A DNA stretch of 62,893 nucleotides. It comes from Laspinema olomoucense D3a (GTDB lineage: Bacteria > Cyanobacteriota > Cyanobacteriia > Cyanobacteriales > Laspinemataceae). Each line of letters opens with the position of its first letter. The first letter of the stretch is position 1. The DNA is taken from NCBI RefSeq assembly GCF_025370815.1, contig NZ_JAMXFB010000041.1, one strand, 5' to 3'. The position numbers were made by a program, and so were the translations under genes. Shown here piece after piece: positions 1 through 62,893 of this stretch. The notes below the pieces were generated by a model. It was not told the DNA's origin. It worked only from the letters and a program-made list of their open reading frames with translations, and ran no database searches.

Positions 1-8356: not shown

Positions 8357-9904
8357 ATGAAAACCGCCATCCAAATCCGGGACTTGTCAAAAACTTATTT
8401 CATCAATAAGCAAAACCAAAAGGTTCTGGATAAGATAAATCTCGACATTTTGCCCGGTGAATTTATTTTACTACGGGGCGATAATGGCTCGGGCAAAACA
8501 ACGCTGGTCAACCTAATTTGTGGCTTGCAGGCTCCTGATGAGGGGTCAATTGAAATTTTTGGAAAATTGCCCAAAGACCCTCAAGCACATCTTAAACTGG
8601 GAACGATGCTGCAACGGGCTAAACCCGTGGAAGGGTTAACGGTCAAAGAGACCATTCGGCTGTTTCAAAGTTATTATCCTCAGCCATTTGATTTAGCTGA
8701 AACCATCGAGAGAGCGCGACTAACGAACAAGCAAAATGATTACGCTACTACTCTCGCTGGCGGTCAGGCTCAATCCCTCTATTTTGCCTTAGCCATTGTC
8801 GGAAATCCCGATATTTTAATTCTTGATGAGCCCACGAACAATCTCAGTTCCGAAGCCCGCCAAAATTTCTGGAAACAAGTGCGGGACTTTGAGCAGCAAA
8901 GGAAAACCATTTTGGCGATTAGTCACAGTGAACAAGATTGTGATGAAATTGCAGATTTGGTTACCCGGGAAGTGCGCTTAAGTAACGATAATGGAAACTT
9001 AGAAATTCAAGAATTTCCTCCTTATCAGGCTCTACAAAACTATTACCATGAGTTAGAGGAAGTGGCTAAACTCAAATCCGAGTCCAGTGCCGATGCTGAA
9101 AACTCCTCAAACTTCAAATCTGAGTCAGAACCCGGCAGCTTTAGTTTCAAAGCTTTCTGGGGACAACTGTCTGTTGAACTGCTGCAAACCTTTCGTAAAG
9201 CTGACACCATTGTCATAAGTTTAGGATTGGCGATTTTTGCGGGAGTCTTGATTGAACAGAATGCCCCCGACCAGTTTCAATCGCTGGTCGCTGCATCTCT
9301 AGCCGCATTGGTGATTTTTGTCTGTGTGAGTCAGTTTGGGGTTAAGATTGCCTCAGAACGCGATCGCGGCTGGTTGAAGTTACTGCGGATCACTCCCCTG
9401 TCCTTTACCACCTATCTAGCGGCTAAAGTGGGGAACTTCCTGGTGTTAGCCTCCTTAATGACTGGATCGGCTTTTATCAGCGGTTGGGGTGCGAGTCAGT
9501 TAAGCGGGAACCCTTCGTTCATCTGGGAACCCTGGATGTTTTACCTAAGCTTTATCCTGGTCTTAGGGGTAGTTCCTTTCGCCATTTTTAGCTTCACCCT
9601 GGCATATCTCTTCCAAACCGAATCTCTGAACTTGGCCGTTATAGCCTTCTTGACTATTATGGCACTTAGCTCTGGCTTAAATATCTCCTCCTTACTTCCT
9701 CAAGATTGGGTGGGAGATGTGATTCTCCTTTTACCCACCTATCACTACAGCCAACTTGTAGCTTGGACGGGAAAGGTGGAGATGGAAGGGTTCTTCCGCT
9801 TTGATGGCTACCGTGGGATTCATATCCTGTGGCTGCTATGGTGGACGGTTGTGGCGGGGATGCTGGCGCGATGGGTGTATCGTCGGGAACGACTCTCGGG
9901 ATAG
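8357..9904 (+). CDS. Fused ABC transporter ATP-binding domain + ABC-2-type permease domain
   Basis: Walker A LRGDNGSGKTTL. Signature-like LAGGQAQ. Walker B ILILDEP. Acidic/Ser-rich linker. C-terminal ~250 aa with about 6 hydrophobic helices. Confidence 0.8.
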   Translation: MKTAIQIRDLSKTYFINKQNQKVLDKINLDILPGEFILLRGDNGSGKTTLVNLICGLQAPDEGSIEIFGKLPKDPQAHLKLGTMLQRAKPVEGLTVKETIRLFQSYYPQPFDLAETIERARLTNKQNDYATTLAGGQAQSLYFALAIVGNPDILILDEPTNNLSSEARQNFWKQVRDFEQQRKTILAISHSEQDCDEIADLVTREVRLSNDNGNLEIQEFPPYQALQNYYHELEEVAKLKSESSADAENSSNFKSESEPGSFSFKAFWGQLSVELLQTFRKADTIVISLGLAIFAGVLIEQNAPDQFQSLVAASLAALVIFVCVSQFGVKIASERDRGWLKLLRITPLSFTTYLAAKVGNFLVLASLMTGSAFISGWGASQLSGNPSFIWEPWMFYLSFILVLGVVPFAIFSFTLAYLFQTESLNLAVIAFLTIMALSSGLNISSLLPQDWVGDVILLLPTYHYSQLVAWTGKVEMEGFFRFDGYRGIHILWLLWWTVVAGMLARWVYRRERLSG

Positions 9905-9928
9905 GCGGTTATGTTACTCTCGTAACAA

Positions 9929-9964
9929 GGCTCTGCCGCCTATTCTGTAACAGGCGGCAGAGCC
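9929..9964 (+). terminator. Strong 13-bp-stem hairpin (ggctctgccgcct-N10-aggcggcagagcc) 25 nt downstream of the ABC gene stop; candidate terminator or RNA structural element (no U-tract)
   Basis: Perfect inverted repeat read from the sequence. A nested 5-bp hairpin (gttac tctc gtaac) lies just upstream, and a partial repeat of the arm (ggcagagcc) just downstream. Confidence 0.35.
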
Positions 9965-10194
9965 TCCAATAGAGCGTGAGTCGGCAGAGCCAAGTCACGA
10001 GGAACAGGGGATATAGTGAAACGTGAGTTATGTATAGCGGGTGAAGTTGCAGGCTTACTTGATTAATCTTTTACATACCACCAAATCTCGAAATTGTCAA
10101 GACTTTTAGCAATTTGGCAACTCCCAGAATGGAGTGAATATCATAGTAAGGGATGAACAAGCTCTATTAAAAGAATCCCTGAAAGAAAAAGCCT

Positions 10195-11073
10195 ATGACT
10201 GCTCAATTGATTGACTGGATGACTGTTGCATGGGGAATCATGCAAGGCAATCATCGCTTTATGGTGTGGAATACGTTTTTAGCGGTTGTCCCCTTAGCGT
10301 TGAGTTTTTGGTTGTTTCACAAACCCCGATCGCAATGGTTGCGGTGGGGGGTGTTTCTCATCTTAGGGGCCACTTTTCTGCCGACTGCGAACCGGGTTTT
10401 CCGGACGGGAATTTTCCTGCTGCAACGAATTAGTGCCGATTACTTAATCTGGATTCTCATCCTGACTTTGATTTTGATGTCTTCGGAAATTTGGCAGTTG
10501 CGGCGCAGTCAAAATAGCTCGACGGTTTCGCGTTCCCTGTTATGGTGGTTGGGATTTGTGGCGTTTATCGCCTTTTTACCGAATGCGCCTTATGTCTTAA
10601 CGGATGTGATTCATTTAATCAATGATATTCGCGCGGGATACTCGGTCTGGATTATTACTTTAGCTTTGATTCCCCAGTATTTGATATTTATGATTGTGGG
10701 GTTTCAATCTTATGTTCTGTCCCTGATTTATTTAAGTTGGTATATGGAACGCTGTGGGTTGCGTCGGTGGACTGGGTTGGCGGAACTGGTGATACATGGG
10801 TTGACTGCAGTGGGGATTTATCTGGGTCGGTTTCAAAGGTTTAATAGTTGGGATATTGTGACGGACCCGGATATTTTAGTCAGAAGTGTGATGAATGATT
10901 TGATAGGTCGCCGTCCGTTTTTGGTGATGATTGTCACTTTTGTGGTGATTACGGTTTTATACTGGTTATTTAAACAGTTGACTTTGGCCTTGATGCACCG
11001 GAATAGTCAGCCGAAAAGTGCCTGGGGTCCAGTCGCCCCAGGGGAGTCTCCTGCAACGGATTCGGAGGCATAG
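10195..11073 (+). CDS. Polytopic integral membrane protein (about 8 TM helices), uncharacterised family (possibly DUF1361-like)
   Basis: Repeated hydrophobic helices throughout. No catalytic motifs recognised. Confidence 0.45.
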   Translation: MTAQLIDWMTVAWGIMQGNHRFMVWNTFLAVVPLALSFWLFHKPRSQWLRWGVFLILGATFLPTANRVFRTGIFLLQRISADYLIWILILTLILMSSEIWQLRRSQNSSTVSRSLLWWLGFVAFIAFLPNAPYVLTDVIHLINDIRAGYSVWIITLALIPQYLIFMIVGFQSYVLSLIYLSWYMERCGLRRWTGLAELVIHGLTAVGIYLGRFQRFNSWDIVTDPDILVRSVMNDLIGRRPFLVMIVTFVVITVLYWLFKQLTLALMHRNSQPKSAWGPVAPGESPATDSEA

Positions 11074-11079
11074 TCCGGG

Positions 11080-13557
11080 TTAAAAGGGGCAGTCCCCTGA
11101 GTCACGGCGGGCAGTTTCTAACAGGATGCGCTGTTCGGACCGGGCGATCGCCTGATGGGTACGGACGATCGCCTCGGGTTCGACGGAAATTCCATCAATT
11201 CCCCAGCGCACCAAAGTATCAATGGTTTCCGGATACCGGGTGGGTGCGCCTCCACAAATCGCACAAGGAATTCCCGCTGCTTTTGCCATCTGTATCAGTT
11301 GATGAATGGCACTCATGACTGCCGGGTGACGGGGGTCAAACACCTGGGACATTTGTTGATTTTCGCGGTCTGCGGCGAGGAGTAACTGGGTTAAATCATT
11401 GGTGCCGATGGAGATTCCCTGGACTCCCGCTTGCACATAATCGGAGATTAAAAATAAGGCAGAAGGTACTTCCGCCATAATCCAGAGTTGGAAATCCCGA
11501 ACGCTGTCGAGTTTGAATTGTTGGACTCGATTCCGGCAAAATATAAATTCTTCGACGGTTCGCACAAAGGGAATGATTAAGCGCAGGTTGGTTAATCCCT
11601 CCTGTTGTAGTTTGGCTAGGGTTTCTAGTTCTAAATCAAATAATGCCGAATCGAGGAGGTAGCTAAATGCGCCATGTACCCCCAAGGTTTGGGCGCTACG
11701 GTTGGGGTTGATGCTGGTTTGTCCGGGCGATCGCATTGCGGGAAGATCGTACCCGCGCAAATCTAAGGACCGATAAAATACCGGACGGGGAAAGAAAAAT
11801 TCGGCGACGCGCTTTAAGGGGTGGGAAATTCGGTGGATAAACTCCTGGTTTTTGTGGCGATCGCGCCATTGGTAGGGGTCTTCGGATTGGAAAATTTCCA
11901 GGGCCATCATTTCCGATCGCAATAAACCCACTCCATCTAAGTAGGTTTCAGCAATTCGATCTAAGGAACTCGGATGAGACAGATTCACCATCAACTGAGT
12001 GGCGGTGGGAAAGGGTTGGGTGAAGGAAGGGGTTAGGGAGTCAGAGTCGGGTAAAGGCATCGGATGAGGTTCTAAGATAACAGAGGCAACAGGTTGAGGC
12101 GATGGCGCCGGACTGGGTTGGACGGTTCCCCCAGGGAGTACAAAGATTTCGCCGGTATCGCCATTAACACAAATTTCCGTGGCGGTGGCGATCGCTTGGG
12201 TGACTTTGGCAGCCCCCACTACGGCAGGAATGCCAAATTCTCGGGCGAGAATTGCCGCATGACTGGTCATTCCCCCGGATTCGGTGACGACTGCCGCTGC
12301 TTGGCGGACGATATGCAGCCAATGGGGGGCTATTTCTGTGGCAATCAAGATCCGTCCTGGGGGGATATTTTCCCAGACTTCCGTTACCGACGTCATGCAA
12401 TAGGCTAATCCCACGGCGACTCCTTTGGCAGCCCCTGTTCCGAGGATAATCTGTAGCATCTCTTCTCCCTCGGTTGCCGTTACTGGGGCAGATTTTGGGG
12501 CAGGAGGTGGGTCTAAAGGGGGTGGGATTTCCCATGAGGGGAAGGGATTTCCCACTTCCACTCCGGTGATATAGATCTGTTCTGGGGACTGTTCTGTAGC
12601 TTTGGCAAGGGTCCATTCTAGGATGAAATTCCGGTCTAAGTGACTGCCGAGGTTGCGGGCGATCGCTCCCAATTTGGCCACTTCCGGGGGTTTGAGGGAA
12701 AATTCCTGTTGTTGTTCGTCACTCACCAAATAGGGTTGAAGACAACTGTAGGGACTCAGCAAGCTGGTTTCCAAGGTTAAATCATTGGATGGGGTGGAGT
12801 TTAACCTAAGATCATAACCGAGGTGTTTGTTCCCCAGAATTTGGGCGATCGCCTCCCCATTGTTAGACTGGATTTGATACCAATCGGGAATTGCCTGTCC
12901 CAGTTTAATCGCCAGGGCCAATCCCCAAGTGGCTTGAATTTCACAGTGCGCTTGGGTATAGGTGAGGGTTCCGGAGGTAATGGCACTGTGTAGGGGTTGC
13001 ACCAAAACCGCCAGATTCAGTGAACGCAGTTCAATGCGCGATCGCTGCCAATATAATAAACTTCTTGCTCTAAACAACTCTGCCCAAGTTTGTAGTACCC
13101 CCAGGGCAATTTCCTCGGGATCGCACAGGCAAACATAGCTTTCCACTAACCCGGAAAATTTGACCGGAGTGGGGGTATTTTTGGGCAGGGTGACGCTAGG
13201 GGACAGGATTAACCCCGGGGAACTCAGTTGTTCCGCTGCCATTGCCAACTCGTTGATCCACTGCCTGGGTAACTCTGCTGCCATCATTTCTTCCCGGATA
13301 TGTTGGGCGATCGCCTTAAGCTGTCGGGTATCATCTACATTCAGATGCACCGAGGAACTCAGGAGCTCGGCAAACAGAGGTTCTTCCCAAGGATAGGTTT
13401 CTAGAAATTCTCGCAATGCAGGGGCCGCCAACACAAATCCGGGCAGCACAGGATAACCCTGTTGCGCCATCTGACTTAAATAAAATGGATTGTCCCCTAC
13501 TAAATACCGTTGTGAGGGGTGAATTTGGTCCAGCCAGTAAAGGTGATCCACAATCAA
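11080..13557 (-). CDS. ppsA: Phosphoenolpyruvate synthase / PEP-utilising enzyme family (pyruvate, water dikinase-like)
   Basis: N-terminal pyruvate-phosphate-dikinase-type ATP-grasp region. Central phosphohistidine swivel motif GGMTSHAAILAREFGIPAVVG. C-terminal PEP-utilising TIM-barrel region (CICGGAP near the C-terminus). 825 aa. Confidence 0.75.
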   Translation of the reverse strand: MIVDHLYWLDQIHPSQRYLVGDNPFYLSQMAQQGYPVLPGFVLAAPALREFLETYPWEEPLFAELLSSSVHLNVDDTRQLKAIAQHIREEMMAAELPRQWINELAMAAEQLSSPGLILSPSVTLPKNTPTPVKFSGLVESYVCLCDPEEIALGVLQTWAELFRARSLLYWQRSRIELRSLNLAVLVQPLHSAITSGTLTYTQAHCEIQATWGLALAIKLGQAIPDWYQIQSNNGEAIAQILGNKHLGYDLRLNSTPSNDLTLETSLLSPYSCLQPYLVSDEQQQEFSLKPPEVAKLGAIARNLGSHLDRNFILEWTLAKATEQSPEQIYITGVEVGNPFPSWEIPPPLDPPPAPKSAPVTATEGEEMLQIILGTGAAKGVAVGLAYCMTSVTEVWENIPPGRILIATEIAPHWLHIVRQAAAVVTESGGMTSHAAILAREFGIPAVVGAAKVTQAIATATEICVNGDTGEIFVLPGGTVQPSPAPSPQPVASVILEPHPMPLPDSDSLTPSFTQPFPTATQLMVNLSHPSSLDRIAETYLDGVGLLRSEMMALEIFQSEDPYQWRDRHKNQEFIHRISHPLKRVAEFFFPRPVFYRSLDLRGYDLPAMRSPGQTSINPNRSAQTLGVHGAFSYLLDSALFDLELETLAKLQQEGLTNLRLIIPFVRTVEEFIFCRNRVQQFKLDSVRDFQLWIMAEVPSALFLISDYVQAGVQGISIGTNDLTQLLLAADRENQQMSQVFDPRHPAVMSAIHQLIQMAKAAGIPCAICGGAPTRYPETIDTLVRWGIDGISVEPEAIVRTHQAIARSEQRILLETARRDSGDCPF

Positions 13558-13685
13558 GTAAGCATTCGGACATCCTCTATCATAGTCTGGGTGTCTCCCT
13601 TTTGCATGGATTGCAAAAACCTGGTTAACTCCGAGGAAGGGGGCTAAGATAAAATTTTAGTGTAGGAAAGGGAGGTTCGGACCGA

Positions 13686-14363
13686 ATGGGAAATTGGGCG
13701 GCATGGATGAAAGGGTGGGTAAATTTGTTTTTGAAACCTAACTGTCCTTTGTGCGATCGCCCGGGAAAACCGCTTCTGTGTCCCGCTTGCGATCGCCAGT
13801 TGCAGCGCCAAAAATTCTCTTTGCAGCAACGGTTATTAAAGGAAACCCCTCCGGTATTAATTTGGGGTCGCTATGGCGGGGTGATGAAACGGGCGATCGC
13901 GGTGATGAAGTATCAAAACTGCCCGGAACTCGCTCAACCCCTGGGGTACTCTCTGGCTGAAACTTGGTTACAGTCCCCCCTGGCAAAAGCGCAGGGACTC
14001 ACGGTGGTTCCCATTCCCCTCCACCCCGCAAAGCAACGAAAACGGGGATTTAATCAGGCGGAATTACTGGCAAAAAGCTTTTGCGAACTGACGGGATATC
14101 GTTTAGAACCTCGGGGTTTAGAACGAGTGCGAGATACAGAGGCGTTAAATCAATTATCCCCCGCACAACGCAGGCAAACTCTCGCCAATTCCATGACGGT
14201 GGGGGAGGGGTTGCGCCGCAGGCAGCCAAAACAGGGGGTGATTTTGCTCGATGACATTTATACCACAGGGGCAACTTGTCAAGAAGCTATCACAACTTTG
14301 TCCACCGCCGGGATTCGGGTATATGGGATTGCGGCGATCGCCACGACTCAGCCTTTGGATTAA
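13686..14363 (+). CDS. comF: ComF-family protein (phosphoribosyltransferase domain with N-terminal zinc ribbon)
   Basis: N-terminal CPLCDR...CPACDR double CxxC. C-terminal PRTase motif ILLDDIYTTGAT. Confidence 0.75.
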   Translation: MGNWAAWMKGWVNLFLKPNCPLCDRPGKPLLCPACDRQLQRQKFSLQQRLLKETPPVLIWGRYGGVMKRAIAVMKYQNCPELAQPLGYSLAETWLQSPLAKAQGLTVVPIPLHPAKQRKRGFNQAELLAKSFCELTGYRLEPRGLERVRDTEALNQLSPAQRRQTLANSMTVGEGLRRRQPKQGVILLDDIYTTGATCQEAITTLSTAGIRVYGIAAIATTQPLD

Positions 14364-14364
14364 C

Positions 14365-15297
14365 CTATCCTGCTTTGATTTTCCCCTCCCGGAGAAATTC
14401 CTCGAAGGTGAGGCGACTGGGTAAGGCGGATTGAGCACCGGGTTTGGTTACTGTTAAGGCACCAGCGGCAGCCCCCCATCTGACAGCTTCGGGGAAGGGC
14501 AATCCCTGGGCGATCGCCACTGCCAATGCGCCATTAAAGGCATCCCCTGCCGCTACGGTATCCACGGCTTCCACCTCAAAGGCAGGCACAAAAAACTGCT
14601 CCTCTCCCCTAGCACAAAGCACCCCTTTTGCTCCTAACTTGGCGATCGCTGTTTTGACTCCGCGTTTTTGTAATTCGGTGAGGGCTTCCCGGGCTGTTTC
14701 TATATCTCTCACGGCAATTCCGGTGAGGATACTCAGTTCGGTTTCATTGGGGGTAATGATATCAATCAGGGAATACAATTCTGGGGGTAGTTCTCGGGCG
14801 GGGGCTGGGTCTAAAATAACTGGAATTCCGGCATTTTGAGCTTTTTTAGCTGCTGCCAGAACGGAGGATAGGGGAATTTCTAATTGTAATAATAATGCTG
14901 CCGCATCGGGTAATAAATCAGTGAGGCGATCGCAGTCTGACTCATTGACGCGATCGTTTGCCCCGGGGACAATCACAATGGTATTTTCTCCCGTATCTTC
15001 GACGGCGATCGTGGCAATTCCGGAAGCCGTGTTTTTATCAATGAAGATGCGATCGCACTTCACCCCGGATTGTTGCAAACTCTCCAGGAGTTCCTGTCCA
15101 AAACTATCCCCCCCCACCCGTCCAATCATAAATGTTGTCATCCCCAATTTCGCAGCAGCAACCGCTTGATTTGCACCTTTCCCACCGGATGCAGTAAAAA
15201 AGCTAATTCCCCTTAAAGTTTCACCGGGTTTCGGCAGACGGTGGGTGCGGGTGACTAAATCCAGATTGATACTACCGAACACCAGAATATTATTCAT
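14365..15297 (-). CDS. rbsK: Ribokinase (PfkB-family sugar kinase)
   Basis: N-terminal ILVFGSINLDLV. GGKGANQAVAAAKLG. C-terminal AAGDAFNGALAVAIAQG anion-hole/ATP motif. Confidence 0.8.
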   Translation of the reverse strand: MNNILVFGSINLDLVTRTHRLPKPGETLRGISFFTASGGKGANQAVAAAKLGMTTFMIGRVGGDSFGQELLESLQQSGVKCDRIFIDKNTASGIATIAVEDTGENTIVIVPGANDRVNESDCDRLTDLLPDAAALLLQLEIPLSSVLAAAKKAQNAGIPVILDPAPARELPPELYSLIDIITPNETELSILTGIAVRDIETAREALTELQKRGVKTAIAKLGAKGVLCARGEEQFFVPAFEVEAVDTVAAGDAFNGALAVAIAQGLPFPEAVRWGAAAGALTVTKPGAQSALPSRLTFEEFLREGKIKAG

Positions 15298-15357
15298 CGT
15301 TTCCCTTTCCCTTCACCTAGACCACTAATATTTTAGCATTAAGCCTGTCCCTTGATT

Positions 15358-15855
15358 TTAAATTGAATTCTCTTCTTGGCCTTGGAACAACTCTAATAAA
15401 AACTTTTGAGACTTCTTAGCCTCTGGAAAAAATGCAATTCTGGGTAACGCTAAACCCAAAATTAACATTCCCATCGGAATTAAAAAGGCCAGATTAAAAA
15501 TTTCCTTGAATAGGGCTTCTCCCAGAATCATCAAGGCTACTACTGCAAGCATAATCAGCCATAAAGACATAAAAATAATCACAAAAGGGTGCAGTTTTAT
15601 TTCTATTTTGATTTGACTGCCTCTACCGTGGGCCTGAATTTGACCTTCAATTTCAGGTAAAAAAGAATTGCGGTTGTAGATAACTCGGGAAATCTTAAAA
15701 GAGTGTTCGGCAATTTGTCCCTGGTACGGTTTTTTCGACCTACGCCAACGGAACTGGATTGGGTTGGAGGTAGGTGTCACCACTTCACTTAATTTTTTGA
15801 GAACCTCTTCGGGACTCAGATAAGTCGTCATCGTAAACCGTTTAGAAGGAAACAT
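15358..15855 (-). CDS. Paralog 1 of a tandem three-gene family: ~160-aa protein with N-terminal soluble domain and C-terminal double TM hairpin
   Basis: Clearly homologous to the ORFs at 16035-16517 and 16604-17089 (MFPSKRFTMTTYLSPEEV..YQGQIAEHSFKISRVIYNRNSFLPEIEGQI..). Two C-terminal hydrophobic helices. Confidence 0.6.
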   Translation of the reverse strand: MFPSKRFTMTTYLSPEEVLKKLSEVVTPTSNPIQFRWRRSKKPYQGQIAEHSFKISRVIYNRNSFLPEIEGQIQAHGRGSQIKIEIKLHPFVIIFMSLWLIMLAVVALMILGEALFKEIFNLAFLIPMGMLILGLALPRIAFFPEAKKSQKFLLELFQGQEENSI

Positions 15856-16034
15856 CTGCTCACCATTAGGGGTTATTTTTTACAATTGTCGCATAATTAT
15901 TTATCGGATTTGAAGCGGGATTAAATTCCGACTAAATTTACTCATTTATAAACTTAAATATTCGGTATTTCAGGGACAAAATAAAAAAACCTTTTTAAGT
16001 CAAATTGGAGAAATCATCTCCACGTTATAGTTTA

Positions 16035-16517
16035 TCATTCTTTCAAAAAATTGATTAAAAATTTTTTGGAATGGTGAGCCATGACAATGAAAGTAATCAT
16101 CGGGATTGCTAAACCCGCTAAGAAAATCGCAATCGAGCTTAAAAATACTGCAAAAGATGGGCTCTTAAGCATCATTAAAGAGACCCAAGTTGCTCTTCCC
16201 GCAGTTATTAGCCATATTCCCAAAAAAATCATAACCCCTGGATGAATTTTAATTTGGATATCGATTTGACTCCCGCTATTATGTTCCCTAATCTGGCCAT
16301 CAAGTACCGGGAAAAAAGACTCACGATAGCGATCGGAACTGAGATGGTAGATAATTTTGGAAATTTGAAAAGAGTCTTGATGGATTTTTCCGCGATAGAG
16401 TGGAGTGATACTTTTTTCCCCTATCTGATAGTCGGTGTCCACAATTCCCATTAATTTTTCCCGAACTTGGTAGGGTTTTAGTGGGCTTTGAATAGTAAAT
16501 TTTTGATAAGTCAACAT
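16035..16517 (-). CDS. Paralog 2 (more divergent) of the tandem three-gene family
   Basis: YRGKIHQDSFQISKIIYHLSS...FPVLDGQIREHNSGSQIDIQIKIHPGVMIFLGIWLI aligns with paralogs 1 and 3. Same size and TM topology. Confidence 0.55.
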   Translation of the reverse strand: MLTYQKFTIQSPLKPYQVREKLMGIVDTDYQIGEKSITPLYRGKIHQDSFQISKIIYHLSSDRYRESFFPVLDGQIREHNSGSQIDIQIKIHPGVMIFLGIWLITAGRATWVSLMMLKSPSFAVFLSSIAIFLAGLAIPMITFIVMAHHSKKFLINFLKE

Positions 16518-16603
16518 TTTTTAATTCTCACCCCTATGTTGTAAAATTATTTACAGCTTTTTTAGTGATAGAGGTATAAAATTTTGCCTCTATCACTCTT
16601 AAA

Positions 16604-17089
16604 TTAAAAATTTTCACTCCCTTGAAACAATTCCATAAAAAACTGTTTAGACTTCTTAGCTTCCGGGATAAATCCAATCAAGGGTAACACTAAACCAAAA
16701 ATGAACATTCCCACAGGCATTAAGAACAAAGGGTGAAATTCTTCAAACAGGACCGCTAAAAACATCAAGGCAGCTTGTCCAACTATACCCAGCCAAACGC
16801 ACATAAAAATCAAAACAGCCCGGTGCAGTTTCATTTGAATTTCGATTTTACTGCCTTTAGCTTGGGCGTGAATTCGCCCCTCAATCTGGGGTAAAAAAGA
16901 ATTGCGATAGGAAATGATTCGAGAAATTTTGAAAGAATGTTCGCCGATTTGTCCCTGGTAGGGTTTTTCCGGCCTTTTCCACCGCACCGGGACCCATTGA
17001 GGGGGAGGTTCCACAACTGCTATTAATTTTTCCTGGACTTCATGGGGACTGAGATAAGTGGTCATTGTAAACCTTTGAAAGGGAAACAT
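16604..17089 (-). CDS. Paralog 3 of the tandem three-gene family
   Basis: MFPFQRFTMTTYLSPHEV...YQGQIGEHSFKISRIISYRNSFLPQIEGRIHAQAKGSKIEIQMKLH is about 60% identical to paralog 1. Confidence 0.6.
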   Translation of the reverse strand: MFPFQRFTMTTYLSPHEVQEKLIAVVEPPPQWVPVRWKRPEKPYQGQIGEHSFKISRIISYRNSFLPQIEGRIHAQAKGSKIEIQMKLHRAVLIFMCVWLGIVGQAALMFLAVLFEEFHPLFLMPVGMFIFGLVLPLIGFIPEAKKSKQFFMELFQGSENF

Positions 17090-17132
17090 ACGTTCACCTC
17101 TAGTGGGTTAGTGCTACAATTATGCCATAACT

Positions 17133-17205
17133 TAGAGCCATTAATACCCAATCCGGTTGTGATAGATCTATAAATACCCCACCCGATCGGGTGCGGGTAT
17201 TTATT
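17133..17205. repeat. Partial copy of the interspersed hairpin repeat family (aatccggttgtgatagatctataaatacccacccgatcgggtgcgggta)
   Basis: Matches the elements at 57321-57447 and 58745-58872 over the cggaatccggttgtaatagatccataaaaacccgcaccc...ggtgggt module. Confidence 0.55.
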
Positions 17206-18998
17206 TAGTCCAAGCCCCTATCTTCCAGCATCCCCCGGAATTTGTGTTTGCGGGCGTGGATTTGTAGCAATTCTTGACGATAAGTTTTCCAGCGGGCCCA
17301 CTGCTCTTTTTGAATATAAGCTGCCCGCACTTTTTTCAACCAGTCGATCGCCTGATTATAGAATTCAGATTTTTTGCGATCTAAAATCGATTCGGCAAGG
17401 GGTTGCGCCGTTTCAATCACCCAGTCTGGACGGTGTTTAATCGCTGCATCCATGACCCGATGCACCAACTCTATCTCATAGGAACCAAAGCCTTCTACGG
17501 CGGCGATCGCCTCATCAATTAACCCTTCACTTAGGAAAATATCTACTTTAACCTCAGTTTTGTTCCAAATTTTATGTTCCCTCAGAGAATTTAATAAATT
17601 GGGCTGGTATTTGAACCAATTTTCAGCGGCTAATTCTTTTATTTTAAAATAATCCCTCGAAGTAGGGTTATCGTAAAAAGCGAATTTTCTCGCCTCCAGT
17701 TCTACCTCAGTATTTCCTAATTCTTCCGCTAAATCAGCGGTCCAACTGGCCAGTTTATATTGGGAATCTCCCCGTAATTTTAGCCCCATTACCCCGACTT
17801 CCAGGGCTGGGCTAACTTCCCCATTACTGCGTAAGGTTTGCCCCAGGGATAAGGCTTCTTCCATTGTTTTCATTTGGGTCCGGGCGGCTTCCATTGCTTC
17901 CGTAGTTCGTCCTAAACTGCCCAACATGGTAAGATATTGTTTTATTTTGCCTTGGGCTTTAGCCAGGTTCAAATACTCCTGATATCGCTCTTGCCGATCC
18001 AGAATTTTTAAGCGAATTAATACCAAATCCGGGGAAGCATTGGGGGAAGAATTTTCCGCTATTCCTGGTTCGGATAGGGTTCCTTGGAGGGCTTGTACCA
18101 AATGCGGTTCATCCCATCCTTCGCTGAGGGATTCTAAGCTGAGGGGAAATTCGGTACTCCACTCCTCTTGGAGGATTTTTAAGCGCGATCGCCACTGTTC
18201 CACTTCACGGGAACTAAGGGATTCGCTGAGAATCGCTTCGGCGATCGCCTCATCCACTGCTGTGACAATTTCATCGGACTCAATCCCATACTGTTCCACC
18301 CGGTCCCAATCGGCTGCACAAGCTGAGGCAATAGCTTCTAACACGATTAAAGCATTATAACTTTCCCCAATTTCTATTAATCCTTGAATATTATCAATTA
18401 AATCTAACAACTCCTCGGTTACCGGGTCATCTTCACCGTCTAAGCTTTCAAAATACCGCATCCCTTCATATAAAATATCCCGCGCCTGCTGACGAAAAGG
18501 AGCCGGATTGATAGGGGAAGGACGCTGATTATTGGGTGATTGTATTGGACTGATTATTTCATTATTTAAGGTAATGTAATAGTCAATTTCATCAATAATT
18601 TCGGGTCTTTGTTTAACTAACTCTTGCACTAGACCTTGGATTTGGGCCCGGTTGAGCTGAGCGAGCAATTGCTCCAAAGTCGGACGCTCTTGAATAGTTT
18701 CTGGTTGCCGCATTACCACCAATAAGGTAGCGACAATATGTTCACACCATTCAGACTTATCATCAGCACAAGAACAGGTCACCGAGGTCAAACAGCCCTG
18801 CTCAAACCCCACCCGAACCCGATAGGGTTGGTCTGCATTATCCATCACTTCGGCATTGAGTAAATTGCCTCGCCGAGTCACGGAGGTTACATTGCCCGCT
18901 TCATAATCCGACTGGCCTTTGCTAAACAATGCAGGGGCAGATTTCTGGCGAATGAGGCGATCGGTCAAGTCAGGAGTTTTAGACATAAAGCAATCCAA
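17205..18998 (-). CDS. SWIM zinc-finger domain protein
   Basis: CSCADDKSEWCEHIV matches the SWIM CxC-Xn-CxH signature near the N-terminus. Remainder helical and acidic, no family recognised. Confidence 0.6.
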   Translation of the reverse strand: MDCFMSKTPDLTDRLIRQKSAPALFSKGQSDYEAGNVTSVTRRGNLLNAEVMDNADQPYRVRVGFEQGCLTSVTCSCADDKSEWCEHIVATLLVVMRQPETIQERPTLEQLLAQLNRAQIQGLVQELVKQRPEIIDEIDYYITLNNEIISPIQSPNNQRPSPINPAPFRQQARDILYEGMRYFESLDGEDDPVTEELLDLIDNIQGLIEIGESYNALIVLEAIASACAADWDRVEQYGIESDEIVTAVDEAIAEAILSESLSSREVEQWRSRLKILQEEWSTEFPLSLESLSEGWDEPHLVQALQGTLSEPGIAENSSPNASPDLVLIRLKILDRQERYQEYLNLAKAQGKIKQYLTMLGSLGRTTEAMEAARTQMKTMEEALSLGQTLRSNGEVSPALEVGVMGLKLRGDSQYKLASWTADLAEELGNTEVELEARKFAFYDNPTSRDYFKIKELAAENWFKYQPNLLNSLREHKIWNKTEVKVDIFLSEGLIDEAIAAVEGFGSYEIELVHRVMDAAIKHRPDWVIETAQPLAESILDRKKSEFYNQAIDWLKKVRAAYIQKEQWARWKTYRQELLQIHARKHKFRGMLEDRGLD

Positions 18999-19154
18999 TC
19001 TGATAGAAAATAGAGAAATTGACGGGTTGTTAAAGAATCAAGATAGCGTATCCTCATCCGTTTACAAAACAGGAATCGCCATTTTCTCTAATTCCTATCA
19101 TATCCAGGGATGCTCTAACTCGCAAGACTCATTTACAGATATTCACAACTACTA

Positions 19155-21833
19155 TTATTCAATGGGTTGACACTCAGGCGATCGCAACCCGGGAAAAGAA
19201 ACGCTTCCCTCGGGTATCGCCGCCATTAACTCAATTGTTCCTTGCGCATTCCGTCGCCAAGCAGTCGCTTCCTGGAGTGGGGAAGACGGATTTGTAGAGG
19301 AAGGGGTGCGACGGCGAGGAGGTTCAACGGTAACCGTTTCCCCCTCTAAATCTTGGAAAAAGTTGCGTAAATCATGCCAAATCGGTTGGGTTTGGAGGGG
19401 TTGAGTCGGGTCCGTGGGTAATCCTCCTCGTCCCGAAATGGTAAAAGAATTCTCATCGGATAAGGCACAACCCACAAAGTTATTATCCCTCGCTTGACCC
19501 AGCATTTCGGGTAATTCTACTAATCCCGTGGAGGGATTAACATCAGGGGTATTAATTGTGACACTGCCGCTAAACTCCGCCCCGAGTTCGGAGGTGGCGG
19601 TAATATCACTTTGTGGCGTGAGTTCTGTGCGAAAATTAGTCCCCAAGATGCCTTGGGCGGCGATCGCCACGCGACCCCCAAAACTGGCGCTGGAATTCGC
19701 TGTAATATCACTATTCTCTACGGCAACTAACGTATCTGTAGCGATCGCAATATTCCCTCCCGTCCCACTCCCACTGGCATTTGTGGTAATTCCCCCTTGG
19801 TTACGCAACCGAATATCCCGCGATTCAATAAAAATATTCGCTTGATCCCCTTGCACCGTTTCTGCGGCGATCGCAGCATTGTTAACCACAATCTGCCGCC
19901 CCACAATTTCAATATTCCCGGCGATTCCCGTCTTCTCACTACTGGCCGAAATGATGGCGCGATCGCCTAAAATTAACTGTCCCGTCTGCAAGCGCATCGT
20001 CCCCGCATTCCCCGTCTCTGTAGAAGCAGCAAAAATTCCTGTAGGAAATAGGATTCCAGACTCATCCGGGAAGAAAAATCCCCCCTCTATTGCCGGAACT
20101 GCACCGGATAAAACAATCGCCTCAGTTGCCAAAATCTCCAAATTTCCCCCATCTCCAGCGCCAAATGTACCCACACTAATCTGTGCGCCATCCCGCAAAA
20201 TCAACCTCGGAGTTTCAATCCGTAAATTATCTCCATTCCCTTCTCCCAAAGTATCACTAAAAACAATCACCGGATTGCCAACGCGATCGACTCCCCCAAA
20301 TTCCATCACTTCCGTTGCCTGCAAAAGCACAGGACCGCCATCCCCCGCCTCAAAGGTGGTACTACCCACATTCGCCCCATTCAGAATCCGTAATACTGCC
20401 GTCTCAATCTCTAAACTTCCCGCATTTCCCATTGCCTCCGGGTCTACGGTACTTTCCGCCCCTGTGGGCCTTAGCACATCGTTACTGGAATTCAATCCAT
20501 CAAAAACCACCGACTCCAAGGCGCGAATTACCAGGGGTGCACCATTTCCCTGACCCCGGGTTCCCGTGATCATGCCTGCCCCATCTTTGACCAACACAGA
20601 ACCCGCCTGAATCTCAATGCCGCCTGCATTTCCGACCCCTTCGGGTGCTACATCTGCCGAGGCGATGGTGATGAAATCTTCTCTCCCCTGTCCATCGAAT
20701 ACCACGGACTCGCGGGCGGTAATTTGCAGTTTACCGCCATCCCCTTCCCCGGATGTGCTAGTAGAAATTATCGCACTTGTGGCGGAAAAGGTGGTAGTAT
20801 TCAAAGTGATGTTACCGCCATCGCCAACCCCGTTGGGTTGGACTTCATTGGCGATCGCACTCTCTTCCGTTAAAACAATGTTTCCCGTGGTATCAATTTC
20901 GATATCTCCTGCTTGTACACCCGGTGTTCCTGACCCTGGCGCAATCCCCCCGCGAATCTCAGACTGCCCTGAAATCAGCAGATTCTCGACTTGAATGGCG
21001 ATACTTCCACCCCCTGCACCGGCCACATCCACTCGCGCCCCATTCGTGAGATGGAGTGGCGATCGCTCGACGGTTTCCGGCAGTTTGAGTGCGTTTCCCC
21101 CTGGTAATTCCACCACTCCCGCCTCGGAGATTCCCCCCAAAGTGACAGTTCCACCGGGAACCCGTAATTGTCCCCCCTCCAGGGTAATCTCACCCCCAAC
21201 TAGGGTTAAGGTTTGATTCGGCAGCACAGTTAGAACCGAATCCCTCACAAAAATGCTCTCGGGATTGGGTCCATATTGTAACCCGATGGGGACATTAACG
21301 CTCAAAATAGGGGATGAATCAGGGTTTGTGGCGCTAAAGGCGCGATCGTCAGGAAATAACACACTGTGGGCGGTACTCCCGACAAAAGAACCGCCTAGAT
21401 TCAGGGTGGCATTCGGTCCGAAGGCAATGCCACTGGGATTAATTAAAAATAAATTCGCGCTGCCATTAGCGGCGATCGCCCCATCAATTTGGGACAGTTT
21501 GCCTCCGGTAATGCGAGTAATAATATTAGCGATAGTGGTGGAATTATTAAAAAGTGCAGCAGTTCCCGTCGGGATAGAAAATTCCTGGAAACTATGGAAC
21601 AAATTACTACCGGCAGCAGTTCCCCCCTCAATCGTGAGGGTATTGCCGTTGATCTGAACCCCCGAAGGATTCGGAAGGGTATTATCCGGTATAACCTGCG
21701 CCTGGAGGGATTTGTGTCCTAACCCTCCGTCCAAAAATAGCAAGGCACTCATCAAGCTAAAAATAGATAGATAATAATGACCCCAATACATCACGGTTTG
21801 GCAACTCCTGACTCTACTATTTTTCTTGATCAT
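19155..21833 (-). CDS. Two-partner-secretion (TpsA) exoprotein: filamentous-hemagglutinin N-terminal TPS domain followed by Gly/Thr-rich beta-helical repeats
   Basis: N-terminal signal/TM. NPSGVQINGNTLTIEGGTAAGSNLFHSFQEFSIPTGTAALFNN is the canonical haemagglutination-activity (TPS) domain motif. Long G/T/N-rich beta-helix-like repeats. Confidence 0.75.
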   Translation of the reverse strand: MIKKNSRVRSCQTVMYWGHYYLSIFSLMSALLFLDGGLGHKSLQAQVIPDNTLPNPSGVQINGNTLTIEGGTAAGSNLFHSFQEFSIPTGTAALFNNSTTIANIITRITGGKLSQIDGAIAANGSANLFLINPSGIAFGPNATLNLGGSFVGSTAHSVLFPDDRAFSATNPDSSPILSVNVPIGLQYGPNPESIFVRDSVLTVLPNQTLTLVGGEITLEGGQLRVPGGTVTLGGISEAGVVELPGGNALKLPETVERSPLHLTNGARVDVAGAGGGSIAIQVENLLISGQSEIRGGIAPGSGTPGVQAGDIEIDTTGNIVLTEESAIANEVQPNGVGDGGNITLNTTTFSATSAIISTSTSGEGDGGKLQITARESVVFDGQGREDFITIASADVAPEGVGNAGGIEIQAGSVLVKDGAGMITGTRGQGNGAPLVIRALESVVFDGLNSSNDVLRPTGAESTVDPEAMGNAGSLEIETAVLRILNGANVGSTTFEAGDGGPVLLQATEVMEFGGVDRVGNPVIVFSDTLGEGNGDNLRIETPRLILRDGAQISVGTFGAGDGGNLEILATEAIVLSGAVPAIEGGFFFPDESGILFPTGIFAASTETGNAGTMRLQTGQLILGDRAIISASSEKTGIAGNIEIVGRQIVVNNAAIAAETVQGDQANIFIESRDIRLRNQGGITTNASGSGTGGNIAIATDTLVAVENSDITANSSASFGGRVAIAAQGILGTNFRTELTPQSDITATSELGAEFSGSVTINTPDVNPSTGLVELPEMLGQARDNNFVGCALSDENSFTISGRGGLPTDPTQPLQTQPIWHDLRNFFQDLEGETVTVEPPRRRTPSSTNPSSPLQEATAWRRNAQGTIELMAAIPEGSVSFPGLRSPECQPIE

Positions 21834-22207
21834 TACAGAAACTCCAGGTTAATCCCGGATAGGCGGCACTTCGGTGAAAGCAGAGGGGGCGTTTCTATGA
21901 TTTATCCCAGAGTTGTAGAGCATTTTCTGCGGGCGATCGGTCCTATTAATTAAAGGGAATAATGGCGATCGCCTAGAGTAAGGGTTTTGTCATTCTCCCT
22001 TGATCTCGGATTTCCCCTCACCTATCTCAGTCGGGTATCCGGCGCGACTCTTCCCCAGGACAGATGTCAGTTCTTACTCTCGTATTATAGCGTGGAATGC
22101 GTATTCCAAAAACCGCCGTACCCGTTATCACGGAATCCGGGCAGTTCTTGAGGTTTACTCTTTTATATTAAGGGGTCGATCTACCTGCTTAAATCGGTAG
22201 AATCCAA

Positions 22208-23464
22208 TTGACTGAGGTTTTAGAGTTGATGATTAACTTAACCCATATTCTCACCCTCGTATCCATCGTGAGTCTGATCGGGGTCGCCAGTTGTACCGCC
22301 CCCTCCGGCACATTGCTAGAAAATAGCACCACCGGACCCGGAAACCGGCCCCAGGAACAGGCCCAAGGGGTTCCCACTCCCAGTCGTGAGGCCGCTTGCA
22401 TCCTCGTAGAAAATGGGTTTGGTCCCCAAGGTCAAGTCAATATTCGGGTAGAAGAGGTGGTGAATGGGCTCGATGTTCCCTGGGGGATTGGGTTTTTGCC
22501 CAATGGGGATATGCTGGTAACGGAACGACCCGGACGGGTGCGATTGGTCCAAAACGGTCAACTGCGGCCCGAAGCAGTCGCCAATATTACCGTTACGGCG
22601 CGGGGTGAGGGGGGACTGCTGGGAATTGCCATGCATCCGGATTTTGCCAGTAATCGATTTTTCTATATTTACTATACTGTCGATACGACCAATGACTCAT
22701 CAGTCAACCGGGTTGAACGATGGCAACTTGCCCCCGATGGATTAAATGCCAGTCGCGATCGCGTGATATTGGACAATATTCCCGTCGCACAATACCACAA
22801 TGGCGGACGGATTCGCTTTGGACCCGATGGAATGCTGTATATTGGCACAGGAGATGCCCGCGAACCCGACTTATCCCAAGATGTCAGCAGTCTCGCCGGT
22901 AAAATTCTCCGGGTCACCCCCGAGGGTGATGTCCCCCCGGATAATCCATTTCCCGGTAATCCCGTCTATATTCTGGGTATTCGCAACACTCAAGGGTTTG
23001 ATTGGGTGAATGAGACAACTTTGCAAGTCACGGATCATGGACCCAGTGGGGAATTAGGCAGACGAGGCCATGATAAACTGAGTGTCGCACAAGCGGGGGA
23101 TAATCTGGGGTGGCCGACCCTGGAACGCTGTGAATCACAGACGGGATTAGTCACCCCTTCTCTCGTCTGGCGAGAGGCATTACCTCCGGGAGGTGCGGCC
23201 ATTTATACAGGAACGGCGATTCCGGAATGGCAAGGGAATTTAATCATTGCTTCTCTGCGATCGGAACATTTGCAGCGGGTGGTTTTTGACCCCCAATCTC
23301 CCCAACAAGTGCAACAGCATGAAGTGTATTTGCAAGGGGAGTACGGACGACTCCGAGAGGCGATCATGGGACCCGATGGTGAACTTTATATCACCACCAG
23401 CAATTGTGATGGTCGCGGCGGTTGTCCCTCAGATGGTGATAAAATACTTCGGATCACTCGCTAA
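22208..23464 (+). CDS. PQQ-dependent sugar dehydrogenase (soluble glucose/sorbosone dehydrogenase family, beta-propeller), probable lipoprotein
   Basis: Lipobox-like LIGVASC. Motifs QYHNGGRIRFGPDGMLYIGTGD and GPDGELYITT are characteristic of the GSDH family. Confidence 0.7.
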   Translation: MTEVLELMINLTHILTLVSIVSLIGVASCTAPSGTLLENSTTGPGNRPQEQAQGVPTPSREAACILVENGFGPQGQVNIRVEEVVNGLDVPWGIGFLPNGDMLVTERPGRVRLVQNGQLRPEAVANITVTARGEGGLLGIAMHPDFASNRFFYIYYTVDTTNDSSVNRVERWQLAPDGLNASRDRVILDNIPVAQYHNGGRIRFGPDGMLYIGTGDAREPDLSQDVSSLAGKILRVTPEGDVPPDNPFPGNPVYILGIRNTQGFDWVNETTLQVTDHGPSGELGRRGHDKLSVAQAGDNLGWPTLERCESQTGLVTPSLVWREALPPGGAAIYTGTAIPEWQGNLIIASLRSEHLQRVVFDPQSPQQVQQHEVYLQGEYGRLREAIMGPDGELYITTSNCDGRGGCPSDGDKILRITR

Positions 23465-23501
23465 AGTTTAATCAGATTCATCAAGTGGAGATTCTATTAC
23501 C

Positions 23502-24269
23502 ATGACAAATAAGAAAAAATGGCGTTTTGGTTCAGTTTTGATGGGATTTATGGCAGTCTTCCTGCTGATTGCTTGTCAGGGAATGAGCCAAACAAACCTG
23601 TCTCAAACTCCACCAACGACCCCCACTCCTGGAAACGAAGTGAGCGCTTCTCCGGCTGAATTACCCCCATTGCCTTACCCCTATAATGCCCTACAACCCC
23701 ATATTGATGCTCAGACGATGGAGTTACATCATGATAAGCATCATGCCAGTTACGTTAGTAATTTAAACAAGGCATTAGAAAATAATTCCAATCTGCAAAA
23801 CCAAAGCGTTGAGGCATTAATCCGCAATTTAAATCAGGTGCCAGAAAATATCCGCACAGCCGTTAGAAATAATGGCGGAGGTCACGTCAATCATTCCATG
23901 TTCTGGGAAATTATGAGTCCCAATGGCGGGGGAGAACCCACCGGCGCGATCGCTCAAGCCATTAACGAAACTTTTGGCAGTTTTAAGACCTTCCAAGAGC
24001 AATTTAATCAAGCAGGAACCAGTCAATTTGGCAGTGGGTGGGTTTGGTTAGTTCGCAATGCTCAAGGCCAACTAGAAATTACCAGTACCCCGAATCAAGA
24101 TAGTCCCCTCATGGATGGAAAATATCCTATTATGGGCAATGATGTCTGGGAACACGCCTATTACCTCAACTACCAAAATCAGCGGGGGGAATATTTAAAA
24201 AATTGGTGGAATGTCGTCAATTGGGAAGAAGTGAACCGACGCTTTGAACGCGCTTCTCAAGCTAGTTAA
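23502..24269 (+). CDS. sodA: Fe/Mn-family superoxide dismutase with N-terminal membrane/lipoprotein anchor (Mn-type signature)
   Basis: [29 protein letters not shown] (GGGHxNH is typical of Mn-SODs). [19 protein letters not shown]-terminal hydrophobic segment ending LIACQG. Confidence 0.8.
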
Positions 24270-24440
24270 TTCCTTAACCCCCTCTCTCTCAAACCCAAGG
24301 ATTTTAACGGTTGTGTTAGCAACTCGATAGAGTGGGTCAGTAATTTTAAAACCTAACACATCCATTCCATTCCAGCGGTTCAGTGGTAATGCGCTGAACC
24401 CTCATCCGGTTCCCTCGTTTATAACTTACCTAATTTTAAC

Positions 24441-26612
24441 ATGAAAGTCACTGTAGAACCTCCTTTTTTAACCATTAATCATGGCAGCATATTTATGGTG
24501 TCCGAACTGGACGGACAAATTCAATGCGACAAGTTTCAAGGAATTTTTGCTGATGATACCCGGTTTTTAAGTGAATATGCCTGTTTTATAGACAATACGT
24601 CCTGGATGCGGCTCACCTCGTCAGTCACGCGCTATTACGCCAGCAAAATTTATTTAACTAATCCCGCCATTTCCAGCCAAAATGGAGAAATTGCTAAAGG
24701 CGCGCTATCCTTAACCATCGCTCGGACTGCCGAACATGGAATTCATGAAGACCTAGATATTACCAATCATAGCCTCAAAGCCGTAAAGTTTCATTTGGAT
24801 TTAGAGATTAATTCCGACTTTGCGGATATTTTTGAAGTCCAATCCGGGGAATTCGTGCGCCGAGGTCAAATTGAAACCGACTGGGATAAAAAAGAGTATA
24901 AACTTCGCCATACCTATAATAATGGAGATTTTTATCGATGCATGATCGCCCATTGGGATAACCTGACATCACCCCCGCATTATGCGAATGGTCGAGTTAC
25001 CTTTCAAATTGAATTAGAAGCGGGTGCAAGTTGGCACGCTTGCTGTTGCTATACCCTGATTGATAACGAACACTGCCACAAACCCATTTCTTTGTGCTAT
25101 GACGAAGCCATCAAATCCGATGTAAATACCGAATTGCAACAGTTGCAGCGGCAGTGGCAGGATGTCTGCACAACGATCGCCACCTCAAACGAGGATCTCA
25201 AGCGACTGTACTGCCAGAGTCTCGAAGACATGAGTGCGATGCGCCTCTATGACTACGATATGGCTCCCGATGTGTGGCTACCCGCAGCAGGAGTTCCCAA
25301 ATATGTGGCGCTATTTGGTCGCGATAGCTTAACTGCCAGCTTGCAAAATCAGATTATTCATCCCGGGTTTGCCCGAGGTGCACTCCAAAAATTAGGGCAG
25401 TTTCAAGCGAAGGAATATAGTGACTGGCAGGATGCACAACCGGGAAAAATCCTCCATGAACTGCGTCAGGGGGAGTTGGTTTACTTGAAAAAAAGTCCGC
25501 GATCGCCTTATTATGGGGCTGCCGATACCACCCCTCTCTATACAATAGTCCTCCACGAAACTTGGAAATGGTTAGGGGATGATTCTCTCTTAAAAGATTA
25601 CCGCGATGTCGCCCTCCGCTGTTTAGACTGGATCGATCGCTATGGAGATCTAGACAAAGATGGCTTCCAGGAATATCAAGTGCGCTCAGAAAAAGGCATC
25701 GAAAACCAATGCTGGAAAGACTCCGGAGATTCAATCGTCTATCCCGATGGATCACAAGTCAAATCCCCCAAAGCCCTATGTGAACTTCAAGGCTATGTCT
25801 TTGATGCCTGGATGCGGATGGCGGAAGTCTTTGAGGCACTCGGTGAGAAGGATAGCGCCACCGAATTACAAGGTAAAGCCGAAAAACTGCGCGTGCAATT
25901 TGAAGAACGCTTTTGGTGTGAAGACTTGGGATTTTATGCCTTAACCCTAGATCCAGATAAACAGCCGGTCCGTTCGATCGCCTCAAATCCGGGTCATTGC
26001 CTCTGGAGTGGCATCGTCAGCCCAGAACGCGCTCAACGGGTGGTTAAACGGCTGCTAGAACCCGATATGTCCAGTGGTTGGGGAATTCGCACCTTGTCCT
26101 CAAATCATCCCTCTTTTAACCCCTTTTCCTATCATCTCGGGTCCGTCTGGCCCCATGATAACGGCATCATTGCCCTCGGCTTCAAACGCTATGGCTCCCA
26201 TGAAGCCGTTGCAAGCGTAGCAGCGGATATTTTCGAGACAGCCAGCCATTTCGCCTGCTATCAGATTCCCGAAGTCTATGCCGGAACAAAGCGCCAGATA
26301 GGAGCATTTCCCGTCCCCTATATTGAAGCAAATATACCCCAAGCTTGGGCCGCCGGTTCCGTCTTTCACCTAATCCAGGCCCTATTGGGATTACAAGCGA
26401 ATGCACCCCACGGCTGCTTATATGTTGATCCCTATTTGCCCGATTGGTTACCCGACTTGACCCTGTGCGGTTTAGAGGTGGGGGATTCCTCCATAGACTT
26501 ACGGTTTTGGCGCGAAGGCGATCGCACTTGCTGGGATGCCTCGGTCCGTAGTGGCACCATTTCGGTCCAGCAAAAAGCATGGCAACCTTGGGCGATCCCT
26601 GTATCGGTATAG
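24441..26612 (+). CDS. Amylo-alpha-1,6-glucosidase / glycogen-debranching-enzyme-like protein (six-hairpin glycosidase C-terminal domain)
   Basis: 723 aa. Architecture and motifs (GRDSLTASLQ, WKDSGDSIVYPDG, HCLWSGI, GIRTLSSNHPSFNPFSYHLGSVWPHDN) resemble the GDE_C family. Confidence 0.55.
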   Translation: MKVTVEPPFLTINHGSIFMVSELDGQIQCDKFQGIFADDTRFLSEYACFIDNTSWMRLTSSVTRYYASKIYLTNPAISSQNGEIAKGALSLTIARTAEHGIHEDLDITNHSLKAVKFHLDLEINSDFADIFEVQSGEFVRRGQIETDWDKKEYKLRHTYNNGDFYRCMIAHWDNLTSPPHYANGRVTFQIELEAGASWHACCCYTLIDNEHCHKPISLCYDEAIKSDVNTELQQLQRQWQDVCTTIATSNEDLKRLYCQSLEDMSAMRLYDYDMAPDVWLPAAGVPKYVALFGRDSLTASLQNQIIHPGFARGALQKLGQFQAKEYSDWQDAQPGKILHELRQGELVYLKKSPRSPYYGAADTTPLYTIVLHETWKWLGDDSLLKDYRDVALRCLDWIDRYGDLDKDGFQEYQVRSEKGIENQCWKDSGDSIVYPDGSQVKSPKALCELQGYVFDAWMRMAEVFEALGEKDSATELQGKAEKLRVQFEERFWCEDLGFYALTLDPDKQPVRSIASNPGHCLWSGIVSPERAQRVVKRLLEPDMSSGWGIRTLSSNHPSFNPFSYHLGSVWPHDNGIIALGFKRYGSHEAVASVAADIFETASHFACYQIPEVYAGTKRQIGAFPVPYIEANIPQAWAAGSVFHLIQALLGLQANAPHGCLYVDPYLPDWLPDLTLCGLEVGDSSIDLRFWREGDRTCWDASVRSGTISVQQKAWQPWAIPVSV

Positions 26613-26749
26613 TCATCCCAACTCCTAAGCTAGATCAACCCCAGGCGGAAAACCTGTGGGTTGATTATCTATCTTAATCGTCTCTATTCTTCTAAAACTT
26701 AGTATAAAATATCGCCCTTGAAGTGCGCCCATCCTCAATTAATCGCACT

Positions 26750-27388
26750 TTACAGAATTTCTTCACCGCCACATAACGACAAAATTGTATTAATAAAAGC
26801 CTTGAGTTCTGAACAAACCTCGATAGACTCCATCAAATCGTTTTCCTCTAAAATCTTTAAACCATCCCGAGTTTTACTATAACTTCTGGGGGATTTGCCT
26901 TGCTCAAAAATTTCTTGAATATGTTTCGAGGGCGGTTTCTGATGATTCACTTTCTCCGGATTGCCGCTAGGAACAGATTTATTATGTTTGGCTAACTTTT
27001 GAATGGTCGGCCAAAACGGTAAAAGCCATGCCTCAAAATCATGTTGTGCAGCGTGGGGATAAAAGTTAGGATTGTTTCCTACCCATTCTTTCATTTTTTG
27101 TTTAGCATCGGCTGCATTTTTAAAATCCTCGGTTCCAGTATAAACGTCGGTTAAGGCAATCACTGCATCATAAGCATCCTTGCCACTCAGCAGCTTTTCT
27201 ACGTCACTTTTAAGTTTGTCTTTTTTCGGAATCCGTCCATGATAAGGTTTGGGCTGTAATTTAGGCATTTTTCCAGGTAAACGGGAATTCAGAAAGCGCC
27301 GCAAACTCGGTATCAAGGCTTTTTCAGTTGCGCCTTCAACTAAAATAGCAATTTTCACGATCGCCCTCCGATGATATTCATCGCCCAC
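26750..27388 (-). CDS. DUF4276-like protein (partner of the upstream ATPase)
   Basis: N-terminal VKIAILVEGATEKALIPSLRRFL matches the DUF4276 signature (ILVEGxTE). About 210 aa. Overlaps the upstream ATPase gene by 34 bp. Confidence 0.5.
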   Translation of the reverse strand: MGDEYHRRAIVKIAILVEGATEKALIPSLRRFLNSRLPGKMPKLQPKPYHGRIPKKDKLKSDVEKLLSGKDAYDAVIALTDVYTGTEDFKNAADAKQKMKEWVGNNPNFYPHAAQHDFEAWLLPFWPTIQKLAKHNKSVPSGNPEKVNHQKPPSKHIQEIFEQGKSPRSYSKTRDGLKILEENDLMESIEVCSELKAFINTILSLCGGEEIL

Positions 27389-28500
27389 AGTTCATCTAAA
27401 CTATACTCTTCCAACCATTTCTCTAAATCTAAAGAATCCGCCCAAGTCATGGTTGTGAAACCCTCTTCATCTGCATCGCATACCAGCACTTCGTCTGGTT
27501 GCAAAAATCGGATCAGGCGATCAGAATGGGTGGCAACAATCAGTTGAGTTCGTTTCGATGCTTCTCGCATCACATCCACCAGCAATCGCAACAATTCCGG
27601 ATGCAAGCTGACTTCCGGTTCATCGATAAGCGTTACAGCAGTTAAATTCGGACTTTGCAGTAGGGTGACTAACCACAAAAACCGCACCGTCCCCTCGGAA
27701 AGTTGATGCATATAAAGGGGATGCGAAAAATTTTTCTCCTTCCAAGTCAATGCCAATGTGCCTGCTGCTACTGGGGGAAAACTCAAGCGTTCAAAACTAG
27801 GAAAGGCAGCAGACAAAGTATCGCTTATCAGTTCAAATCGATCCGGGTCTGTTTCCCGTAAATTATAAAGGCAGGAAACTAAATCTTCCCCCCGATTTCC
27901 GGGTAAAGTTGCGGGACGCATCGCTTGCGGTAATCGCACGGGACTGGTAGGCGATAAATTCAATTCCCAAGCTCGATAAAAGCTACAGGAGGCTAATTGC
28001 TTCCGCACCGCTTCCGCTTCTTGGTACATTTTAGGAACTTGTGAAAGGGAGGTTTCTAACGGATTATGTTCCCAATTTGGACGGACCGGAACCTGATTGT
28101 TATTAGCAAAATATTGAACATTTAAACCGCTGGAATTTATGTAAGTAAACACCAAAGGCGATCTAGTAAGAGATTCCTGCTCTATTTCATAAAATTGTTG
28201 GCCTTTAATGTCTAATTTTAAAAAATAGTTAAACTGTCCATATTTTTCTAAAAAAACTGATGGAACCACGCGAAAACTATCAGCCTGATCTCGCGTCAAT
28301 ATATCACCCAGCCCCCCAAATTCAGAAATTTTTGACTGTAACTGACCTTTTGCAGATTCTGATAAAAGGGAGAACATTTCCAAAAAAGATGTCTTCCCCA
28401 CTCCGTTGGCCCCGATGATGACCGTTAAAGGTCTCATCTCGACTTGGACTGAGCGTAAGCGACGGAAACCGTAAATCTCTATTTTTTCAAAACCATTCAT
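27355..28500 (-). CDS. AAA/ABC-type ATPase (AAA_15/AAA_21-like, OLD/RloA-like N-terminal ATPase)
   Basis: N-terminal EIYGFRRL...TVIIGANGVGKTSFLE Walker A. Late Walker B/D-loop LIDEPEVSLHPEL. ATHSDRLI H-loop. 381 aa. Confidence 0.65.
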   Translation of the reverse strand: MNGFEKIEIYGFRRLRSVQVEMRPLTVIIGANGVGKTSFLEMFSLLSESAKGQLQSKISEFGGLGDILTRDQADSFRVVPSVFLEKYGQFNYFLKLDIKGQQFYEIEQESLTRSPLVFTYINSSGLNVQYFANNNQVPVRPNWEHNPLETSLSQVPKMYQEAEAVRKQLASCSFYRAWELNLSPTSPVRLPQAMRPATLPGNRGEDLVSCLYNLRETDPDRFELISDTLSAAFPSFERLSFPPVAAGTLALTWKEKNFSHPLYMHQLSEGTVRFLWLVTLLQSPNLTAVTLIDEPEVSLHPELLRLLVDVMREASKRTQLIVATHSDRLIRFLQPDEVLVCDADEEGFTTMTWADSLDLEKWLEEYSLDELWAMNIIGGRS

Positions 28501-28776
28501 AATAGGTTGGTTAGTGGGTCATGTTTAAGATCCCTTTTACATTTGCAAAATCTTACCACATTCATCGGGTTGTTGTAAAATTTTTATGTTTTTGTAAAGA
28601 GTGGCAGGAGGTTGACAAAATTTGGTCCGATTAATTTAGATGGTTAACCCCTTGATTTAGGCCCGATCGCCCCCTTACTATCTCCTCAATTCTCCCATAC
28701 TGAATACCAAATCTCTGTACCTCCCTAGTGAAAATTCACTCTACAATTATAAGAAACCTATAGGACGATCGCAGAA

Positions 28777-30180
28777 ATGTTTCAAGCAACCCGCCGACGG
28801 TTAGCGATTTGGTATGCAGCACTCACCGCAGTGTTGCTGCTGGTGTTTGCGACGGGATTTTATGTGTATGTGCGGAGTACCTTAATCGATCGCATTGATG
28901 ACACCCTCAAGCACGTTGTGGAAGTGGTGGAACGCTCGCTGGCGATCGATGAAAACCCCAACACCGGCCAATATACCGTAAATGTTGTCGCCAGTTTCCG
29001 CAACAATGCCAAAACCGTCGAAGATGACCATATCGATTTAGAATGGTTTAGTCCCACGGGGGAATTATTGTGGTCTACCCTTTGGGAACCCTTAGAAATT
29101 CCCCTGCACCCGAAAAAGAATGGGGAAACGGTACAACTTTCGGGAGGACAACTGCTGAGGCAATTTACCGATCGCGTAGAAATTGGACGGCAAGTGGTAG
29201 GATATTTGCGAGTCAGTCATCCCTGGTTTGAAGTGACCAAACCGATTCGGCAATTAATTATTGATTTAAGTTTGGGAACCTCCCTCATGGCAATTGCCAT
29301 TAGTGCGATCGCCTGGTTACTGTCAGGATTAGCCATGAAACCTGTGCGGGATTCTTACCAGCGTCTCAAACAGTTTACCTCCGATGCCTCCCATGAACTC
29401 AGAAACCCGATCGCCACGATTCAAACAAATGTGCAAGTAGCCCTGGCGGACCCGGAATTAGATTCACCCATCCATCGCCAGCAATTACAGTTAGTCGAAC
29501 GCTTGACGCGCCGTATGGGACGATTGGTGGATGATTTGCTCTTTTTAGCGCGACAAGATAGCGGCATAGTGAAAGTGAGGAAACAACCTGTGCCAATGGA
29601 TGCCTTATTGATGGAAGTGATGGAGGAACAAGAGGCGATCGCCGCCGAAAAAGGCATTGAATTAGTATTAGAAATTATTGATCCGCCCGATAGCGGCAAT
29701 CACGCCCTCTCCCCCCTTATGGATCCAGAAACTGAACCGGGACTGGATTTTACCATCCCCGGAGATTGGGACCAACTGGCGCGACTGTTTACGAATTTAG
29801 TCAGTAATGGATTGCAATACACGGCGAAAGGGGGCCAAATTGCCATCACCTTAGAATGTAGCGGGGTGAGCAATCGCCCGAGTGCCAATAGCGGTGTCCA
29901 AGTTACGGTGAAAGATAGCGGAATCGGCATTCCGGCAGAGTCGGTGCCTCATATTTTTGATCGCTTTTATCGAGTGGACCCGGCGCGGAGTCATGAACCT
30001 CACCAGTCGCCGGAATGGGGTTCTACGGGGTCTGGATTGGGACTGGCGATCGTCCGGGCGATCGTGGAAAATCATCACGGTTGGATTCGGGTAGACAGTC
30101 AGCTTAATCTCGGCACTACCGTTAGCGTTATCCTTCCGCTCTCCAAACCCGACCCAGAAAAACCGCATCCCGAGGCATAA
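28777..30180 (+). CDS. Sensor histidine kinase (two TM helices flanking an extracytoplasmic domain, then HisKA and HATPase_c)
   Basis: H-box FTSDASHELRNPIATI. N-box LVSNGLQYT. G-boxes VKDSGIGIP / GSGLGLAIV. No cognate response regulator adjacent. Confidence 0.8.
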   Translation: MFQATRRRLAIWYAALTAVLLLVFATGFYVYVRSTLIDRIDDTLKHVVEVVERSLAIDENPNTGQYTVNVVASFRNNAKTVEDDHIDLEWFSPTGELLWSTLWEPLEIPLHPKKNGETVQLSGGQLLRQFTDRVEIGRQVVGYLRVSHPWFEVTKPIRQLIIDLSLGTSLMAIAISAIAWLLSGLAMKPVRDSYQRLKQFTSDASHELRNPIATIQTNVQVALADPELDSPIHRQQLQLVERLTRRMGRLVDDLLFLARQDSGIVKVRKQPVPMDALLMEVMEEQEAIAAEKGIELVLEIIDPPDSGNHALSPLMDPETEPGLDFTIPGDWDQLARLFTNLVSNGLQYTAKGGQIAITLECSGVSNRPSANSGVQVTVKDSGIGIPAESVPHIFDRFYRVDPARSHEPHQSPEWGSTGSGLGLAIVRAIVENHHGWIRVDSQLNLGTTVSVILPLSKPDPEKPHPEA

Positions 30181-30245
30181 AACAGCAAAGGACAGAGCGA
30201 ATCTGAAGGATATAATCGCTCTGATTCCCCTGCGATGTTTCTTTG

Positions 30246-30659
30246 CTAAACTTCGATTTGTGACTGCCCCGTGCAGATTGCACAGGAGCATCCCAGTGCA
30301 TCTCGGATCGGGTCACTTCCGGATCCCTGAGCAATTAAAGCCCCCTGATGGCGGATTTCCGGACTCATCCATACCGATGCTAAGTTGCCGGAAACTTGAG
30401 ACAGCAGACTCGGATGTAGGGGAATGGCGATCGCCCCGGATGGAGCAATTTGCGTCACCTGAGCCACAGGTTGGCTCAGATTAGCCATCCCCAAGAAAGG
30501 TTGCGCCGCAGCGAGGATGGAAGTAATCGCTAACGTTAACGCTAAACTGAGGGCCGGAGCAAGTTTAAATCGAATCATAAGTTCTGCTTGTGCAAGTGGA
30601 GTGTCTTGAGTTGGGATGATGTTTAAGCTGGCCATTTGTTCCTTCCACGATAGCATCAA
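30246..30659 (-). CDS. Hypothetical protein (137 aa)
   Basis: ORF only. Hydrophobic Ala/Leu-rich N-terminal half. No motif recognised. Confidence 0.25.
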   Translation of the reverse strand: MMLSWKEQMASLNIIPTQDTPLAQAELMIRFKLAPALSLALTLAITSILAAAQPFLGMANLSQPVAQVTQIAPSGAIAIPLHPSLLSQVSGNLASVWMSPEIRHQGALIAQGSGSDPIRDALGCSCAICTGQSQIEV

Positions 30660-30747
30660 ACCCTCCGGAGTGACTACCCTGTACCTGCCTCTCTATGTGG
30701 CCCGGATCCCCCTTGCCCCGTTGAATATTTAGCCGTTGCCACCCCGG

Positions 30748-31407
30748 TTATCTTGGACGATAAGATCCAGGAATTTTTTTGGCCAACCCTTGGGCAAATT
30801 CTTTCTCGAACTCAAAGGCTTCTACTTCTAATTTATTATTTCTGTAGATTTCTCCGGCTTTTTTATATTCTTTAAAATAGTGATAGCCAAAATTTCCTAA
30901 GCTGCCGAGTTGTTCGTGCTGCTGGCAGTGGATTAGTTCGTGGGAGAGCAGGACCAGTTGCTCGAAGTCCTGTTCTTTCATCTCCTTTTTAATATAAATG
31001 GTGTTTCCATAAACTTGAGCGTTGGATTCACCCACATTAATTTTGAAACTTGCCGCTACCCAATCTTCCATTAAAGTAGCATTATAAACCACTTTCACCC
31101 GATCCACTAAATCGCCAAAATGGGGGCGTAAATATTGTTTTTGAGTCTCAGTTAAAGCTTGCGGTTCAGCATTATTGGAACTCATCACTTCTGCGGCTGC
31201 TTGATAAGCCACCGCTCCAAATTGACCCCAAGCTTCTTCAGGCATTTCTTTAGGAACTTGTCCCCGGCAAATCTGGCCTCCGAGGGTTTGGGCATCTGGG
31301 CAAGTGTGGCTTTCTGGATTAATCATGGGATTACTGAAGGCTCCGAAACCCACGGTTACGAATCCCAGACAAGCACCAATTAAGTTGACTTTACGGGAGG
31401 TGAGCAT
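30748..31407 (-). CDS. Secreted HExxH-motif protein, DUF4157-like putative zinc metallopeptidase
   Basis: Signal peptide (MLTSRKVNLIGACLGFVTVGFGAFS). SHELIHCQQHEQLG matches the DUF4157 core motif (aHElxHvxQq). Confidence 0.5.
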   Translation of the reverse strand: MLTSRKVNLIGACLGFVTVGFGAFSNPMINPESHTCPDAQTLGGQICRGQVPKEMPEEAWGQFGAVAYQAAAEVMSSNNAEPQALTETQKQYLRPHFGDLVDRVKVVYNATLMEDWVAASFKINVGESNAQVYGNTIYIKKEMKEQDFEQLVLLSHELIHCQQHEQLGSLGNFGYHYFKEYKKAGEIYRNNKLEVEAFEFEKEFAQGLAKKIPGSYRPR

Positions 31408-32698
31408 AACCTGAATACTGAACTTCTCTAGGGTTATTCTTGGCGGACTTTGACGCTCCCGGCACTCTGGTTCTTATCACGGTTAACCCCCTCTAAAATT
31501 TGCCAGATTAAAAGCGCCGGTCTTGAATATTTAAGCCGAGATCGCTGGGGTAAAAGTTCCCTAAATAGGGGGGAATAGTCTAGGATGCGTGGGGAGCGAT
31601 CGCCCTTGGAAATAGTTTACCCGGTTTTTCATTGAAAATTGATCCGTTTTTTGGCTGGGTTCCCCCAGGTTTCCCAAATGAAATTCCAGATATCTCACCG
31701 AGGATCAAGTCCTACCACTTCCCAGTTCGATGCAGTTGCCGGGAAATTTTCTCGGCTCTTGCCCAAGAATTGACTCGGTTTGGACGCTTCAATTCCTCGG
31801 AGGGCAGCGGATCCCTTAAAGGGTGGGGTTTGAATCTCACCCACCGGAAGGAATGCCTCTGGGCTTCTATTTTTTGGGCTTTCAGAGCTTGCTCTCTTCG
31901 GCTGTTATAACATCCTCAGGGGGTTGACATTGTTGATCGATTTACCCCGTAGAGATATCCCATCCCACTGCTCCAAAAAAGTAATTTTGGCTACAATTGA
32001 CCGTTAATTCCATCGGGCGATCGCTTTTACTGTCCCCTCTTTTAACTATATTTCTAGGCAAATTTACCCTATTTAGATTACCCGACATTCTCTGCATTCT
32101 AACCCTCGCCCGAGGCAATCAAGGGTGAACGGTAATCGGTTCATGGAATCCCTGTAGGCTTATAAGTTACCTCCCCTGCTTTCCTCCCCAGAGAATCTCG
32201 TCTAAGAAAGCTGCCTTTACCGGCCGGTTAAGGCTCAAATTTGAACAACTTTGGACCTCATCCAACCCGGTTGATAGGGATTGGCTACAGGTCTACAATC
32301 GAGGTCATAACTCAGTAGGTTGCAATCAACCTTCAATGCAGGCGCTGTCCCCTAAAGTTAATATTTCATGTCTAATCCCTGGCTCTCGGTTTTGGGGGTT
32401 CAAGTCAATTCAAAAATGTTCACAGCCGATTATTTTAACAGTCAACCGAGCAAATTCCTACCCCAAAGATTGCCCTGACTCAGGCATTTTTGAGTCAGGG
32501 CCGGGGTCCTTGCGCTGGCTTGGGACTGGAGAGAAACCCAGCAGCGCCTTTAACTAACACCCAATAACGACTCCCATCGTTATACCAACCTGAAAAAACG
32601 ACTCAAGTCATACTCCTCAACTGAAACTTGTACAGATTCCGGGGTTCTTGCTCCGAAATCGGAGCATTCTTGATCTCTCCCATAAGTTCCTGCTGGGG

Positions 32699-33766
32699 TT
32701 AACGACACCGCGCTGTTTTGCCATCGGGTAAAATAGCGTCACAAATTGTCCCTTGGGTAAAATCTACATTCTCAATCCCAATCTGAGTGAGATCCGCCCC
32801 TCGCAGATTAGTGCCCGTGAGTTCGACATTGCGGAAGGTGGCACCCGTGAGGATTGCCCCCTCTAGGTCCGCACCCGAGAGAATCGTCCCCTCTAAGCTG
32901 GCTCCCTGAAGCTGGACATTTCTGAGCTGGGTATTAATCAAAATCGCTTCATTGAGAATAACCCCATGCATATCCGCATCTAATAAATCAGCACCGGAGA
33001 GGTCCGCCTGGGTTAACAAGGCCCCTCGTAAGTTACTGGTGCTGAGGTTAGCATTTCTGAGACTGGCGCCTTGCATCTGTGCCCCTTGCAGGAACGCTTG
33101 CCGCGCACTGGCTCCACTGAGATTGGCACTATTGAGGATGGCCCCACTGAGGTTGGCATTGTTGAGGGTCACCCCGAAGAGTTCGGCACCTGTGAGATTG
33201 CTCCCCTGGAGTTGAGCACCATTGAGGTTCGCTTGCTCAATGTAGATGCGGCTGAGATCTGTCCCGCTTAAATTGGCTTCGGACAAGTCTGCATTCGCTA
33301 GGTTAATTAAAAATAAAACTGCACCCACGAGCTGACTCTGAGATAAATTCGCCTCAGTGAGGTTGACTCCGGTTAGATTGGCCCCTCGAAGATTGACTTT
33401 GTGTAAGTTGGCCCCCGTGAGGTTGGCCCCAGTCAGATTGGCCCCTCTCAAATCGGACCCTTGGAAATTGGCATTCGTTAGGTTAGAACCGCTCAGATCG
33501 GCACCGGTGAGGTCGGTATTACTCAGGTTGGCATCGGTCAGAATACAGGCTTGGCACTGATTGGTTTGCATCAAGCGCATCACCCCGGCAGAATCTTGCG
33601 ATCGCCCCGGAATAGCTAGACAAACCGCAGCTAACACAATGATAAAAACTCCCATCCATCGGTAAATTTGCCCTATTCGTAAACTCAATTTGTTGTTTTT
33701 GATGATTCGTGGATTTGCCATTCGTGGGGCCACCTCTGGAGTCCCGTAGAAAATCTTAATGCTCAC
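32699..33766 (-). CDS. Pentapeptide-repeat protein with N-terminal membrane anchor
   Basis: About 250 aa of A(D/N)LSG/ANLTG pentapeptide repeats. N-terminal TM helix. Confidence 0.85.
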   Translation of the reverse strand: MSIKIFYGTPEVAPRMANPRIIKNNKLSLRIGQIYRWMGVFIIVLAAVCLAIPGRSQDSAGVMRLMQTNQCQACILTDANLSNTDLTGADLSGSNLTNANFQGSDLRGANLTGANLTGANLHKVNLRGANLTGVNLTEANLSQSQLVGAVLFLINLANADLSEANLSGTDLSRIYIEQANLNGAQLQGSNLTGAELFGVTLNNANLSGAILNSANLSGASARQAFLQGAQMQGASLRNANLSTSNLRGALLTQADLSGADLLDADMHGVILNEAILINTQLRNVQLQGASLEGTILSGADLEGAILTGATFRNVELTGTNLRGADLTQIGIENVDFTQGTICDAILPDGKTARCR

Positions 33767-33904
33767 CAGAGGGTGATTCTAATCGATGTCTGACCCTGTA
33801 GCACCCTATCTGCTCCTAGTCTATCCCCTGGGATGTAAGGGGTCAGTGGGTGAAGATTTTTCCAGTCCCAGGGGAGGGGAAAATCGCTAGAAGTCCCCCT
33901 GATT

Positions 33905-34834
33905 TTATCGATCGCCGGGTTTAAGTCGAAAAATATAGACGAATTTTCGGCGATCTGCCGGGATAATTTTCTTTAAAATTCCCTCGACTTCGGCTTTGGT
34001 CCCACCGCTGGCGATCGGCATTTCTTCAAACAGGGCAATCCAGCCCTTTTTTATCCCTATTTCTCGCCAGCGTGCCTGATAAATTTCGGCGTACAACCGC
34101 CCCATTTCTTGGTAATAGATAACTTTTAAATCTACACTTTTTTGGACTAATTCTTGAATCTGAATTTCATAAGTTTTTCGATTCTCTTCACTCTGTAGAT
34201 AAAATTTTAGGAGTTCGCCGTGGCTCAGAGGGCTGAGTTGATGATCGGGCTGAGGTGCTGGGGGTGGTTCCGCTGCTGCAACTTCCGTCAAGGAGGCGAT
34301 AATTCCAAATTTTTCAACGGCATGATGATAGGTTTCACTCAGACTCCCTTTAATGCTTAAACCTAAATAAAAGGGATAGGGTTGTAAGGTTCCATCATAG
34401 ATAATTTTGTTTTTAAAGGGTAAGAGTACCGTTTCCACCATCACCGGCAAAACACTCCCCACCAGTTCGGGAAAGGGACAATCCAGGGCTAACACGCCGT
34501 AGGCTTTACTGGGAGGGCGATCGGCAATTAACACCGCATAATTTTGGTGATAACTATAAATATAAAATCTTCCAGAAATAAAATTGTGCCAACTGGAAAC
34601 AATTTGCAGTAAATCTGGAGCAATTTTCAGGGGGTTTTCTTCGGCAAATAAATCAAAGAGGTAGGGATGAGTATAGAGTTGCTGGCGGAGTTCATTAACC
34701 TGTAACGGCGTCAGTTCTGACATTTCCTCTGAACCACAGCATCCGGCAAAAAGACCAAATTTTTGATTAACATAAATTAAGATGGAATAGTATAGATGGT
34801 AAAATAAATCAATATCTGAATCGGCTAATTGCAT
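33905..34834 (-). CDS. Hypothetical protein (309 aa)
   Basis: Long ORF with good coding appearance. No recognised motifs. Confidence 0.35.
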   Translation of the reverse strand: MQLADSDIDLFYHLYYSILIYVNQKFGLFAGCCGSEEMSELTPLQVNELRQQLYTHPYLFDLFAEENPLKIAPDLLQIVSSWHNFISGRFYIYSYHQNYAVLIADRPPSKAYGVLALDCPFPELVGSVLPVMVETVLLPFKNKIIYDGTLQPYPFYLGLSIKGSLSETYHHAVEKFGIIASLTEVAAAEPPPAPQPDHQLSPLSHGELLKFYLQSEENRKTYEIQIQELVQKSVDLKVIYYQEMGRLYAEIYQARWREIGIKKGWIALFEEMPIASGGTKAEVEGILKKIIPADRRKFVYIFRLKPGDR

Positions 34835-35159
34835 AATAGAACCCCTCGATTTTATCCTGGGTGGCTTCTTTCTTTTACTATAGCCCGCCTATCCGGCTTC
34901 AGAAACTCTCGGTTGAGAATTAGGGCCCACAGAAGTAGGAACAACCTGTAATGCTAGATTTCCCCTCAACACCGCATCTCTACCTCTCGTCTTCCCCCCA
35001 GACGCGGGAGATAGCGGGTCTAAATCCTTCTGACCCTAAAATTAATCCGGTGGCGCATTTTGCTCCCTACTACAGCCAGATGCTGCTCCACCGGAGTGGA
35101 ATTGGAGAATTCCTACAAGACGGGCGATAGACAGCCTCGCAGAAAATTTTTTCCCTCTC

Positions 35160-35188
35160 TTGACAAGGGTGTAACATAGATGTATTAT
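35160..35188 (+). promoter_or_regulatory. Near-consensus sigma70-type promoter: TTGACA - 17 nt - TATTAT
   Basis: Read directly: ttgaca (35160-35165), 17-nt spacer, tattat (35183-35188). Lies in an 860-bp intergenic region ~500 bp upstream of the AAA ATPase gene. Confidence 0.4.
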
Positions 35189-35693
35189 GCGAGTAGCAAA
35201 AGCGTAACTTTTTAAATTGCCATAAATTTGAAATGGGGGCGATCGCCTTCCTTGTACAAGTCTACGCCGACGGTGTTTGCTCCGGACATCAGTCCCCATC
35301 GAAAGCTACGCGATCGCCATGCTGCCAATGGAGAACTCGGACCAAAGGAATCTATCAGAATTCTCAGGAGGAGACCCAGGGAATGGGAAGAATCACTCAA
35401 ACCGCTCACCCAGGTCATTGACTCAGCGATCGCCCCTATTTTTGTTAACATCCTATTCGTAGGTACTTTATGAAAAAAATCATCTTCATTTCAGAACTTT
35501 GGCCTCACCAACCTGGTACCAATGTAAGGAAATAATTACTTGAATCAACAGAAAATAAGCGTCCCCGGTTATTTATGTGATAAATCCAAATGTTTTCTAA
35601 GGGCCGCTTTCAATAAAGCGTTAATTTTTCCCAGGCATTACAGCCTTAGTACAAACTTTCAGTTCAGTTAGGCCATCAACACTCACTTAAATT

Positions 35694-36920
35694 ATGGCAT
35701 TCGGCAACTTTGACCACGGAAACGAGTTTCGCGATCGCAACCCCACTCAAGATCGGGGATTGCTGGGAGCGGGTTGGCGACCCTTATCCCGGGAATTTGA
35801 TTGGAGTTATTTTTTCCATTTGGCCTCTAAAGACCCCTGGGAATTAGCCCACAAAACCTTAGATTTTAGTAGTGATATTGCCGATGCGTTAGGTCGTCAA
35901 AATTTTACGTGGTGGGCGAATATTTTAAATGTGTTTTCGGAATATACCCGAGGCGATTTCAATGAGTTTTGGGATTACATTACTCCCCCACCGGCGGGAC
36001 CCAATTCTCACAGCACAGATATGATCACGGCAGAAACCCCCGTGGTTCAATTCGTCAGCCGGGAGAGCATCCCCATTGATTACGTCCTCAAACGCCTCCA
36101 AGAGATTACCGTTGGCAAAGTCCTGGACCTCTTAGGTCGTCCTGATTTAATTACCCAATATTACCTAGACCGGCATTTTTATTATCCCATCGAGCGGTTT
36201 ACGACTTGGGAGCGCATTCAAACAATGGGGATGGTTTATGCCTATTGGAAAAAACAGAACATTTGGCTGCAAATCGACCCCCTGGGGCGCATTCAAAATA
36301 CAGGCCGCAACCAATTTCAATATACTCTGATTGCCGAGGATTTGCGATCGCTGATTAACAAAGCCACCTACAATCTAGCAGTCATGCTCAGTGGCTATCA
36401 AAGCCGTGTGGGTCAAGTTCAGAGCGAGTTTCCGATTCGCACCTTTCCTGCTGATATTCAAGGGTTTAGCGATCGCGTCCAAGAGGCCATCTTTACCCAA
36501 CCTCAACTCGCCGTCCTCGTTCATGGCGCACCGGGAACAGGCAAAACAGCTTGGACCCAAGCCGTTGCCAAAGAAATTCTAGTTCCCTTGGGATATGTGA
36601 TTTTTATTCTGGACCATGATGCCGTAGAAAATTTCGTTCCCCCCAGTTATTTAGAAAAAATTTGCATCATTATTAATGAAGCAGATAACCTCGCCCAAGA
36701 CCGGGGAAGCGAAGCGGCCCAACACAGTAATAAAACTGAACATATCCTCAGCTTACTCGATGGCACTTTATATCAAAGTGTCTTAGAACCCGAGGGGATT
36801 AACGCTCAACAAAAGCTGGTGTTTTTAATGACTTGTAACACCACCGAACGATTAGATCCGGCTGTATTACGCAAAGGACGGATTGATTTAATCTATGAAT
36901 TTGTAACTCAATTTGTTTAA
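35694..36920 (+). CDS. Classic-clade AAA+ ATPase with an uncharacterised ~260-aa N-terminal domain
   Basis: Walker A LVHGAPGTGKTAW. Walker B IIINEADNL. Sensor-2-like LRKGRIDLIYEF (resembles the RPGRFD motif of classic AAA proteins). Confidence 0.65.
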   Translation: MAFGNFDHGNEFRDRNPTQDRGLLGAGWRPLSREFDWSYFFHLASKDPWELAHKTLDFSSDIADALGRQNFTWWANILNVFSEYTRGDFNEFWDYITPPPAGPNSHSTDMITAETPVVQFVSRESIPIDYVLKRLQEITVGKVLDLLGRPDLITQYYLDRHFYYPIERFTTWERIQTMGMVYAYWKKQNIWLQIDPLGRIQNTGRNQFQYTLIAEDLRSLINKATYNLAVMLSGYQSRVGQVQSEFPIRTFPADIQGFSDRVQEAIFTQPQLAVLVHGAPGTGKTAWTQAVAKEILVPLGYVIFILDHDAVENFVPPSYLEKICIIINEADNLAQDRGSEAAQHSNKTEHILSLLDGTLYQSVLEPEGINAQQKLVFLMTCNTTERLDPAVLRKGRIDLIYEFVTQFV

Positions 36921-37024
36921 GGAATTTTACGGGAATGATAAAATGAAAAAGTGGGGCGATCGGCCCCACTTCTTCTACATTTTTAGAATAAAAACCAGTT
37001 TCCGGTTACGTCTTATCGAGTTAC

Positions 37025-37498
37025 TTATTCTTTGGGAGAAACCTCGATATCAGGATTCGTGCAAAAATCTATGGCAGTCGCCATGCCTTCTGTCCCATCT
37101 TCACTGCGAGTAAAGACATCATAGAGACACGGGTCTCCATCTTTCCAGTCTTCATCGGCCCACTCAAATTGATCCTTACCCCCCGGTTCGATGGGCTCGA
37201 CTAGGATACTGTCGCCCCATGCGGTCTCGTCAGTATCATCGACATAAAGTTCGGTAATCGGGCTACCTGTATTATTAGTAACCGTAAATTGATATTGAGC
37301 GCTGCTCTCCTCAGTCTCCTCTTGAGCACTGCTCTCCTCAGTCTCCTCAGCTTCCTCAGCGCGGACGACTGTAGTAGTCACCAGAGGTAGGCATAATGCC
37401 AACCCAATGAGCAGAGAACGGAAGGACAGATTAACCATAAAGTTTGAGTTCATTATACACCCTCCTTGAGGGCCTACTGAAAATGTGTTAAATGACAT
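37025..37498 (-). CDS. Small secreted acidic protein with EETEESSAQ repeats
   Basis: Signal peptide (LIGLALCLPLVTTTVVRA). Duplicated acidic motif. No family recognised. Confidence 0.4.
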   Translation of the reverse strand: MSFNTFSVGPQGGCIMNSNFMVNLSFRSLLIGLALCLPLVTTTVVRAEEAEETEESSAQEETEESSAQYQFTVTNNTGSPITELYVDDTDETAWGDSILVEPIEPGGKDQFEWADEDWKDGDPCLYDVFTRSEDGTEGMATAIDFCTNPDIEVSPKE

Positions 37499-37754
37499 TC
37501 TATCATTCCTTTTCCATTTGTCAATCCCCTTTTCTAAAAAACAGTCAGGCTGGAAAGAAAGGATTTGGATCCTGCCCTCAGCTAAAAGCCAAAATCAGAA
37601 ATGCCCCAAAGTGTGCTTCGCAATACTTTTCCACAGAAATATTATTCCAGGAACACCCAGGAGGCTATCGGGGAACTATAATTTCTGTAGAACTTCAATA
37701 ATTTTTTTATCCCTTTCTCAGGTTTTTACTTATTAACGGAATTCAAAAAAATTA

Positions 37755-48097: not shown

Positions 48098-50200
48098 ATG
48101 TTGCTATTTAAACCCGAAGATTGTTTAATTTTAGTCGTAGATGACGTCCGACAAAATCTCCAAGTCATTGGAGAAATATTAGAAATAGCAGGCTATGAAA
48201 CCACCTTTGCGGCTAGTGGTCAACAAGCTTTATCTCGGGTAGAAACAGCCCAGCCGGATCTAATCCTTCTGGATTTAATGATGCCGGAAATGAGCGGGCT
48301 AGAAGTCTGTAAAATTTTAAAGGACGATCCCAGATTCAGCGAAATACCCATTATTTTCTTAACCGCTAGTAATGATGTTGGAAATTTATTGCAAGCGTTT
48401 AAATATGGGGCTAATGATTATATTACTAAACCGTTTCACTCCGAGGAAATATTGGCCAGAGTTGAAGCCCAGTTAACCAATAAAAAGCTCAAGAAAAAGC
48501 TAGAAGAAAAAAATCAGGAACTTGAGACAGAAATCGGGGTGCGGCGACGCACGGAAGAAGCCCTGCAACAGGCTATAGAGTTAGCAAATGCGGCCAATCG
48601 AGCGAAAAGTAGCTTTTTGGCTAACATGAGCCATGAGTTGCGGACTCCTCTGAATGCGATTCTGGGGTTCACCCAGTTGATGACCCATAGTTCTAACCTA
48701 ACTCTCGAACAACAAAATAATTTAGGCATCATTCATCGCAGTGGTGAACATCTCCTCAATTTAATTAATGACATTTTAGATTTATCTAAAATTGAAGCGG
48801 ATCAAATTGGGATTAATGCGACGGAATTTATCTTAAAAGATATGTTAATCGAACTCGAAGAAATGTTTCGCCTCAAACTGCGAGAAAAAGGGTTGAAGCT
48901 GGACATTATCCTAGAAAATCGGGTCCCCGTCGCCATTGAGAGCGATCGCCTCAAACTGCGGCAAATTTTAATCAACCTTTTGAGCAATGCCATTAAATTC
49001 ACCCCATCGGGAGGAGTTAAACTGCGCGTGAATGCCATCAGGGACCCGGAAAAAACCTTTTTAAGTTTTGAAATAACCGATACCGGCAGAGGGATTAGTC
49101 CCGAGGAGCTCAGCAAGCTATTCCAGCCTTTCGTACAGACTGAAACCGGCATGGCAGCGGCAGAAGGGACGGGACTTGGGTTAGTGATCTGCCGTAAATA
49201 TGTGCGTCTTTTAGGGGGCGAAATTACGGTGAGTTCTGAACCCAATGTGGGTACAACTTTTAAATTTCAAATTGCCATTAAGCCTGTGGGATCAACCGAC
49301 TACTGTGGAGGGCAAACCTCGACCCCACGAGTTGTGGCGATCGCCCCCAACCAACCCCCCTATCGGATTTTGGTGGCTGATGACGAAGCCACTAATCGGC
49401 AACTACTCACCACCATGCTCTCAGGGGTAGGATTTGAGGTTAGAGAAGCCATAAATGGTCAAGAAGCCCTGGAAATTTCCCGCAGTTTTGAACCCCATTT
49501 AATCTGGATGGATGTGCGAATGCCTGTTCTGGATGGATGCGAAGCCACCCAACAAATTAAAGCCACTTGTACAGGGTTACCCCCCACCATTATCGCGGTG
49601 ACGGCCAGTGTTTTTGAGGAAGAGAAAGGGGCTATTTTATCCGCTGGATACGATGATTTTCTGCTTAAACCCATTCAAGAATCCCTAGTTTTTGAAAAGA
49701 TGTCTAAGCACTTGGGTGTTTCCTACATTTACGAAGAAATGACCTCTATTTTAAGTGACCAGGTGCGCTCAAGGGAAAACCAATGGAAAAATTTAAAAAA
49801 TTTATCTACTTCCCTGATTTGTGATCTGGAATACGCGACTTTAGCCCTTGATGATGAACGACTCAATCGCCTGGTTTCAGCAATTCCCTCCGAATGTGGC
49901 GAACTGGAACAAATTATTCGAGAATGCCTGGAAAATTTTGATTATTATACTATTTTAGAAGCCATTAAAACAGCTAAAAAGGAACGGTTTGCTCACTCCC
50001 ATCTCACGGGTGAATGGATTGTGCAGATGACTCAGGCTATCTACAGTGCTGATGCCAGGGAGATTAAATATTTAATTGATCAACTCGAACCCGAAAACCG
50101 GGAAGTAGCGGAACAGTTAGAATATTATTTATCGAATTTAGATTATCAAAATATCCTGCGGGCGATCGCGGATCTTGAAGAAACCCCACCTCTAGCTTAA
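48098..50200 (+). CDS. Hybrid response regulator / histidine kinase: REC - coiled coil - HisKA - HATPase_c - REC - C-terminal helical domain
   Basis: N-terminal REC (ILVVDDV...DLILLDLMMPEMSG...K). H-box SFLANMSHELRTPLNAILGF. G-box GTGLGLVI. Second REC (ILVADDEATN...HLIWMDVRMPVLDG). Confidence 0.85.
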   Translation: MLLFKPEDCLILVVDDVRQNLQVIGEILEIAGYETTFAASGQQALSRVETAQPDLILLDLMMPEMSGLEVCKILKDDPRFSEIPIIFLTASNDVGNLLQAFKYGANDYITKPFHSEEILARVEAQLTNKKLKKKLEEKNQELETEIGVRRRTEEALQQAIELANAANRAKSSFLANMSHELRTPLNAILGFTQLMTHSSNLTLEQQNNLGIIHRSGEHLLNLINDILDLSKIEADQIGINATEFILKDMLIELEEMFRLKLREKGLKLDIILENRVPVAIESDRLKLRQILINLLSNAIKFTPSGGVKLRVNAIRDPEKTFLSFEITDTGRGISPEELSKLFQPFVQTETGMAAAEGTGLGLVICRKYVRLLGGEITVSSEPNVGTTFKFQIAIKPVGSTDYCGGQTSTPRVVAIAPNQPPYRILVADDEATNRQLLTTMLSGVGFEVREAINGQEALEISRSFEPHLIWMDVRMPVLDGCEATQQIKATCTGLPPTIIAVTASVFEEEKGAILSAGYDDFLLKPIQESLVFEKMSKHLGVSYIYEEMTSILSDQVRSRENQWKNLKNLSTSLICDLEYATLALDDERLNRLVSAIPSECGELEQIIRECLENFDYYTILEAIKTAKKERFAHSHLTGEWIVQMTQAIYSADAREIKYLIDQLEPENREVAEQLEYYLSNLDYQNILRAIADLEETPPLA

Positions 50201-50210
50201 TTCCTATCAT

Positions 50211-50225
50211 GATGCTTCCAGCATC
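50211..50225 (+). terminator. Short hairpin (gatgct tcc agcatc) followed by a pyrimidine-rich tract, in the convergent gap between the hybrid HK and codA
   Basis: Inverted repeat read from the sequence. Weak (6-bp stem). Confidence 0.2.
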
Positions 50226-50328
50226 CTCTTTCCTCTCCCGTATTCCTTCGTGAATCTGGGAAAAAATTTACTCTTCAAGCACCCACCCCCCAGACTTGAA
50301 CCCTTTCGGGCCTCCTAAGCGGGAAATT

Positions 50329-51621
50329 TTAACAGTTGGATTGCTCTACAACTAAATTCCTTCCCCCCCAGTTCTCTAGTTCCCAGGTGGTGAGTGAAGG
50401 TTGAGTTTGCGCCAGTAATCTGCCTCGTGCTATCACATATCTCACCGGAGGACGACGGCGCAAAACCTCAAATTTATTTTCTGCTTCCCAAATGATTAAA
50501 TTAGCCGCTTTGCCAATCTCTATACCATAATCCTGTTCAATTTGGAGCGTTTTTGCGCCGTGAGTTGTCACCATATCATAACAGGCATTGATTTCATCCA
50601 ACCCAGTCATCTGACAAACATGAAGCGCCATATAAGCCACATCGAGCATATTTCCAGTTCCCAAACTGTACCAGGGGTCCTGAATACAATCCTGTCCTAA
50701 AGAGACATTTAAACCGTTTTCCCATAACTCTTTGACTCGGGTGATACCGCGCCGTTTAGGATAGGTATCGGTGCGTCCTTGGAGGGTAATATTAATTAAG
50801 GGATTAGCCACAAAGTTAATCTGCGATCGCCGCAAAAATCCCATCAATTTATGGGCATAAGCATTATTATAAGACCCAAAAGCCGTCGTATGAGAGGCAG
50901 TAACTCGCTCACCCAGACCACTGCGAATCGCACAAGCGGCCACCACTTCCAGAAAGCGCGATTGGTCATCATCGATTTCATCGCAGTGAATATCAATCAA
51001 GCGGTCATATTGTTCCGCCAGTTCAAAGATGCGATGAACCGATCGCACCCCATCCTCCCGGGTCAATTCATAGTGGGGAATCCCACCCACCACATCCGCA
51101 CCCTGTTTTAATGCTTCTTCCAGCAATTCTTCGGTCTGGACCGCTCCATAAATGCCATCTTGGGGGAACGCCACCACTTGCAACGTGAGAAAATCTTGGA
51201 AATCTTCTCTCACTTCTAACATAGCTTGTAACGCTGTGAGGTCCGGGGTACTCACATCCACATGGGTGCGGACGAATAACACCCCCTGGGATGCCAATTG
51301 TTTCAAGGTTGCGATCGCCCGTTGCTTGACATCCTCCCGGGTCAATTTGGGCTTGCGTTCCCCCCAAATTTGAATCCCCTCAAATAACGTGCCGCTTTGA
51401 TTGAACCGGGGTTCTCCGGCAGTTAAGGCGGAATCTAAATGAATGTGAGATTCCACCAAGGGGGGACTCACTAAGTTGCCCTGAACATTCAGTTCCCGAG
51501 GAGCCTCCCCGGACAGGTGGGGGGCGATCGCCGCGACTCTCCCCTGTTCCACCTGAATATCTACCCGTTCCCCCGTCAGTAAGCGACAGTCCCGCAAGAT
51601 TAAGCGATCGCCCTCTACCAT
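50329..51621 (-). CDS. codA: Cytosine deaminase (amidohydrolase superfamily)
   Basis: Long colinear identity to E. coli CodA as recalled: HIHLDSALTAG, NQSGTLFEGI, VRTHVDVS, TLQVVAFPQDGI, IDIHCDEIDDDQSRF, VTASHTTA, TYPKRRGITRVKEL. Confidence 0.85.
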   Translation of the reverse strand: MVEGDRLILRDCRLLTGERVDIQVEQGRVAAIAPHLSGEAPRELNVQGNLVSPPLVESHIHLDSALTAGEPRFNQSGTLFEGIQIWGERKPKLTREDVKQRAIATLKQLASQGVLFVRTHVDVSTPDLTALQAMLEVREDFQDFLTLQVVAFPQDGIYGAVQTEELLEEALKQGADVVGGIPHYELTREDGVRSVHRIFELAEQYDRLIDIHCDEIDDDQSRFLEVVAACAIRSGLGERVTASHTTAFGSYNNAYAHKLMGFLRRSQINFVANPLINITLQGRTDTYPKRRGITRVKELWENGLNVSLGQDCIQDPWYSLGTGNMLDVAYMALHVCQMTGLDEINACYDMVTTHGAKTLQIEQDYGIEIGKAANLIIWEAENKFEVLRRRPPVRYVIARGRLLAQTQPSLTTWELENWGGRNLVVEQSNC

Positions 51622-51722
51622 GTTTTATCCCTGGATTGGCTAATTTTTCTCTAATGATGCGTTAACTCTGGTGAGCCTTCTCCCGCCGACAAATTGGTGC
51701 TCGATTGATTAATGCTTGAGGA

Positions 51723-52721
51723 TTAATCATACCAATCTTGCCGAACCATCGGTTCAGTAATTAATACTAATAAGCCTAAAATGACAATCACTAAAGCAAA
51801 GATTTGTTTGAGATCCAAGAAATCCTGAATCAGGATGGAGCCAAATAGAACAAATAACGCCGGGACACTGGCGATCGCCGTCGCTCCCCGAGTCACCCCA
51901 GCGAGTAAAATTCCATAAGCGGTGAACGCATAACCCACCAAGGCTAAAATCCCTAAGATGAGACTCCCCACCATCAGACGGGGTAACTCCCACAGTGGCA
52001 TCGAGATCGCGATACCCGGTAACGGGAGGATTAAACTCAGGGAAGCGAATCCCAGCAGGGTTCCCAACGCGATCGCACTAAAGGGGAGTGGATGAAGCGA
52101 TCGCGTCCCTCGATAAGTCAACAGCAAATAACTGGAAAAAGCAATCCCCCCAACAATTGCCGCCAAAATTCCCAAGAACCCTTGGATCGCCGTAGCGGCA
52201 AAAATAGCCGGAACTTTTAAGGCGAATAAACTGCCAATCGTGACAATTGTCATCGCCGTAATCCGGGTTTGATGGGGACGATATCCCCAAAATTTCCAAG
52301 CCCCGAGGGTTGTTAAAATGGGGTAAATCAAGAAAAATCCCACCACTACCCCAGGGGGAATTAGCCAACAGCCGATTGCGATCGCCTCCCACGCCACAAA
52401 CAGGGAAAATCCACTCAGCATGGCAATCTTTAATACCTTGGGATTTTCTCCCGCGAATATCTTCTTGATATCTTCTCCCATTTGGGGATAATAAAATTTT
52501 GCCAGCATCGGGATACCCGCTACGCAGACAAGGGCCTGTATCCAGAAAATTAACTGCCAATTCCCCGGAGTTTGGGGAAGCAATCCGCCCCATTTAATCG
52601 CCCCCAAGATGAATTTTTCCTGAAACATCATCCCGACGAAAAGGGGAAACAAAGCTAACTGCACCGCAGCCAGCATCAGCAACCATAAACCGGACTGAAT
52701 ATAAGATAATCGCATAGTCAA
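51723..52721 (-). CDS. Polytopic membrane protein (~10 TM), possibly DMT/EamA-type transporter
   Basis: Ten evenly spaced hydrophobic helices over 332 aa. No catalytic motif. Family assignment by topology only. Confidence 0.4.
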   Translation of the reverse strand: MTMRLSYIQSGLWLLMLAAVQLALFPLFVGMMFQEKFILGAIKWGGLLPQTPGNWQLIFWIQALVCVAGIPMLAKFYYPQMGEDIKKIFAGENPKVLKIAMLSGFSLFVAWEAIAIGCWLIPPGVVVGFFLIYPILTTLGAWKFWGYRPHQTRITAMTIVTIGSLFALKVPAIFAATAIQGFLGILAAIVGGIAFSSYLLLTYRGTRSLHPLPFSAIALGTLLGFASLSLILPLPGIAISMPLWELPRLMVGSLILGILALVGYAFTAYGILLAGVTRGATAIASVPALFVLFGSILIQDFLDLKQIFALVIVILGLLVLITEPMVRQDWYD

Positions 52722-53066
52722 TTGGCACGATTTGAGTAATTTTTAGGACTTAAATCCGGGAGATTTAGCCAGGGTTAGCGCGGGTGATCACCTCGGTTTA
52801 ACGATTAAATTAAACAACCCTAAATTTGCGTTGGGGAGCGGCGTTCCGGTAAAGATCAGAAAACGGGTTTGTTGATAAGATACGGCCAATTCCCAATCCA
52901 TCAGGGGGATGAAACCCGGTTTATTGTCCTTTGGAGCAAAAATTGTACCGGCCCTCTCGCCCTCATTTCTTGCACCGGCTTAGAGATGTTGGAAAGCAAC
53001 CTCGTTTCTTCTCCCCTTGATGTACTTGATGTAATTTGGTCCCAATAACCTAGTCCCCTGACGCGT

Positions 53067-53501
53067 TTATTCTAAGCCTTGACGCCCGACTTGGACGCCA
53101 CTGCTGCCCTGAAGAAGCGCACCTGTAAAGTCGGTGCCCTTGATATTAGCGCTAACTAAAATCGCATCTTGCAAATTCGCCCCGCTGAGATTGGCATAAC
53201 TGAGATTACTACTAAACAAATTCGTTTCAATCAAAATGGCATTTTGAAGATCAGCGGCGGTTAAATTGGCAGCCATAAGATTGGCTTTGCTAAGAATAGC
53301 ATTTCGCAAATTTGCACCCATTAAATCCGCTCCCCGTAAATCTAACCCGGTGAGATCGAACCCACTGAGGTCACAATTTCGACATTCATTACCCCTTTGT
53401 AACTGCAAGAGATGCTCTGGATTAGCACTAAAGGCAATAGGAGGGAATATCCCCAGTTGAATCAATCCGACTGCTGTTGCTACTGTGATTTTTTTTAACA
53501 T
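53067..53501 (-). CDS. Small secreted pentapeptide-repeat protein
   Basis: Signal peptide, then ADLxGANL pentapeptide repeats. Confidence 0.8.
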   Translation of the reverse strand: MLKKITVATAVGLIQLGIFPPIAFSANPEHLLQLQRGNECRNCDLSGFDLTGLDLRGADLMGANLRNAILSKANLMAANLTAADLQNAILIETNLFSSNLSYANLSGANLQDAILVSANIKGTDFTGALLQGSSGVQVGRQGLE

Positions 53502-53543
53502 TGCTGCACCCTGAATAGGAGGAAAACGAACTGATTTTTCCCT

Positions 53544-55292
53544 CTAAATTAAATCGGTTTCATTAGGAAAAACCGGCTCTTGTGCGAGTTTTTCATGGAG
53601 GCGGTTCCGCTTTTCGATCGCCTCGGTACAGGCGGGGTCAACTTCGAGGGCCACACCGTAGGATCGCGCTGCTTCGGGATAGCGGTGCAATTTCTCCAAG
53701 CATTCTCCGCGTCGCAGCCAAGCCGGAGAATGGGTGGGTTTCATTTGGATCACCGTATCATAAGCGCCGATCGCCTGGAGATATTGACCAATTTTACTCA
53801 GAACCCGCCCTCGTTTCATCCAGGGTTCATAATGGTTAGGCCAGATGGCGATCGCCTGGTCATAAGCCACAATTGCATCAATATACCGTTGCGCTAACGA
53901 GAGTAAATCCCCCCGTTTCATCCAGGCTTGAGCATCGTTGGGTTTAACTTCCAGCACTTTCGCAAAAGCATCGAGAGCTTCTGGATAGCGTTCCAGTTTT
54001 TCCAGCACTTCGGACCGCTTCACCCAGGACCGATAAAGAAACATCGGTTCTTGGGTAACTTGTACAACTTTTTCATAAGCGGTCAGGGCTTCTTCATATT
54101 TTTGAAGTTGCTCTAAAGCCAGACCTCTGTGATACCAAGCTTCGGGAAAATTCGGCTGAATTTGAATGGCATTGCTCAGGGCTTGAATCGCATCTTTATA
54201 GCGGCCTAGCCCGTACAAAGCCATACCGCGACCTAACCAAGCGGTGGATAAATTAGGATTAATTTTAGTAGCTTGGTCAAAGGAGCTTAAGGCGACTTCA
54301 TACTGACCTGCATCGGAGAGGGCAATGCCGCGATTCATCCAAGCTTCGGGCCAGTTGGGATGTAATTCAATGGCTTTATCAAAACAGCCGATCGCCGCTT
54401 CTACCCATTGATGTTTGAGGGCGCGGCCTTTATAAAACCAAACTAAGGGATTGCTGGGGGCGAATTGAATCACCCGATCAAAGGAGGCGACAGCATCGGT
54501 ATAGCGTTGCAACTTTTCTAAAGTGACCCCGCGATTAAACCAGGATGCGGCATTTTCCGGGACCAGTTGTAGGGTGCGATCGTAAGCGGTGACGGCTTCG
54601 GCGTAGCGTTGCAGGAGGTCGAGGGCTACCCCTTGATTGAACCAAGCCGCTGGGTTTTGGGGGTCCAGGGTGACGGCTTGTTCCAAGGATGTTAAGGCAA
54701 GTTCTGGGCGATCGAGGGCTAGGAAGGTAAGAGCTCGGTAATACCATCCGCTAGAGAGTTTGGGTTTGAGTTTGATAACTTTATTAAAGGCAGTAACGGC
54801 GGCTTTGTATTGTTGGAGTTCTAAAAGCGATCGCCCCCGGAAATACCAGGCTTCATATTGATTGCTATTAATTTGAATGCTTTGATCAAAGGATGCCAAG
54901 GCTTCCTGATATCGGTTTAAGTGAAATAAACACCGTCCCCTGAAGGTCCAGCCCCAATAGTCATCGGGGTTGACTTGAATCGCCCCATCATAACCGGCGA
55001 TCGCCTCTTCATAGCGATGTAAATTCATCAGGGCCGTGCCGCGTTTCAGTAATGCCCGATGCATAGTGGGCTTTTTTTGAATCGCTTTGTCATAAAACGC
55101 CACTGCCCCGGCATAATTTTTTTGTTCATACAGACGGTTCCCTCTTTCAAAGTCAGAACCCGCCCCCAGTAAGTGGTTGACCCAGGACCACACCGGGGCA
55201 ATCGGTCTCGCCGGAGGTGAATTTTCCGGGGGCGATGGAGGTGGGGTTAACCCTTGTGGGGGTTGCAATTCGTCAAATTGGGTCATAATCAA
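53544..55292 (-). CDS. TPR-repeat protein (about 14 TPR units)
   Basis: Repeating W-x2-G-x-A-L-x4-Y-x-E-A-x5-A 34-residue units throughout. Confidence 0.85.
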   Translation of the reverse strand: MIMTQFDELQPPQGLTPPPSPPENSPPARPIAPVWSWVNHLLGAGSDFERGNRLYEQKNYAGAVAFYDKAIQKKPTMHRALLKRGTALMNLHRYEEAIAGYDGAIQVNPDDYWGWTFRGRCLFHLNRYQEALASFDQSIQINSNQYEAWYFRGRSLLELQQYKAAVTAFNKVIKLKPKLSSGWYYRALTFLALDRPELALTSLEQAVTLDPQNPAAWFNQGVALDLLQRYAEAVTAYDRTLQLVPENAASWFNRGVTLEKLQRYTDAVASFDRVIQFAPSNPLVWFYKGRALKHQWVEAAIGCFDKAIELHPNWPEAWMNRGIALSDAGQYEVALSSFDQATKINPNLSTAWLGRGMALYGLGRYKDAIQALSNAIQIQPNFPEAWYHRGLALEQLQKYEEALTAYEKVVQVTQEPMFLYRSWVKRSEVLEKLERYPEALDAFAKVLEVKPNDAQAWMKRGDLLSLAQRYIDAIVAYDQAIAIWPNHYEPWMKRGRVLSKIGQYLQAIGAYDTVIQMKPTHSPAWLRRGECLEKLHRYPEAARSYGVALEVDPACTEAIEKRNRLHEKLAQEPVFPNETDLI

Positions 55293-55687
55293 CGAGGGCT
55301 AGGTTCTAAAAACAGGACAGGCGATGGGCGATCGCTCACAGACGGATCTAGATATTTTTTCCCGGCGATCGGCGATTAATCCAGGGTGATGAGCTTGAAC
55401 GACTGACCAAAGCTTAACCGACTGCTGATCTCTACTTAATTTTGACATATAAAGAACCCTTCCTCTGCTTTAGGATTCCCGTTCAGTAGCCGGAAGAAAA
55501 ACCGGATTTGGTATTACTCATTTTTAGGGTCTTCCCGTTACGGTACCGATGCTCTACTTCCCATCGTTCGCCCTGTAAAAGCCCATAAAAAAATACCCCC
55601 CCGATGGGAGATATGGAGATCCGTTAAGTTTTTGAGAATTTATACCTAGCCTCTAGCGGACAAGGCTAGGTATGGAATCACTTTCCC

Positions 55688-56011
55688 TTAATGGGCGAGA
55701 ACAGGGATGCTCTTGAGTTCAGCAGTCAAACGGCTCAACATGGACCGCTGGCGTTTTGCCCCTTGAACTTGCCGATCCATCATCAGACGGCGAGCTTGTT
55801 CCGATGCCGAGGTTTTTGCGGACTGCGGTTCACCAGTGGTCAACGCAACTCCCCGATACTTCAGTTCCACGGTTGCTTGTTGAACCGGCGCTTTCTTCTG
55901 ATTGCAAAATTTCCAATCTAACCCGCGATATTTACCGGCGAGTTCGCCTTCGGTAACGTCAACTGCTGCGGGAGTATATTCGTAAGTGGTGCCACGATAT
56001 GAAAGTTTCAT
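55688..56011 (-). CDS. DUF4278-family cyanobacterial protein
   Basis: MKLSYRGTTYEYTP ... ELKYRGVALT duplicated Y-R-G motif typical of DUF4278. Confidence 0.55.
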   Translation of the reverse strand: MKLSYRGTTYEYTPAAVDVTEGELAGKYRGLDWKFCNQKKAPVQQATVELKYRGVALTTGEPQSAKTSASEQARRLMMDRQVQGAKRQRSMLSRLTAELKSIPVLAH

Positions 56012-56387
56012 GTTTTTCGCCTCCTAAATAGAGTCTTGTTTGTAGGTTGAGGCGCGTTCCTTCGGGAGTGACTCCCTACTTCCGTCCCTTGCCAGTTTCA
56101 TGCCGTTCAGAGATGAACTGGCTTGTTGTGAGGGATGAACGATTTACTTTCTGTATTCATTGTTACCGTTTGAAAATCAAATGTCAAGGGTTTTTGGACT
56201 TTTTTTGACAAAATACCTCTTAAGGTATAGGTTAAACCCGGCCCAATGAGCCGAAACCGTTACTGGGTGGGAATTAGGGAGGTTTGGGAGAGCCTTTACC
56301 TGCCCCGGTTATTTTTTCAGAGACTCCACCCCCCACGAAACCCTCCCGACTACAACCGGGTCATCTCCCTTCATCGGGGCATGGGAG

Positions 56388-57224
56388 TTGCAGGGCAAGC
56401 CCCTGTTTCGGCTAATCTCAAGCCTTTACATAACTCAACTGAGGAGAAACCTGATCGTGACTTATCGAAATACAGCCCGTTATCTGTGGAGTGTTCTAGT
56501 GGTGTTGGCCGGGGCTGCATCCCTCACCAGCGGGGCGATCGCACAGCCTGTTATTCAGGAAGTAGAATCCCATCAAACCGCATTTTTCTGGAGGCGACAG
56601 TCCGCCCCCGATCGCCTCGAAGGAGTCTGGGGGATTACGGAGGGTAAAACTCCCAGGGGACAAGCTTACACCGGCAGCCTCGATATTACCGCGATCGGGA
56701 ATACGGACAACCTCTATCAAGTCTCTTGGGAAACCTCCGAAGGCAATTATTCCGGGTTGGGGTTCTATGAAGAGGGGCGGTTGCTGGTAGGGGCCGGACT
56801 GGATGAGGAGATTTATGGCGTGGCCCTGTATAGAATTCAGGACGATGGTACTTTAGATGGGAAATGGACTCTCAGTAGCGCCGAGGGTGAAGTCGGCACA
56901 GAACTAGCTACAGGAGGGCGATCGGGAGAGTTAGCCGGGTCCTATCAAATTAGCAGTACAGACCCTGGAGAAGAGGATTCTGCCTTCAGTGGAGAATTAA
57001 CCATTACCCAATCCCGCGATACCTATCAAGTCACCTGGAACGTCGATGACCAAACCTATCGCGGAATCGGTTTGCGCGTTGATGATTGGCTCGTTGTTGG
57101 CTGGGGGACTAGCTCTAACCTCGCCGTGTTGGATTATGAATTTAAGGGCAACGAAGCGACTGCACGTTGGGCCCGAACCGGCAGTCGGGAACTGGGGATG
57201 GAAAAGATTTCCCTGGAAGATTAG
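56388..57224 (+). CDS. Secreted hypothetical protein; true start probably an internal GTG/ATG just before the signal peptide (RYLWSVLVVLAGAASLTSGAIAQP)
   Basis: Signal-peptide-like segment about 25 codons into the ORF, so the real start is likely near 56455. Gly/Thr/Glu-rich mature part. Confidence 0.45.
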   Translation: MQGKPLFRLISSLYITQLRRNLIVTYRNTARYLWSVLVVLAGAASLTSGAIAQPVIQEVESHQTAFFWRRQSAPDRLEGVWGITEGKTPRGQAYTGSLDITAIGNTDNLYQVSWETSEGNYSGLGFYEEGRLLVGAGLDEEIYGVALYRIQDDGTLDGKWTLSSAEGEVGTELATGGRSGELAGSYQISSTDPGEEDSAFSGELTITQSRDTYQVTWNVDDQTYRGIGLRVDDWLVVGWGTSSNLAVLDYEFKGNEATARWARTGSRELGMEKISLED

Positions 57225-57320
57225 GCGGCCCTCTAAGTCCTGGAGCCATCCCGGGTCTTCTCCAGCCCTCAAAAATTTCCTGATTCTCCCTTTCCTTTGA
57301 GGGGAAGGTTCGGGTCCGAT

Positions 57321-57447
57321 ACTGCATCCGGTTGTGACAGCCCTAACAATACTCTTGAGCCCGCGCAGGCGGGCTTTGTCTGTGTAGACCCACCCTTGAG
57401 GGTGCGGGTTTTTATAGACTTTGAGAACCGAATTCCGTATTATCCTC
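57321..57447 (-). repeat. ~125-bp interspersed repeat element (REP/MITE-like) with internal hairpins (acccgcaccc-N6-gggtgggt; agcccgc-N4-gcgggct); inverted copy of the element at 58745-58872
   Basis: The reverse complement aligns base-for-base with 58745-58872 over about 110 of 125 positions. Confidence 0.7.
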
Positions 57448-57573
57448 CATCCTCCCTGGGTTCGGGAAAGTCGCCTCTGGGCGATCGCCACCCCCAGATC
57501 TCCTCTTTTTGGTAAAAAATACTATAATTAGGAATAACACCCTAAAGAACTGCAAGTTCACCCCCTGAAAATT

Positions 57574-58548
57574 GTGTTTACTGCGACTTTATCACCGCGC
57601 AATTCTGCCCAAACCTCCGCGATTCCAGACGATTTATTTGCAGCCATTGAATCCTTGAAACAGGAACTCAATGCAGTGCTCCTCGCCCACTACTATCAAG
57701 AACCCGACATTCAGGATATTGCTGACTATATCGGTGACTCTCTCGAACTGGCCCGAAAAGCTGCCAATACCAACGCCGATGTCATCGTCTTTGCCGGAGT
57801 TCACTTCATGGCAGAAACGGCTAAAATCCTGAATCCGAATAAACTGGTTTTGCTTCCAGACTTGGATGCCGGTTGTTCCCTGGCCGATAGTTGTCCTCCC
57901 GATGCCTTTGGGGAATTTAAAGCCGCTCATCCGAATCATATTGTCATCTCTTACATTAACTGCTCGGCGGCCATTAAAGCCATGAGCGACATTATCTGCA
58001 CCAGTTCTAATGCAGTCAAACTGGTGCGGCAAATCCCCGAAAATCAGCCGATTATTTTTGCCCCCGATCGCAATTTAGGTCGGTATGTGATGGAGCAAAC
58101 GGGCCGGGATATGGTGTTGTGGCAAGGCAGTTGCATGGTGCATGAAACTTTTTCAGAAAAGAAAATTGTTCAGCTCAAAATTCAACATCCTGAAGCTGAA
58201 ATCATTGCTCATCCCGAATGTGAACCGACGGTGTTGCGCCATGCTAATTATATTGGGTCAACCAGTGCGCTGTTAAACTATGCTCAAAATAGTGCCAGCC
58301 AGGTGTTTATCGTGGCTACGGAACCGGGAATCATTCATCAAATGCAAAAACAGGCGGGAGATAAACAGTTTATTCCCGCGCCACCCCTGAATAGTTGTGC
58401 TTGTAATGAATGCCCTCACATGAGGCTGAATACCTTAGAAAAATTATATTTGGCTATGAAAAATCGCGCCCCGGAGATTACCTTACCGGAGGAAACGCGC
58501 AAGGCAGCATTGCGCCCGATGCAACGAATGCTAGAAATGAGCGCATAA
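57574..58548 (+). CDS. nadA: Quinolinate synthase A
   Basis: N-terminal [29 protein letters not shown], plus three-domain repeat structure and Cys ligand positions typical of NadA. 324 aa. Confidence 0.8.
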
Positions 58549-58682
58549 TCATAGTAAATCCCGCTGTTTCAAGCTCAGGTAGGCGGCGATTGTTTAGATG
58601 AACACCTAACGACAGCAAGTCGTTAGGTCATCCGTATAGCCCTCTTTGGAGGGTGTTGGTTTTTGCTAGTTTCAATCGAAAA

Positions 58683-58713
58683 GGGTAGGGCAATGCCGTA
58701 CCCTTTTTTTATT
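58683..58713 (+). terminator. Rho-independent terminator: gggtagggc-aat-gccgtaccc stem-loop followed by TTTTTTTATTTT
   Basis: 9-bp stem (one mismatch), 3-nt loop, 7-T run. A second hairpin (cctaacgac agcaa gtcgttagg) sits at ~58604-58630. Both are downstream of nadA. Confidence 0.6.
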
Positions 58714-58744
58714 TTGGGAATCAGGCAATGAATGATTGCCTAAC

Positions 58745-58872
58745 CGAATATTATACGGAATCCGGTTGTAATAGATCCATAAAAACCCGCACCCATGCAT
58801 GGTGGGTCTACACAGACGAAGCCCGCCTGCGCGGGCTGAAGAGAAAATCGACTTTTAACAACCGGATTTGGT
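58745..58872 (+). repeat. ~125-bp interspersed repeat element, direct-orientation copy (partner of 57321-57447)
   Basis: tacggaatccggttgtaatagatccataaaaacccgcaccc atgcat ggtgggtctacacagacgaagcccgcctgcgcgggctgaagag. Confidence 0.7.
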
Positions 58873-58873
58873 A

Positions 58874-59404
58874 TTATTGATTTAAAAAGGCGTGAAGGTG
58901 GGATGCAAGTTTCTCGATGATTCCTTCCTCATTTTGTAAACTTTTTTCAGCTTCGGCTTCGATGCGCGGGACTACATCCTCGGGCAAATTCAGGAGGGAA
59001 ACGAGTTTTTTGTAGGCTTGAGCTTCTTCGGCATTAATATTAGGCTCATCGGGGGTTCGGGAACTGGAGGCGATGACTTCATAGCCGATTTGCAGAACCA
59101 GTTCCCGTTCGGGTTGGGTGGCGAGTTTAGGGATTAATTCTTCCAGCGGGATGTTTTGCATCATATAGTCCCGCAGTTCTTCTTTGAGTTTGTCTTGTTG
59201 TTGGGGACTGACGGAAAATAAGCGACTAAAGCGATCGAGCATGATCTCGACTTCTTCTGCCCCGAGTTCGCCATCTGCCCATGCCATTGCGGTTACAACT
59301 CGTAACAGGTTCATCTGACGCGGGGTGATGGAGGGTGGGGGTGGGGGTTGGATTGCCATTGTTTTTTCCTCAAAATATGGGAAGTTGTGGCAAAACTTTA
59401 TCAT
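58874..59404 (-). CDS. TerB-like domain protein (tellurite-resistance TerB / DjlA-N-like fold)
   Basis: VTAMAWADGELGAEEVEIML is TerB-like. 176 aa, helical. Confidence 0.35.
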   Translation of the reverse strand: MIKFCHNFPYFEEKTMAIQPPPPPSITPRQMNLLRVVTAMAWADGELGAEEVEIMLDRFSRLFSVSPQQQDKLKEELRDYMMQNIPLEELIPKLATQPERELVLQIGYEVIASSSRTPDEPNINAEEAQAYKKLVSLLNLPEDVVPRIEAEAEKSLQNEEGIIEKLASHLHAFLNQ

Positions 59405-59497
59405 GCGATCGCAGGGTTGGGCTTCTATCGTAAGGTTATCTTAGGGAATGGGGTGACGGGAAATAACAACTGGAGTCGTTATCCCGTCTTCGCCCAT

Positions 59498-61291
59498 TTA
59501 CCCTTTAAGTTGACTCACCGAACTCCCTAACCAGCCTTTGAGATTATTCTGTTGAGTCGCGGTGGGATTCTGAATGGGGACGATATTGTAAGTTGTGGGA
59601 CGGGGTTGGGTGAGCACCGCCTCAACGGTTCGTAATTGTTCTTGATGGAAAACCGTAATTTGGATTTTGGACCCGGTTTGATAGTCTTTCAGGCGATCGC
59701 CCAAATCTTCGGCAGTAACGCGCATTCCATCGATCGCCAGTAACTCATCATCGGCATCGATTCCCGCCCGTTGCGCGGGTGAACCCATTTCTACAAATTT
59801 AATCGCCGCTTTACCATTTTCTGTCTTAACTGTCAAGCCCAAAAACGGTGCTGCATCATTATTTTCCACGGGTTGCACTTTTAACCCAAAGGGTTGCAGA
59901 TACTCATCCAGAGGTAATTCGGCAGTCCCGTGGATGTAGTCGTTAAAGAAGTCCGTTAAATCTTCTTCGGCAACGGATTCAATAATCTCTTTGAGTTCCT
60001 CATCGGTAAAGCCAATTTCTTGGGGTCCAAACCGCTGCCACATTTGCTGCATCACCTGATCCAGCGATCGCGCGTTGCCGGAGTTTGCCCGAATTCGCAA
60101 ATCTAACAACAGGGAAACTAATTCTCCTTTCAAATAATAGGAAATTTGGGAATTATCGCTATTCGCATCCCGGCGATACAGTTTAATCCAAGCATCCCAA
60201 CTCGATTCACTCAGGGGTTGATAACGACGTCCCGGAAGGGTTTGCAAGCGGGTAATATCTTTACTTAACCCTTGTAAGGCGATTTTTGCATCATAAATGC
60301 CCGCCCACAAGGGTAGCAGAATATCATAATAACTGGTGGTTCCTTCAGAAAACCACAGAGAAGTCGTGTAAGTTTCCCCTTCATAGTTAAACACTTCTAG
60401 GGGTTTGGGACGAATGCGCTTAACATTCCACAAGTGGAAAAACTCGTGGGCGACTAATTGAATGAAGCGGTTGTATTTTTCGGGATTTCTAAATCCAAAG
60501 CGGGGATAGTTCAAAGAACAGCTATTTTTATGTTCCAATCCGCCATAGCCTTGGGAGGAGAGATGGAGAATAAACAAATAGCGATCGTAAGGTAACCCTC
60601 CGAATAGCCGACTTTCGGTTTCAATGATTTTTTCAATATCCGAAATCAGCCGTTCAGCTTGGATATTTCCCTGGCCCCAAATAGCTAATTCATGGGGTTT
60701 ATGTTCGACTTCAAAATAATAAGATTGGTGCGTCCCAATTTCAAAAGGACTATCCACCAAGGTATCGAAATCCGGGGAGGTAAAGGTGTGGGGACGTCCC
60801 GATTTGGAAGGTAGTGAAGTGGTAACCCGCCATTCCGGTTTTGGGGGGATAACCTGAATGGAAATCGGGCTTTTTTCAAACCCGGGGATATAGAAGAAGA
60901 GGGCAGCACCGTTAAAATAGCCATGAGTGCTATCTAGGTGATTGGTTCGCACCGAGAGTTCATTGGCATAGATGCGATAGCGAACGATAATTTCCGAGAG
61001 TTCTGAGGTTTCGATTTGCCAGTGATTTTTGCTGACTTTACGCCAAGGTAGGGCGATTTCATTGGCGTCTTCAGCGGAGAATTCCTGGAGATGTTTGGCA
61101 TACTCCCGGACTAAATAGGAACCCGGAGTCCAAACGGGCATTTTCAAATCCAGGACCGATGCCCGCCATCCCCGCACTTTTAACATCACGTCAAACAGAT
61201 GAGATTCTGGCTCATACATGGCCACCTGATAGTAAACATCGGGGGCAATTCGAGGCATGGTACTCGGTGGAATTGTCGTTGCTTCAGTCAT
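59498..61291 (-). CDS. M61-family glycyl aminopeptidase with C-terminal PDZ domain
   Basis: HEFFHLWNVKRIRP HExxH zinc site with downstream Glu, in an M61-like context. C-terminal PDZ-like segment (GLTVKTENGKAAIKFVEMGSPAQRAGIDADDELLAIDG). Confidence 0.7.
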   Translation of the reverse strand: MTEATTIPPSTMPRIAPDVYYQVAMYEPESHLFDVMLKVRGWRASVLDLKMPVWTPGSYLVREYAKHLQEFSAEDANEIALPWRKVSKNHWQIETSELSEIIVRYRIYANELSVRTNHLDSTHGYFNGAALFFYIPGFEKSPISIQVIPPKPEWRVTTSLPSKSGRPHTFTSPDFDTLVDSPFEIGTHQSYYFEVEHKPHELAIWGQGNIQAERLISDIEKIIETESRLFGGLPYDRYLFILHLSSQGYGGLEHKNSCSLNYPRFGFRNPEKYNRFIQLVAHEFFHLWNVKRIRPKPLEVFNYEGETYTTSLWFSEGTTSYYDILLPLWAGIYDAKIALQGLSKDITRLQTLPGRRYQPLSESSWDAWIKLYRRDANSDNSQISYYLKGELVSLLLDLRIRANSGNARSLDQVMQQMWQRFGPQEIGFTDEELKEIIESVAEEDLTDFFNDYIHGTAELPLDEYLQPFGLKVQPVENNDAAPFLGLTVKTENGKAAIKFVEMGSPAQRAGIDADDELLAIDGMRVTAEDLGDRLKDYQTGSKIQITVFHQEQLRTVEAVLTQPRPTTYNIVPIQNPTATQQNNLKGWLGSSVSQLKG

Positions 61292-61465
61292 GGGTATTTT
61301 TTGTTAGGTTATCGGCTAATCTAGACTCGGTTAGGGGCAGTATTTTAGACTGTCGATTCGCCACGTTTGATGGTATGGCGGTGAGTGCTTCAGGCGCGAT
61401 CGCCTTAATCCCCTTCCCTGCGGTTTAGAATGCCCCTAACCTTGGATATTGTCGCTGAAGATGGC

Positions 61466-62149
61466 TCAAACGTGTCCCGCTAAGTGAGTCAACTGTTTGA
61501 GATTGACCAAATAAAGAGATTCAGCAGCTTCATCAATTTTAATCCAGCCTTTGGCGTTCAATTTTTCCATGATTTTGCTGGCTTCTTCGACGCCAATATC
61601 GGTGACATCTGCTAAGTCTTTATAGGGAATATTGTAGATTTCTGTCCCTTTTTCGGTAGATTGTCCATAGTTTTCCGCCAGAGAAACTAAGGTATTGGCA
61701 AGTTTGACCGCTGGGGGACGGTTGCGCAGTTGAAAGCGTAGATTTGTTTGTCGGAGTCGTCGCACCATGAGTTGGAGCATCCGATGATGGAGTTGAGCGT
61801 CTTTAAACAGGGTTTGGATAAACCGCTGGGCAGAAACGCTCAGGAGTTGTACGGTTGAGAGGGCGATCACATCGGTGGAACGGGGTGATTCATCAAGAAT
61901 TGCCATTTCCCCAAAGAAGTCACCTCGCCCGAGAATCGCCAGAGTTACTACATTGTCTCCATATAGGCGTCGGACTTTGACCCAACCCGTGACGATAAAG
62001 TAAACGGCATTGCCCCAGGCATCTTCCATTAAGACTGCTCTGCCTGAGGGATATTCGTGCTCAACCGCAACGGACAAAAGCCATTCCAGGGTTTCTGGAT
62101 TGGCGGCACTAAATAGCGGGAAAAGCTCACTAAAGGCTTCGGTCTGCAT
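61466..62149 (-). CDS. Crp/Fnr-family transcriptional regulator (cNMP-binding domain + C-terminal HTH)
   Basis: cNMP-binding beta-roll (GDFFGEMAILDESPRSTDVIAL). C-terminal HTH (YKDLADVTDIGVEEASKIMEKL). Does not match NtcA closely. Confidence 0.75.
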   Translation of the reverse strand: MQTEAFSELFPLFSAANPETLEWLLSVAVEHEYPSGRAVLMEDAWGNAVYFIVTGWVKVRRLYGDNVVTLAILGRGDFFGEMAILDESPRSTDVIALSTVQLLSVSAQRFIQTLFKDAQLHHRMLQLMVRRLRQTNLRFQLRNRPPAVKLANTLVSLAENYGQSTEKGTEIYNIPYKDLADVTDIGVEEASKIMEKLNAKGWIKIDEAAESLYLVNLKQLTHLAGHV

Positions 62150-62893
62150 GAAAGATATTTAAGATAGGGAATGAGGATAAGTAATAGCGCAGAGTCGGGA
62201 ATTTGAGATTGTTAAAACCGGCAACAGGAGACCTATTTTCCAGGGCTGACCCTTGAGGGCAAATCCTTTGAGGAATGCTGATTTGGGGTCGGCTTCTGAA
62301 TTAAACACGGTTCTTTGTTGCTCCGGATTAACAATGACTACAAAAAAGACTCTCCGATGGGAGTGTCTGGCTCCTGGGAATGGATACTGTACCGATTGTA
62401 CCTGCCATCAGACGATTTGGCAGCAATCCTGGGAAAGCCGGAAGGGCGATCGCCTCCGGTGTTTTCAAAAGGACTGAATCCTGTTGTTGCCCTATTTGTC
62501 CGGTTTATTTGGACTCGGGATTAGAACCCCTAGAGAACTCAGGGACAGGCCAACTCAAGCGGGTTGTGGTTATTCTATAGACCTAGGATTATATTTTCTC
62601 ATGTTTGGGGTGGCTTTGCCGGATTGAAACAGATTTGCGATCGCCCGGAAAGCCAGAGTCTAGGATCCACTGCTGACTAGGGTCCGGGCCGGAGTCATTT
62701 GGCTTAGAGGGCCCAAGAGTAGCCGCCTCCCCAGGAATTTTCCACCCCTTAAGGCCCCTCTCCCAGTGCGAGTTCCATTTTATCCTGCTCTATAAAACTT
62801 AAACAAACCCGGACAGAGCCGGATATTGATGTTTATTTCTTGCTTCGTCCGGGACTGTCAGCAGCACCCCGTCCACAAGTGTAATCGCCCAAG

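Follow-up and report, generated by a model that had tools for sequence, protein, structure and literature searches.

Three tandem paralogues at one locus

The window, which is the whole stretch of 62,893 nucleotides of Laspinema olomoucense D3a that was analysed, contains three consecutive genes encoding proteins of similar length. Its sequence matches this filamentous species at 99%, in line with a cyanobacterial origin. Copy 1 (16604-17089, minus strand, 161 aa) is a canonical member of a bacterial protein family; copy 2 (16035-16517, minus strand, 160 aa) is an older, more divergent paralogue; and copy 3 (15358-15855, minus strand, 165 aa) is a younger duplicate that has kept the canonical residues. 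All three reading frames are intact, each is preceded by a GGTGA-type Shine-Dalgarno-like motif, and their GC content (0.37-0.41) is below that of the window (0.47). The location of the trio on the minus strand was missing from the preliminary description of this DNA.

That description had proposed a tandem triplication of homologous proteins of ~160 aa, as is confirmed by the 59% identity of copy 1 to copy 3 and its 37% identity to copy 2. The family profile matches copies 1, 2 and 3 with E-values of 3e-79, 3e-53 and 4e-75 respectively, which are far past anything attributable to composition, and therefore the objection that the similarity might be merely compositional fails. Alignment of the three copies contains 45 invariant columns, and these include the Y-x-G-x-I...S-F-x-I-S..I...F-x-P...G-x-I core previously quoted as conserved. 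The analysis as a whole shows that the genes are functional tandem duplicates, belonging to a single large family of bacterial proteins that is uncurated.

The NCBI entry for the 99%-identical copy-1 orthologue in Laspinema olomoucense (P0001) starts at Met9, yielding a protein of 153 aa. The 161-aa start is nevertheless preferred for copy 1, because the N-terminal MFPxQRF strand is kept family-wide, with P3 present in at least 90% of sequences. Defining the family would mend start-codon annotations such as this one, in which the N-terminal strand is missing.

Intergenic and flanking sequence

Both spacers are AT-rich, as originally described. The 86 bp between copies 1 and 2 (16518-16603, minus strand; GC 0.27, against 0.47 for the window) contain an imperfect inverted repeat with 16-nt arms (16564-16597), as well as the Shine-Dalgarno-like GGGGTGAG of copy 2. 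The 179 bp between copies 2 and 3 (15856-16034, minus strand; GC 0.30) contain a weak terminator-like hairpin (16006-16022). The suggestion that each copy possesses its own promoter was not upheld, as the seven promoter-like matches are at the level expected by chance (5.6 +/- 2.4 in shuffled sequences), and only one falls within a spacer on the coding strand. Among orthologous loci, the only conserved part of the spacer between copies 1 and 2 is the Shine-Dalgarno motif with the start region. The possibility that the spacers encode a regulatory RNA or harbour a conserved hairpin was rejected, with no match in Rfam and the inverted repeat not kept at orthologous loci.

Directly after the stop codon of the upstream gene, which encodes a protein of 597 aa, a short interspersed element overlaps a perfect hairpin (17144-17204). 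The preliminary description had treated these as a single interspersed hairpin repeat. This holds for the 36-nt core of the element (17144-17179; direct-repeat family D11), which recurs twice more in the window, at 57319 and 58753, with 75-86% identity, but not for the adjoining perfect hairpin (17170-17204), which has a single occurrence in the window. The hairpin was called as terminator-like on the minus strand, and is probably the terminator of the 597-aa gene. The element marks the upstream boundary of the cluster.

A large family lacking a curated model

The family comprises 6,271 clusters at 50% identity when the threshold is E<=1e-3, and 3,354 at E<=1e-10, with thousands of homologues of equal length and architecture. 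The clusters come from at least seven phyla, including Cyanobacteria, Bacteroidota, Chloroflexota and Gammaproteobacteria, as well as from plasmids of Leptospira, and 160 species-level genomic matches are likewise spread over many phyla. Members are carried by 37 plasmids, of which the pathogen Leptospira interrogans accounts for 32. The family is thus large and spans many phyla, and is no small cyanobacterial curiosity. Four residues are invariant (G46, F53, P67 and G71), and a further twelve are at least 90% conserved (P3, L13, I59, R62, N63, S64, F65, V92, F95, W99, F140 and E143). Copies 1 and 3 retain every one of these, whereas copy 2 matches the family profile without P3, N63 and E143. 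Longer members carry no fusions to other domains, but only N-terminal extensions or two-unit fusions, in which two complete units are found in one natural polypeptide (P0040, 391 aa; P0080, 405 aa).

There was no Pfam match at E<=1 for copies 1-3, nor at E<=0.01 for 44 diverse family members, and the three copies matched no model in NCBIfam or PHROGs, nor any in PADLOC-DB v2 at E<=1, in agreement with the earlier statement that no characterised function could be recognised. Sub-threshold library matches to JLPA, DUF3764, Claudin_2, T6SS_Burk_ExIF and HIG_1_N were rejected as chance. The family has no informative name, and no literature on it was found, the papers retrieved dealing only with KA1 domains or Leptospira plasmids. 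Hence this is a dark protein family that is well-defined, has a confidently predicted fold and shows a clear conserved site, but has no curated model; its description would enable databases to gain one.

Predicted structure and topology

The proposed division of each protein into a soluble N-terminal domain and a C-terminal pair of transmembrane (TM) helices was borne out by hydropathy in all three copies, and by AF2 models of copies 1 and 2, such that the whole trio shares the family architecture. The N-terminal domain is ~88 aa long in each copy. Hydrophobic segments span approximately residues 90-114 and 120-141, with maximal 19-residue Kyte-Doolittle means of 2.4-3.0 across the three copies. 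The model of copy 1 (pLDDT 84.5, pTM 0.73) consists of a beta-alpha-beta4 domain (residues 1-88), TM1 (~90-114), TM2 (~120-141) and a C-terminal amphipathic helix extending to residue 160; that of copy 2 (pLDDT 88.3, pTM 0.78) is identical in topology. The N-terminal domain has a pI of ~10 in copies 1 and 3, and the arrangement of charges, with KLHR ahead of TM1, an acidic EEFHP turn and EAKKSK past TM2, agrees with the positive-inside rule. From the models and these charges, an N-in/C-in topology was deduced, in which the basic domain would be cytoplasmic, and TM2 would extend beyond the hairpin as a cytoplasmic amphipathic helix.

Mean-field DCA yielded antiparallel TM1-TM2 pairs (107-126, 104-129, 100-129 and 96-132), and pairs linking the sheet to the end of TM2 or the tail (5-140, 44-147 and 44-150), although its ranking is dominated by indel and register artefacts in the N-terminus and variable loop, such that few pairs of these two types are usable. 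Foldseek searches of the PDB returned SRPBCC/Bet v 1-type structures as all 50 of the top 50 matches, with TM-scores of ~0.35 and a best E-value of 4e-4. The family profile recovered nothing relevant from all PDB sequences, with no KA1 chain at E<=1. Two-layer beta-alpha-beta4 sandwiches are common, and hence the shape provides only weak functional guidance.

Origin and divergence of the copies

The survey of copy number and neighbourhood advised in the preliminary description found the trio only in the Laspinema/Oscillatoria clade, where one, two or three copies occupy the same syntenic site, and no neighbour kept across phyla. The NJ tree resolves three orthogroups, with copy 3 grouping with the copies at loci L005 and L013. 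Judged from these sequence comparisons, two successive duplications in the clade are demonstrated, with copy 2 branching first and copy 3 arising later from the copy-1 lineage. Relative to orthologues, dN/dS is 0.30-0.43 for copy 1, 0.24-0.41 for copy 2 and 0.59-0.67 for copy 3, the last at an unusually low dS of 0.14. The adjacent PfkB kinase has a dN/dS of 0.08-0.17 at similar dS, as against 0.24-0.67 for the trio. These estimates demonstrate purifying selection on all copies, 3-5 times more relaxed than that on PfkB.

The low GC content of the reading frames, their AT-rich surroundings and their lack of a database name might suggest that they are annotation artefacts, or decaying pseudogenes without function. 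This explanation is refuted, and retains next to no probability, given three intact frames, the thousands of homologues matching in length and architecture, the confident AF2 folds, the conservation of start regions and Shine-Dalgarno motifs, and a dN/dS well under 1 in each orthogroup. Tandem duplication by itself is ordinary genome evolution, and the occurrence of one to three copies within this clade, together with the divergence of copy 2, offers a natural series for the study of sub- and neofunctionalisation.

Copy 2 lacks the family near-invariants P3, N63, P125 and E143, yet its fold is retained in the AF2 model. It has also gained a 6-aa insertion ahead of the RNSF loop, and a conserved arginine in the middle of TM1, and in the orthogroup alignment all seven copy-2 orthologues, or most of them, share these changes. 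Within this orthogroup N63 is replaced by E, and E143 by M or I. Such a swap resembles a relocated charge, which suggests that positions 63 and 143 are adjacent.

These features bear on whether the paralogues all belong, as obligate subunits, to a single hetero-oligomeric complex in the membrane, in which copy 2 is a dedicated non-canonical subunit, rather than being redundant or forming homo-oligomers that act independently. Firstly, copies 1 and 2 are adjacent, in the same order and 69-203 bp apart, at 7 of the 10 syntenic loci having the 597-aa gene (the window, L001-L008 and L013). Secondly, copy 2 has remained under purifying selection despite its loss of family-invariant residues. Thirdly, its buried TM1 arginine may need a partner. 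Fourthly, the natural two-unit fusions demonstrate that two units can function in one assembly. However, copy 3 is missing from most members of the clade, and a single copy is present at 73 of 82 loci and in one Laspinema genome (L002). Hence the ancestral state is a self-sufficient protein, and an obligate complex of all three is doubtful.

Genomic context

In the Laspinema/Oscillatoria clade, the genes occupy a stable, syntenic, chromosomal site between the 597-aa gene and PfkB. No conserved partner gene emerged from clustering the neighbours at 81 loci, which identified only clade-specific synteny, and no Pfam family occurred more than twice among 42 tightly linked neighbours, or more than four times among the 149 neighbours within two genes. 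Another stretch of the window, where a 597-aa ORF (59498-61291) precedes a 176-aa ORF and one copy of the interspersed repeat, was considered as a second paralogous locus and rejected, as the encoded proteins proved to be an M61 peptidase and a TerB-like protein, neither of them related.

This context is also where the evidence for a role in conflict is to be found, according to which the proteins would be membrane-disrupting effectors of abortive infection or phage exclusion, each pairing a sensor domain with a two-TM pore former, or immunity proteins that counter a membrane-targeting toxin, with the tandem copies reflecting arms-race diversification. The family's patchy distribution over many phyla, its lineage-specific tandem expansion, its faster evolution than housekeeping genes, and its carriage by 37 plasmids are all compatible with such a role. 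The Leptospira interrogans copies on plasmids lie amid MazEF, BrnT and VapC modules, nucleases and a transposase, and a Tdi1-type immunity gene is close to a family member in Chitinophagaceae. In the window, a TPS-domain exoprotein is encoded two genes upstream of the trio, and the N-terminus of the adjoining 597-aa protein matches the PADLOC candidate PDC-S62 (E = 3e-14). Yet Oscillatoria acuminata keeps the pair in the absence of the TPS gene, and the clade's own locus is the stable chromosomal one. A PADLOC scan of 149 neighbours from 42 diverse loci found no defence model matching more than two proteins, with the recurring matches being generic (cysteine desulfurase, AAA ATPase and MotB); the neighbours are ordinary metabolic genes, with transposase and integrase families absent from the 25 commonest Pfam families. 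Moreover, the three copies themselves match neither PADLOC nor PHROG models, 50,697 phage records contain no homologue, the viral structure library contains no structural relative, and dN/dS is below 1 in all pairs. A part in conflict is thus distinctly unlikely.

Discussion

The reading favoured here, albeit tentatively and at somewhat less than even probability, is that each gene encodes a self-sufficient, putatively dimeric module with an interfacial binding site at the boundary between membrane and cytoplasm, and with no dedicated partner gene. In the predicted topology, the near-invariant residues cluster by this boundary, in the R62-N63-S64-F65-x-P67 loop, at F95 and W99 (the inner end of TM1), and at F140 and E143 (the inner end of TM2). 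This conservation, together with a single correlated substitution and weak signals from DCA, leads us to infer that the RNSF loop would contact the helix ends. Together, the loop and F95, W99, F140 and E143 may form one interfacial site that binds a lipid head-group, or else a small amphipathic ligand or peptide, with the KA1/helix-grip-like domain lying flat on the inner leaflet. The protein may act as a dimer or higher oligomer, and dimerisation is plausible because two natural two-unit fusions exist. Copies 1 and 3 would then be canonical units, partly redundant or diverged in specificity, and copy 2 a neofunctionalised or partner subunit, with its acidic residue shifted from 143 to 63 and its mid-TM1 arginine gained; the gene would be able to work alone, without a dedicated partner gene. 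For experimenters, R62, N63, S64, E143 and W99 are concrete targets.

The SRPBCC superfamily, including Bet v 1, START and AHSA1 proteins, has a helix-grip fold, with a sheet of six to seven strands round a long C-terminal helix and a hydrophobic cavity, whereas the sheet modelled here has five strands, TM-scores to these structures are only ~0.35, and the TM hairpin would take or interrupt the position of the 'grip' helix. SRPBCC profiles (Polyketide_cyc, AHSA1, START, Bet_v_1 and COXG) were not matched by the three copies in Pfam at E<=1. SLATT, Cap15, PycTM and retron 2TM effectors are likewise small proteins with a cytoplasmic domain and two TM helices, and the present family also has members on plasmids. 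However, it differs from these defence effectors in its domain order and fold, and lacks a PADLOC match, a linked sensor or cyclase gene, and a defence-island context.

The beta-alpha-beta4-alpha fold predicted here is that of the KA1 domains of MARK/PAR-1, SAD/BRSK, Chk1 and Kcc4/Gin4/Hsl1, and of the AMPK-alpha C-terminal domain, although identity in structural alignments is 4-13%, and neither Pfam nor the PDB profile search detected a sequence relationship. At the membrane, phosphatidylserine is bound by KA1 domains, which are also able to promote clustering (PMC4945140). They bind acidic phospholipids through basic surface patches, with which the N-domain pI of ~10 is compatible, although the positive-inside rule predicts such a value as well. 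A protein that two TM helices already anchor needs no KA1-like lipid-binding domain to reach the membrane, which counts against the proposed reading. A bolder synthesis would see a new and widespread class of bacterial inner-membrane proteins, in which a TM hairpin interrupts, or is joined to, a KA1/helix-grip-like domain that binds lipids or ligands, the whole serving as an interfacial sensor of the lipid make-up of the inner leaflet or of an amphipathic signal, functioning in Laspinema as a three-paralogue hetero-oligomer and representing a prokaryotic integral-membrane counterpart of the eukaryotic KA1 modules; as a whole, this is unlikely. KA1 is a eukaryotic, peripheral, C-terminal kinase module, whereas the domain described here is N-terminal, bacterial, kinase-free and permanently anchored by a TM hairpin.

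Three tandem paralogues of one membrane protein family

Three consecutive intact ORFs are encoded on the minus strand: copy 1 (16604-17089; 161 aa), copy 2 (16035-16517; 160 aa) and copy 3 (15358-15855; 165 aa). The preliminary description had regarded these as a homologous trio, and this core interpretation is supported: in a three-way alignment, copies 1 and 3 are 59% identical and copies 1 and 2 are 37% identical, the 45 invariant columns include the motif it quoted, and each matches the family profile (E = 3e-79, 3e-53 and 4e-75 for copies 1, 2 and 3, respectively). The alternative of a pseudogene or artefact is refuted. The spacers are AT-rich, as described, at 86 and 179 bp with GC contents of 0.27 and 0.30, compared with 0.47 across the window. 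A GGTGA-type Shine-Dalgarno-like motif can be read before all three start codons, but the promoter-like sequences claimed for the spacers were not upheld, as the seven sigma-70-like matches are at the level expected by chance (5.6 +/- 2.4).

The best database match to copy 1 (99% identity) is P0001, its "hypothetical" orthologue in Laspinema olomoucense, which NCBI annotates as a 153 aa protein starting at Met9. This start removes the N-terminal MFPxQRF strand, including P3 (copy 1 numbering), which is at least 90% conserved across the family; the start codon of P0001 has probably been mis-called. The 99% match places the window in L. olomoucense or a species very closely related to it.

The interspersed hairpin repeat said to abut the cluster proved to be two overlapping features, only one of which recurs. 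A 36-nt element with the core ATAC..AATCCGGTTGTGATAGATCTATAAATACCC has three intergenic copies in the window (17144-17179, 57319-57354 and 58753-58788), 75-86% identical, and may represent a MITE remnant, a regulatory site or a terminator module. The perfect hairpin overlapping the first copy (17170-17204) is unique in the window, and looks like a terminator of the upstream 597-aa gene, whose stop codon it directly follows.

The protein encoded by that gene (17205-18998, minus strand) has, close to its N-terminus, a SWIM-type CxC...CxH motif (VTCSCADDKSEWCEH). No Pfam family matches it, and PDC-S62, a PADLOC defence candidate, aligns with residues 11-143 (E = 3e-14). The M61 glycyl aminopeptidase with a PDZ domain at 59498-61291 (minus strand) is unrelated, its length of 597 aa being coincidentally equal; a 176-aa TerB-like protein is encoded nearby (58874-59404, minus strand). 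Elsewhere in the window, two tandem arrays at 1851-2145, comprising 13 in-register copies with a 12-nt period (GGAGTTTCTGTG) and then a 15-nt-period repeat, probably encode a low-complexity repeat protein on one of the two strands. The ~380-nt repeated units at 42400-46000, with conserved GATATCACCGATCGCAAACA motifs (repeat families D3, D6, D12 and D16) and embedded HIP1-like GCGATCGC sites, resemble PAS/PAC-type domains arranged in tandem within a large sensor protein.

A large, uncurated family spanning multiple phyla

A word-indexed search indicated a tiny family of 31 proteins, but this was overturned by an exhaustive profile search, which, among representatives of 50%-identity clusters, matched 6,271 at E<=1e-3, 3,354 at E<=1e-10 and 529 at E<=1e-30. 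Almost all were 158-185 aa long and aligned over their full length. Scanning one genome per species identified 160 loci, in oscillatorian cyanobacteria, in Bacteroidota, which were well represented (Flavobacterium, Chryseobacterium, Mucilaginibacter, Saprospiraceae and Chitinophagaceae), and in Chloroflexota, Nitrospirota, Acidobacteriota, Alteromonadales and other Proteobacteria. Using tblastn, members were found on 37 plasmids (32 of Leptospira interrogans, four of Nostoc and one of Chondrinema), and no phage homologues were detected.

The absence of a recognisable function was confirmed. Family proteins are named "hypothetical" in every source, none has a precomputed Pfam domain, the three copies match nothing in Pfam, NCBIfam, PADLOC or PHROGs, 44 diverse members match nothing in Pfam, and the family profile matches nothing relevant among all PDB sequences. 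The family is large, distributed across many phyla, and neither curated nor studied by anyone. One member, WP_000691822.1, is encoded on the L. interrogans serovar Lai plasmid Laicp (NC_025151.1, 19542-20018), and is kept on 32 plasmids of this species amid MazEF and BrnT toxin-antitoxin genes; it may offer a tractable, medically relevant entry to functional work.

Lineage-specific expansion and divergence

The suggested survey of copy number and neighbourhood found one to three copies at a single syntenic site in the Laspinema/Oscillatoria clade, flanked by the 597-aa SWIM-like gene and a PfkB kinase gene, with a ComF-like gene and a PEP-utilising enzyme beyond the latter. L. palackyanum D2a has one copy, O. 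acuminata PCC 6304, Laspinema sp. D2d and two further loci (L007 and L008) have two, and the window and loci L005 and L013 have three. Outside the clade, single copies predominate, at 73 of 82 loci. The SWIM-like gene is directly upstream of family genes throughout this clade and nowhere else. Two genes upstream of the cluster, an 892-aa protein (19155-21833, minus strand) has a two-partner secretion domain of the filamentous-haemagglutinin type; most clade loci have a relative, which is missing from O. acuminata PCC 6304.

A neighbour-joining tree resolved three orthogroups, in which copy 2 is the older duplicate and copy 3 a later derivative of the copy 1 lineage. The locus is a lineage-specific tandem expansion, from one to two to three copies, of a stand-alone inner-membrane protein. 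The dN/dS values were 0.30-0.43 for copy 1, 0.24-0.41 for copy 2 and 0.59-0.67 for copy 3, with 0.08-0.17 for PfkB and 0.24-0.33 for the 597-aa gene; hence the three copies are constrained, yet fast-evolving. Copy 3 has a dS of only 0.14 relative to L005 (9232-9729) and L013 (9237-9734), whereas that of copies 1 and 2 and both flanks is 0.34-0.48 in comparisons with the same clade genomes. A recent recombination or transfer event between lineages might explain the low value for copy 3, as might an unusual constraint on its codons.

In 7/7 orthologues of copy 2, P3, N63 and E143 have been lost, as has P125 in most; copy 2 has also gained a 6-aa insertion ahead of the RNSF loop (R62-N63-S64-F65) and a conserved arginine in the middle of the first transmembrane helix (TM1). 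Despite these losses it retains the fold in its model and is still under selection, indicating it may be neofunctionalised or a partner subunit. The duplication itself is ordinary; the family is modestly interesting dark matter.

Genomic context

No partner gene was found to be conserved across phyla in the neighbour survey. Of the Pfam families in 42 tightly linked same-strand neighbours, the most frequent was seen twice; of those in 149 neighbours within two genes of 42 diverse loci, it was the alpha/beta hydrolases, seen four times. Annotated contexts ranged from a SusCD/GH20 locus in Chitinophagaceae and a series of small stress-type genes in Chloroflexota to plasmid cargo rich in toxin-antitoxin genes in Leptospira and Nostoc. 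The proteins might be components of conflict systems, as abortive-infection effectors or immunity proteins, but any PADLOC model matched at most two of the 149 neighbours, and the recurrent matches were generic (a cysteine desulfurase as SspA/DndA, an AAA ATPase as IetA and MotB as ZorB). Given these varied contexts and generic matches, such a role is without positive support, and we regard it as decidedly unlikely.

A predicted interfacial module

The C-terminal transmembrane pair was evident both as hydrophobic segments at ~90-114 and ~120-141 (19-residue Kyte-Doolittle means of up to 2.4-3.0) and as helices in confident AlphaFold2 models, built with family alignments for copy 1 (pLDDT 84.5, pTM 0.73) and copy 2 (pLDDT 88.3, pTM 0.78), which share one topology. 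In copy 1, strand beta1 (4-11), helix alpha1 (15-25), a variable basic loop and strands beta2 to beta5 (44-88) precede two helices of 25 (90-114) and 40 residues (120-160), which are separated by a short acidic turn. The charges, with KLHR ahead of TM1, EEFHP in the turn, EAKKSK past TM2 and an N-domain pI of ~10, would by the positive-inside rule place both termini, and the domain, in the cytoplasm. A rough mean-field DCA (352 sequences, Meff 281) yielded mostly indel artefacts, and its antiparallel TM1-TM2 pairs (i+j ~228-233) and a few pairs linking the sheet to the end of TM2 or to the tail are suggestive only.

The residues found to be invariant in diverse members are G46, F53, P67 and G71, and conservation reaches at least 90% at P3, L13, I59, R62, N63, S64, F65, V92, F95, W99, F140 and E143. 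The conserved polar residues fall at two spots, the loop between beta3 and beta4 (R62, N63 and S64) and the cytoplasmic end of TM2 (E143), and the conserved aromatics F95, W99 and F140 mark the inner ends of both helices. Together they point to a putative binding site at the membrane-cytoplasm interface. In all seven copy 2 orthologues N63 is replaced by glutamate and E143 by methionine or isoleucine, which we read as a probable relocation of the acidic group, hinting that the loop and helix ends form one site.

In two natural proteins, P0040 and P0080, a single polypeptide comprises two complete units, which supports a putative dimeric working unit. We propose that the protein may be an oligomeric interfacial module binding a lipid or other ligand, although confidence in this function is low and the ligand class is one that we infer. 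An obligate hetero-complex of the paralogues would be compatible with this interfacial module, and is a possible, if rather unlikely, arrangement. The modelled cytoplasmic domain is KA1/helix-grip-like in shape, and phosphatidylserine on the cytoplasmic side of the plasma membrane is a ligand of KA1 domains, which can also mediate clustering or autoinhibition (PMC4945140).

What the first reader, a model, noticed from the sequence alone, without database searches (positions are those of the whole stretch)
26750..28500. Overlapping AAA-type ATPase + DUF4276-like gene pair: candidate two-gene phage-defence / abortive-infection module
A 381-aa protein has an ABC/OLD-like N-terminal P-loop (GANGVGKTSF) and late D-loop/H-loop. 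It overlaps by 34 bp a 212-aa protein whose N-terminus (ILVEGATEKALIP) matches the DUF4276 signature. ATPase+DUF4276 pairs recur in defence islands, and to my recollection correspond to AbiL-like (AbiLi/AbiLii) two-gene systems. Here the pair is inserted between a glycoside hydrolase gene and an orphan histidine kinase, bounded by ~140- and ~275-bp intergenic regions, which fits an acquired cassette.
Basis: partly seen in the sequence, partly recalled or inferred. Interest (0 to 1): 0.7.

Follow-up and report, generated by a model that had tools for sequence, protein, structure and literature searches.

The report
ATPase plus TOPRIM-nuclease defence-candidate gene pair
This is a real two-gene operon in the cyanobacterium Laspinema olomoucense, an ABC-type ATPase followed by a small DUF4276/TOPRIM nuclease, that belongs to the already catalogued candidate anti-phage family HEC-01, so it is a new member of a known kind and its function here is untested.

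Summary
The gene pair exists as described. The 381-aa protein (27355..28500, minus strand) is an ABC-type ATPase (Pfam AAA_21, 3.6e-39). The downstream protein is DUF4276 (3.8e-32). One detail needs correcting. The second gene most likely starts at the GTG at 27358, giving 202 aa and a 4-bp GTGA overlap behind a GGAGGG site, not 212 aa and 34 bp. Ten other loci, seven read from gene calls and three from aligned sequence, place the start at this ATGA/GTGA junction.

The pair stands alone and has its own conserved promoter-like element and low GC. It occurs next to unrelated genes in at least eight lineages. Within Laspinema it sits at the same site in 5 of 5 genomes, with housekeeping-like dN/dS of about 0.1. 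I found no copies on phages or plasmids.

The most likely function is an ATPase-gated nuclease defence module, but this is unproven. Published tests of HEC-01 representatives gave one negative and one positive result.

The parts
28550..28579 (-). Promoter-like element upstream of the ATPase gene: TTTACA, 18 nt, TG-n-TAAGAT, an extended -10.
   Evidence: Consensus scan. The block GATGAATGTGGTAA[A/G]ATTT that contains the -10 is invariant in 5 Laspinema-clade loci. This holds even in L002, where a different gene lies upstream, and in L001, where the distal spacer has diverged. The scan alone is not above chance: 6 sites found against 4.6 expected.
27355..28500 (-). Gene A: 381-aa ABC-type ATPase of the AAA_21/AAA_15 group, HEC-01A type. 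Walker A is at 28413..28390, signature LSEGT at 27702..27688, Walker B LIDEPE at 27630..27613 and H-loop His at 27528..27526.
   Evidence: An identical protein is annotated 'AAA family ATPase [Laspinema olomoucense]' on a 62893-bp contig.
27364..27369 (-). GGAGGG Shine-Dalgarno-like site for gene B. It lies inside the 3' end of gene A, 5 nt upstream of the GTG start.
   Evidence: GGAGG is present at this position in 8 of the 10 other loci read. The two Nostoc loci, L022 and L023, have GGTGG.
26750..27358 (-). Gene B: 202-aa DUF4276 protein with a TOPRIM fold of the OLD type, HEC-01B type. The GTG start overlaps the stop codon of gene A (GTGA, 27358..27355). The Toprim Glu8 codon is at 27337..27335 and the Asp71 codon at 27148..27146.
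26636..26663 (-). Stable hairpin (CAACCC-A-CAGG / CCTG-GGGTTG) in the 137-bp spacer between the convergent DUF4276 and glycogen-debranching-enzyme genes. It is a possible shared terminator, but there is no U-tract on the minus strand.
   Evidence: Fold of 26615..26752: -36.5 kcal/mol, z = -2.87, and 0 of 200 shuffles fold as well. The terminator scan did not call it.

Best explanation
The locus is a stand-alone, translationally coupled two-gene operon of the HEC-01 type. In effect it is a 'split OLD-like' system. Gene A encodes a compact 381-aa ABC ATPase. Gene B encodes a 202-aa DUF4276 protein whose fold and conserved acidic residues are those of an OLD-family TOPRIM metal-dependent nuclease.

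Shown here: family membership, the fold of protein B, conservation of catalytic-type residues in both proteins, operon structure, and the evolutionary pattern.

Inferred by analogy with PARIS (AriA/AriB), AbiL, Gabija/OLD and MADS Mad3-Mad4: the ATPase oligomer binds and restrains, or licenses, the nuclease. It senses a cue of infection or foreign DNA through ATP-dependent conformational change. The nuclease then cuts nucleic acid and stops phage propagation, possibly at the cost of the infected cell. The substrate is unknown. Because the second DxD aspartate is missing, nicking or RNA/tRNA cleavage is as plausible as processive DNA degradation.

The Laspinema lineage acquired the cassette horizontally, before the sampled species diverged, and has kept it under purifying selection.
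For: Family:
- PADLOC HEC-01A 1.9e-72 (protein residues 4-380, profile 6-361 of 363) and HEC-01B 1.3e-18 (residues 7-205, profile 9-226 of 230).
- Pfam AAA_21 3.6e-39 and DUF4276 3.8e-32.

Protein B:
- The AF2 model has pLDDT 93.9 and pTM 0.90.
- Across 36 diverse relatives (30-59% identity), E8, G9, E12 and D71 are invariant and E109 and K162 are at least 90% conserved.
- E8 ends strand 1, E12 starts helix 1, D71 ends strand 3, and E109 starts the first helix after strand 4.
- This matches the positions and spacing of the BpOLD metal ligands E400/E404, D455 and T506-x-E508 and the catalytic Lys (PMC6755086).

Protein A:
- The key residues of Walker A (G30, N32, G35, K36), a candidate Q-loop Gln (Q154), the signature (S268, G270), Walker B (D293, E294, E296) and the H-loop (H325) are invariant or at least 90% conserved in 67 homologues.

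Operon:
- The 4-bp ATGA/GTGA overlap behind a GGAGG-like site recurs in the other loci examined.
- There is a conserved upstream promoter-like block.

Mobility:
- The same pair at 48-75% identity lies next to unrelated genes in Nostoc, Sphaerospermopsis, Ozemobacter, Acidobacteria, Thiomargarita, Hydrogenedentes and Desulfococcaceae. Toxin-antitoxin or RM genes are nearby in 4 of the 8 contexts.
- GC and GC3 are low.

Literature:
- HEC-01 is described as an ABC ATPase plus TOPRIM with a conserved metal site (10.1101/2024.01.29.577857).
- One cold-seep HEC-01 representative protected E. coli B against at least one of phages T4, T5 and T7 (PMC12881386).
- Individual deletions of the MADS genes mad2-4 (mad3 and mad4 correspond to the ATPase and the DUF4276 protein) each reduced defence in P. 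aeruginosa (10.1101/2023.03.30.534895; PMC12065111).
- PARIS and AbiL supply the sensor-ATPase plus TOPRIM-effector model (PMC11464382; PMC13064643).
Against: - No experiment exists for this locus or for any cyanobacterial member.
- The HEC-01 representative tested by the family's discoverers protected against none of the phages tried.
- The subfamily does not behave like a typical fast-turnover defence gene. It is at the same site in 5 of 5 Laspinema-clade genomes. Its dN/dS of 0.09-0.14 equals that of the flanking SOD, GDE and HK genes at 0.07-0.13. Identity is 48-75% across phyla.
- It is not in a defence island.
- It has no relatives in IMG/VR (pattern scan), INPHARED phages, PLSDB plasmids or PHROGs.
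- The TOPRIM DxD motif is reduced to D71-V-Y, and the third position is never acidic in the family.
- The ATPase model is poor (pLDDT 60.7), so its structural matches to PtuA and OLD (TM 0.35-0.48) only support an ABC fold.
- Physical interaction between A and B, the trigger and the substrate are all inferred.
- The residue equivalences with BpOLD rest on spacing and secondary-structure position, not on a superposition I could inspect.
Confidence: 0.55

Rival explanations
1. The pair is a domesticated, housekeeping-like nucleic-acid maintenance module. An ATP-driven ABC (Rad50/RecF/SbcC-like) protein would work with a TOPRIM nuclease in DNA repair, in resolving aberrant DNA structures, or in RNA processing in the manner of RNase M5. 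Phage defence would not be its role.
For: - The site is conserved in 5 of 5 Laspinema-clade genomes.
- dN/dS is 0.09-0.14, the same as housekeeping neighbours.
- Sequence conservation across phyla is unusually high.
- There are no homologues in phage, plasmid or viral collections or in PHROGs.
- There is no defence-island context.
- One HEC-01 representative gave no phage protection.
- In Ozemobacter the pair sits next to a DinB-type polymerase gene.
Against: - Neighbours differ in every lineage examined outside Laspinema, and the pair is absent next to the GDE gene in three more distant cyanobacteria. That is the pattern of horizontal transfer, not of a core function.
- GC is low.
- The closest characterised relatives are all defence proteins: HEC-01, MADS3-4, AbiL, PARIS, OLD, Gabija and Septu.
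- One HEC-01 representative did protect against phage.
Confidence: 0.2
2. The pair is a selfish toxin-antitoxin-like addiction cassette. The DUF4276 nuclease would be the toxin and the ATPase its neutraliser. The pair would persist by post-segregational killing without giving the host any net benefit against phage.
For: - The pair is compact, translationally coupled and self-promoted.
- It has spread horizontally across phyla and often lies beside toxin-antitoxin genes: TacA/TacT, HicA, Zeta and ParE.
- PARIS has been described as behaving like a type II toxin-antitoxin system, with AriB toxic and AriA neutralising (PMC13064643).
Against: - It is chromosomal and stably vertical within Laspinema.
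- No plasmid copies were found among 72,556 plasmids, whereas addiction modules are typically plasmid-rich.
- Both genes are under strong purifying selection.
- Toxin-antitoxin behaviour and defence are not mutually exclusive, so this rival overlaps the main explanation.
Confidence: 0.1
3. The pair is a bona fide AbiL (AbiLi/AbiLii) system, or a detached fragment of a larger MADS, Hma or type I RM operon that cannot function alone.
For: - The AbiLi model hits the ATPase at 3.3e-26 and the mad3 model at 1.3e-21.
- NCBIfam MAD3 scores 3.1e-25.
- Mad4 is a DUF4276 protein (PMC12065111).
- HEC-01 was discovered embedded in Hma systems.
Against: - AbiLii scores E = 0.022 and RloB is below the Pfam cutoff.
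- The MAD3 score is 89 bits against an equivalog cutoff of 420, and no curated NCBIfam model matches protein B (only RimP at E 0.023, 14.5 bits against a cutoff of 375).
- No methylase, helicase or other MADS, Hma or RM gene flanks the pair in the window or in any of the 8 contexts read. The nearest is an MmeI-type RM gene 4.4 kb away in one context.
- Intact, constrained genes in all lineages argue against a decaying fragment.
Confidence: 0.05

Closest known systems
HEC-01 (Hma-embedded candidate 01; PADLOC-DB v2; Payne et al., bioRxiv 10.1101/2024.01.29.577857)
   Same: It is a two-gene ABC ATPase plus small TOPRIM protein. Both proteins match HEC-01A and HEC-01B profiles over nearly their full length (1.9e-72 and 1.3e-18). 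The TOPRIM metal-site residues are conserved.
   Different: HEC-01 was defined from copies embedded inside Hma systems. This subfamily stands alone among housekeeping genes. The B protein matches only one of the HEC-01B sub-models well. Function is unproven: one representative was negative and one positive.
MADS Mad3-Mad4 (methylation-associated defence system, P. aeruginosa)
   Same: Mad3 is an AAA_15/21 ABC ATPase and Mad4 is a DUF4276 protein. Individual deletions of mad2-4 each reduced defence. The PADLOC mad3 model hits the ATPase at 1.3e-21 over its full length.
   Different: MADS is an 8-gene methylation-based operon in which MAD6-8 are mandatory, and none of these is present here. The NCBIfam MAD3 equivalog scores 89 bits against a cutoff of 420, and protein B has no hit to any curated model.
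AbiL (AbiLi/AbiLii, Lactococcus)
   Same: It is a two-gene ABC ATPase plus TOPRIM-fold small protein, proposed to act in abortive infection. AbiLi hits the ATPase at 3.3e-26. An RloB-like phage protein is the only viral structural match of protein B, with TM 0.52.
   Different: AbiLii belongs to the RloB family (PF13707), not DUF4276. Here AbiLii scores E = 0.022 and RloB 16.8 bits against a cutoff of 31.5. The AbiLi profile is matched only over positions 74-262 of 326.
PARIS (AriA/AriB)
   Different: AriB is a DUF4435-family protein listed at 305 residues (chain 8v46_D) and 35 kDa, and AriA is 53-55 kDa. Here the proteins are 202 and 381 aa. No AriB model hit was obtained. PARIS is often carried by phages or satellites, whereas this family was not found in viral or plasmid collections.
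OLD-family nucleases (class 1 P2 Old / Thermus OLD; class 2 BpOLD / Gabija GajA)
   Different: OLD proteins are single polypeptides, whereas here the two domains are separate, translationally coupled genes. The second Asp of DxD is absent. There is no UvrD-like helicase partner of the GajB type.

Membership tests
HEC-01 (PADLOC candidate system) | A protein matching a HEC-01A (ABC ATPase) profile. | tested here: met
   PDLC04175 scores 1.9e-72 (242 bits), protein residues 4-380 against profile 6-361 of 363. Several other HEC-01A sub-models score between 5.6e-61 and 1e-30.
HEC-01 (PADLOC candidate system) | An adjacent protein matching a HEC-01B (TOPRIM) profile. | tested here: met
   PDLC04188 scores 1.3e-18 (65.5 bits), residues 7-205 against profile 9-226 of 230. 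The genes are adjacent and overlap by 4 bp.
HEC-01 (PADLOC candidate system) | Demonstrated anti-phage activity. | not testable with these tools
   The literature is mixed: no protection in the discoverers' assay, and protection by a cold-seep representative against at least one of T4, T5 and T7. Nothing has been tested for this subfamily.
DUF4276 (PF14103) / Toprim superfamily | Pfam score above the gathering cutoff. | tested here: met
   112.5 bits against a cutoff of 30.2, profile 1-191 of 192.
DUF4276 (PF14103) / Toprim superfamily | Toprim fold with the conserved Glu after strand 1. | tested here: met
DUF4276 (PF14103) / Toprim superfamily | DxD motif after strand 3. | tested here: not met
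   Only the first Asp (D71) is present and invariant. The motif reads D-V-Y, and the third position is Y/H/L/V/K/R/F/C/G/I in 36 relatives, never D or E. A paper on Menshen-associated DUF4276 domains reports a DxD (PMC12065111), so this clade differs.
ABC ATPase of the AAA_15/AAA_21 (OLD/PARIS/Septu-type) group | Walker A, signature-like motif, Walker B, D-loop and H-loop in ABC order, and Pfam AAA_21 or AAA_15 above cutoff. | tested here: met
   The motifs read GANGVGKT, LSEGT, LIDEPE, SLHP and ATHS. The key motif residues are invariant or at least 90% conserved in 67 homologues. AAA_21 scores 136 bits against 27 and AAA_15 82 bits against 32. The structural check is weak: model pLDDT 60.7, with PtuA and OLD matches at TM below 0.5.
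AbiL (AbiLi/AbiLii) | Second protein belongs to the AbiLii / RloB family. | tested here: not met
   PADLOC AbiLii scores E = 0.022 (13.4 bits). Pfam RloB scores 16.8 bits against a cutoff of 31.5.
AbiL (AbiLi/AbiLii) | First protein matches AbiLi. | tested here: inconclusive
   AbiLi scores 3.3e-26, but over profile positions 74-262 of 326 only and far below the HEC-01A scores. This is a shared ABC core rather than specific membership.
PARIS (AriA/AriB) | Second protein is an AriB (DUF4435 TOPRIM). | tested here: not met
MADS (methylation-associated defence system) | MAD6-8 are mandatory, with a methylase and other mad genes in the same operon. | tested here: not met
   The flanking genes are a glycogen-debranching-type hydrolase and a histidine kinase, and no mad-like genes lie within about 10 kb. 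The MADS model definition is from 10.1101/2023.03.30.534895.
MADS (methylation-associated defence system) | The ATPase is a MAD3 equivalog. | tested here: not met
   NF047739 scores 89.2 bits against an equivalog cutoff of 420.
OLD family nuclease (classes 1-2) | ATPase and Toprim domains in one polypeptide. | tested here: not met
   There are two separate ORFs with a stop codon between them, conserved as separate genes in all loci examined.

The most novel reading that the evidence does not exclude
This particular clade of ATPase+DUF4276 pairs has unusual properties. It is about 48-75% identical across at least eight bacterial phyla, always solitary and chromosomal, and not found on phages or plasmids. 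In Laspinema it is fixed at one site with housekeeping-level constraint, and its TOPRIM site lacks the second DxD aspartate. It may therefore not be a classical arms-race defence system. It could instead be a conserved surveillance or maintenance module with an invariant, host-side or universally conserved ligand, for example a one-metal nickase or RNase that an ABC ATPase gates in response to a generic stress or DNA/RNA-structure signal.
Probability: 0.18. Interest if true: 0.55.

Novelty: new member of a known kind. Interest (0 to 1): 0.3.

Why it matters
If the pair is active, it would be a cyanobacterial example of the split ABC-ATPase/TOPRIM ('OLD-like') defence architecture. It would be a compact 381 + 202 aa representative of HEC-01, a family that is very abundant in environmental genomes. 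HEC-01's activity is contested and its trigger, substrate and structure are unknown: no DUF4276 relative is detectable by sequence in the PDB. The high-confidence model and the conserved-residue map (E8, E12, D71, D/E107-x-E109, K162, with no second DxD Asp) give concrete mutational targets. The evolutionary pattern, fixed and constrained within a genus yet horizontally spread between phyla, is a useful caution against reading every ATPase+nuclease pair as a fast-turnover defence island gene. For genome annotation the practical result is modest. Both genes can be relabelled from 'AAA family ATPase / DUF4276 family protein' to 'HEC-01-type ABC ATPase / TOPRIM nuclease (candidate defence)'.

Tried and rejected
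- **Flanking repeats or mobile-element scars.** I looked for direct or inverted repeats around the cassette. There were no direct repeats, and only short imperfect inverted pairs (15 nt, 87%) that look like chance.
- **RNA elements.** Rfam gave no match at E <= 1 in 26000..29500.
- **Phage or plasmid carriage.** The IMG/VR pattern scan, tblastn against INPHARED phages and PLSDB plasmids, and PHROGs all gave nothing for DUF4276. Only generic ABC-ATPase PHROGs hit protein A.
- **Sequence relatives of DUF4276 in the PDB.** None were found; the best E-value was 0.67.
- **ATPase structure.** AF2 with 67 close homologues gave only pLDDT 60.7. The Foldseek matches to PtuA, retron effectors and OLD have TM below 0.5 and are used only as weak support.
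- **An 'empty site'.** I tried to find a relative that has the site without the pair. Three species-level relatives in the genome collection plus one Logan assembly all carry the pair, and more distant cyanobacteria lack GDE-HK synteny altogether.
- **Exact lookup of the 99%-identical L. olomoucense protein (P0001).** It was not on record.
- **AbiL, PARIS and MADS membership.** I considered and rejected each (see the membership tests).
- **Superposition with BpOLD.** I could not check the residue equivalences by superposition, because model coordinates are not exposed to the scripting tool.
Full report

Yes. The six-frame ORF list shows two minus-strand ORFs:
- 27355..28500, 381 aa, ATG start.
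- 26750..27388, 212 aa, GTG start.

They lie between a plus-strand 723-aa GDE-type glycoside hydrolase (24441..26612) and a plus-strand 467-aa HisKA/HATPase_c histidine kinase (28777..30180). The spacers are 137 and 276 bp.

The 381-aa protein has the ABC ATPase motif order:
- Walker A, GANGVGKT.
- Signature-like LSEGT.
- Walker B, LIDEPE.
- D-loop SLHP.
- H-loop ATHS.

It matches Pfam AAA_21 (3.6e-39, the whole 304-position profile) and AAA_15 (7.4e-23). The second protein matches DUF4276 at 3.8e-32 (112.5 bits against a cutoff of 30.2, profile 1-191 of 192). These scores are far beyond chance.

An identical ATPase is on record as 'AAA family ATPase [Laspinema olomoucense]' on a 62,893-bp contig. 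The window is therefore a contig of this filamentous cyanobacterium.

**2. A correction to the anatomy.**

The 34-bp overlap and the 212-aa length are artefacts of the first-start-codon rule.
- Ten codons into the ORF there is a GTG (27358) that overlaps the ATPase stop codon as GTGA. It is preceded at 5 nt by GGAGGG.
- Homologues are 198-208 aa long and start MKI/MRI.
- In eleven loci with gene calls the two genes overlap by exactly 4 bp.
- The junction sequence was read in ten loci. It is ATGA in Nostoc and Acidobacteria and GTGA in the Laspinema loci and Ozemobacter. GGAGG is kept at this position in 8 of the 10, and the two Nostoc loci have GGTGG.

Gene B is therefore 26750..27358 (202 aa) and is translationally coupled to gene A.

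About 50 nt upstream of the ATPase ATG lies the block GATGAATGTGGTAA(A/G)ATTT, which contains an extended -10-like TGnTAAGAT. It is invariant in five Laspinema-clade loci even where the sequence further upstream differs. The pair thus looks like a self-contained operon.

A stable hairpin sits in the 3' spacer (z = -2.87). No Rfam family and no flanking repeats were found.

**3. Which family?**

PADLOC-DB models give HEC-01A for the ATPase (1.9e-72, near full length, plus many other HEC-01A sub-models) and HEC-01B for the DUF4276 protein (1.3e-18, near full length). Other systems score much lower or fail:

| Model | Result |
|---|---|
| AbiLi | 3.3e-26, partial profile |
| AbiLii | E = 0.022 |
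| Pfam RloB | 16.8 bits, cutoff 31.5 |
| Pfam OLD-like_TOPRIM | 16.4 bits, cutoff 23.2 |
| AriB | no hit |
| NCBIfam MAD3 | 89 bits, equivalog cutoff 420 |
| Any curated NCBIfam model for protein B | none (only RimP, E 0.023, 14.5 bits against 375) |

The pair is a member of the candidate system HEC-01. HEC-01 was described by Payne et al. as an ABC ATPase plus TOPRIM protein found embedded in Hma systems (10.1101/2024.01.29.577857).

The wider kinship is documented in the literature:
- DUF4276 and RloB were recognised as Toprim-superfamily members, and Mad4 of MADS is a DUF4276 protein (PMC12065111).
- The PARIS paper groups AbiL and MADS3-4 with OLD, Gabija and PARIS as ABC-ATPase + TOPRIM systems (PMC11464382).

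**4. What the proteins look like.**

*Protein B.* AlphaFold2 on a 94-sequence alignment gave a confident model (pLDDT 93.9, pTM 0.90). It has four strand-helix units followed by a helical subdomain.

The only viral structural match is an RloB-like protein (TM 0.52). No solved structure is detectable by sequence (best E 0.67).

In 36 diverse relatives (30-59% identity) the invariant residues are E8, G9, E12, D71, P143 and C182. Conserved at 90% or more are T11, L69, A104, E109, W111, P134, E135, Y160, K162 and L175.

Mapped on the model:
- E8 ends strand 1.
- E12 opens helix 1.
- D71 ends strand 3.
- D/E107-x-E109 opens the first helix after strand 4.

In BpOLD the two-metal site is E400, E404, D455/D457 and T506-x-E508, with the catalytic K562 (PMC6755086). 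The spacing E/E+4, the first Asp and the x-E element are all reproduced, and K162 is a candidate for the lysine. This equivalence is inferred from spacing and secondary structure, because I could not inspect a superposition.

The second Asp of DxD is absent. The motif reads D-V-Y, and that position is never acidic in the family. In BpOLD, D457 contacts metal A only through water and single mutants are tolerated. The site may therefore still be active, but a nicking or RNA-cleaving activity is as plausible as processive DNA degradation.

*Protein A.* The key motif residues are invariant or nearly invariant in 67 homologues. The AF2 model is poor (pLDDT 60.7), with disordered inserts at 62-73, 143-156, 180-209 and 232-266. 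Its Foldseek matches to PtuA/retron effectors and Thermus OLD have TM below 0.5 and support only an ABC fold of the defence-associated AAA_15/21 group. The weak PDB sequence hits point the same way.

**5. Evolutionary behaviour.**

*Across phyla.* The DUF4276 search returned 3,588 proteins at E <= 1e-3. Library-wide there are 431 clusters at 50% identity with E <= 1e-3.

The clade containing this protein is strikingly conserved. DUF4276 is mostly 55-75% identical, and the ATPase 68-74%, in Nostoc, Microcoleus, Dolichospermum, Scytonema and Coleofasciculus. DUF4276 is similarly conserved in Acidobacteriota, Ca. Ozemobacter, Ca. Thiomargarita, Desulfococcaceae, Zixibacteria, Latescibacterota and Chloroflexota, and is 48% identical in Hydrogenedentes.

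In eight independent contexts the pair is always ATPase then DUF4276 with the 4-bp overlap. It is always solitary, and the neighbours are unrelated:

| Lineage | Neighbours |
|---|---|
| Laspinema | GDE and histidine kinase |
| Nostoc | ABC-transporter operons |
| Ozemobacter | DinB |
| Acidobacteria | peptidase M14 and an amino-acid permease |
| Thiomargarita | small ORFs, HicA and a Tse2 ADP-ribosyltransferase |
| Hydrogenedentes | DUF5060 |
| Desulfococcaceae | MlaA, with an MmeI-type RM gene 4.4 kb away |
| Sphaerospermopsis | TacA/TacT toxin-antitoxin pair |

That is the signature of a horizontally mobile cassette landing in variable regions, not of a defence island.

*In the window.* The DUF4276 gene has the lowest GC (39.7%) and GC3 (35.0%) of the 30 genes, about 2.7 sd below the mean. 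The ATPase is about 1.5 sd below.

*Within the Laspinema clade.* The order GSDH-SOD-GDE-[pair]-HK is kept in all five genomes available: the window, a Logan assembly, L. palackyanum, Oscillatoria sp. HE19RPO and one MAG. Protein identities of 90-94% are like those of the flanks. Pairwise dN/dS is 0.09-0.14 for the pair against 0.07-0.13 for SOD, GDE and HK, with similar dS. L. palackyanum has an extra 469-aa gene between the ATPase and the kinase. Three more distant cyanobacteria with a GDE orthologue have neither the pair nor the synteny.

The acquisition is therefore old, the genes are functional and constrained, and no presence/absence polymorphism is visible in the sample.

No relative was found in IMG/VR (pattern scan), INPHARED phages, PLSDB plasmids or PHROGs.

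**6. How it most likely works.**

Shown: an intact ABC ATPase and an OLD-type TOPRIM protein with a conserved metal-binding constellation are co-transcribed and translationally coupled, co-inherited in every lineage, and under purifying selection.

Inferred from characterised relatives:
- In PARIS, the AriA ATPase assembles a scaffold that holds AriB. Binding of a phage trigger releases the nuclease, which cleaves tRNA (PMC11464382; PMC13064643).
- OLD and GajA are ATP-regulated DNA nickases or nucleases (PMC6755086).
- Individual deletions of the MADS genes mad2-4, which include the ATPase and DUF4276 genes, each reduced defence.

The best-supported model is therefore an ATPase-gated nuclease that is unleashed by an infection cue and degrades or nicks nucleic acid. 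I put about 0.55 on this.

Experimental support for HEC-01 is thin and mixed. The discoverers' representative protected against nothing. A cold-seep representative protected E. coli B against at least one of T4, T5 and T7 (PMC12881386).

The housekeeping-like constraint, the fixed position and the absence from mobile-element collections keep two rivals alive: a non-defence maintenance role at about 0.2, and a pure addiction-module reading at about 0.1.

**7. Novelty and verdict.**

The family is already catalogued and detectable by PADLOC, so this is a new member of a known kind.

What remains of interest:
- DUF4276 proteins have no relative detectable by sequence in the PDB and no known substrate.
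- This clade lacks the second DxD aspartate.
- Its evolutionary behaviour is atypical for defence genes.

Interest is 0.3.

**8. Seen in passing (not followed up).**

- A bacterial Major Vault Protein homologue lies next to a CHAT-domain protein.
- A Tpt1/KptA RNA 2'-phosphotransferase lies near a ThiF-family gene and an AAA ATPase.
- There is a TPS-domain exoprotein.
- There is a 2,389-aa multi-PAS hybrid kinase.

Noticed in passing
window 3698..6346 (+), with 242..2278 (-) and 2309..3367 (-): An 882-aa bacterial homologue of the eukaryotic Major Vault Protein (Pfam Vault repeats 6e-67, MVP_shoulder 2e-55). It lies divergent from a 678-aa CHAT-domain (caspase-like) protein (9e-64) and a 352-aa protein with no Pfam match. 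Bacterial MVP homologues are uncommon, and the pairing with a CHAT protease may deserve its own look.
   Followed up: no
window 35694..39950 (+): A run of four genes: an AAA ATPase (408 aa), a Tpt1/KptA RNA 2'-phosphotransferase (182 aa, 4e-54), a 284-aa protein with no Pfam match, and a ThiF-family E1-like protein (213 aa). It could be an RNA-repair or conflict-related cluster.
   Followed up: no
L002 (Laspinema palackyanum) 14269..15678 (-): A 469-aa gene lies between the ATPase gene and the histidine kinase. It is absent from the window and from L001, L003 and L004, so the ATPase-kinase spacer is a variable spot.
   Followed up: partly
window 17205..21833 (-): An 892-aa exoprotein with a TPS secretion domain (2.4e-57), followed by a 597-aa protein with no Pfam hit. 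This may be a two-partner-secretion locus whose partner is atypical.
   Followed up: no
window 40676..47845 (+) and 48098..50200 (+): A 2,389-aa hybrid histidine kinase with dCache, HAMP, many PAS domains, GAF, HisKA/HATPase and a receiver domain. It is followed by a 700-aa receiver-kinase hybrid.
   Followed up: no
Its position next to the pair is conserved across Laspinema, but nothing links the two functionally.
   Followed up: partly
window 26750..27358 compared with L002: L. palackyanum is the closest relative for the GDE gene (dS 0.24) but the most distant for the DUF4276 gene (dS 0.40). This is a mild incongruence that could reflect recombination within the cassette.
   Followed up: no

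Follow-up and report, generated by a model that had tools for sequence, protein, structure and literature searches.

Terminator-bearing bacterial MITEs, such as Correia/NEMIS, ERIC and SPRITE, are small, have inverted repeats, lie in 3' untranslated regions, form stable folds and can hold terminator-like hairpins (PMC10969869). The cyanobacterial element Nezha of Anabaena variabilis and Nostoc PCC 7120 (Zhou et al., 2008), as presented in PMC3184786, is non-coding, ~120-170 bp long, and has terminal inverted repeats, flanking direct repeats and a stable predicted fold; its mobility was deduced from close relatives in which the orthologous sites are either empty or filled. The REP sequences of the GTAG superfamily, including the REPIN-RAYT systems, are G+C-rich imperfect palindromes with GTAG at the foot, which form inverted doublets and clusters and occur in Cyanobacteria and Chloroflexi (Bertels and Rainey, 2011, PMC3116915; Di Nocera et al., 2013, PMC3733652; Quentin et al., 2018, PMC6006769). 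A long palindrome of A. variabilis, starting TATAGGAnT, is reported to hold nested REP dimers (PMC3733652). The repeat element found on both sides of nadA in Laspinema olomoucense D3a shares the listed properties of Nezha, and one of its hairpins resembles the GTAG REPs.

The window (the whole 63-kb stretch of DNA analyzed) carries two copies of this repeat, of ~122 bp each and in opposite orientation, on either side of nadA (Table 1). A previous sequence-only reading had described two segments aligning almost base for base and sharing three sequence modules. All three modules were found in both segments, and the similarity is real and far above chance (86% identity across a 94-nt core; E = 4e-25 in a blastn comparison of one copy against the window). 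The limits of the copies were refined, the hp1-to-hp2 direction being on the minus strand in the upstream copy and on the plus strand in the downstream one. Each copy has its own terminal inverted repeats of 17 nt (ATACGGAATCCGGTTGT / ACAACCGGATTTGGTAT), absent from that reading and visible as a closing stem both in the repeat search and in the predicted fold; across copies these repeats are 17-20 nt long and have the form (T)ATAC[GG/CA]AATCCGGTTGT. Two hairpins lie inside: hp1, an imperfect palindrome whose opposite strand reads GTAG followed by the hairpin, in a REP-like layout, and hp2, with the sequence AGCCCGCCTGCGCGGGCT. The element is 120-122 bp long and non-coding, the sole overlapping ORF being a mechanical 50-codon frame, and its folding energies are lower than those of shuffled sequence (z from -2.3 to -5.4).

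Table 1. Repeat copies, their parts and related fragments in the window
Feature	Position	Strand	Remarks
Upstream copy (probable MITE)	57319..57440	-	122 bp, ATAC...GTAT; between 255-aa gene (end 57224) and nadA promoter
Upstream copy, terminal inverted repeat ATACTGCATCCGGTTGT	57319..57335		Right end in element orientation; repeat search
Upstream copy, hp2 (AGCCCGC GCAG GCGGGCT)	57358..57375		Model R1 68.1 bits; RF01356 near-match, 32.4 bits vs gathering score 35
Upstream copy, GTAG + hp1 (ACCCACCC TTGA GGGTGCGGGT) + TTTTTAT	57384..57416	+	Terminator-like; stem 57391-57404, then T-run
Upstream copy, terminal inverted repeat AGAACCGAATTCCGTAT	57424..57440		Left end in element orientation; repeat search
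Target-site duplication TTA, left copy	58751..58753		Comparison of empty and filled site with L124
Downstream copy (probable MITE)	58753..58874	+	122 bp as ATAC...GTAT; 120 bp (58754-58873) if duplication is 3 bp
Downstream copy, left terminal inverted repeat ATACGGAATCCGGTTGT	58753..58769		Repeat search; closing stem in fold
Downstream copy, hp1 (ACCCGCACCC ATGCAT GGTGGGT), then CTAC	58785..58811	+	Minus strand reads GTAG + hairpin + T-run
Downstream copy, terminator-like site	58807-58791	-	Pattern scan
Downstream copy, hp2 (AGCCCGC CTGC GCGGGCT)	58820..58837		RF01356 search and model R1
Downstream copy, right terminal inverted repeat ACAACCGGATTTGGTAT	58858..58874		Repeat search
Target-site duplication TTA, right copy	58874..58876	-	TAA stop codon of TerB-like gene 58874-59359(-)
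Rearranged half copy	17142..17205	+	Left terminal repeat TAATACCCAATCCGGTTGT + palindromised hp1 (ATAAATACCCCACCC GATC GGGTGCGGGTATTTAT)
Solo right-end remnant AACCGGATTTGGTAT	55500..55514	+	Exact 13-mer at 55502-55514
Exact terminal-repeat 13-mer ATACCAAATCCGG	18020..18032	+	Inside 597-aa ORF 17205-18998(-); status uncertain

nadA, whose ORF has a GTG start, encodes a protein ~100% identical to its L. olomoucense counterpart. Comparison with related loci revealed filled and empty sites. In two sister strains (L122 and L123, 98.2 and 97.8% identical to the window) both copies are present and unchanged, while L124 (~93% nucleotide identity) has neither copy at the nadA sites. The upstream copy is also missing in L125, the intergenic region measuring 127 bp in L124 and L125 vs 350 bp in the window, and the downstream copy is also missing in L126. 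At the downstream site the window carries an exact 123-bp insertion relative to L124, placed on the stop codon of the TerB-like gene: the empty site reads ...CCGGAT ATTAT TGATTC... and the filled site ...AAT ATTAT ACGG...TGGT ATTAT TGATTT, so that the single ATTAT of L124 occurs on both sides of the insert. In L124 this stop codon is formed by the single TTA (5610-5612). The upstream copy sits in a 223-bp lineage-specific segment.

Terminal inverted repeats with arms of 17-20 nt were found in both window copies and in those of L001, L124, L066 and L008. The six complete copies come from several genomes, and five of them have a directly duplicated 3-bp sequence on their two sides: TTA/TTA around the downstream window copy and around the L124 copy, which lies at another locus, and TAA/TAA around each of the L001, L066 and L008 copies. 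Target-site duplications, which the sequence-only reading had suggested looking for, thus accompany most complete copies. In all five duplications the middle base recurs as itself and not as its complement, which excludes a simple extension of the inverted repeat. Taken singly, the empty and filled pair fits a duplication of 1, 3 or 5 bp; comparison across copies excludes 5 bp, and of the other two lengths prior knowledge favours 3 bp. The flanks of the upstream window copy do not match (TAA vs TCG), which, with its place in the 223-bp lineage-specific segment, leaves a simple insertion less certain for this copy.

The empty sites in relatives, the 3-bp duplications and the copies at other loci and in other taxa argue that both repeats are very probably MITEs and that they reached the two sides of nadA as independent insertions. 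The REP/MITE-type non-autonomous family proposed by the sequence-only reading is supported by the same observations together with the GTAG-tagged hp1, and further copies exist beyond the pair, contrary to the outcome that this reading had named as refuting such a family. Local duplication or chance was rejected, given the exact empty sites and the copies present at further loci and in further genomes. The element inserts at T-A/T-A (TWA) triplets and duplicates them, presumably by cut-and-paste with a transposase acting in trans. Duplications of 3 bp with the sequence TWA typify DDE enzymes of the IS5/PIF-Harbinger type. In ~0.9 Mb of collected sequence there was no full-length insertion sequence, i.e., a pair of the terminal repeats enclosing a transposase gene. 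The two copies at nadA, each from its own sub-lineage of the family, would have landed separately in the two intergenic regions adjoining nadA, both in the ancestor of the L. olomoucense strains and without the involvement of nadA itself, one upstream of the nadA promoter and the other precisely on the stop codon (TAA) of the convergent TerB-like gene.

Two inverted copies, 1.3 kb apart, around a single gene could also be regarded as a recombination device, in which homologous exchange flips the nadA segment as a switch or as a source of rearrangement. Inverted repeats would invert the intervening segment, not delete it. The proposal that the pair serves to invert or delete nadA was not supported: the two copies represent different sub-lineages of the family, their core is 86% identical, and their longest identical run is 19 bp, a length that just reaches or falls short of the minimum that RecA-dependent exchange usually requires. 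The comparison of nadA orientation among strains, also suggested in the sequence-only reading, gave the same orientation in all five related loci, whether the elements are present or absent, and the flanks, too, are the same in the three strains bearing the pair and in relatives without it. Judging from the 19-bp stretch and the unchanged gene orientation in relatives, inversion of nadA through the pair seems unlikely, and a dedicated recombination device is extremely improbable.

Beyond the two probable MITE insertions at nadA, the window contains three fragments of the family, and the number of copies per genome is low where measurable. Three partial copies had been proposed previously. The one on the plus strand within 17142-17205 is real, a half copy without hp2 and without the right end; the one placed on the plus strand at '55478-55510' proved to be a right-end remnant; and the one at 178-205 consists of an hp1-like hairpin only (10.5 bits, E = 0.12 with the family model), so its membership is doubtful. 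The terminal-repeat pattern has seven matches in the window vs 2.1 expected, a number reached in 0 of 100 shuffles. In L124 an intact copy occupies the same intergenic region as the right-end remnant of the window, and the two nadA sites are empty, so insertion sites vary among lineages. In L. olomoucense D3b there is one match to a 23-nt core pattern, which was searched as an exact pattern not tolerant of variation. The 17-kb and 59-kb regions were also considered as possible paralogues; their ORFs are equal in length (597 and 161 aa), yet BLASTP detected no similarity.

The inner part of the element, a module composed of the GTAG-tagged imperfect palindrome, the linker CTAC-N4-5-ACRAAG and hp2, is also found in other genomes. 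hp1 is followed by CTAC in most family members. A pattern scan of metagenomes identified more than 120 contigs with the module, whose G+C content spans 41-76%, and a covariance model (R1) gave 177 matches in 100 loci and a further 57 in 27 loci. The inner four pairs of hp1 show 3-15 double changes each (28 sequences), with a covariation score that was reached in 0 of 500 shuffles, and compensatory changes in hp2 were seen in copies not chosen for hp2. The module is dispersed, and forms doublets and arrays, in Cyanobacteria, Chloroflexota and unassigned high-G+C bacteria. It was found in a Roseiflexaceae-like member of the Chloroflexota (L004, with an RpoD protein 95% identical to that of a MAG) and, with a G+C-rich family member as the query against a plasmid collection, on plasmids of Gloeothece PCC 7822 and PCC 7424; the Laspinema element itself had no match in that collection. 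The outer inverted repeats around the module differ from lineage to lineage. An all-against-all BLASTP comparison of ORFs from the metagenome loci yielded only generic families as common proteins, the 16-mer of hp2 was not found in print in the literature searched, and in Rfam the only match was that of hp2 to RF01356 ('CRISPR-DR28'). It is conceivable, and suggested here with considerable reservation, that the module, with its GTAG-footed hairpin and the near-invariant hp2, is a distinct structured unit, mobile or protein-binding and undescribed as such, common to Cyanobacteria, Chloroflexota and high-G+C soil bacteria, which repeatedly came to lie inside unrelated inverted-repeat carriers, perhaps by insertion into hairpin-forming DNA, and is read by a conserved protein; on that view CRISPR-DR28 would represent a misfiled sample of this unit.

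The hairpins also bear on whether the repeats are kept for a function, as selected cis-acting RNA elements (terminators, insulators or stabilisers of mRNA 3' ends), instead of being selfish insertions. In line with this are the stability of the fold relative to shuffled sequence, the strong covariation of the stems and the excess of G.T pairs over A.C pairs on one strand (43 vs 18). At both window copies hp1 and its T-run were scored as terminator-like (a pattern scan, i.e., a consensus match only), each time in the sense direction of the upstream gene, and the L001 copy has the same orientation. Terminator activity of the window copies is plausible from these matches, and transcription of the upstream gene may stop at hp1 with its T-run, read on the GTAG strand. 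However, close relatives with intact flanking genes differ in whether they carry the element, and in L124 the intact copy runs antisense to the genes on both sides. nadA is already provided with terminators of its own (58639-58654 and 58679-58707), the latter being the canonical intrinsic terminator that the sequence-only reading had correctly placed just upstream of the downstream copy. At metagenome loci the orientation relative to flanking ORFs is unbiased (17, 15, 9 and 8 in the four classes, with crude gene calls), tandem arrays of the module favour proliferation over placement, and no Rfam family fits the whole element or covers its whole structure. Maintenance as a cis-acting RNA element is therefore quite improbable as the origin of these repeats.

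A different route of mobility would apply if the element were a REP or REPIN moved as single-stranded DNA by a RAYT, its terminal repeats forming the outer stem of a long REPIN-like hairpin. hp1 does have GTAG (GTRG) at the foot of a G+C-rich imperfect palindrome (in the upstream copy GTAG ACCCACCC TTGA GGGTGCGGGT), with a TGAA-type loop and a layout as in the REPs of Escherichia coli. Each window copy has one GTAG hairpin; the module is found as inverted doublets at Chloroflexota-type loci and on the plasmid of Gloeothece PCC 7822, and doublets and tandem arrays in other genomes are REP-like. GTAG REPs of Cyanobacteria and Chloroflexi, and REP dimers nested in long palindromes of A. variabilis, have been described (PMC3733652). 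A RAYT gene (Pfam Y1_Tnp, 26.3 bits; homologues named RayT) lies 1.4 kb from the sole exact-core copy of L. olomoucense D3b. The RAYT search, a tblastn with nine published RAYT/TIRYT sequences, gave one gene, in L001, to which homologues from three more species were added. This RAYT was rejected as the partner of the element: in all four species (L001, L128, L129 and L130), which cover one clade, clusters of another REP (GTAGGGGCG...GCCC) come directly after the gene, a search with model R1 gave no module next to it in L128, L129 and L130, and in L001 a kinase gene stands between the RAYT and the element, so that their proximity there is probably coincidental. The window itself encodes no RAYT. 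Transposition by IS200/IS605-type or RAYT enzymes produces no target duplication and requires no terminal inverted repeats, whereas the two features occur together in five of the six complete copies. Mobilization by a RAYT is quite unlikely. The REP-like nature of the cargo was nevertheless counted against the MITE reading, REPs being thought to move by a different, single-strand route.

The Laspinema element, taken as a MITE, is an ordinary kind of mobile element with one unexplained detail, namely that its inner hairpin pair is also dispersed in Chloroflexota. For nadA the insertions have little consequence, as the gene is intact together with its promoter block and terminators, all of them unchanged in relatives without the elements. 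The locus documents a cyanobacterial MITE with exact empty sites and a TWA target, of which one insertion hit a stop codon and regenerated it, and the presence or absence of the insertions could serve as a strain marker for Laspinema lineages. It also offers a lead on small bacterial repeats, in that a REP-like two-hairpin module travels in different inverted-repeat carriers across phyla. A point for curation is that RF01356 recognises the module and could give false CRISPR calls in genomes of Chloroflexota and Cyanobacteria.

The 24-nt consensus of RF01356, GGCAAAGCCCGCCUGCGCGGGCUA, corresponds to hp2 with its ACRAAG leader; the window copies score ~32 bits, below the gathering score of 35, while array copies of the module (L026, L006, L097 and L110) score 36-40.5 bits, above it. 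Unlike CRISPR repeats, the window copies are single, inverted and 1.4 kb apart, without an array, and the module arrays of metagenomes were rejected as CRISPR arrays, since the intervening 'spacers' (hp1 and linker) are themselves repeated. From the GTAG REPs the module differs in always pairing a GTAG hairpin with an untagged hp2 at a fixed distance, the Laspinema unit in having a target duplication and terminal inverted repeats, and the RAYT clade examined in having another cognate REP; the module may nevertheless coincide with one of the published families GTAG-12, -15, -16 or -23 (PMC3733652). The Laspinema element starts with TATACGGAAT, in place of the TATAGGAnT of the A. variabilis palindrome. 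With Correia/NEMIS, ERIC and SPRITE it shares the traits listed at the outset, the terminator-like hairpin here being a consensus match, although there is no sequence relationship between them. For Nezha a parent insertion sequence, ISNpu3-like, has been proposed, whereas none was found for the Laspinema element in the ~0.9 Mb searched, and the published description, as presented in PMC3184786, does not include a REP-like two-hairpin cargo; the likeness to Nezha concerns size, architecture, fold and mobility.

Two copies lying inverted on either side of nadA, as the sequence-only reading had proposed, were recovered by repeat search, pairwise alignment and within-window blastn (86% identity over a 94-nt core, E = 4e-25), and the three sequence modules listed in that reading were all found in the copies. 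Each copy carries its own pair of terminal inverted repeats of 17-20 nt (ATACGGAATCCGGTTGT ... ACAACCGGATTTGGTAT), which close the predicted fold; folding energies are 2.3-5.4 sd under those of shuffled sequence. Within each copy two hairpins were distinguished: (i) hp1 (ACCCGCACCC-loop-GGGTGGGT), followed by CTAC and reading on the opposite strand as GTAG, an imperfect palindrome and TTTTTAT, and (ii) hp2 (AGCCCGC-CTGC-GCGGGCT). Promoter-like hexamer pairs, consensus matches only (9/12), occur at the element ends, their -10 box TATTAT being composed of the terminal GTAT and the flank; that of the upstream copy is directed toward nadA.

The product of nadA matches NadA of Laspinema olomoucense at ~100% identity. 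Two assemblies, L122 (GCA_025370715.1; 98.2% identity with the window across 9 kb) and L123 (GCA_025370725.1; 97.8% across the same 9 kb), carry both element copies with zero differences from those of the window. The upstream copy is missing from L124 (GCA_011390515.1, ~93% nucleotide identity) and the short contig L125, in which the gap between the upstream gene and nadA is 127 bp, compared with 350 bp in the window, while the downstream copy is missing from L124 and L126 (~91% identity). At the downstream site, the filled sequence of the window (...CCGAAT ATTAT ACGGAATCC...GGATTTGGT ATTAT TGATTT...) exceeds the empty one of L124 (...CCTAACCGGAT ATTAT TGATTC...) by exactly 123 bp. The upstream copy is located within a 223-bp segment that L124 lacks, a further 94 bp of which are unique among all sequences compared. 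The L124 genome, with no copy at its nadA sites, carries an intact one in an intergenic region that, in the window and L122, retains only a 15-nt remnant of the right end; the remainder of this region is too diverged to align. The downstream window copy clusters with this L124 copy, and the upstream one with the copy of L. olomoucense D3b (L001; 90% identity). Since they belong to different sub-lineages, the nadA-flanking copies are independent insertions rather than a duplicated pair. L124 also contains, at the nadA 3' end, a tandem run of about seven units (~98 bp each) of another GTAG REP doublet (GTAG TAACGAC TTCA GTCGTTA ... TGACGCC TTCA GGCGTCA CTAC GAACGAAG), of which one degenerate unit is left in the window; the loop of its hairpin is the main difference between L123 and the window.

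As the element ends AT...AT, the window/L124 pair by itself is compatible with a duplicated stretch of 1, 3 or 5 bp. When the flanking triplets of six complete copies were set side by side in a common orientation, the variable middle base of the flank recurred in five of them as a direct repeat, not as its complement; the flanks therefore represent a target duplication rather than an extension of the inverted repeats. This comparison excluded a 5-bp duplication. The duplication is taken to be 3 bp (TWA), although 1 bp would also be compatible with the sequences. TWA-type 3-bp duplications are produced by IS5/PIF-Harbinger-type DDE transposases. A TerB-like gene on the - strand has its TAA stop codon at 58874-58876 (read as TTA on the + strand), and the lone TTA of the L124 empty site is that same codon; therefore, the insertion struck this codon, which the duplication then re-created.

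Two of the partial copies claimed elsewhere in the window stand, one of them as a remnant, while the third is an hp1-like hairpin and nothing more (10.5 bits, E = 0.12). Two pairs of equal-length ORFs lie beside element copies; a duplicated segment behind them was rejected, as BLASTP finds no similarity, and the equal lengths were regarded as coincidence.

Features of the window and of loci from other genomes and metagenomes (L handles); flanks are given as left/right triplets
Feature	Sequence	Position	Strand	Remarks
Upstream copy	window	57319-57440	- (hp1-to-hp2)	TAA/TCG
Downstream copy	window	58753-58874	+ (hp1-to-hp2)	TTA/TTA
Copy at another locus	L124	1939-2061		TTA/TTA
Copy	L001			TAA/TAA
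Copy	L066			TAA/TAA
Copy	L008			TAA/TAA
Partial copy	window	17142-17205		left end and palindromised hp1
Right-end remnant	window	55500-55514
hp1-like hairpin	window	173-200
Exact 13-mer of terminal repeat	window	18020-18032		inside an ORF
Promoter-like pairs	window	57415-57443; 58848-58877	+
nadA terminator-like hairpins	window	58639-58654; 58679-58707
Degenerate REP unit	window	about 58600-58640		hairpin loop 58614-58625
Tandem REP doublets	L124	4976-5560
ORF pair, 597 aa each	window	17205-18998; 59498-61291	-
ORF pair, 161 aa each	window	16604-17089; 58874-59359	-
Glutamine riboswitch	window	56051-56143	-
DUF4278 ORF	window	55688-56011	-
RAYT gene	L001	5897-6517
RAYT and REP doublets	L001	5897-7029
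RAYT and REP doublets	L128	4001-5263
RAYT and REP doublets	L129	4001-5244
RAYT and REP doublets	L130	4001-5165
Cargo in unrelated outer repeats	L032, L050	about 230-420
Cargo in unrelated outer repeats	L131	1455-1680
Cargo in unrelated outer repeats	L066	170-300
Array passing RF01356	L026	2459-2550; 8513-8740
Array passing RF01356	L006	3103-3194
Array passing RF01356	L097	10457-10612
Array passing RF01356	L110	5231-5542

Recombinational inversion of nadA through the inverted pair, suggested from the sequence, is unlikely: the longest run shared by the copies is 19 bp, and all related loci agree in gene order and orientation. With or without the elements, the promoter block (TACTATAAT and its surroundings) and coding sequence of nadA are conserved, and the gene has terminator-like hairpins of its own. 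A terminator-like score was also obtained for the hp1 hairpin with its T-run, in the sense direction of the gene immediately preceding each copy (+ strand for the upstream copy, - strand for the downstream one). Relative to genes, the L001 copy is oriented likewise, but that of L124 is opposite; termination or insulation by the element is thus possible, yet not needed to explain the data.

The unit of hp1, linker and hp2 (the module, or cargo) extends far beyond Laspinema. Among 185,579 representative genomes scanned, a strict 23-nt core pattern gave one site, in L. olomoucense D3b, and a 22-nt pattern (hp2 with its leader) was found in at least 120 metagenome contigs (G+C 41-76%). Nearly all contigs listed share the same layout: a variable hairpin (TGAA, TAAA or TCAA loop), (G)CTAC, 4-5 nt, ACRAAG and hp2. 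Across 28 diverse members aligned without gaps over 57 columns, each of the inner four hp1 pairs shows 3-15 double substitutions, and 84.8% of cells are paired; sliding the partner by 1-3 columns lowers this share to 23-46%, and the observed covariation score was reached by none of 500 shuffles. A covariance model made from this alignment (R1) matched no window sites besides the two copies already known and, elsewhere, gave 177 matches in 100 loci plus 57 in 27 loci. Copies not chosen via hp2 revealed compensatory changes in that hairpin (13 C-G to G-C and 12 G-C to A-U). On the hp1-to-hp2 strand of a 150-member alignment (A3), stem G.T pairs number 43 and A.C pairs 18, counts that are not independent as many copies are related; the excess points, weakly, to one of the strands being the folded one.

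The module occurs singly, as inverted doublets and in tandem arrays of 66-94-bp period. It is also present on plasmids of Gloeothece verrucosa PCC 7822 and G. citriformis PCC 7424, and at locus L004, whose host is Roseiflexaceae-like (RpoD 95% identical to a MAG). The outer inverted repeats around it vary between lineages: (i) TACCAAATCCGG... in Laspinema, L066 and L008, (ii) GACCGAAATGATGG... in L032 and L050, and (iii) GGTTTGGCTTTGAACCC... in PCC 7822. This distribution suggests that the cargo repeatedly enters hairpin-forming DNA, or gets captured by it. Among the flanking ORFs of the metagenome loci, no protein family recurs beside the module, and no orientation bias of the module was observed.

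The GTAG and imperfect palindrome of hp1, on the strand opposite to the hp1-to-hp2 direction, agree with the definition of GTAG-tagged REPs, which occur in Cyanobacteria and Chloroflexi and are at times nested within longer palindromes (PMC3733652). Using tblastn with published sequences of REP-associated tyrosine transposases (RAYTs), one RAYT gene was found, in L001 (Pfam Y1_Tnp, 26.3 bits; motifs NHFH and YIQQNP; homologues named RayT), 1.4 kb from the element copy. The orthologous genes of L128, Spirulina subsalsa (L129) and Oscillatoria sp. HE19RPO (L130) all precede clusters of another REP (GTAGGGGCG...GCCC), and R1 did not find the module beside these genes; this RAYT clade was therefore rejected as the partner of the element. 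Conserved in Laspinema, S. subsalsa and Oscillatoria sp. HE19RPO and always followed by a cluster of REP doublets (GTAGGGGCG(T/C)A...GCCC), the RAYT looks like part of a vertically inherited REPtron (a RAYT gene flanked by its cognate REP). A kinase gene lies directly upstream of it in L001 and L128, and an FGE-sulfatase-domain gene downstream in L001, L128 and L129. Neither this clade nor the comparison of flanking ORFs yielded a partner protein for the cargo.

At gathering thresholds, Rfam recognized in the whole window the glutamine riboswitch alone (RF01739; 52.9 bits, gathering score 35), directly 5' of a 107-aa DUF4278 ORF, and no repeat family. Under relaxed thresholds, hp2 matched RF01356 ('CRISPR-DR28') with 32 bits (gathering score 35), and metagenome tandem arrays of the module scored above threshold (36-40.5 bits). 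A CRISPR identity of these arrays was rejected because the intervening 'spacers' are themselves repeated, and what RF01356 describes appears to be the present REP-like element, not a CRISPR repeat.

The element is a cyanobacterial MITE with TWA target duplication, a real repeat family of an ordinary kind, two copies of which happen to flank nadA. The assignment to a REP/MITE-type family was right, whereas a functional bracket around nadA is not supported. The remaining interest lies in the REP-like two-hairpin cargo, common to several phyla and present in differing carriers. The hp2 sequence was not found in print by literature text search; comparable elements are covered by published MITE/REP reviews (PMC3184786, PMC10969869, PMC3116915, PMC6006769).
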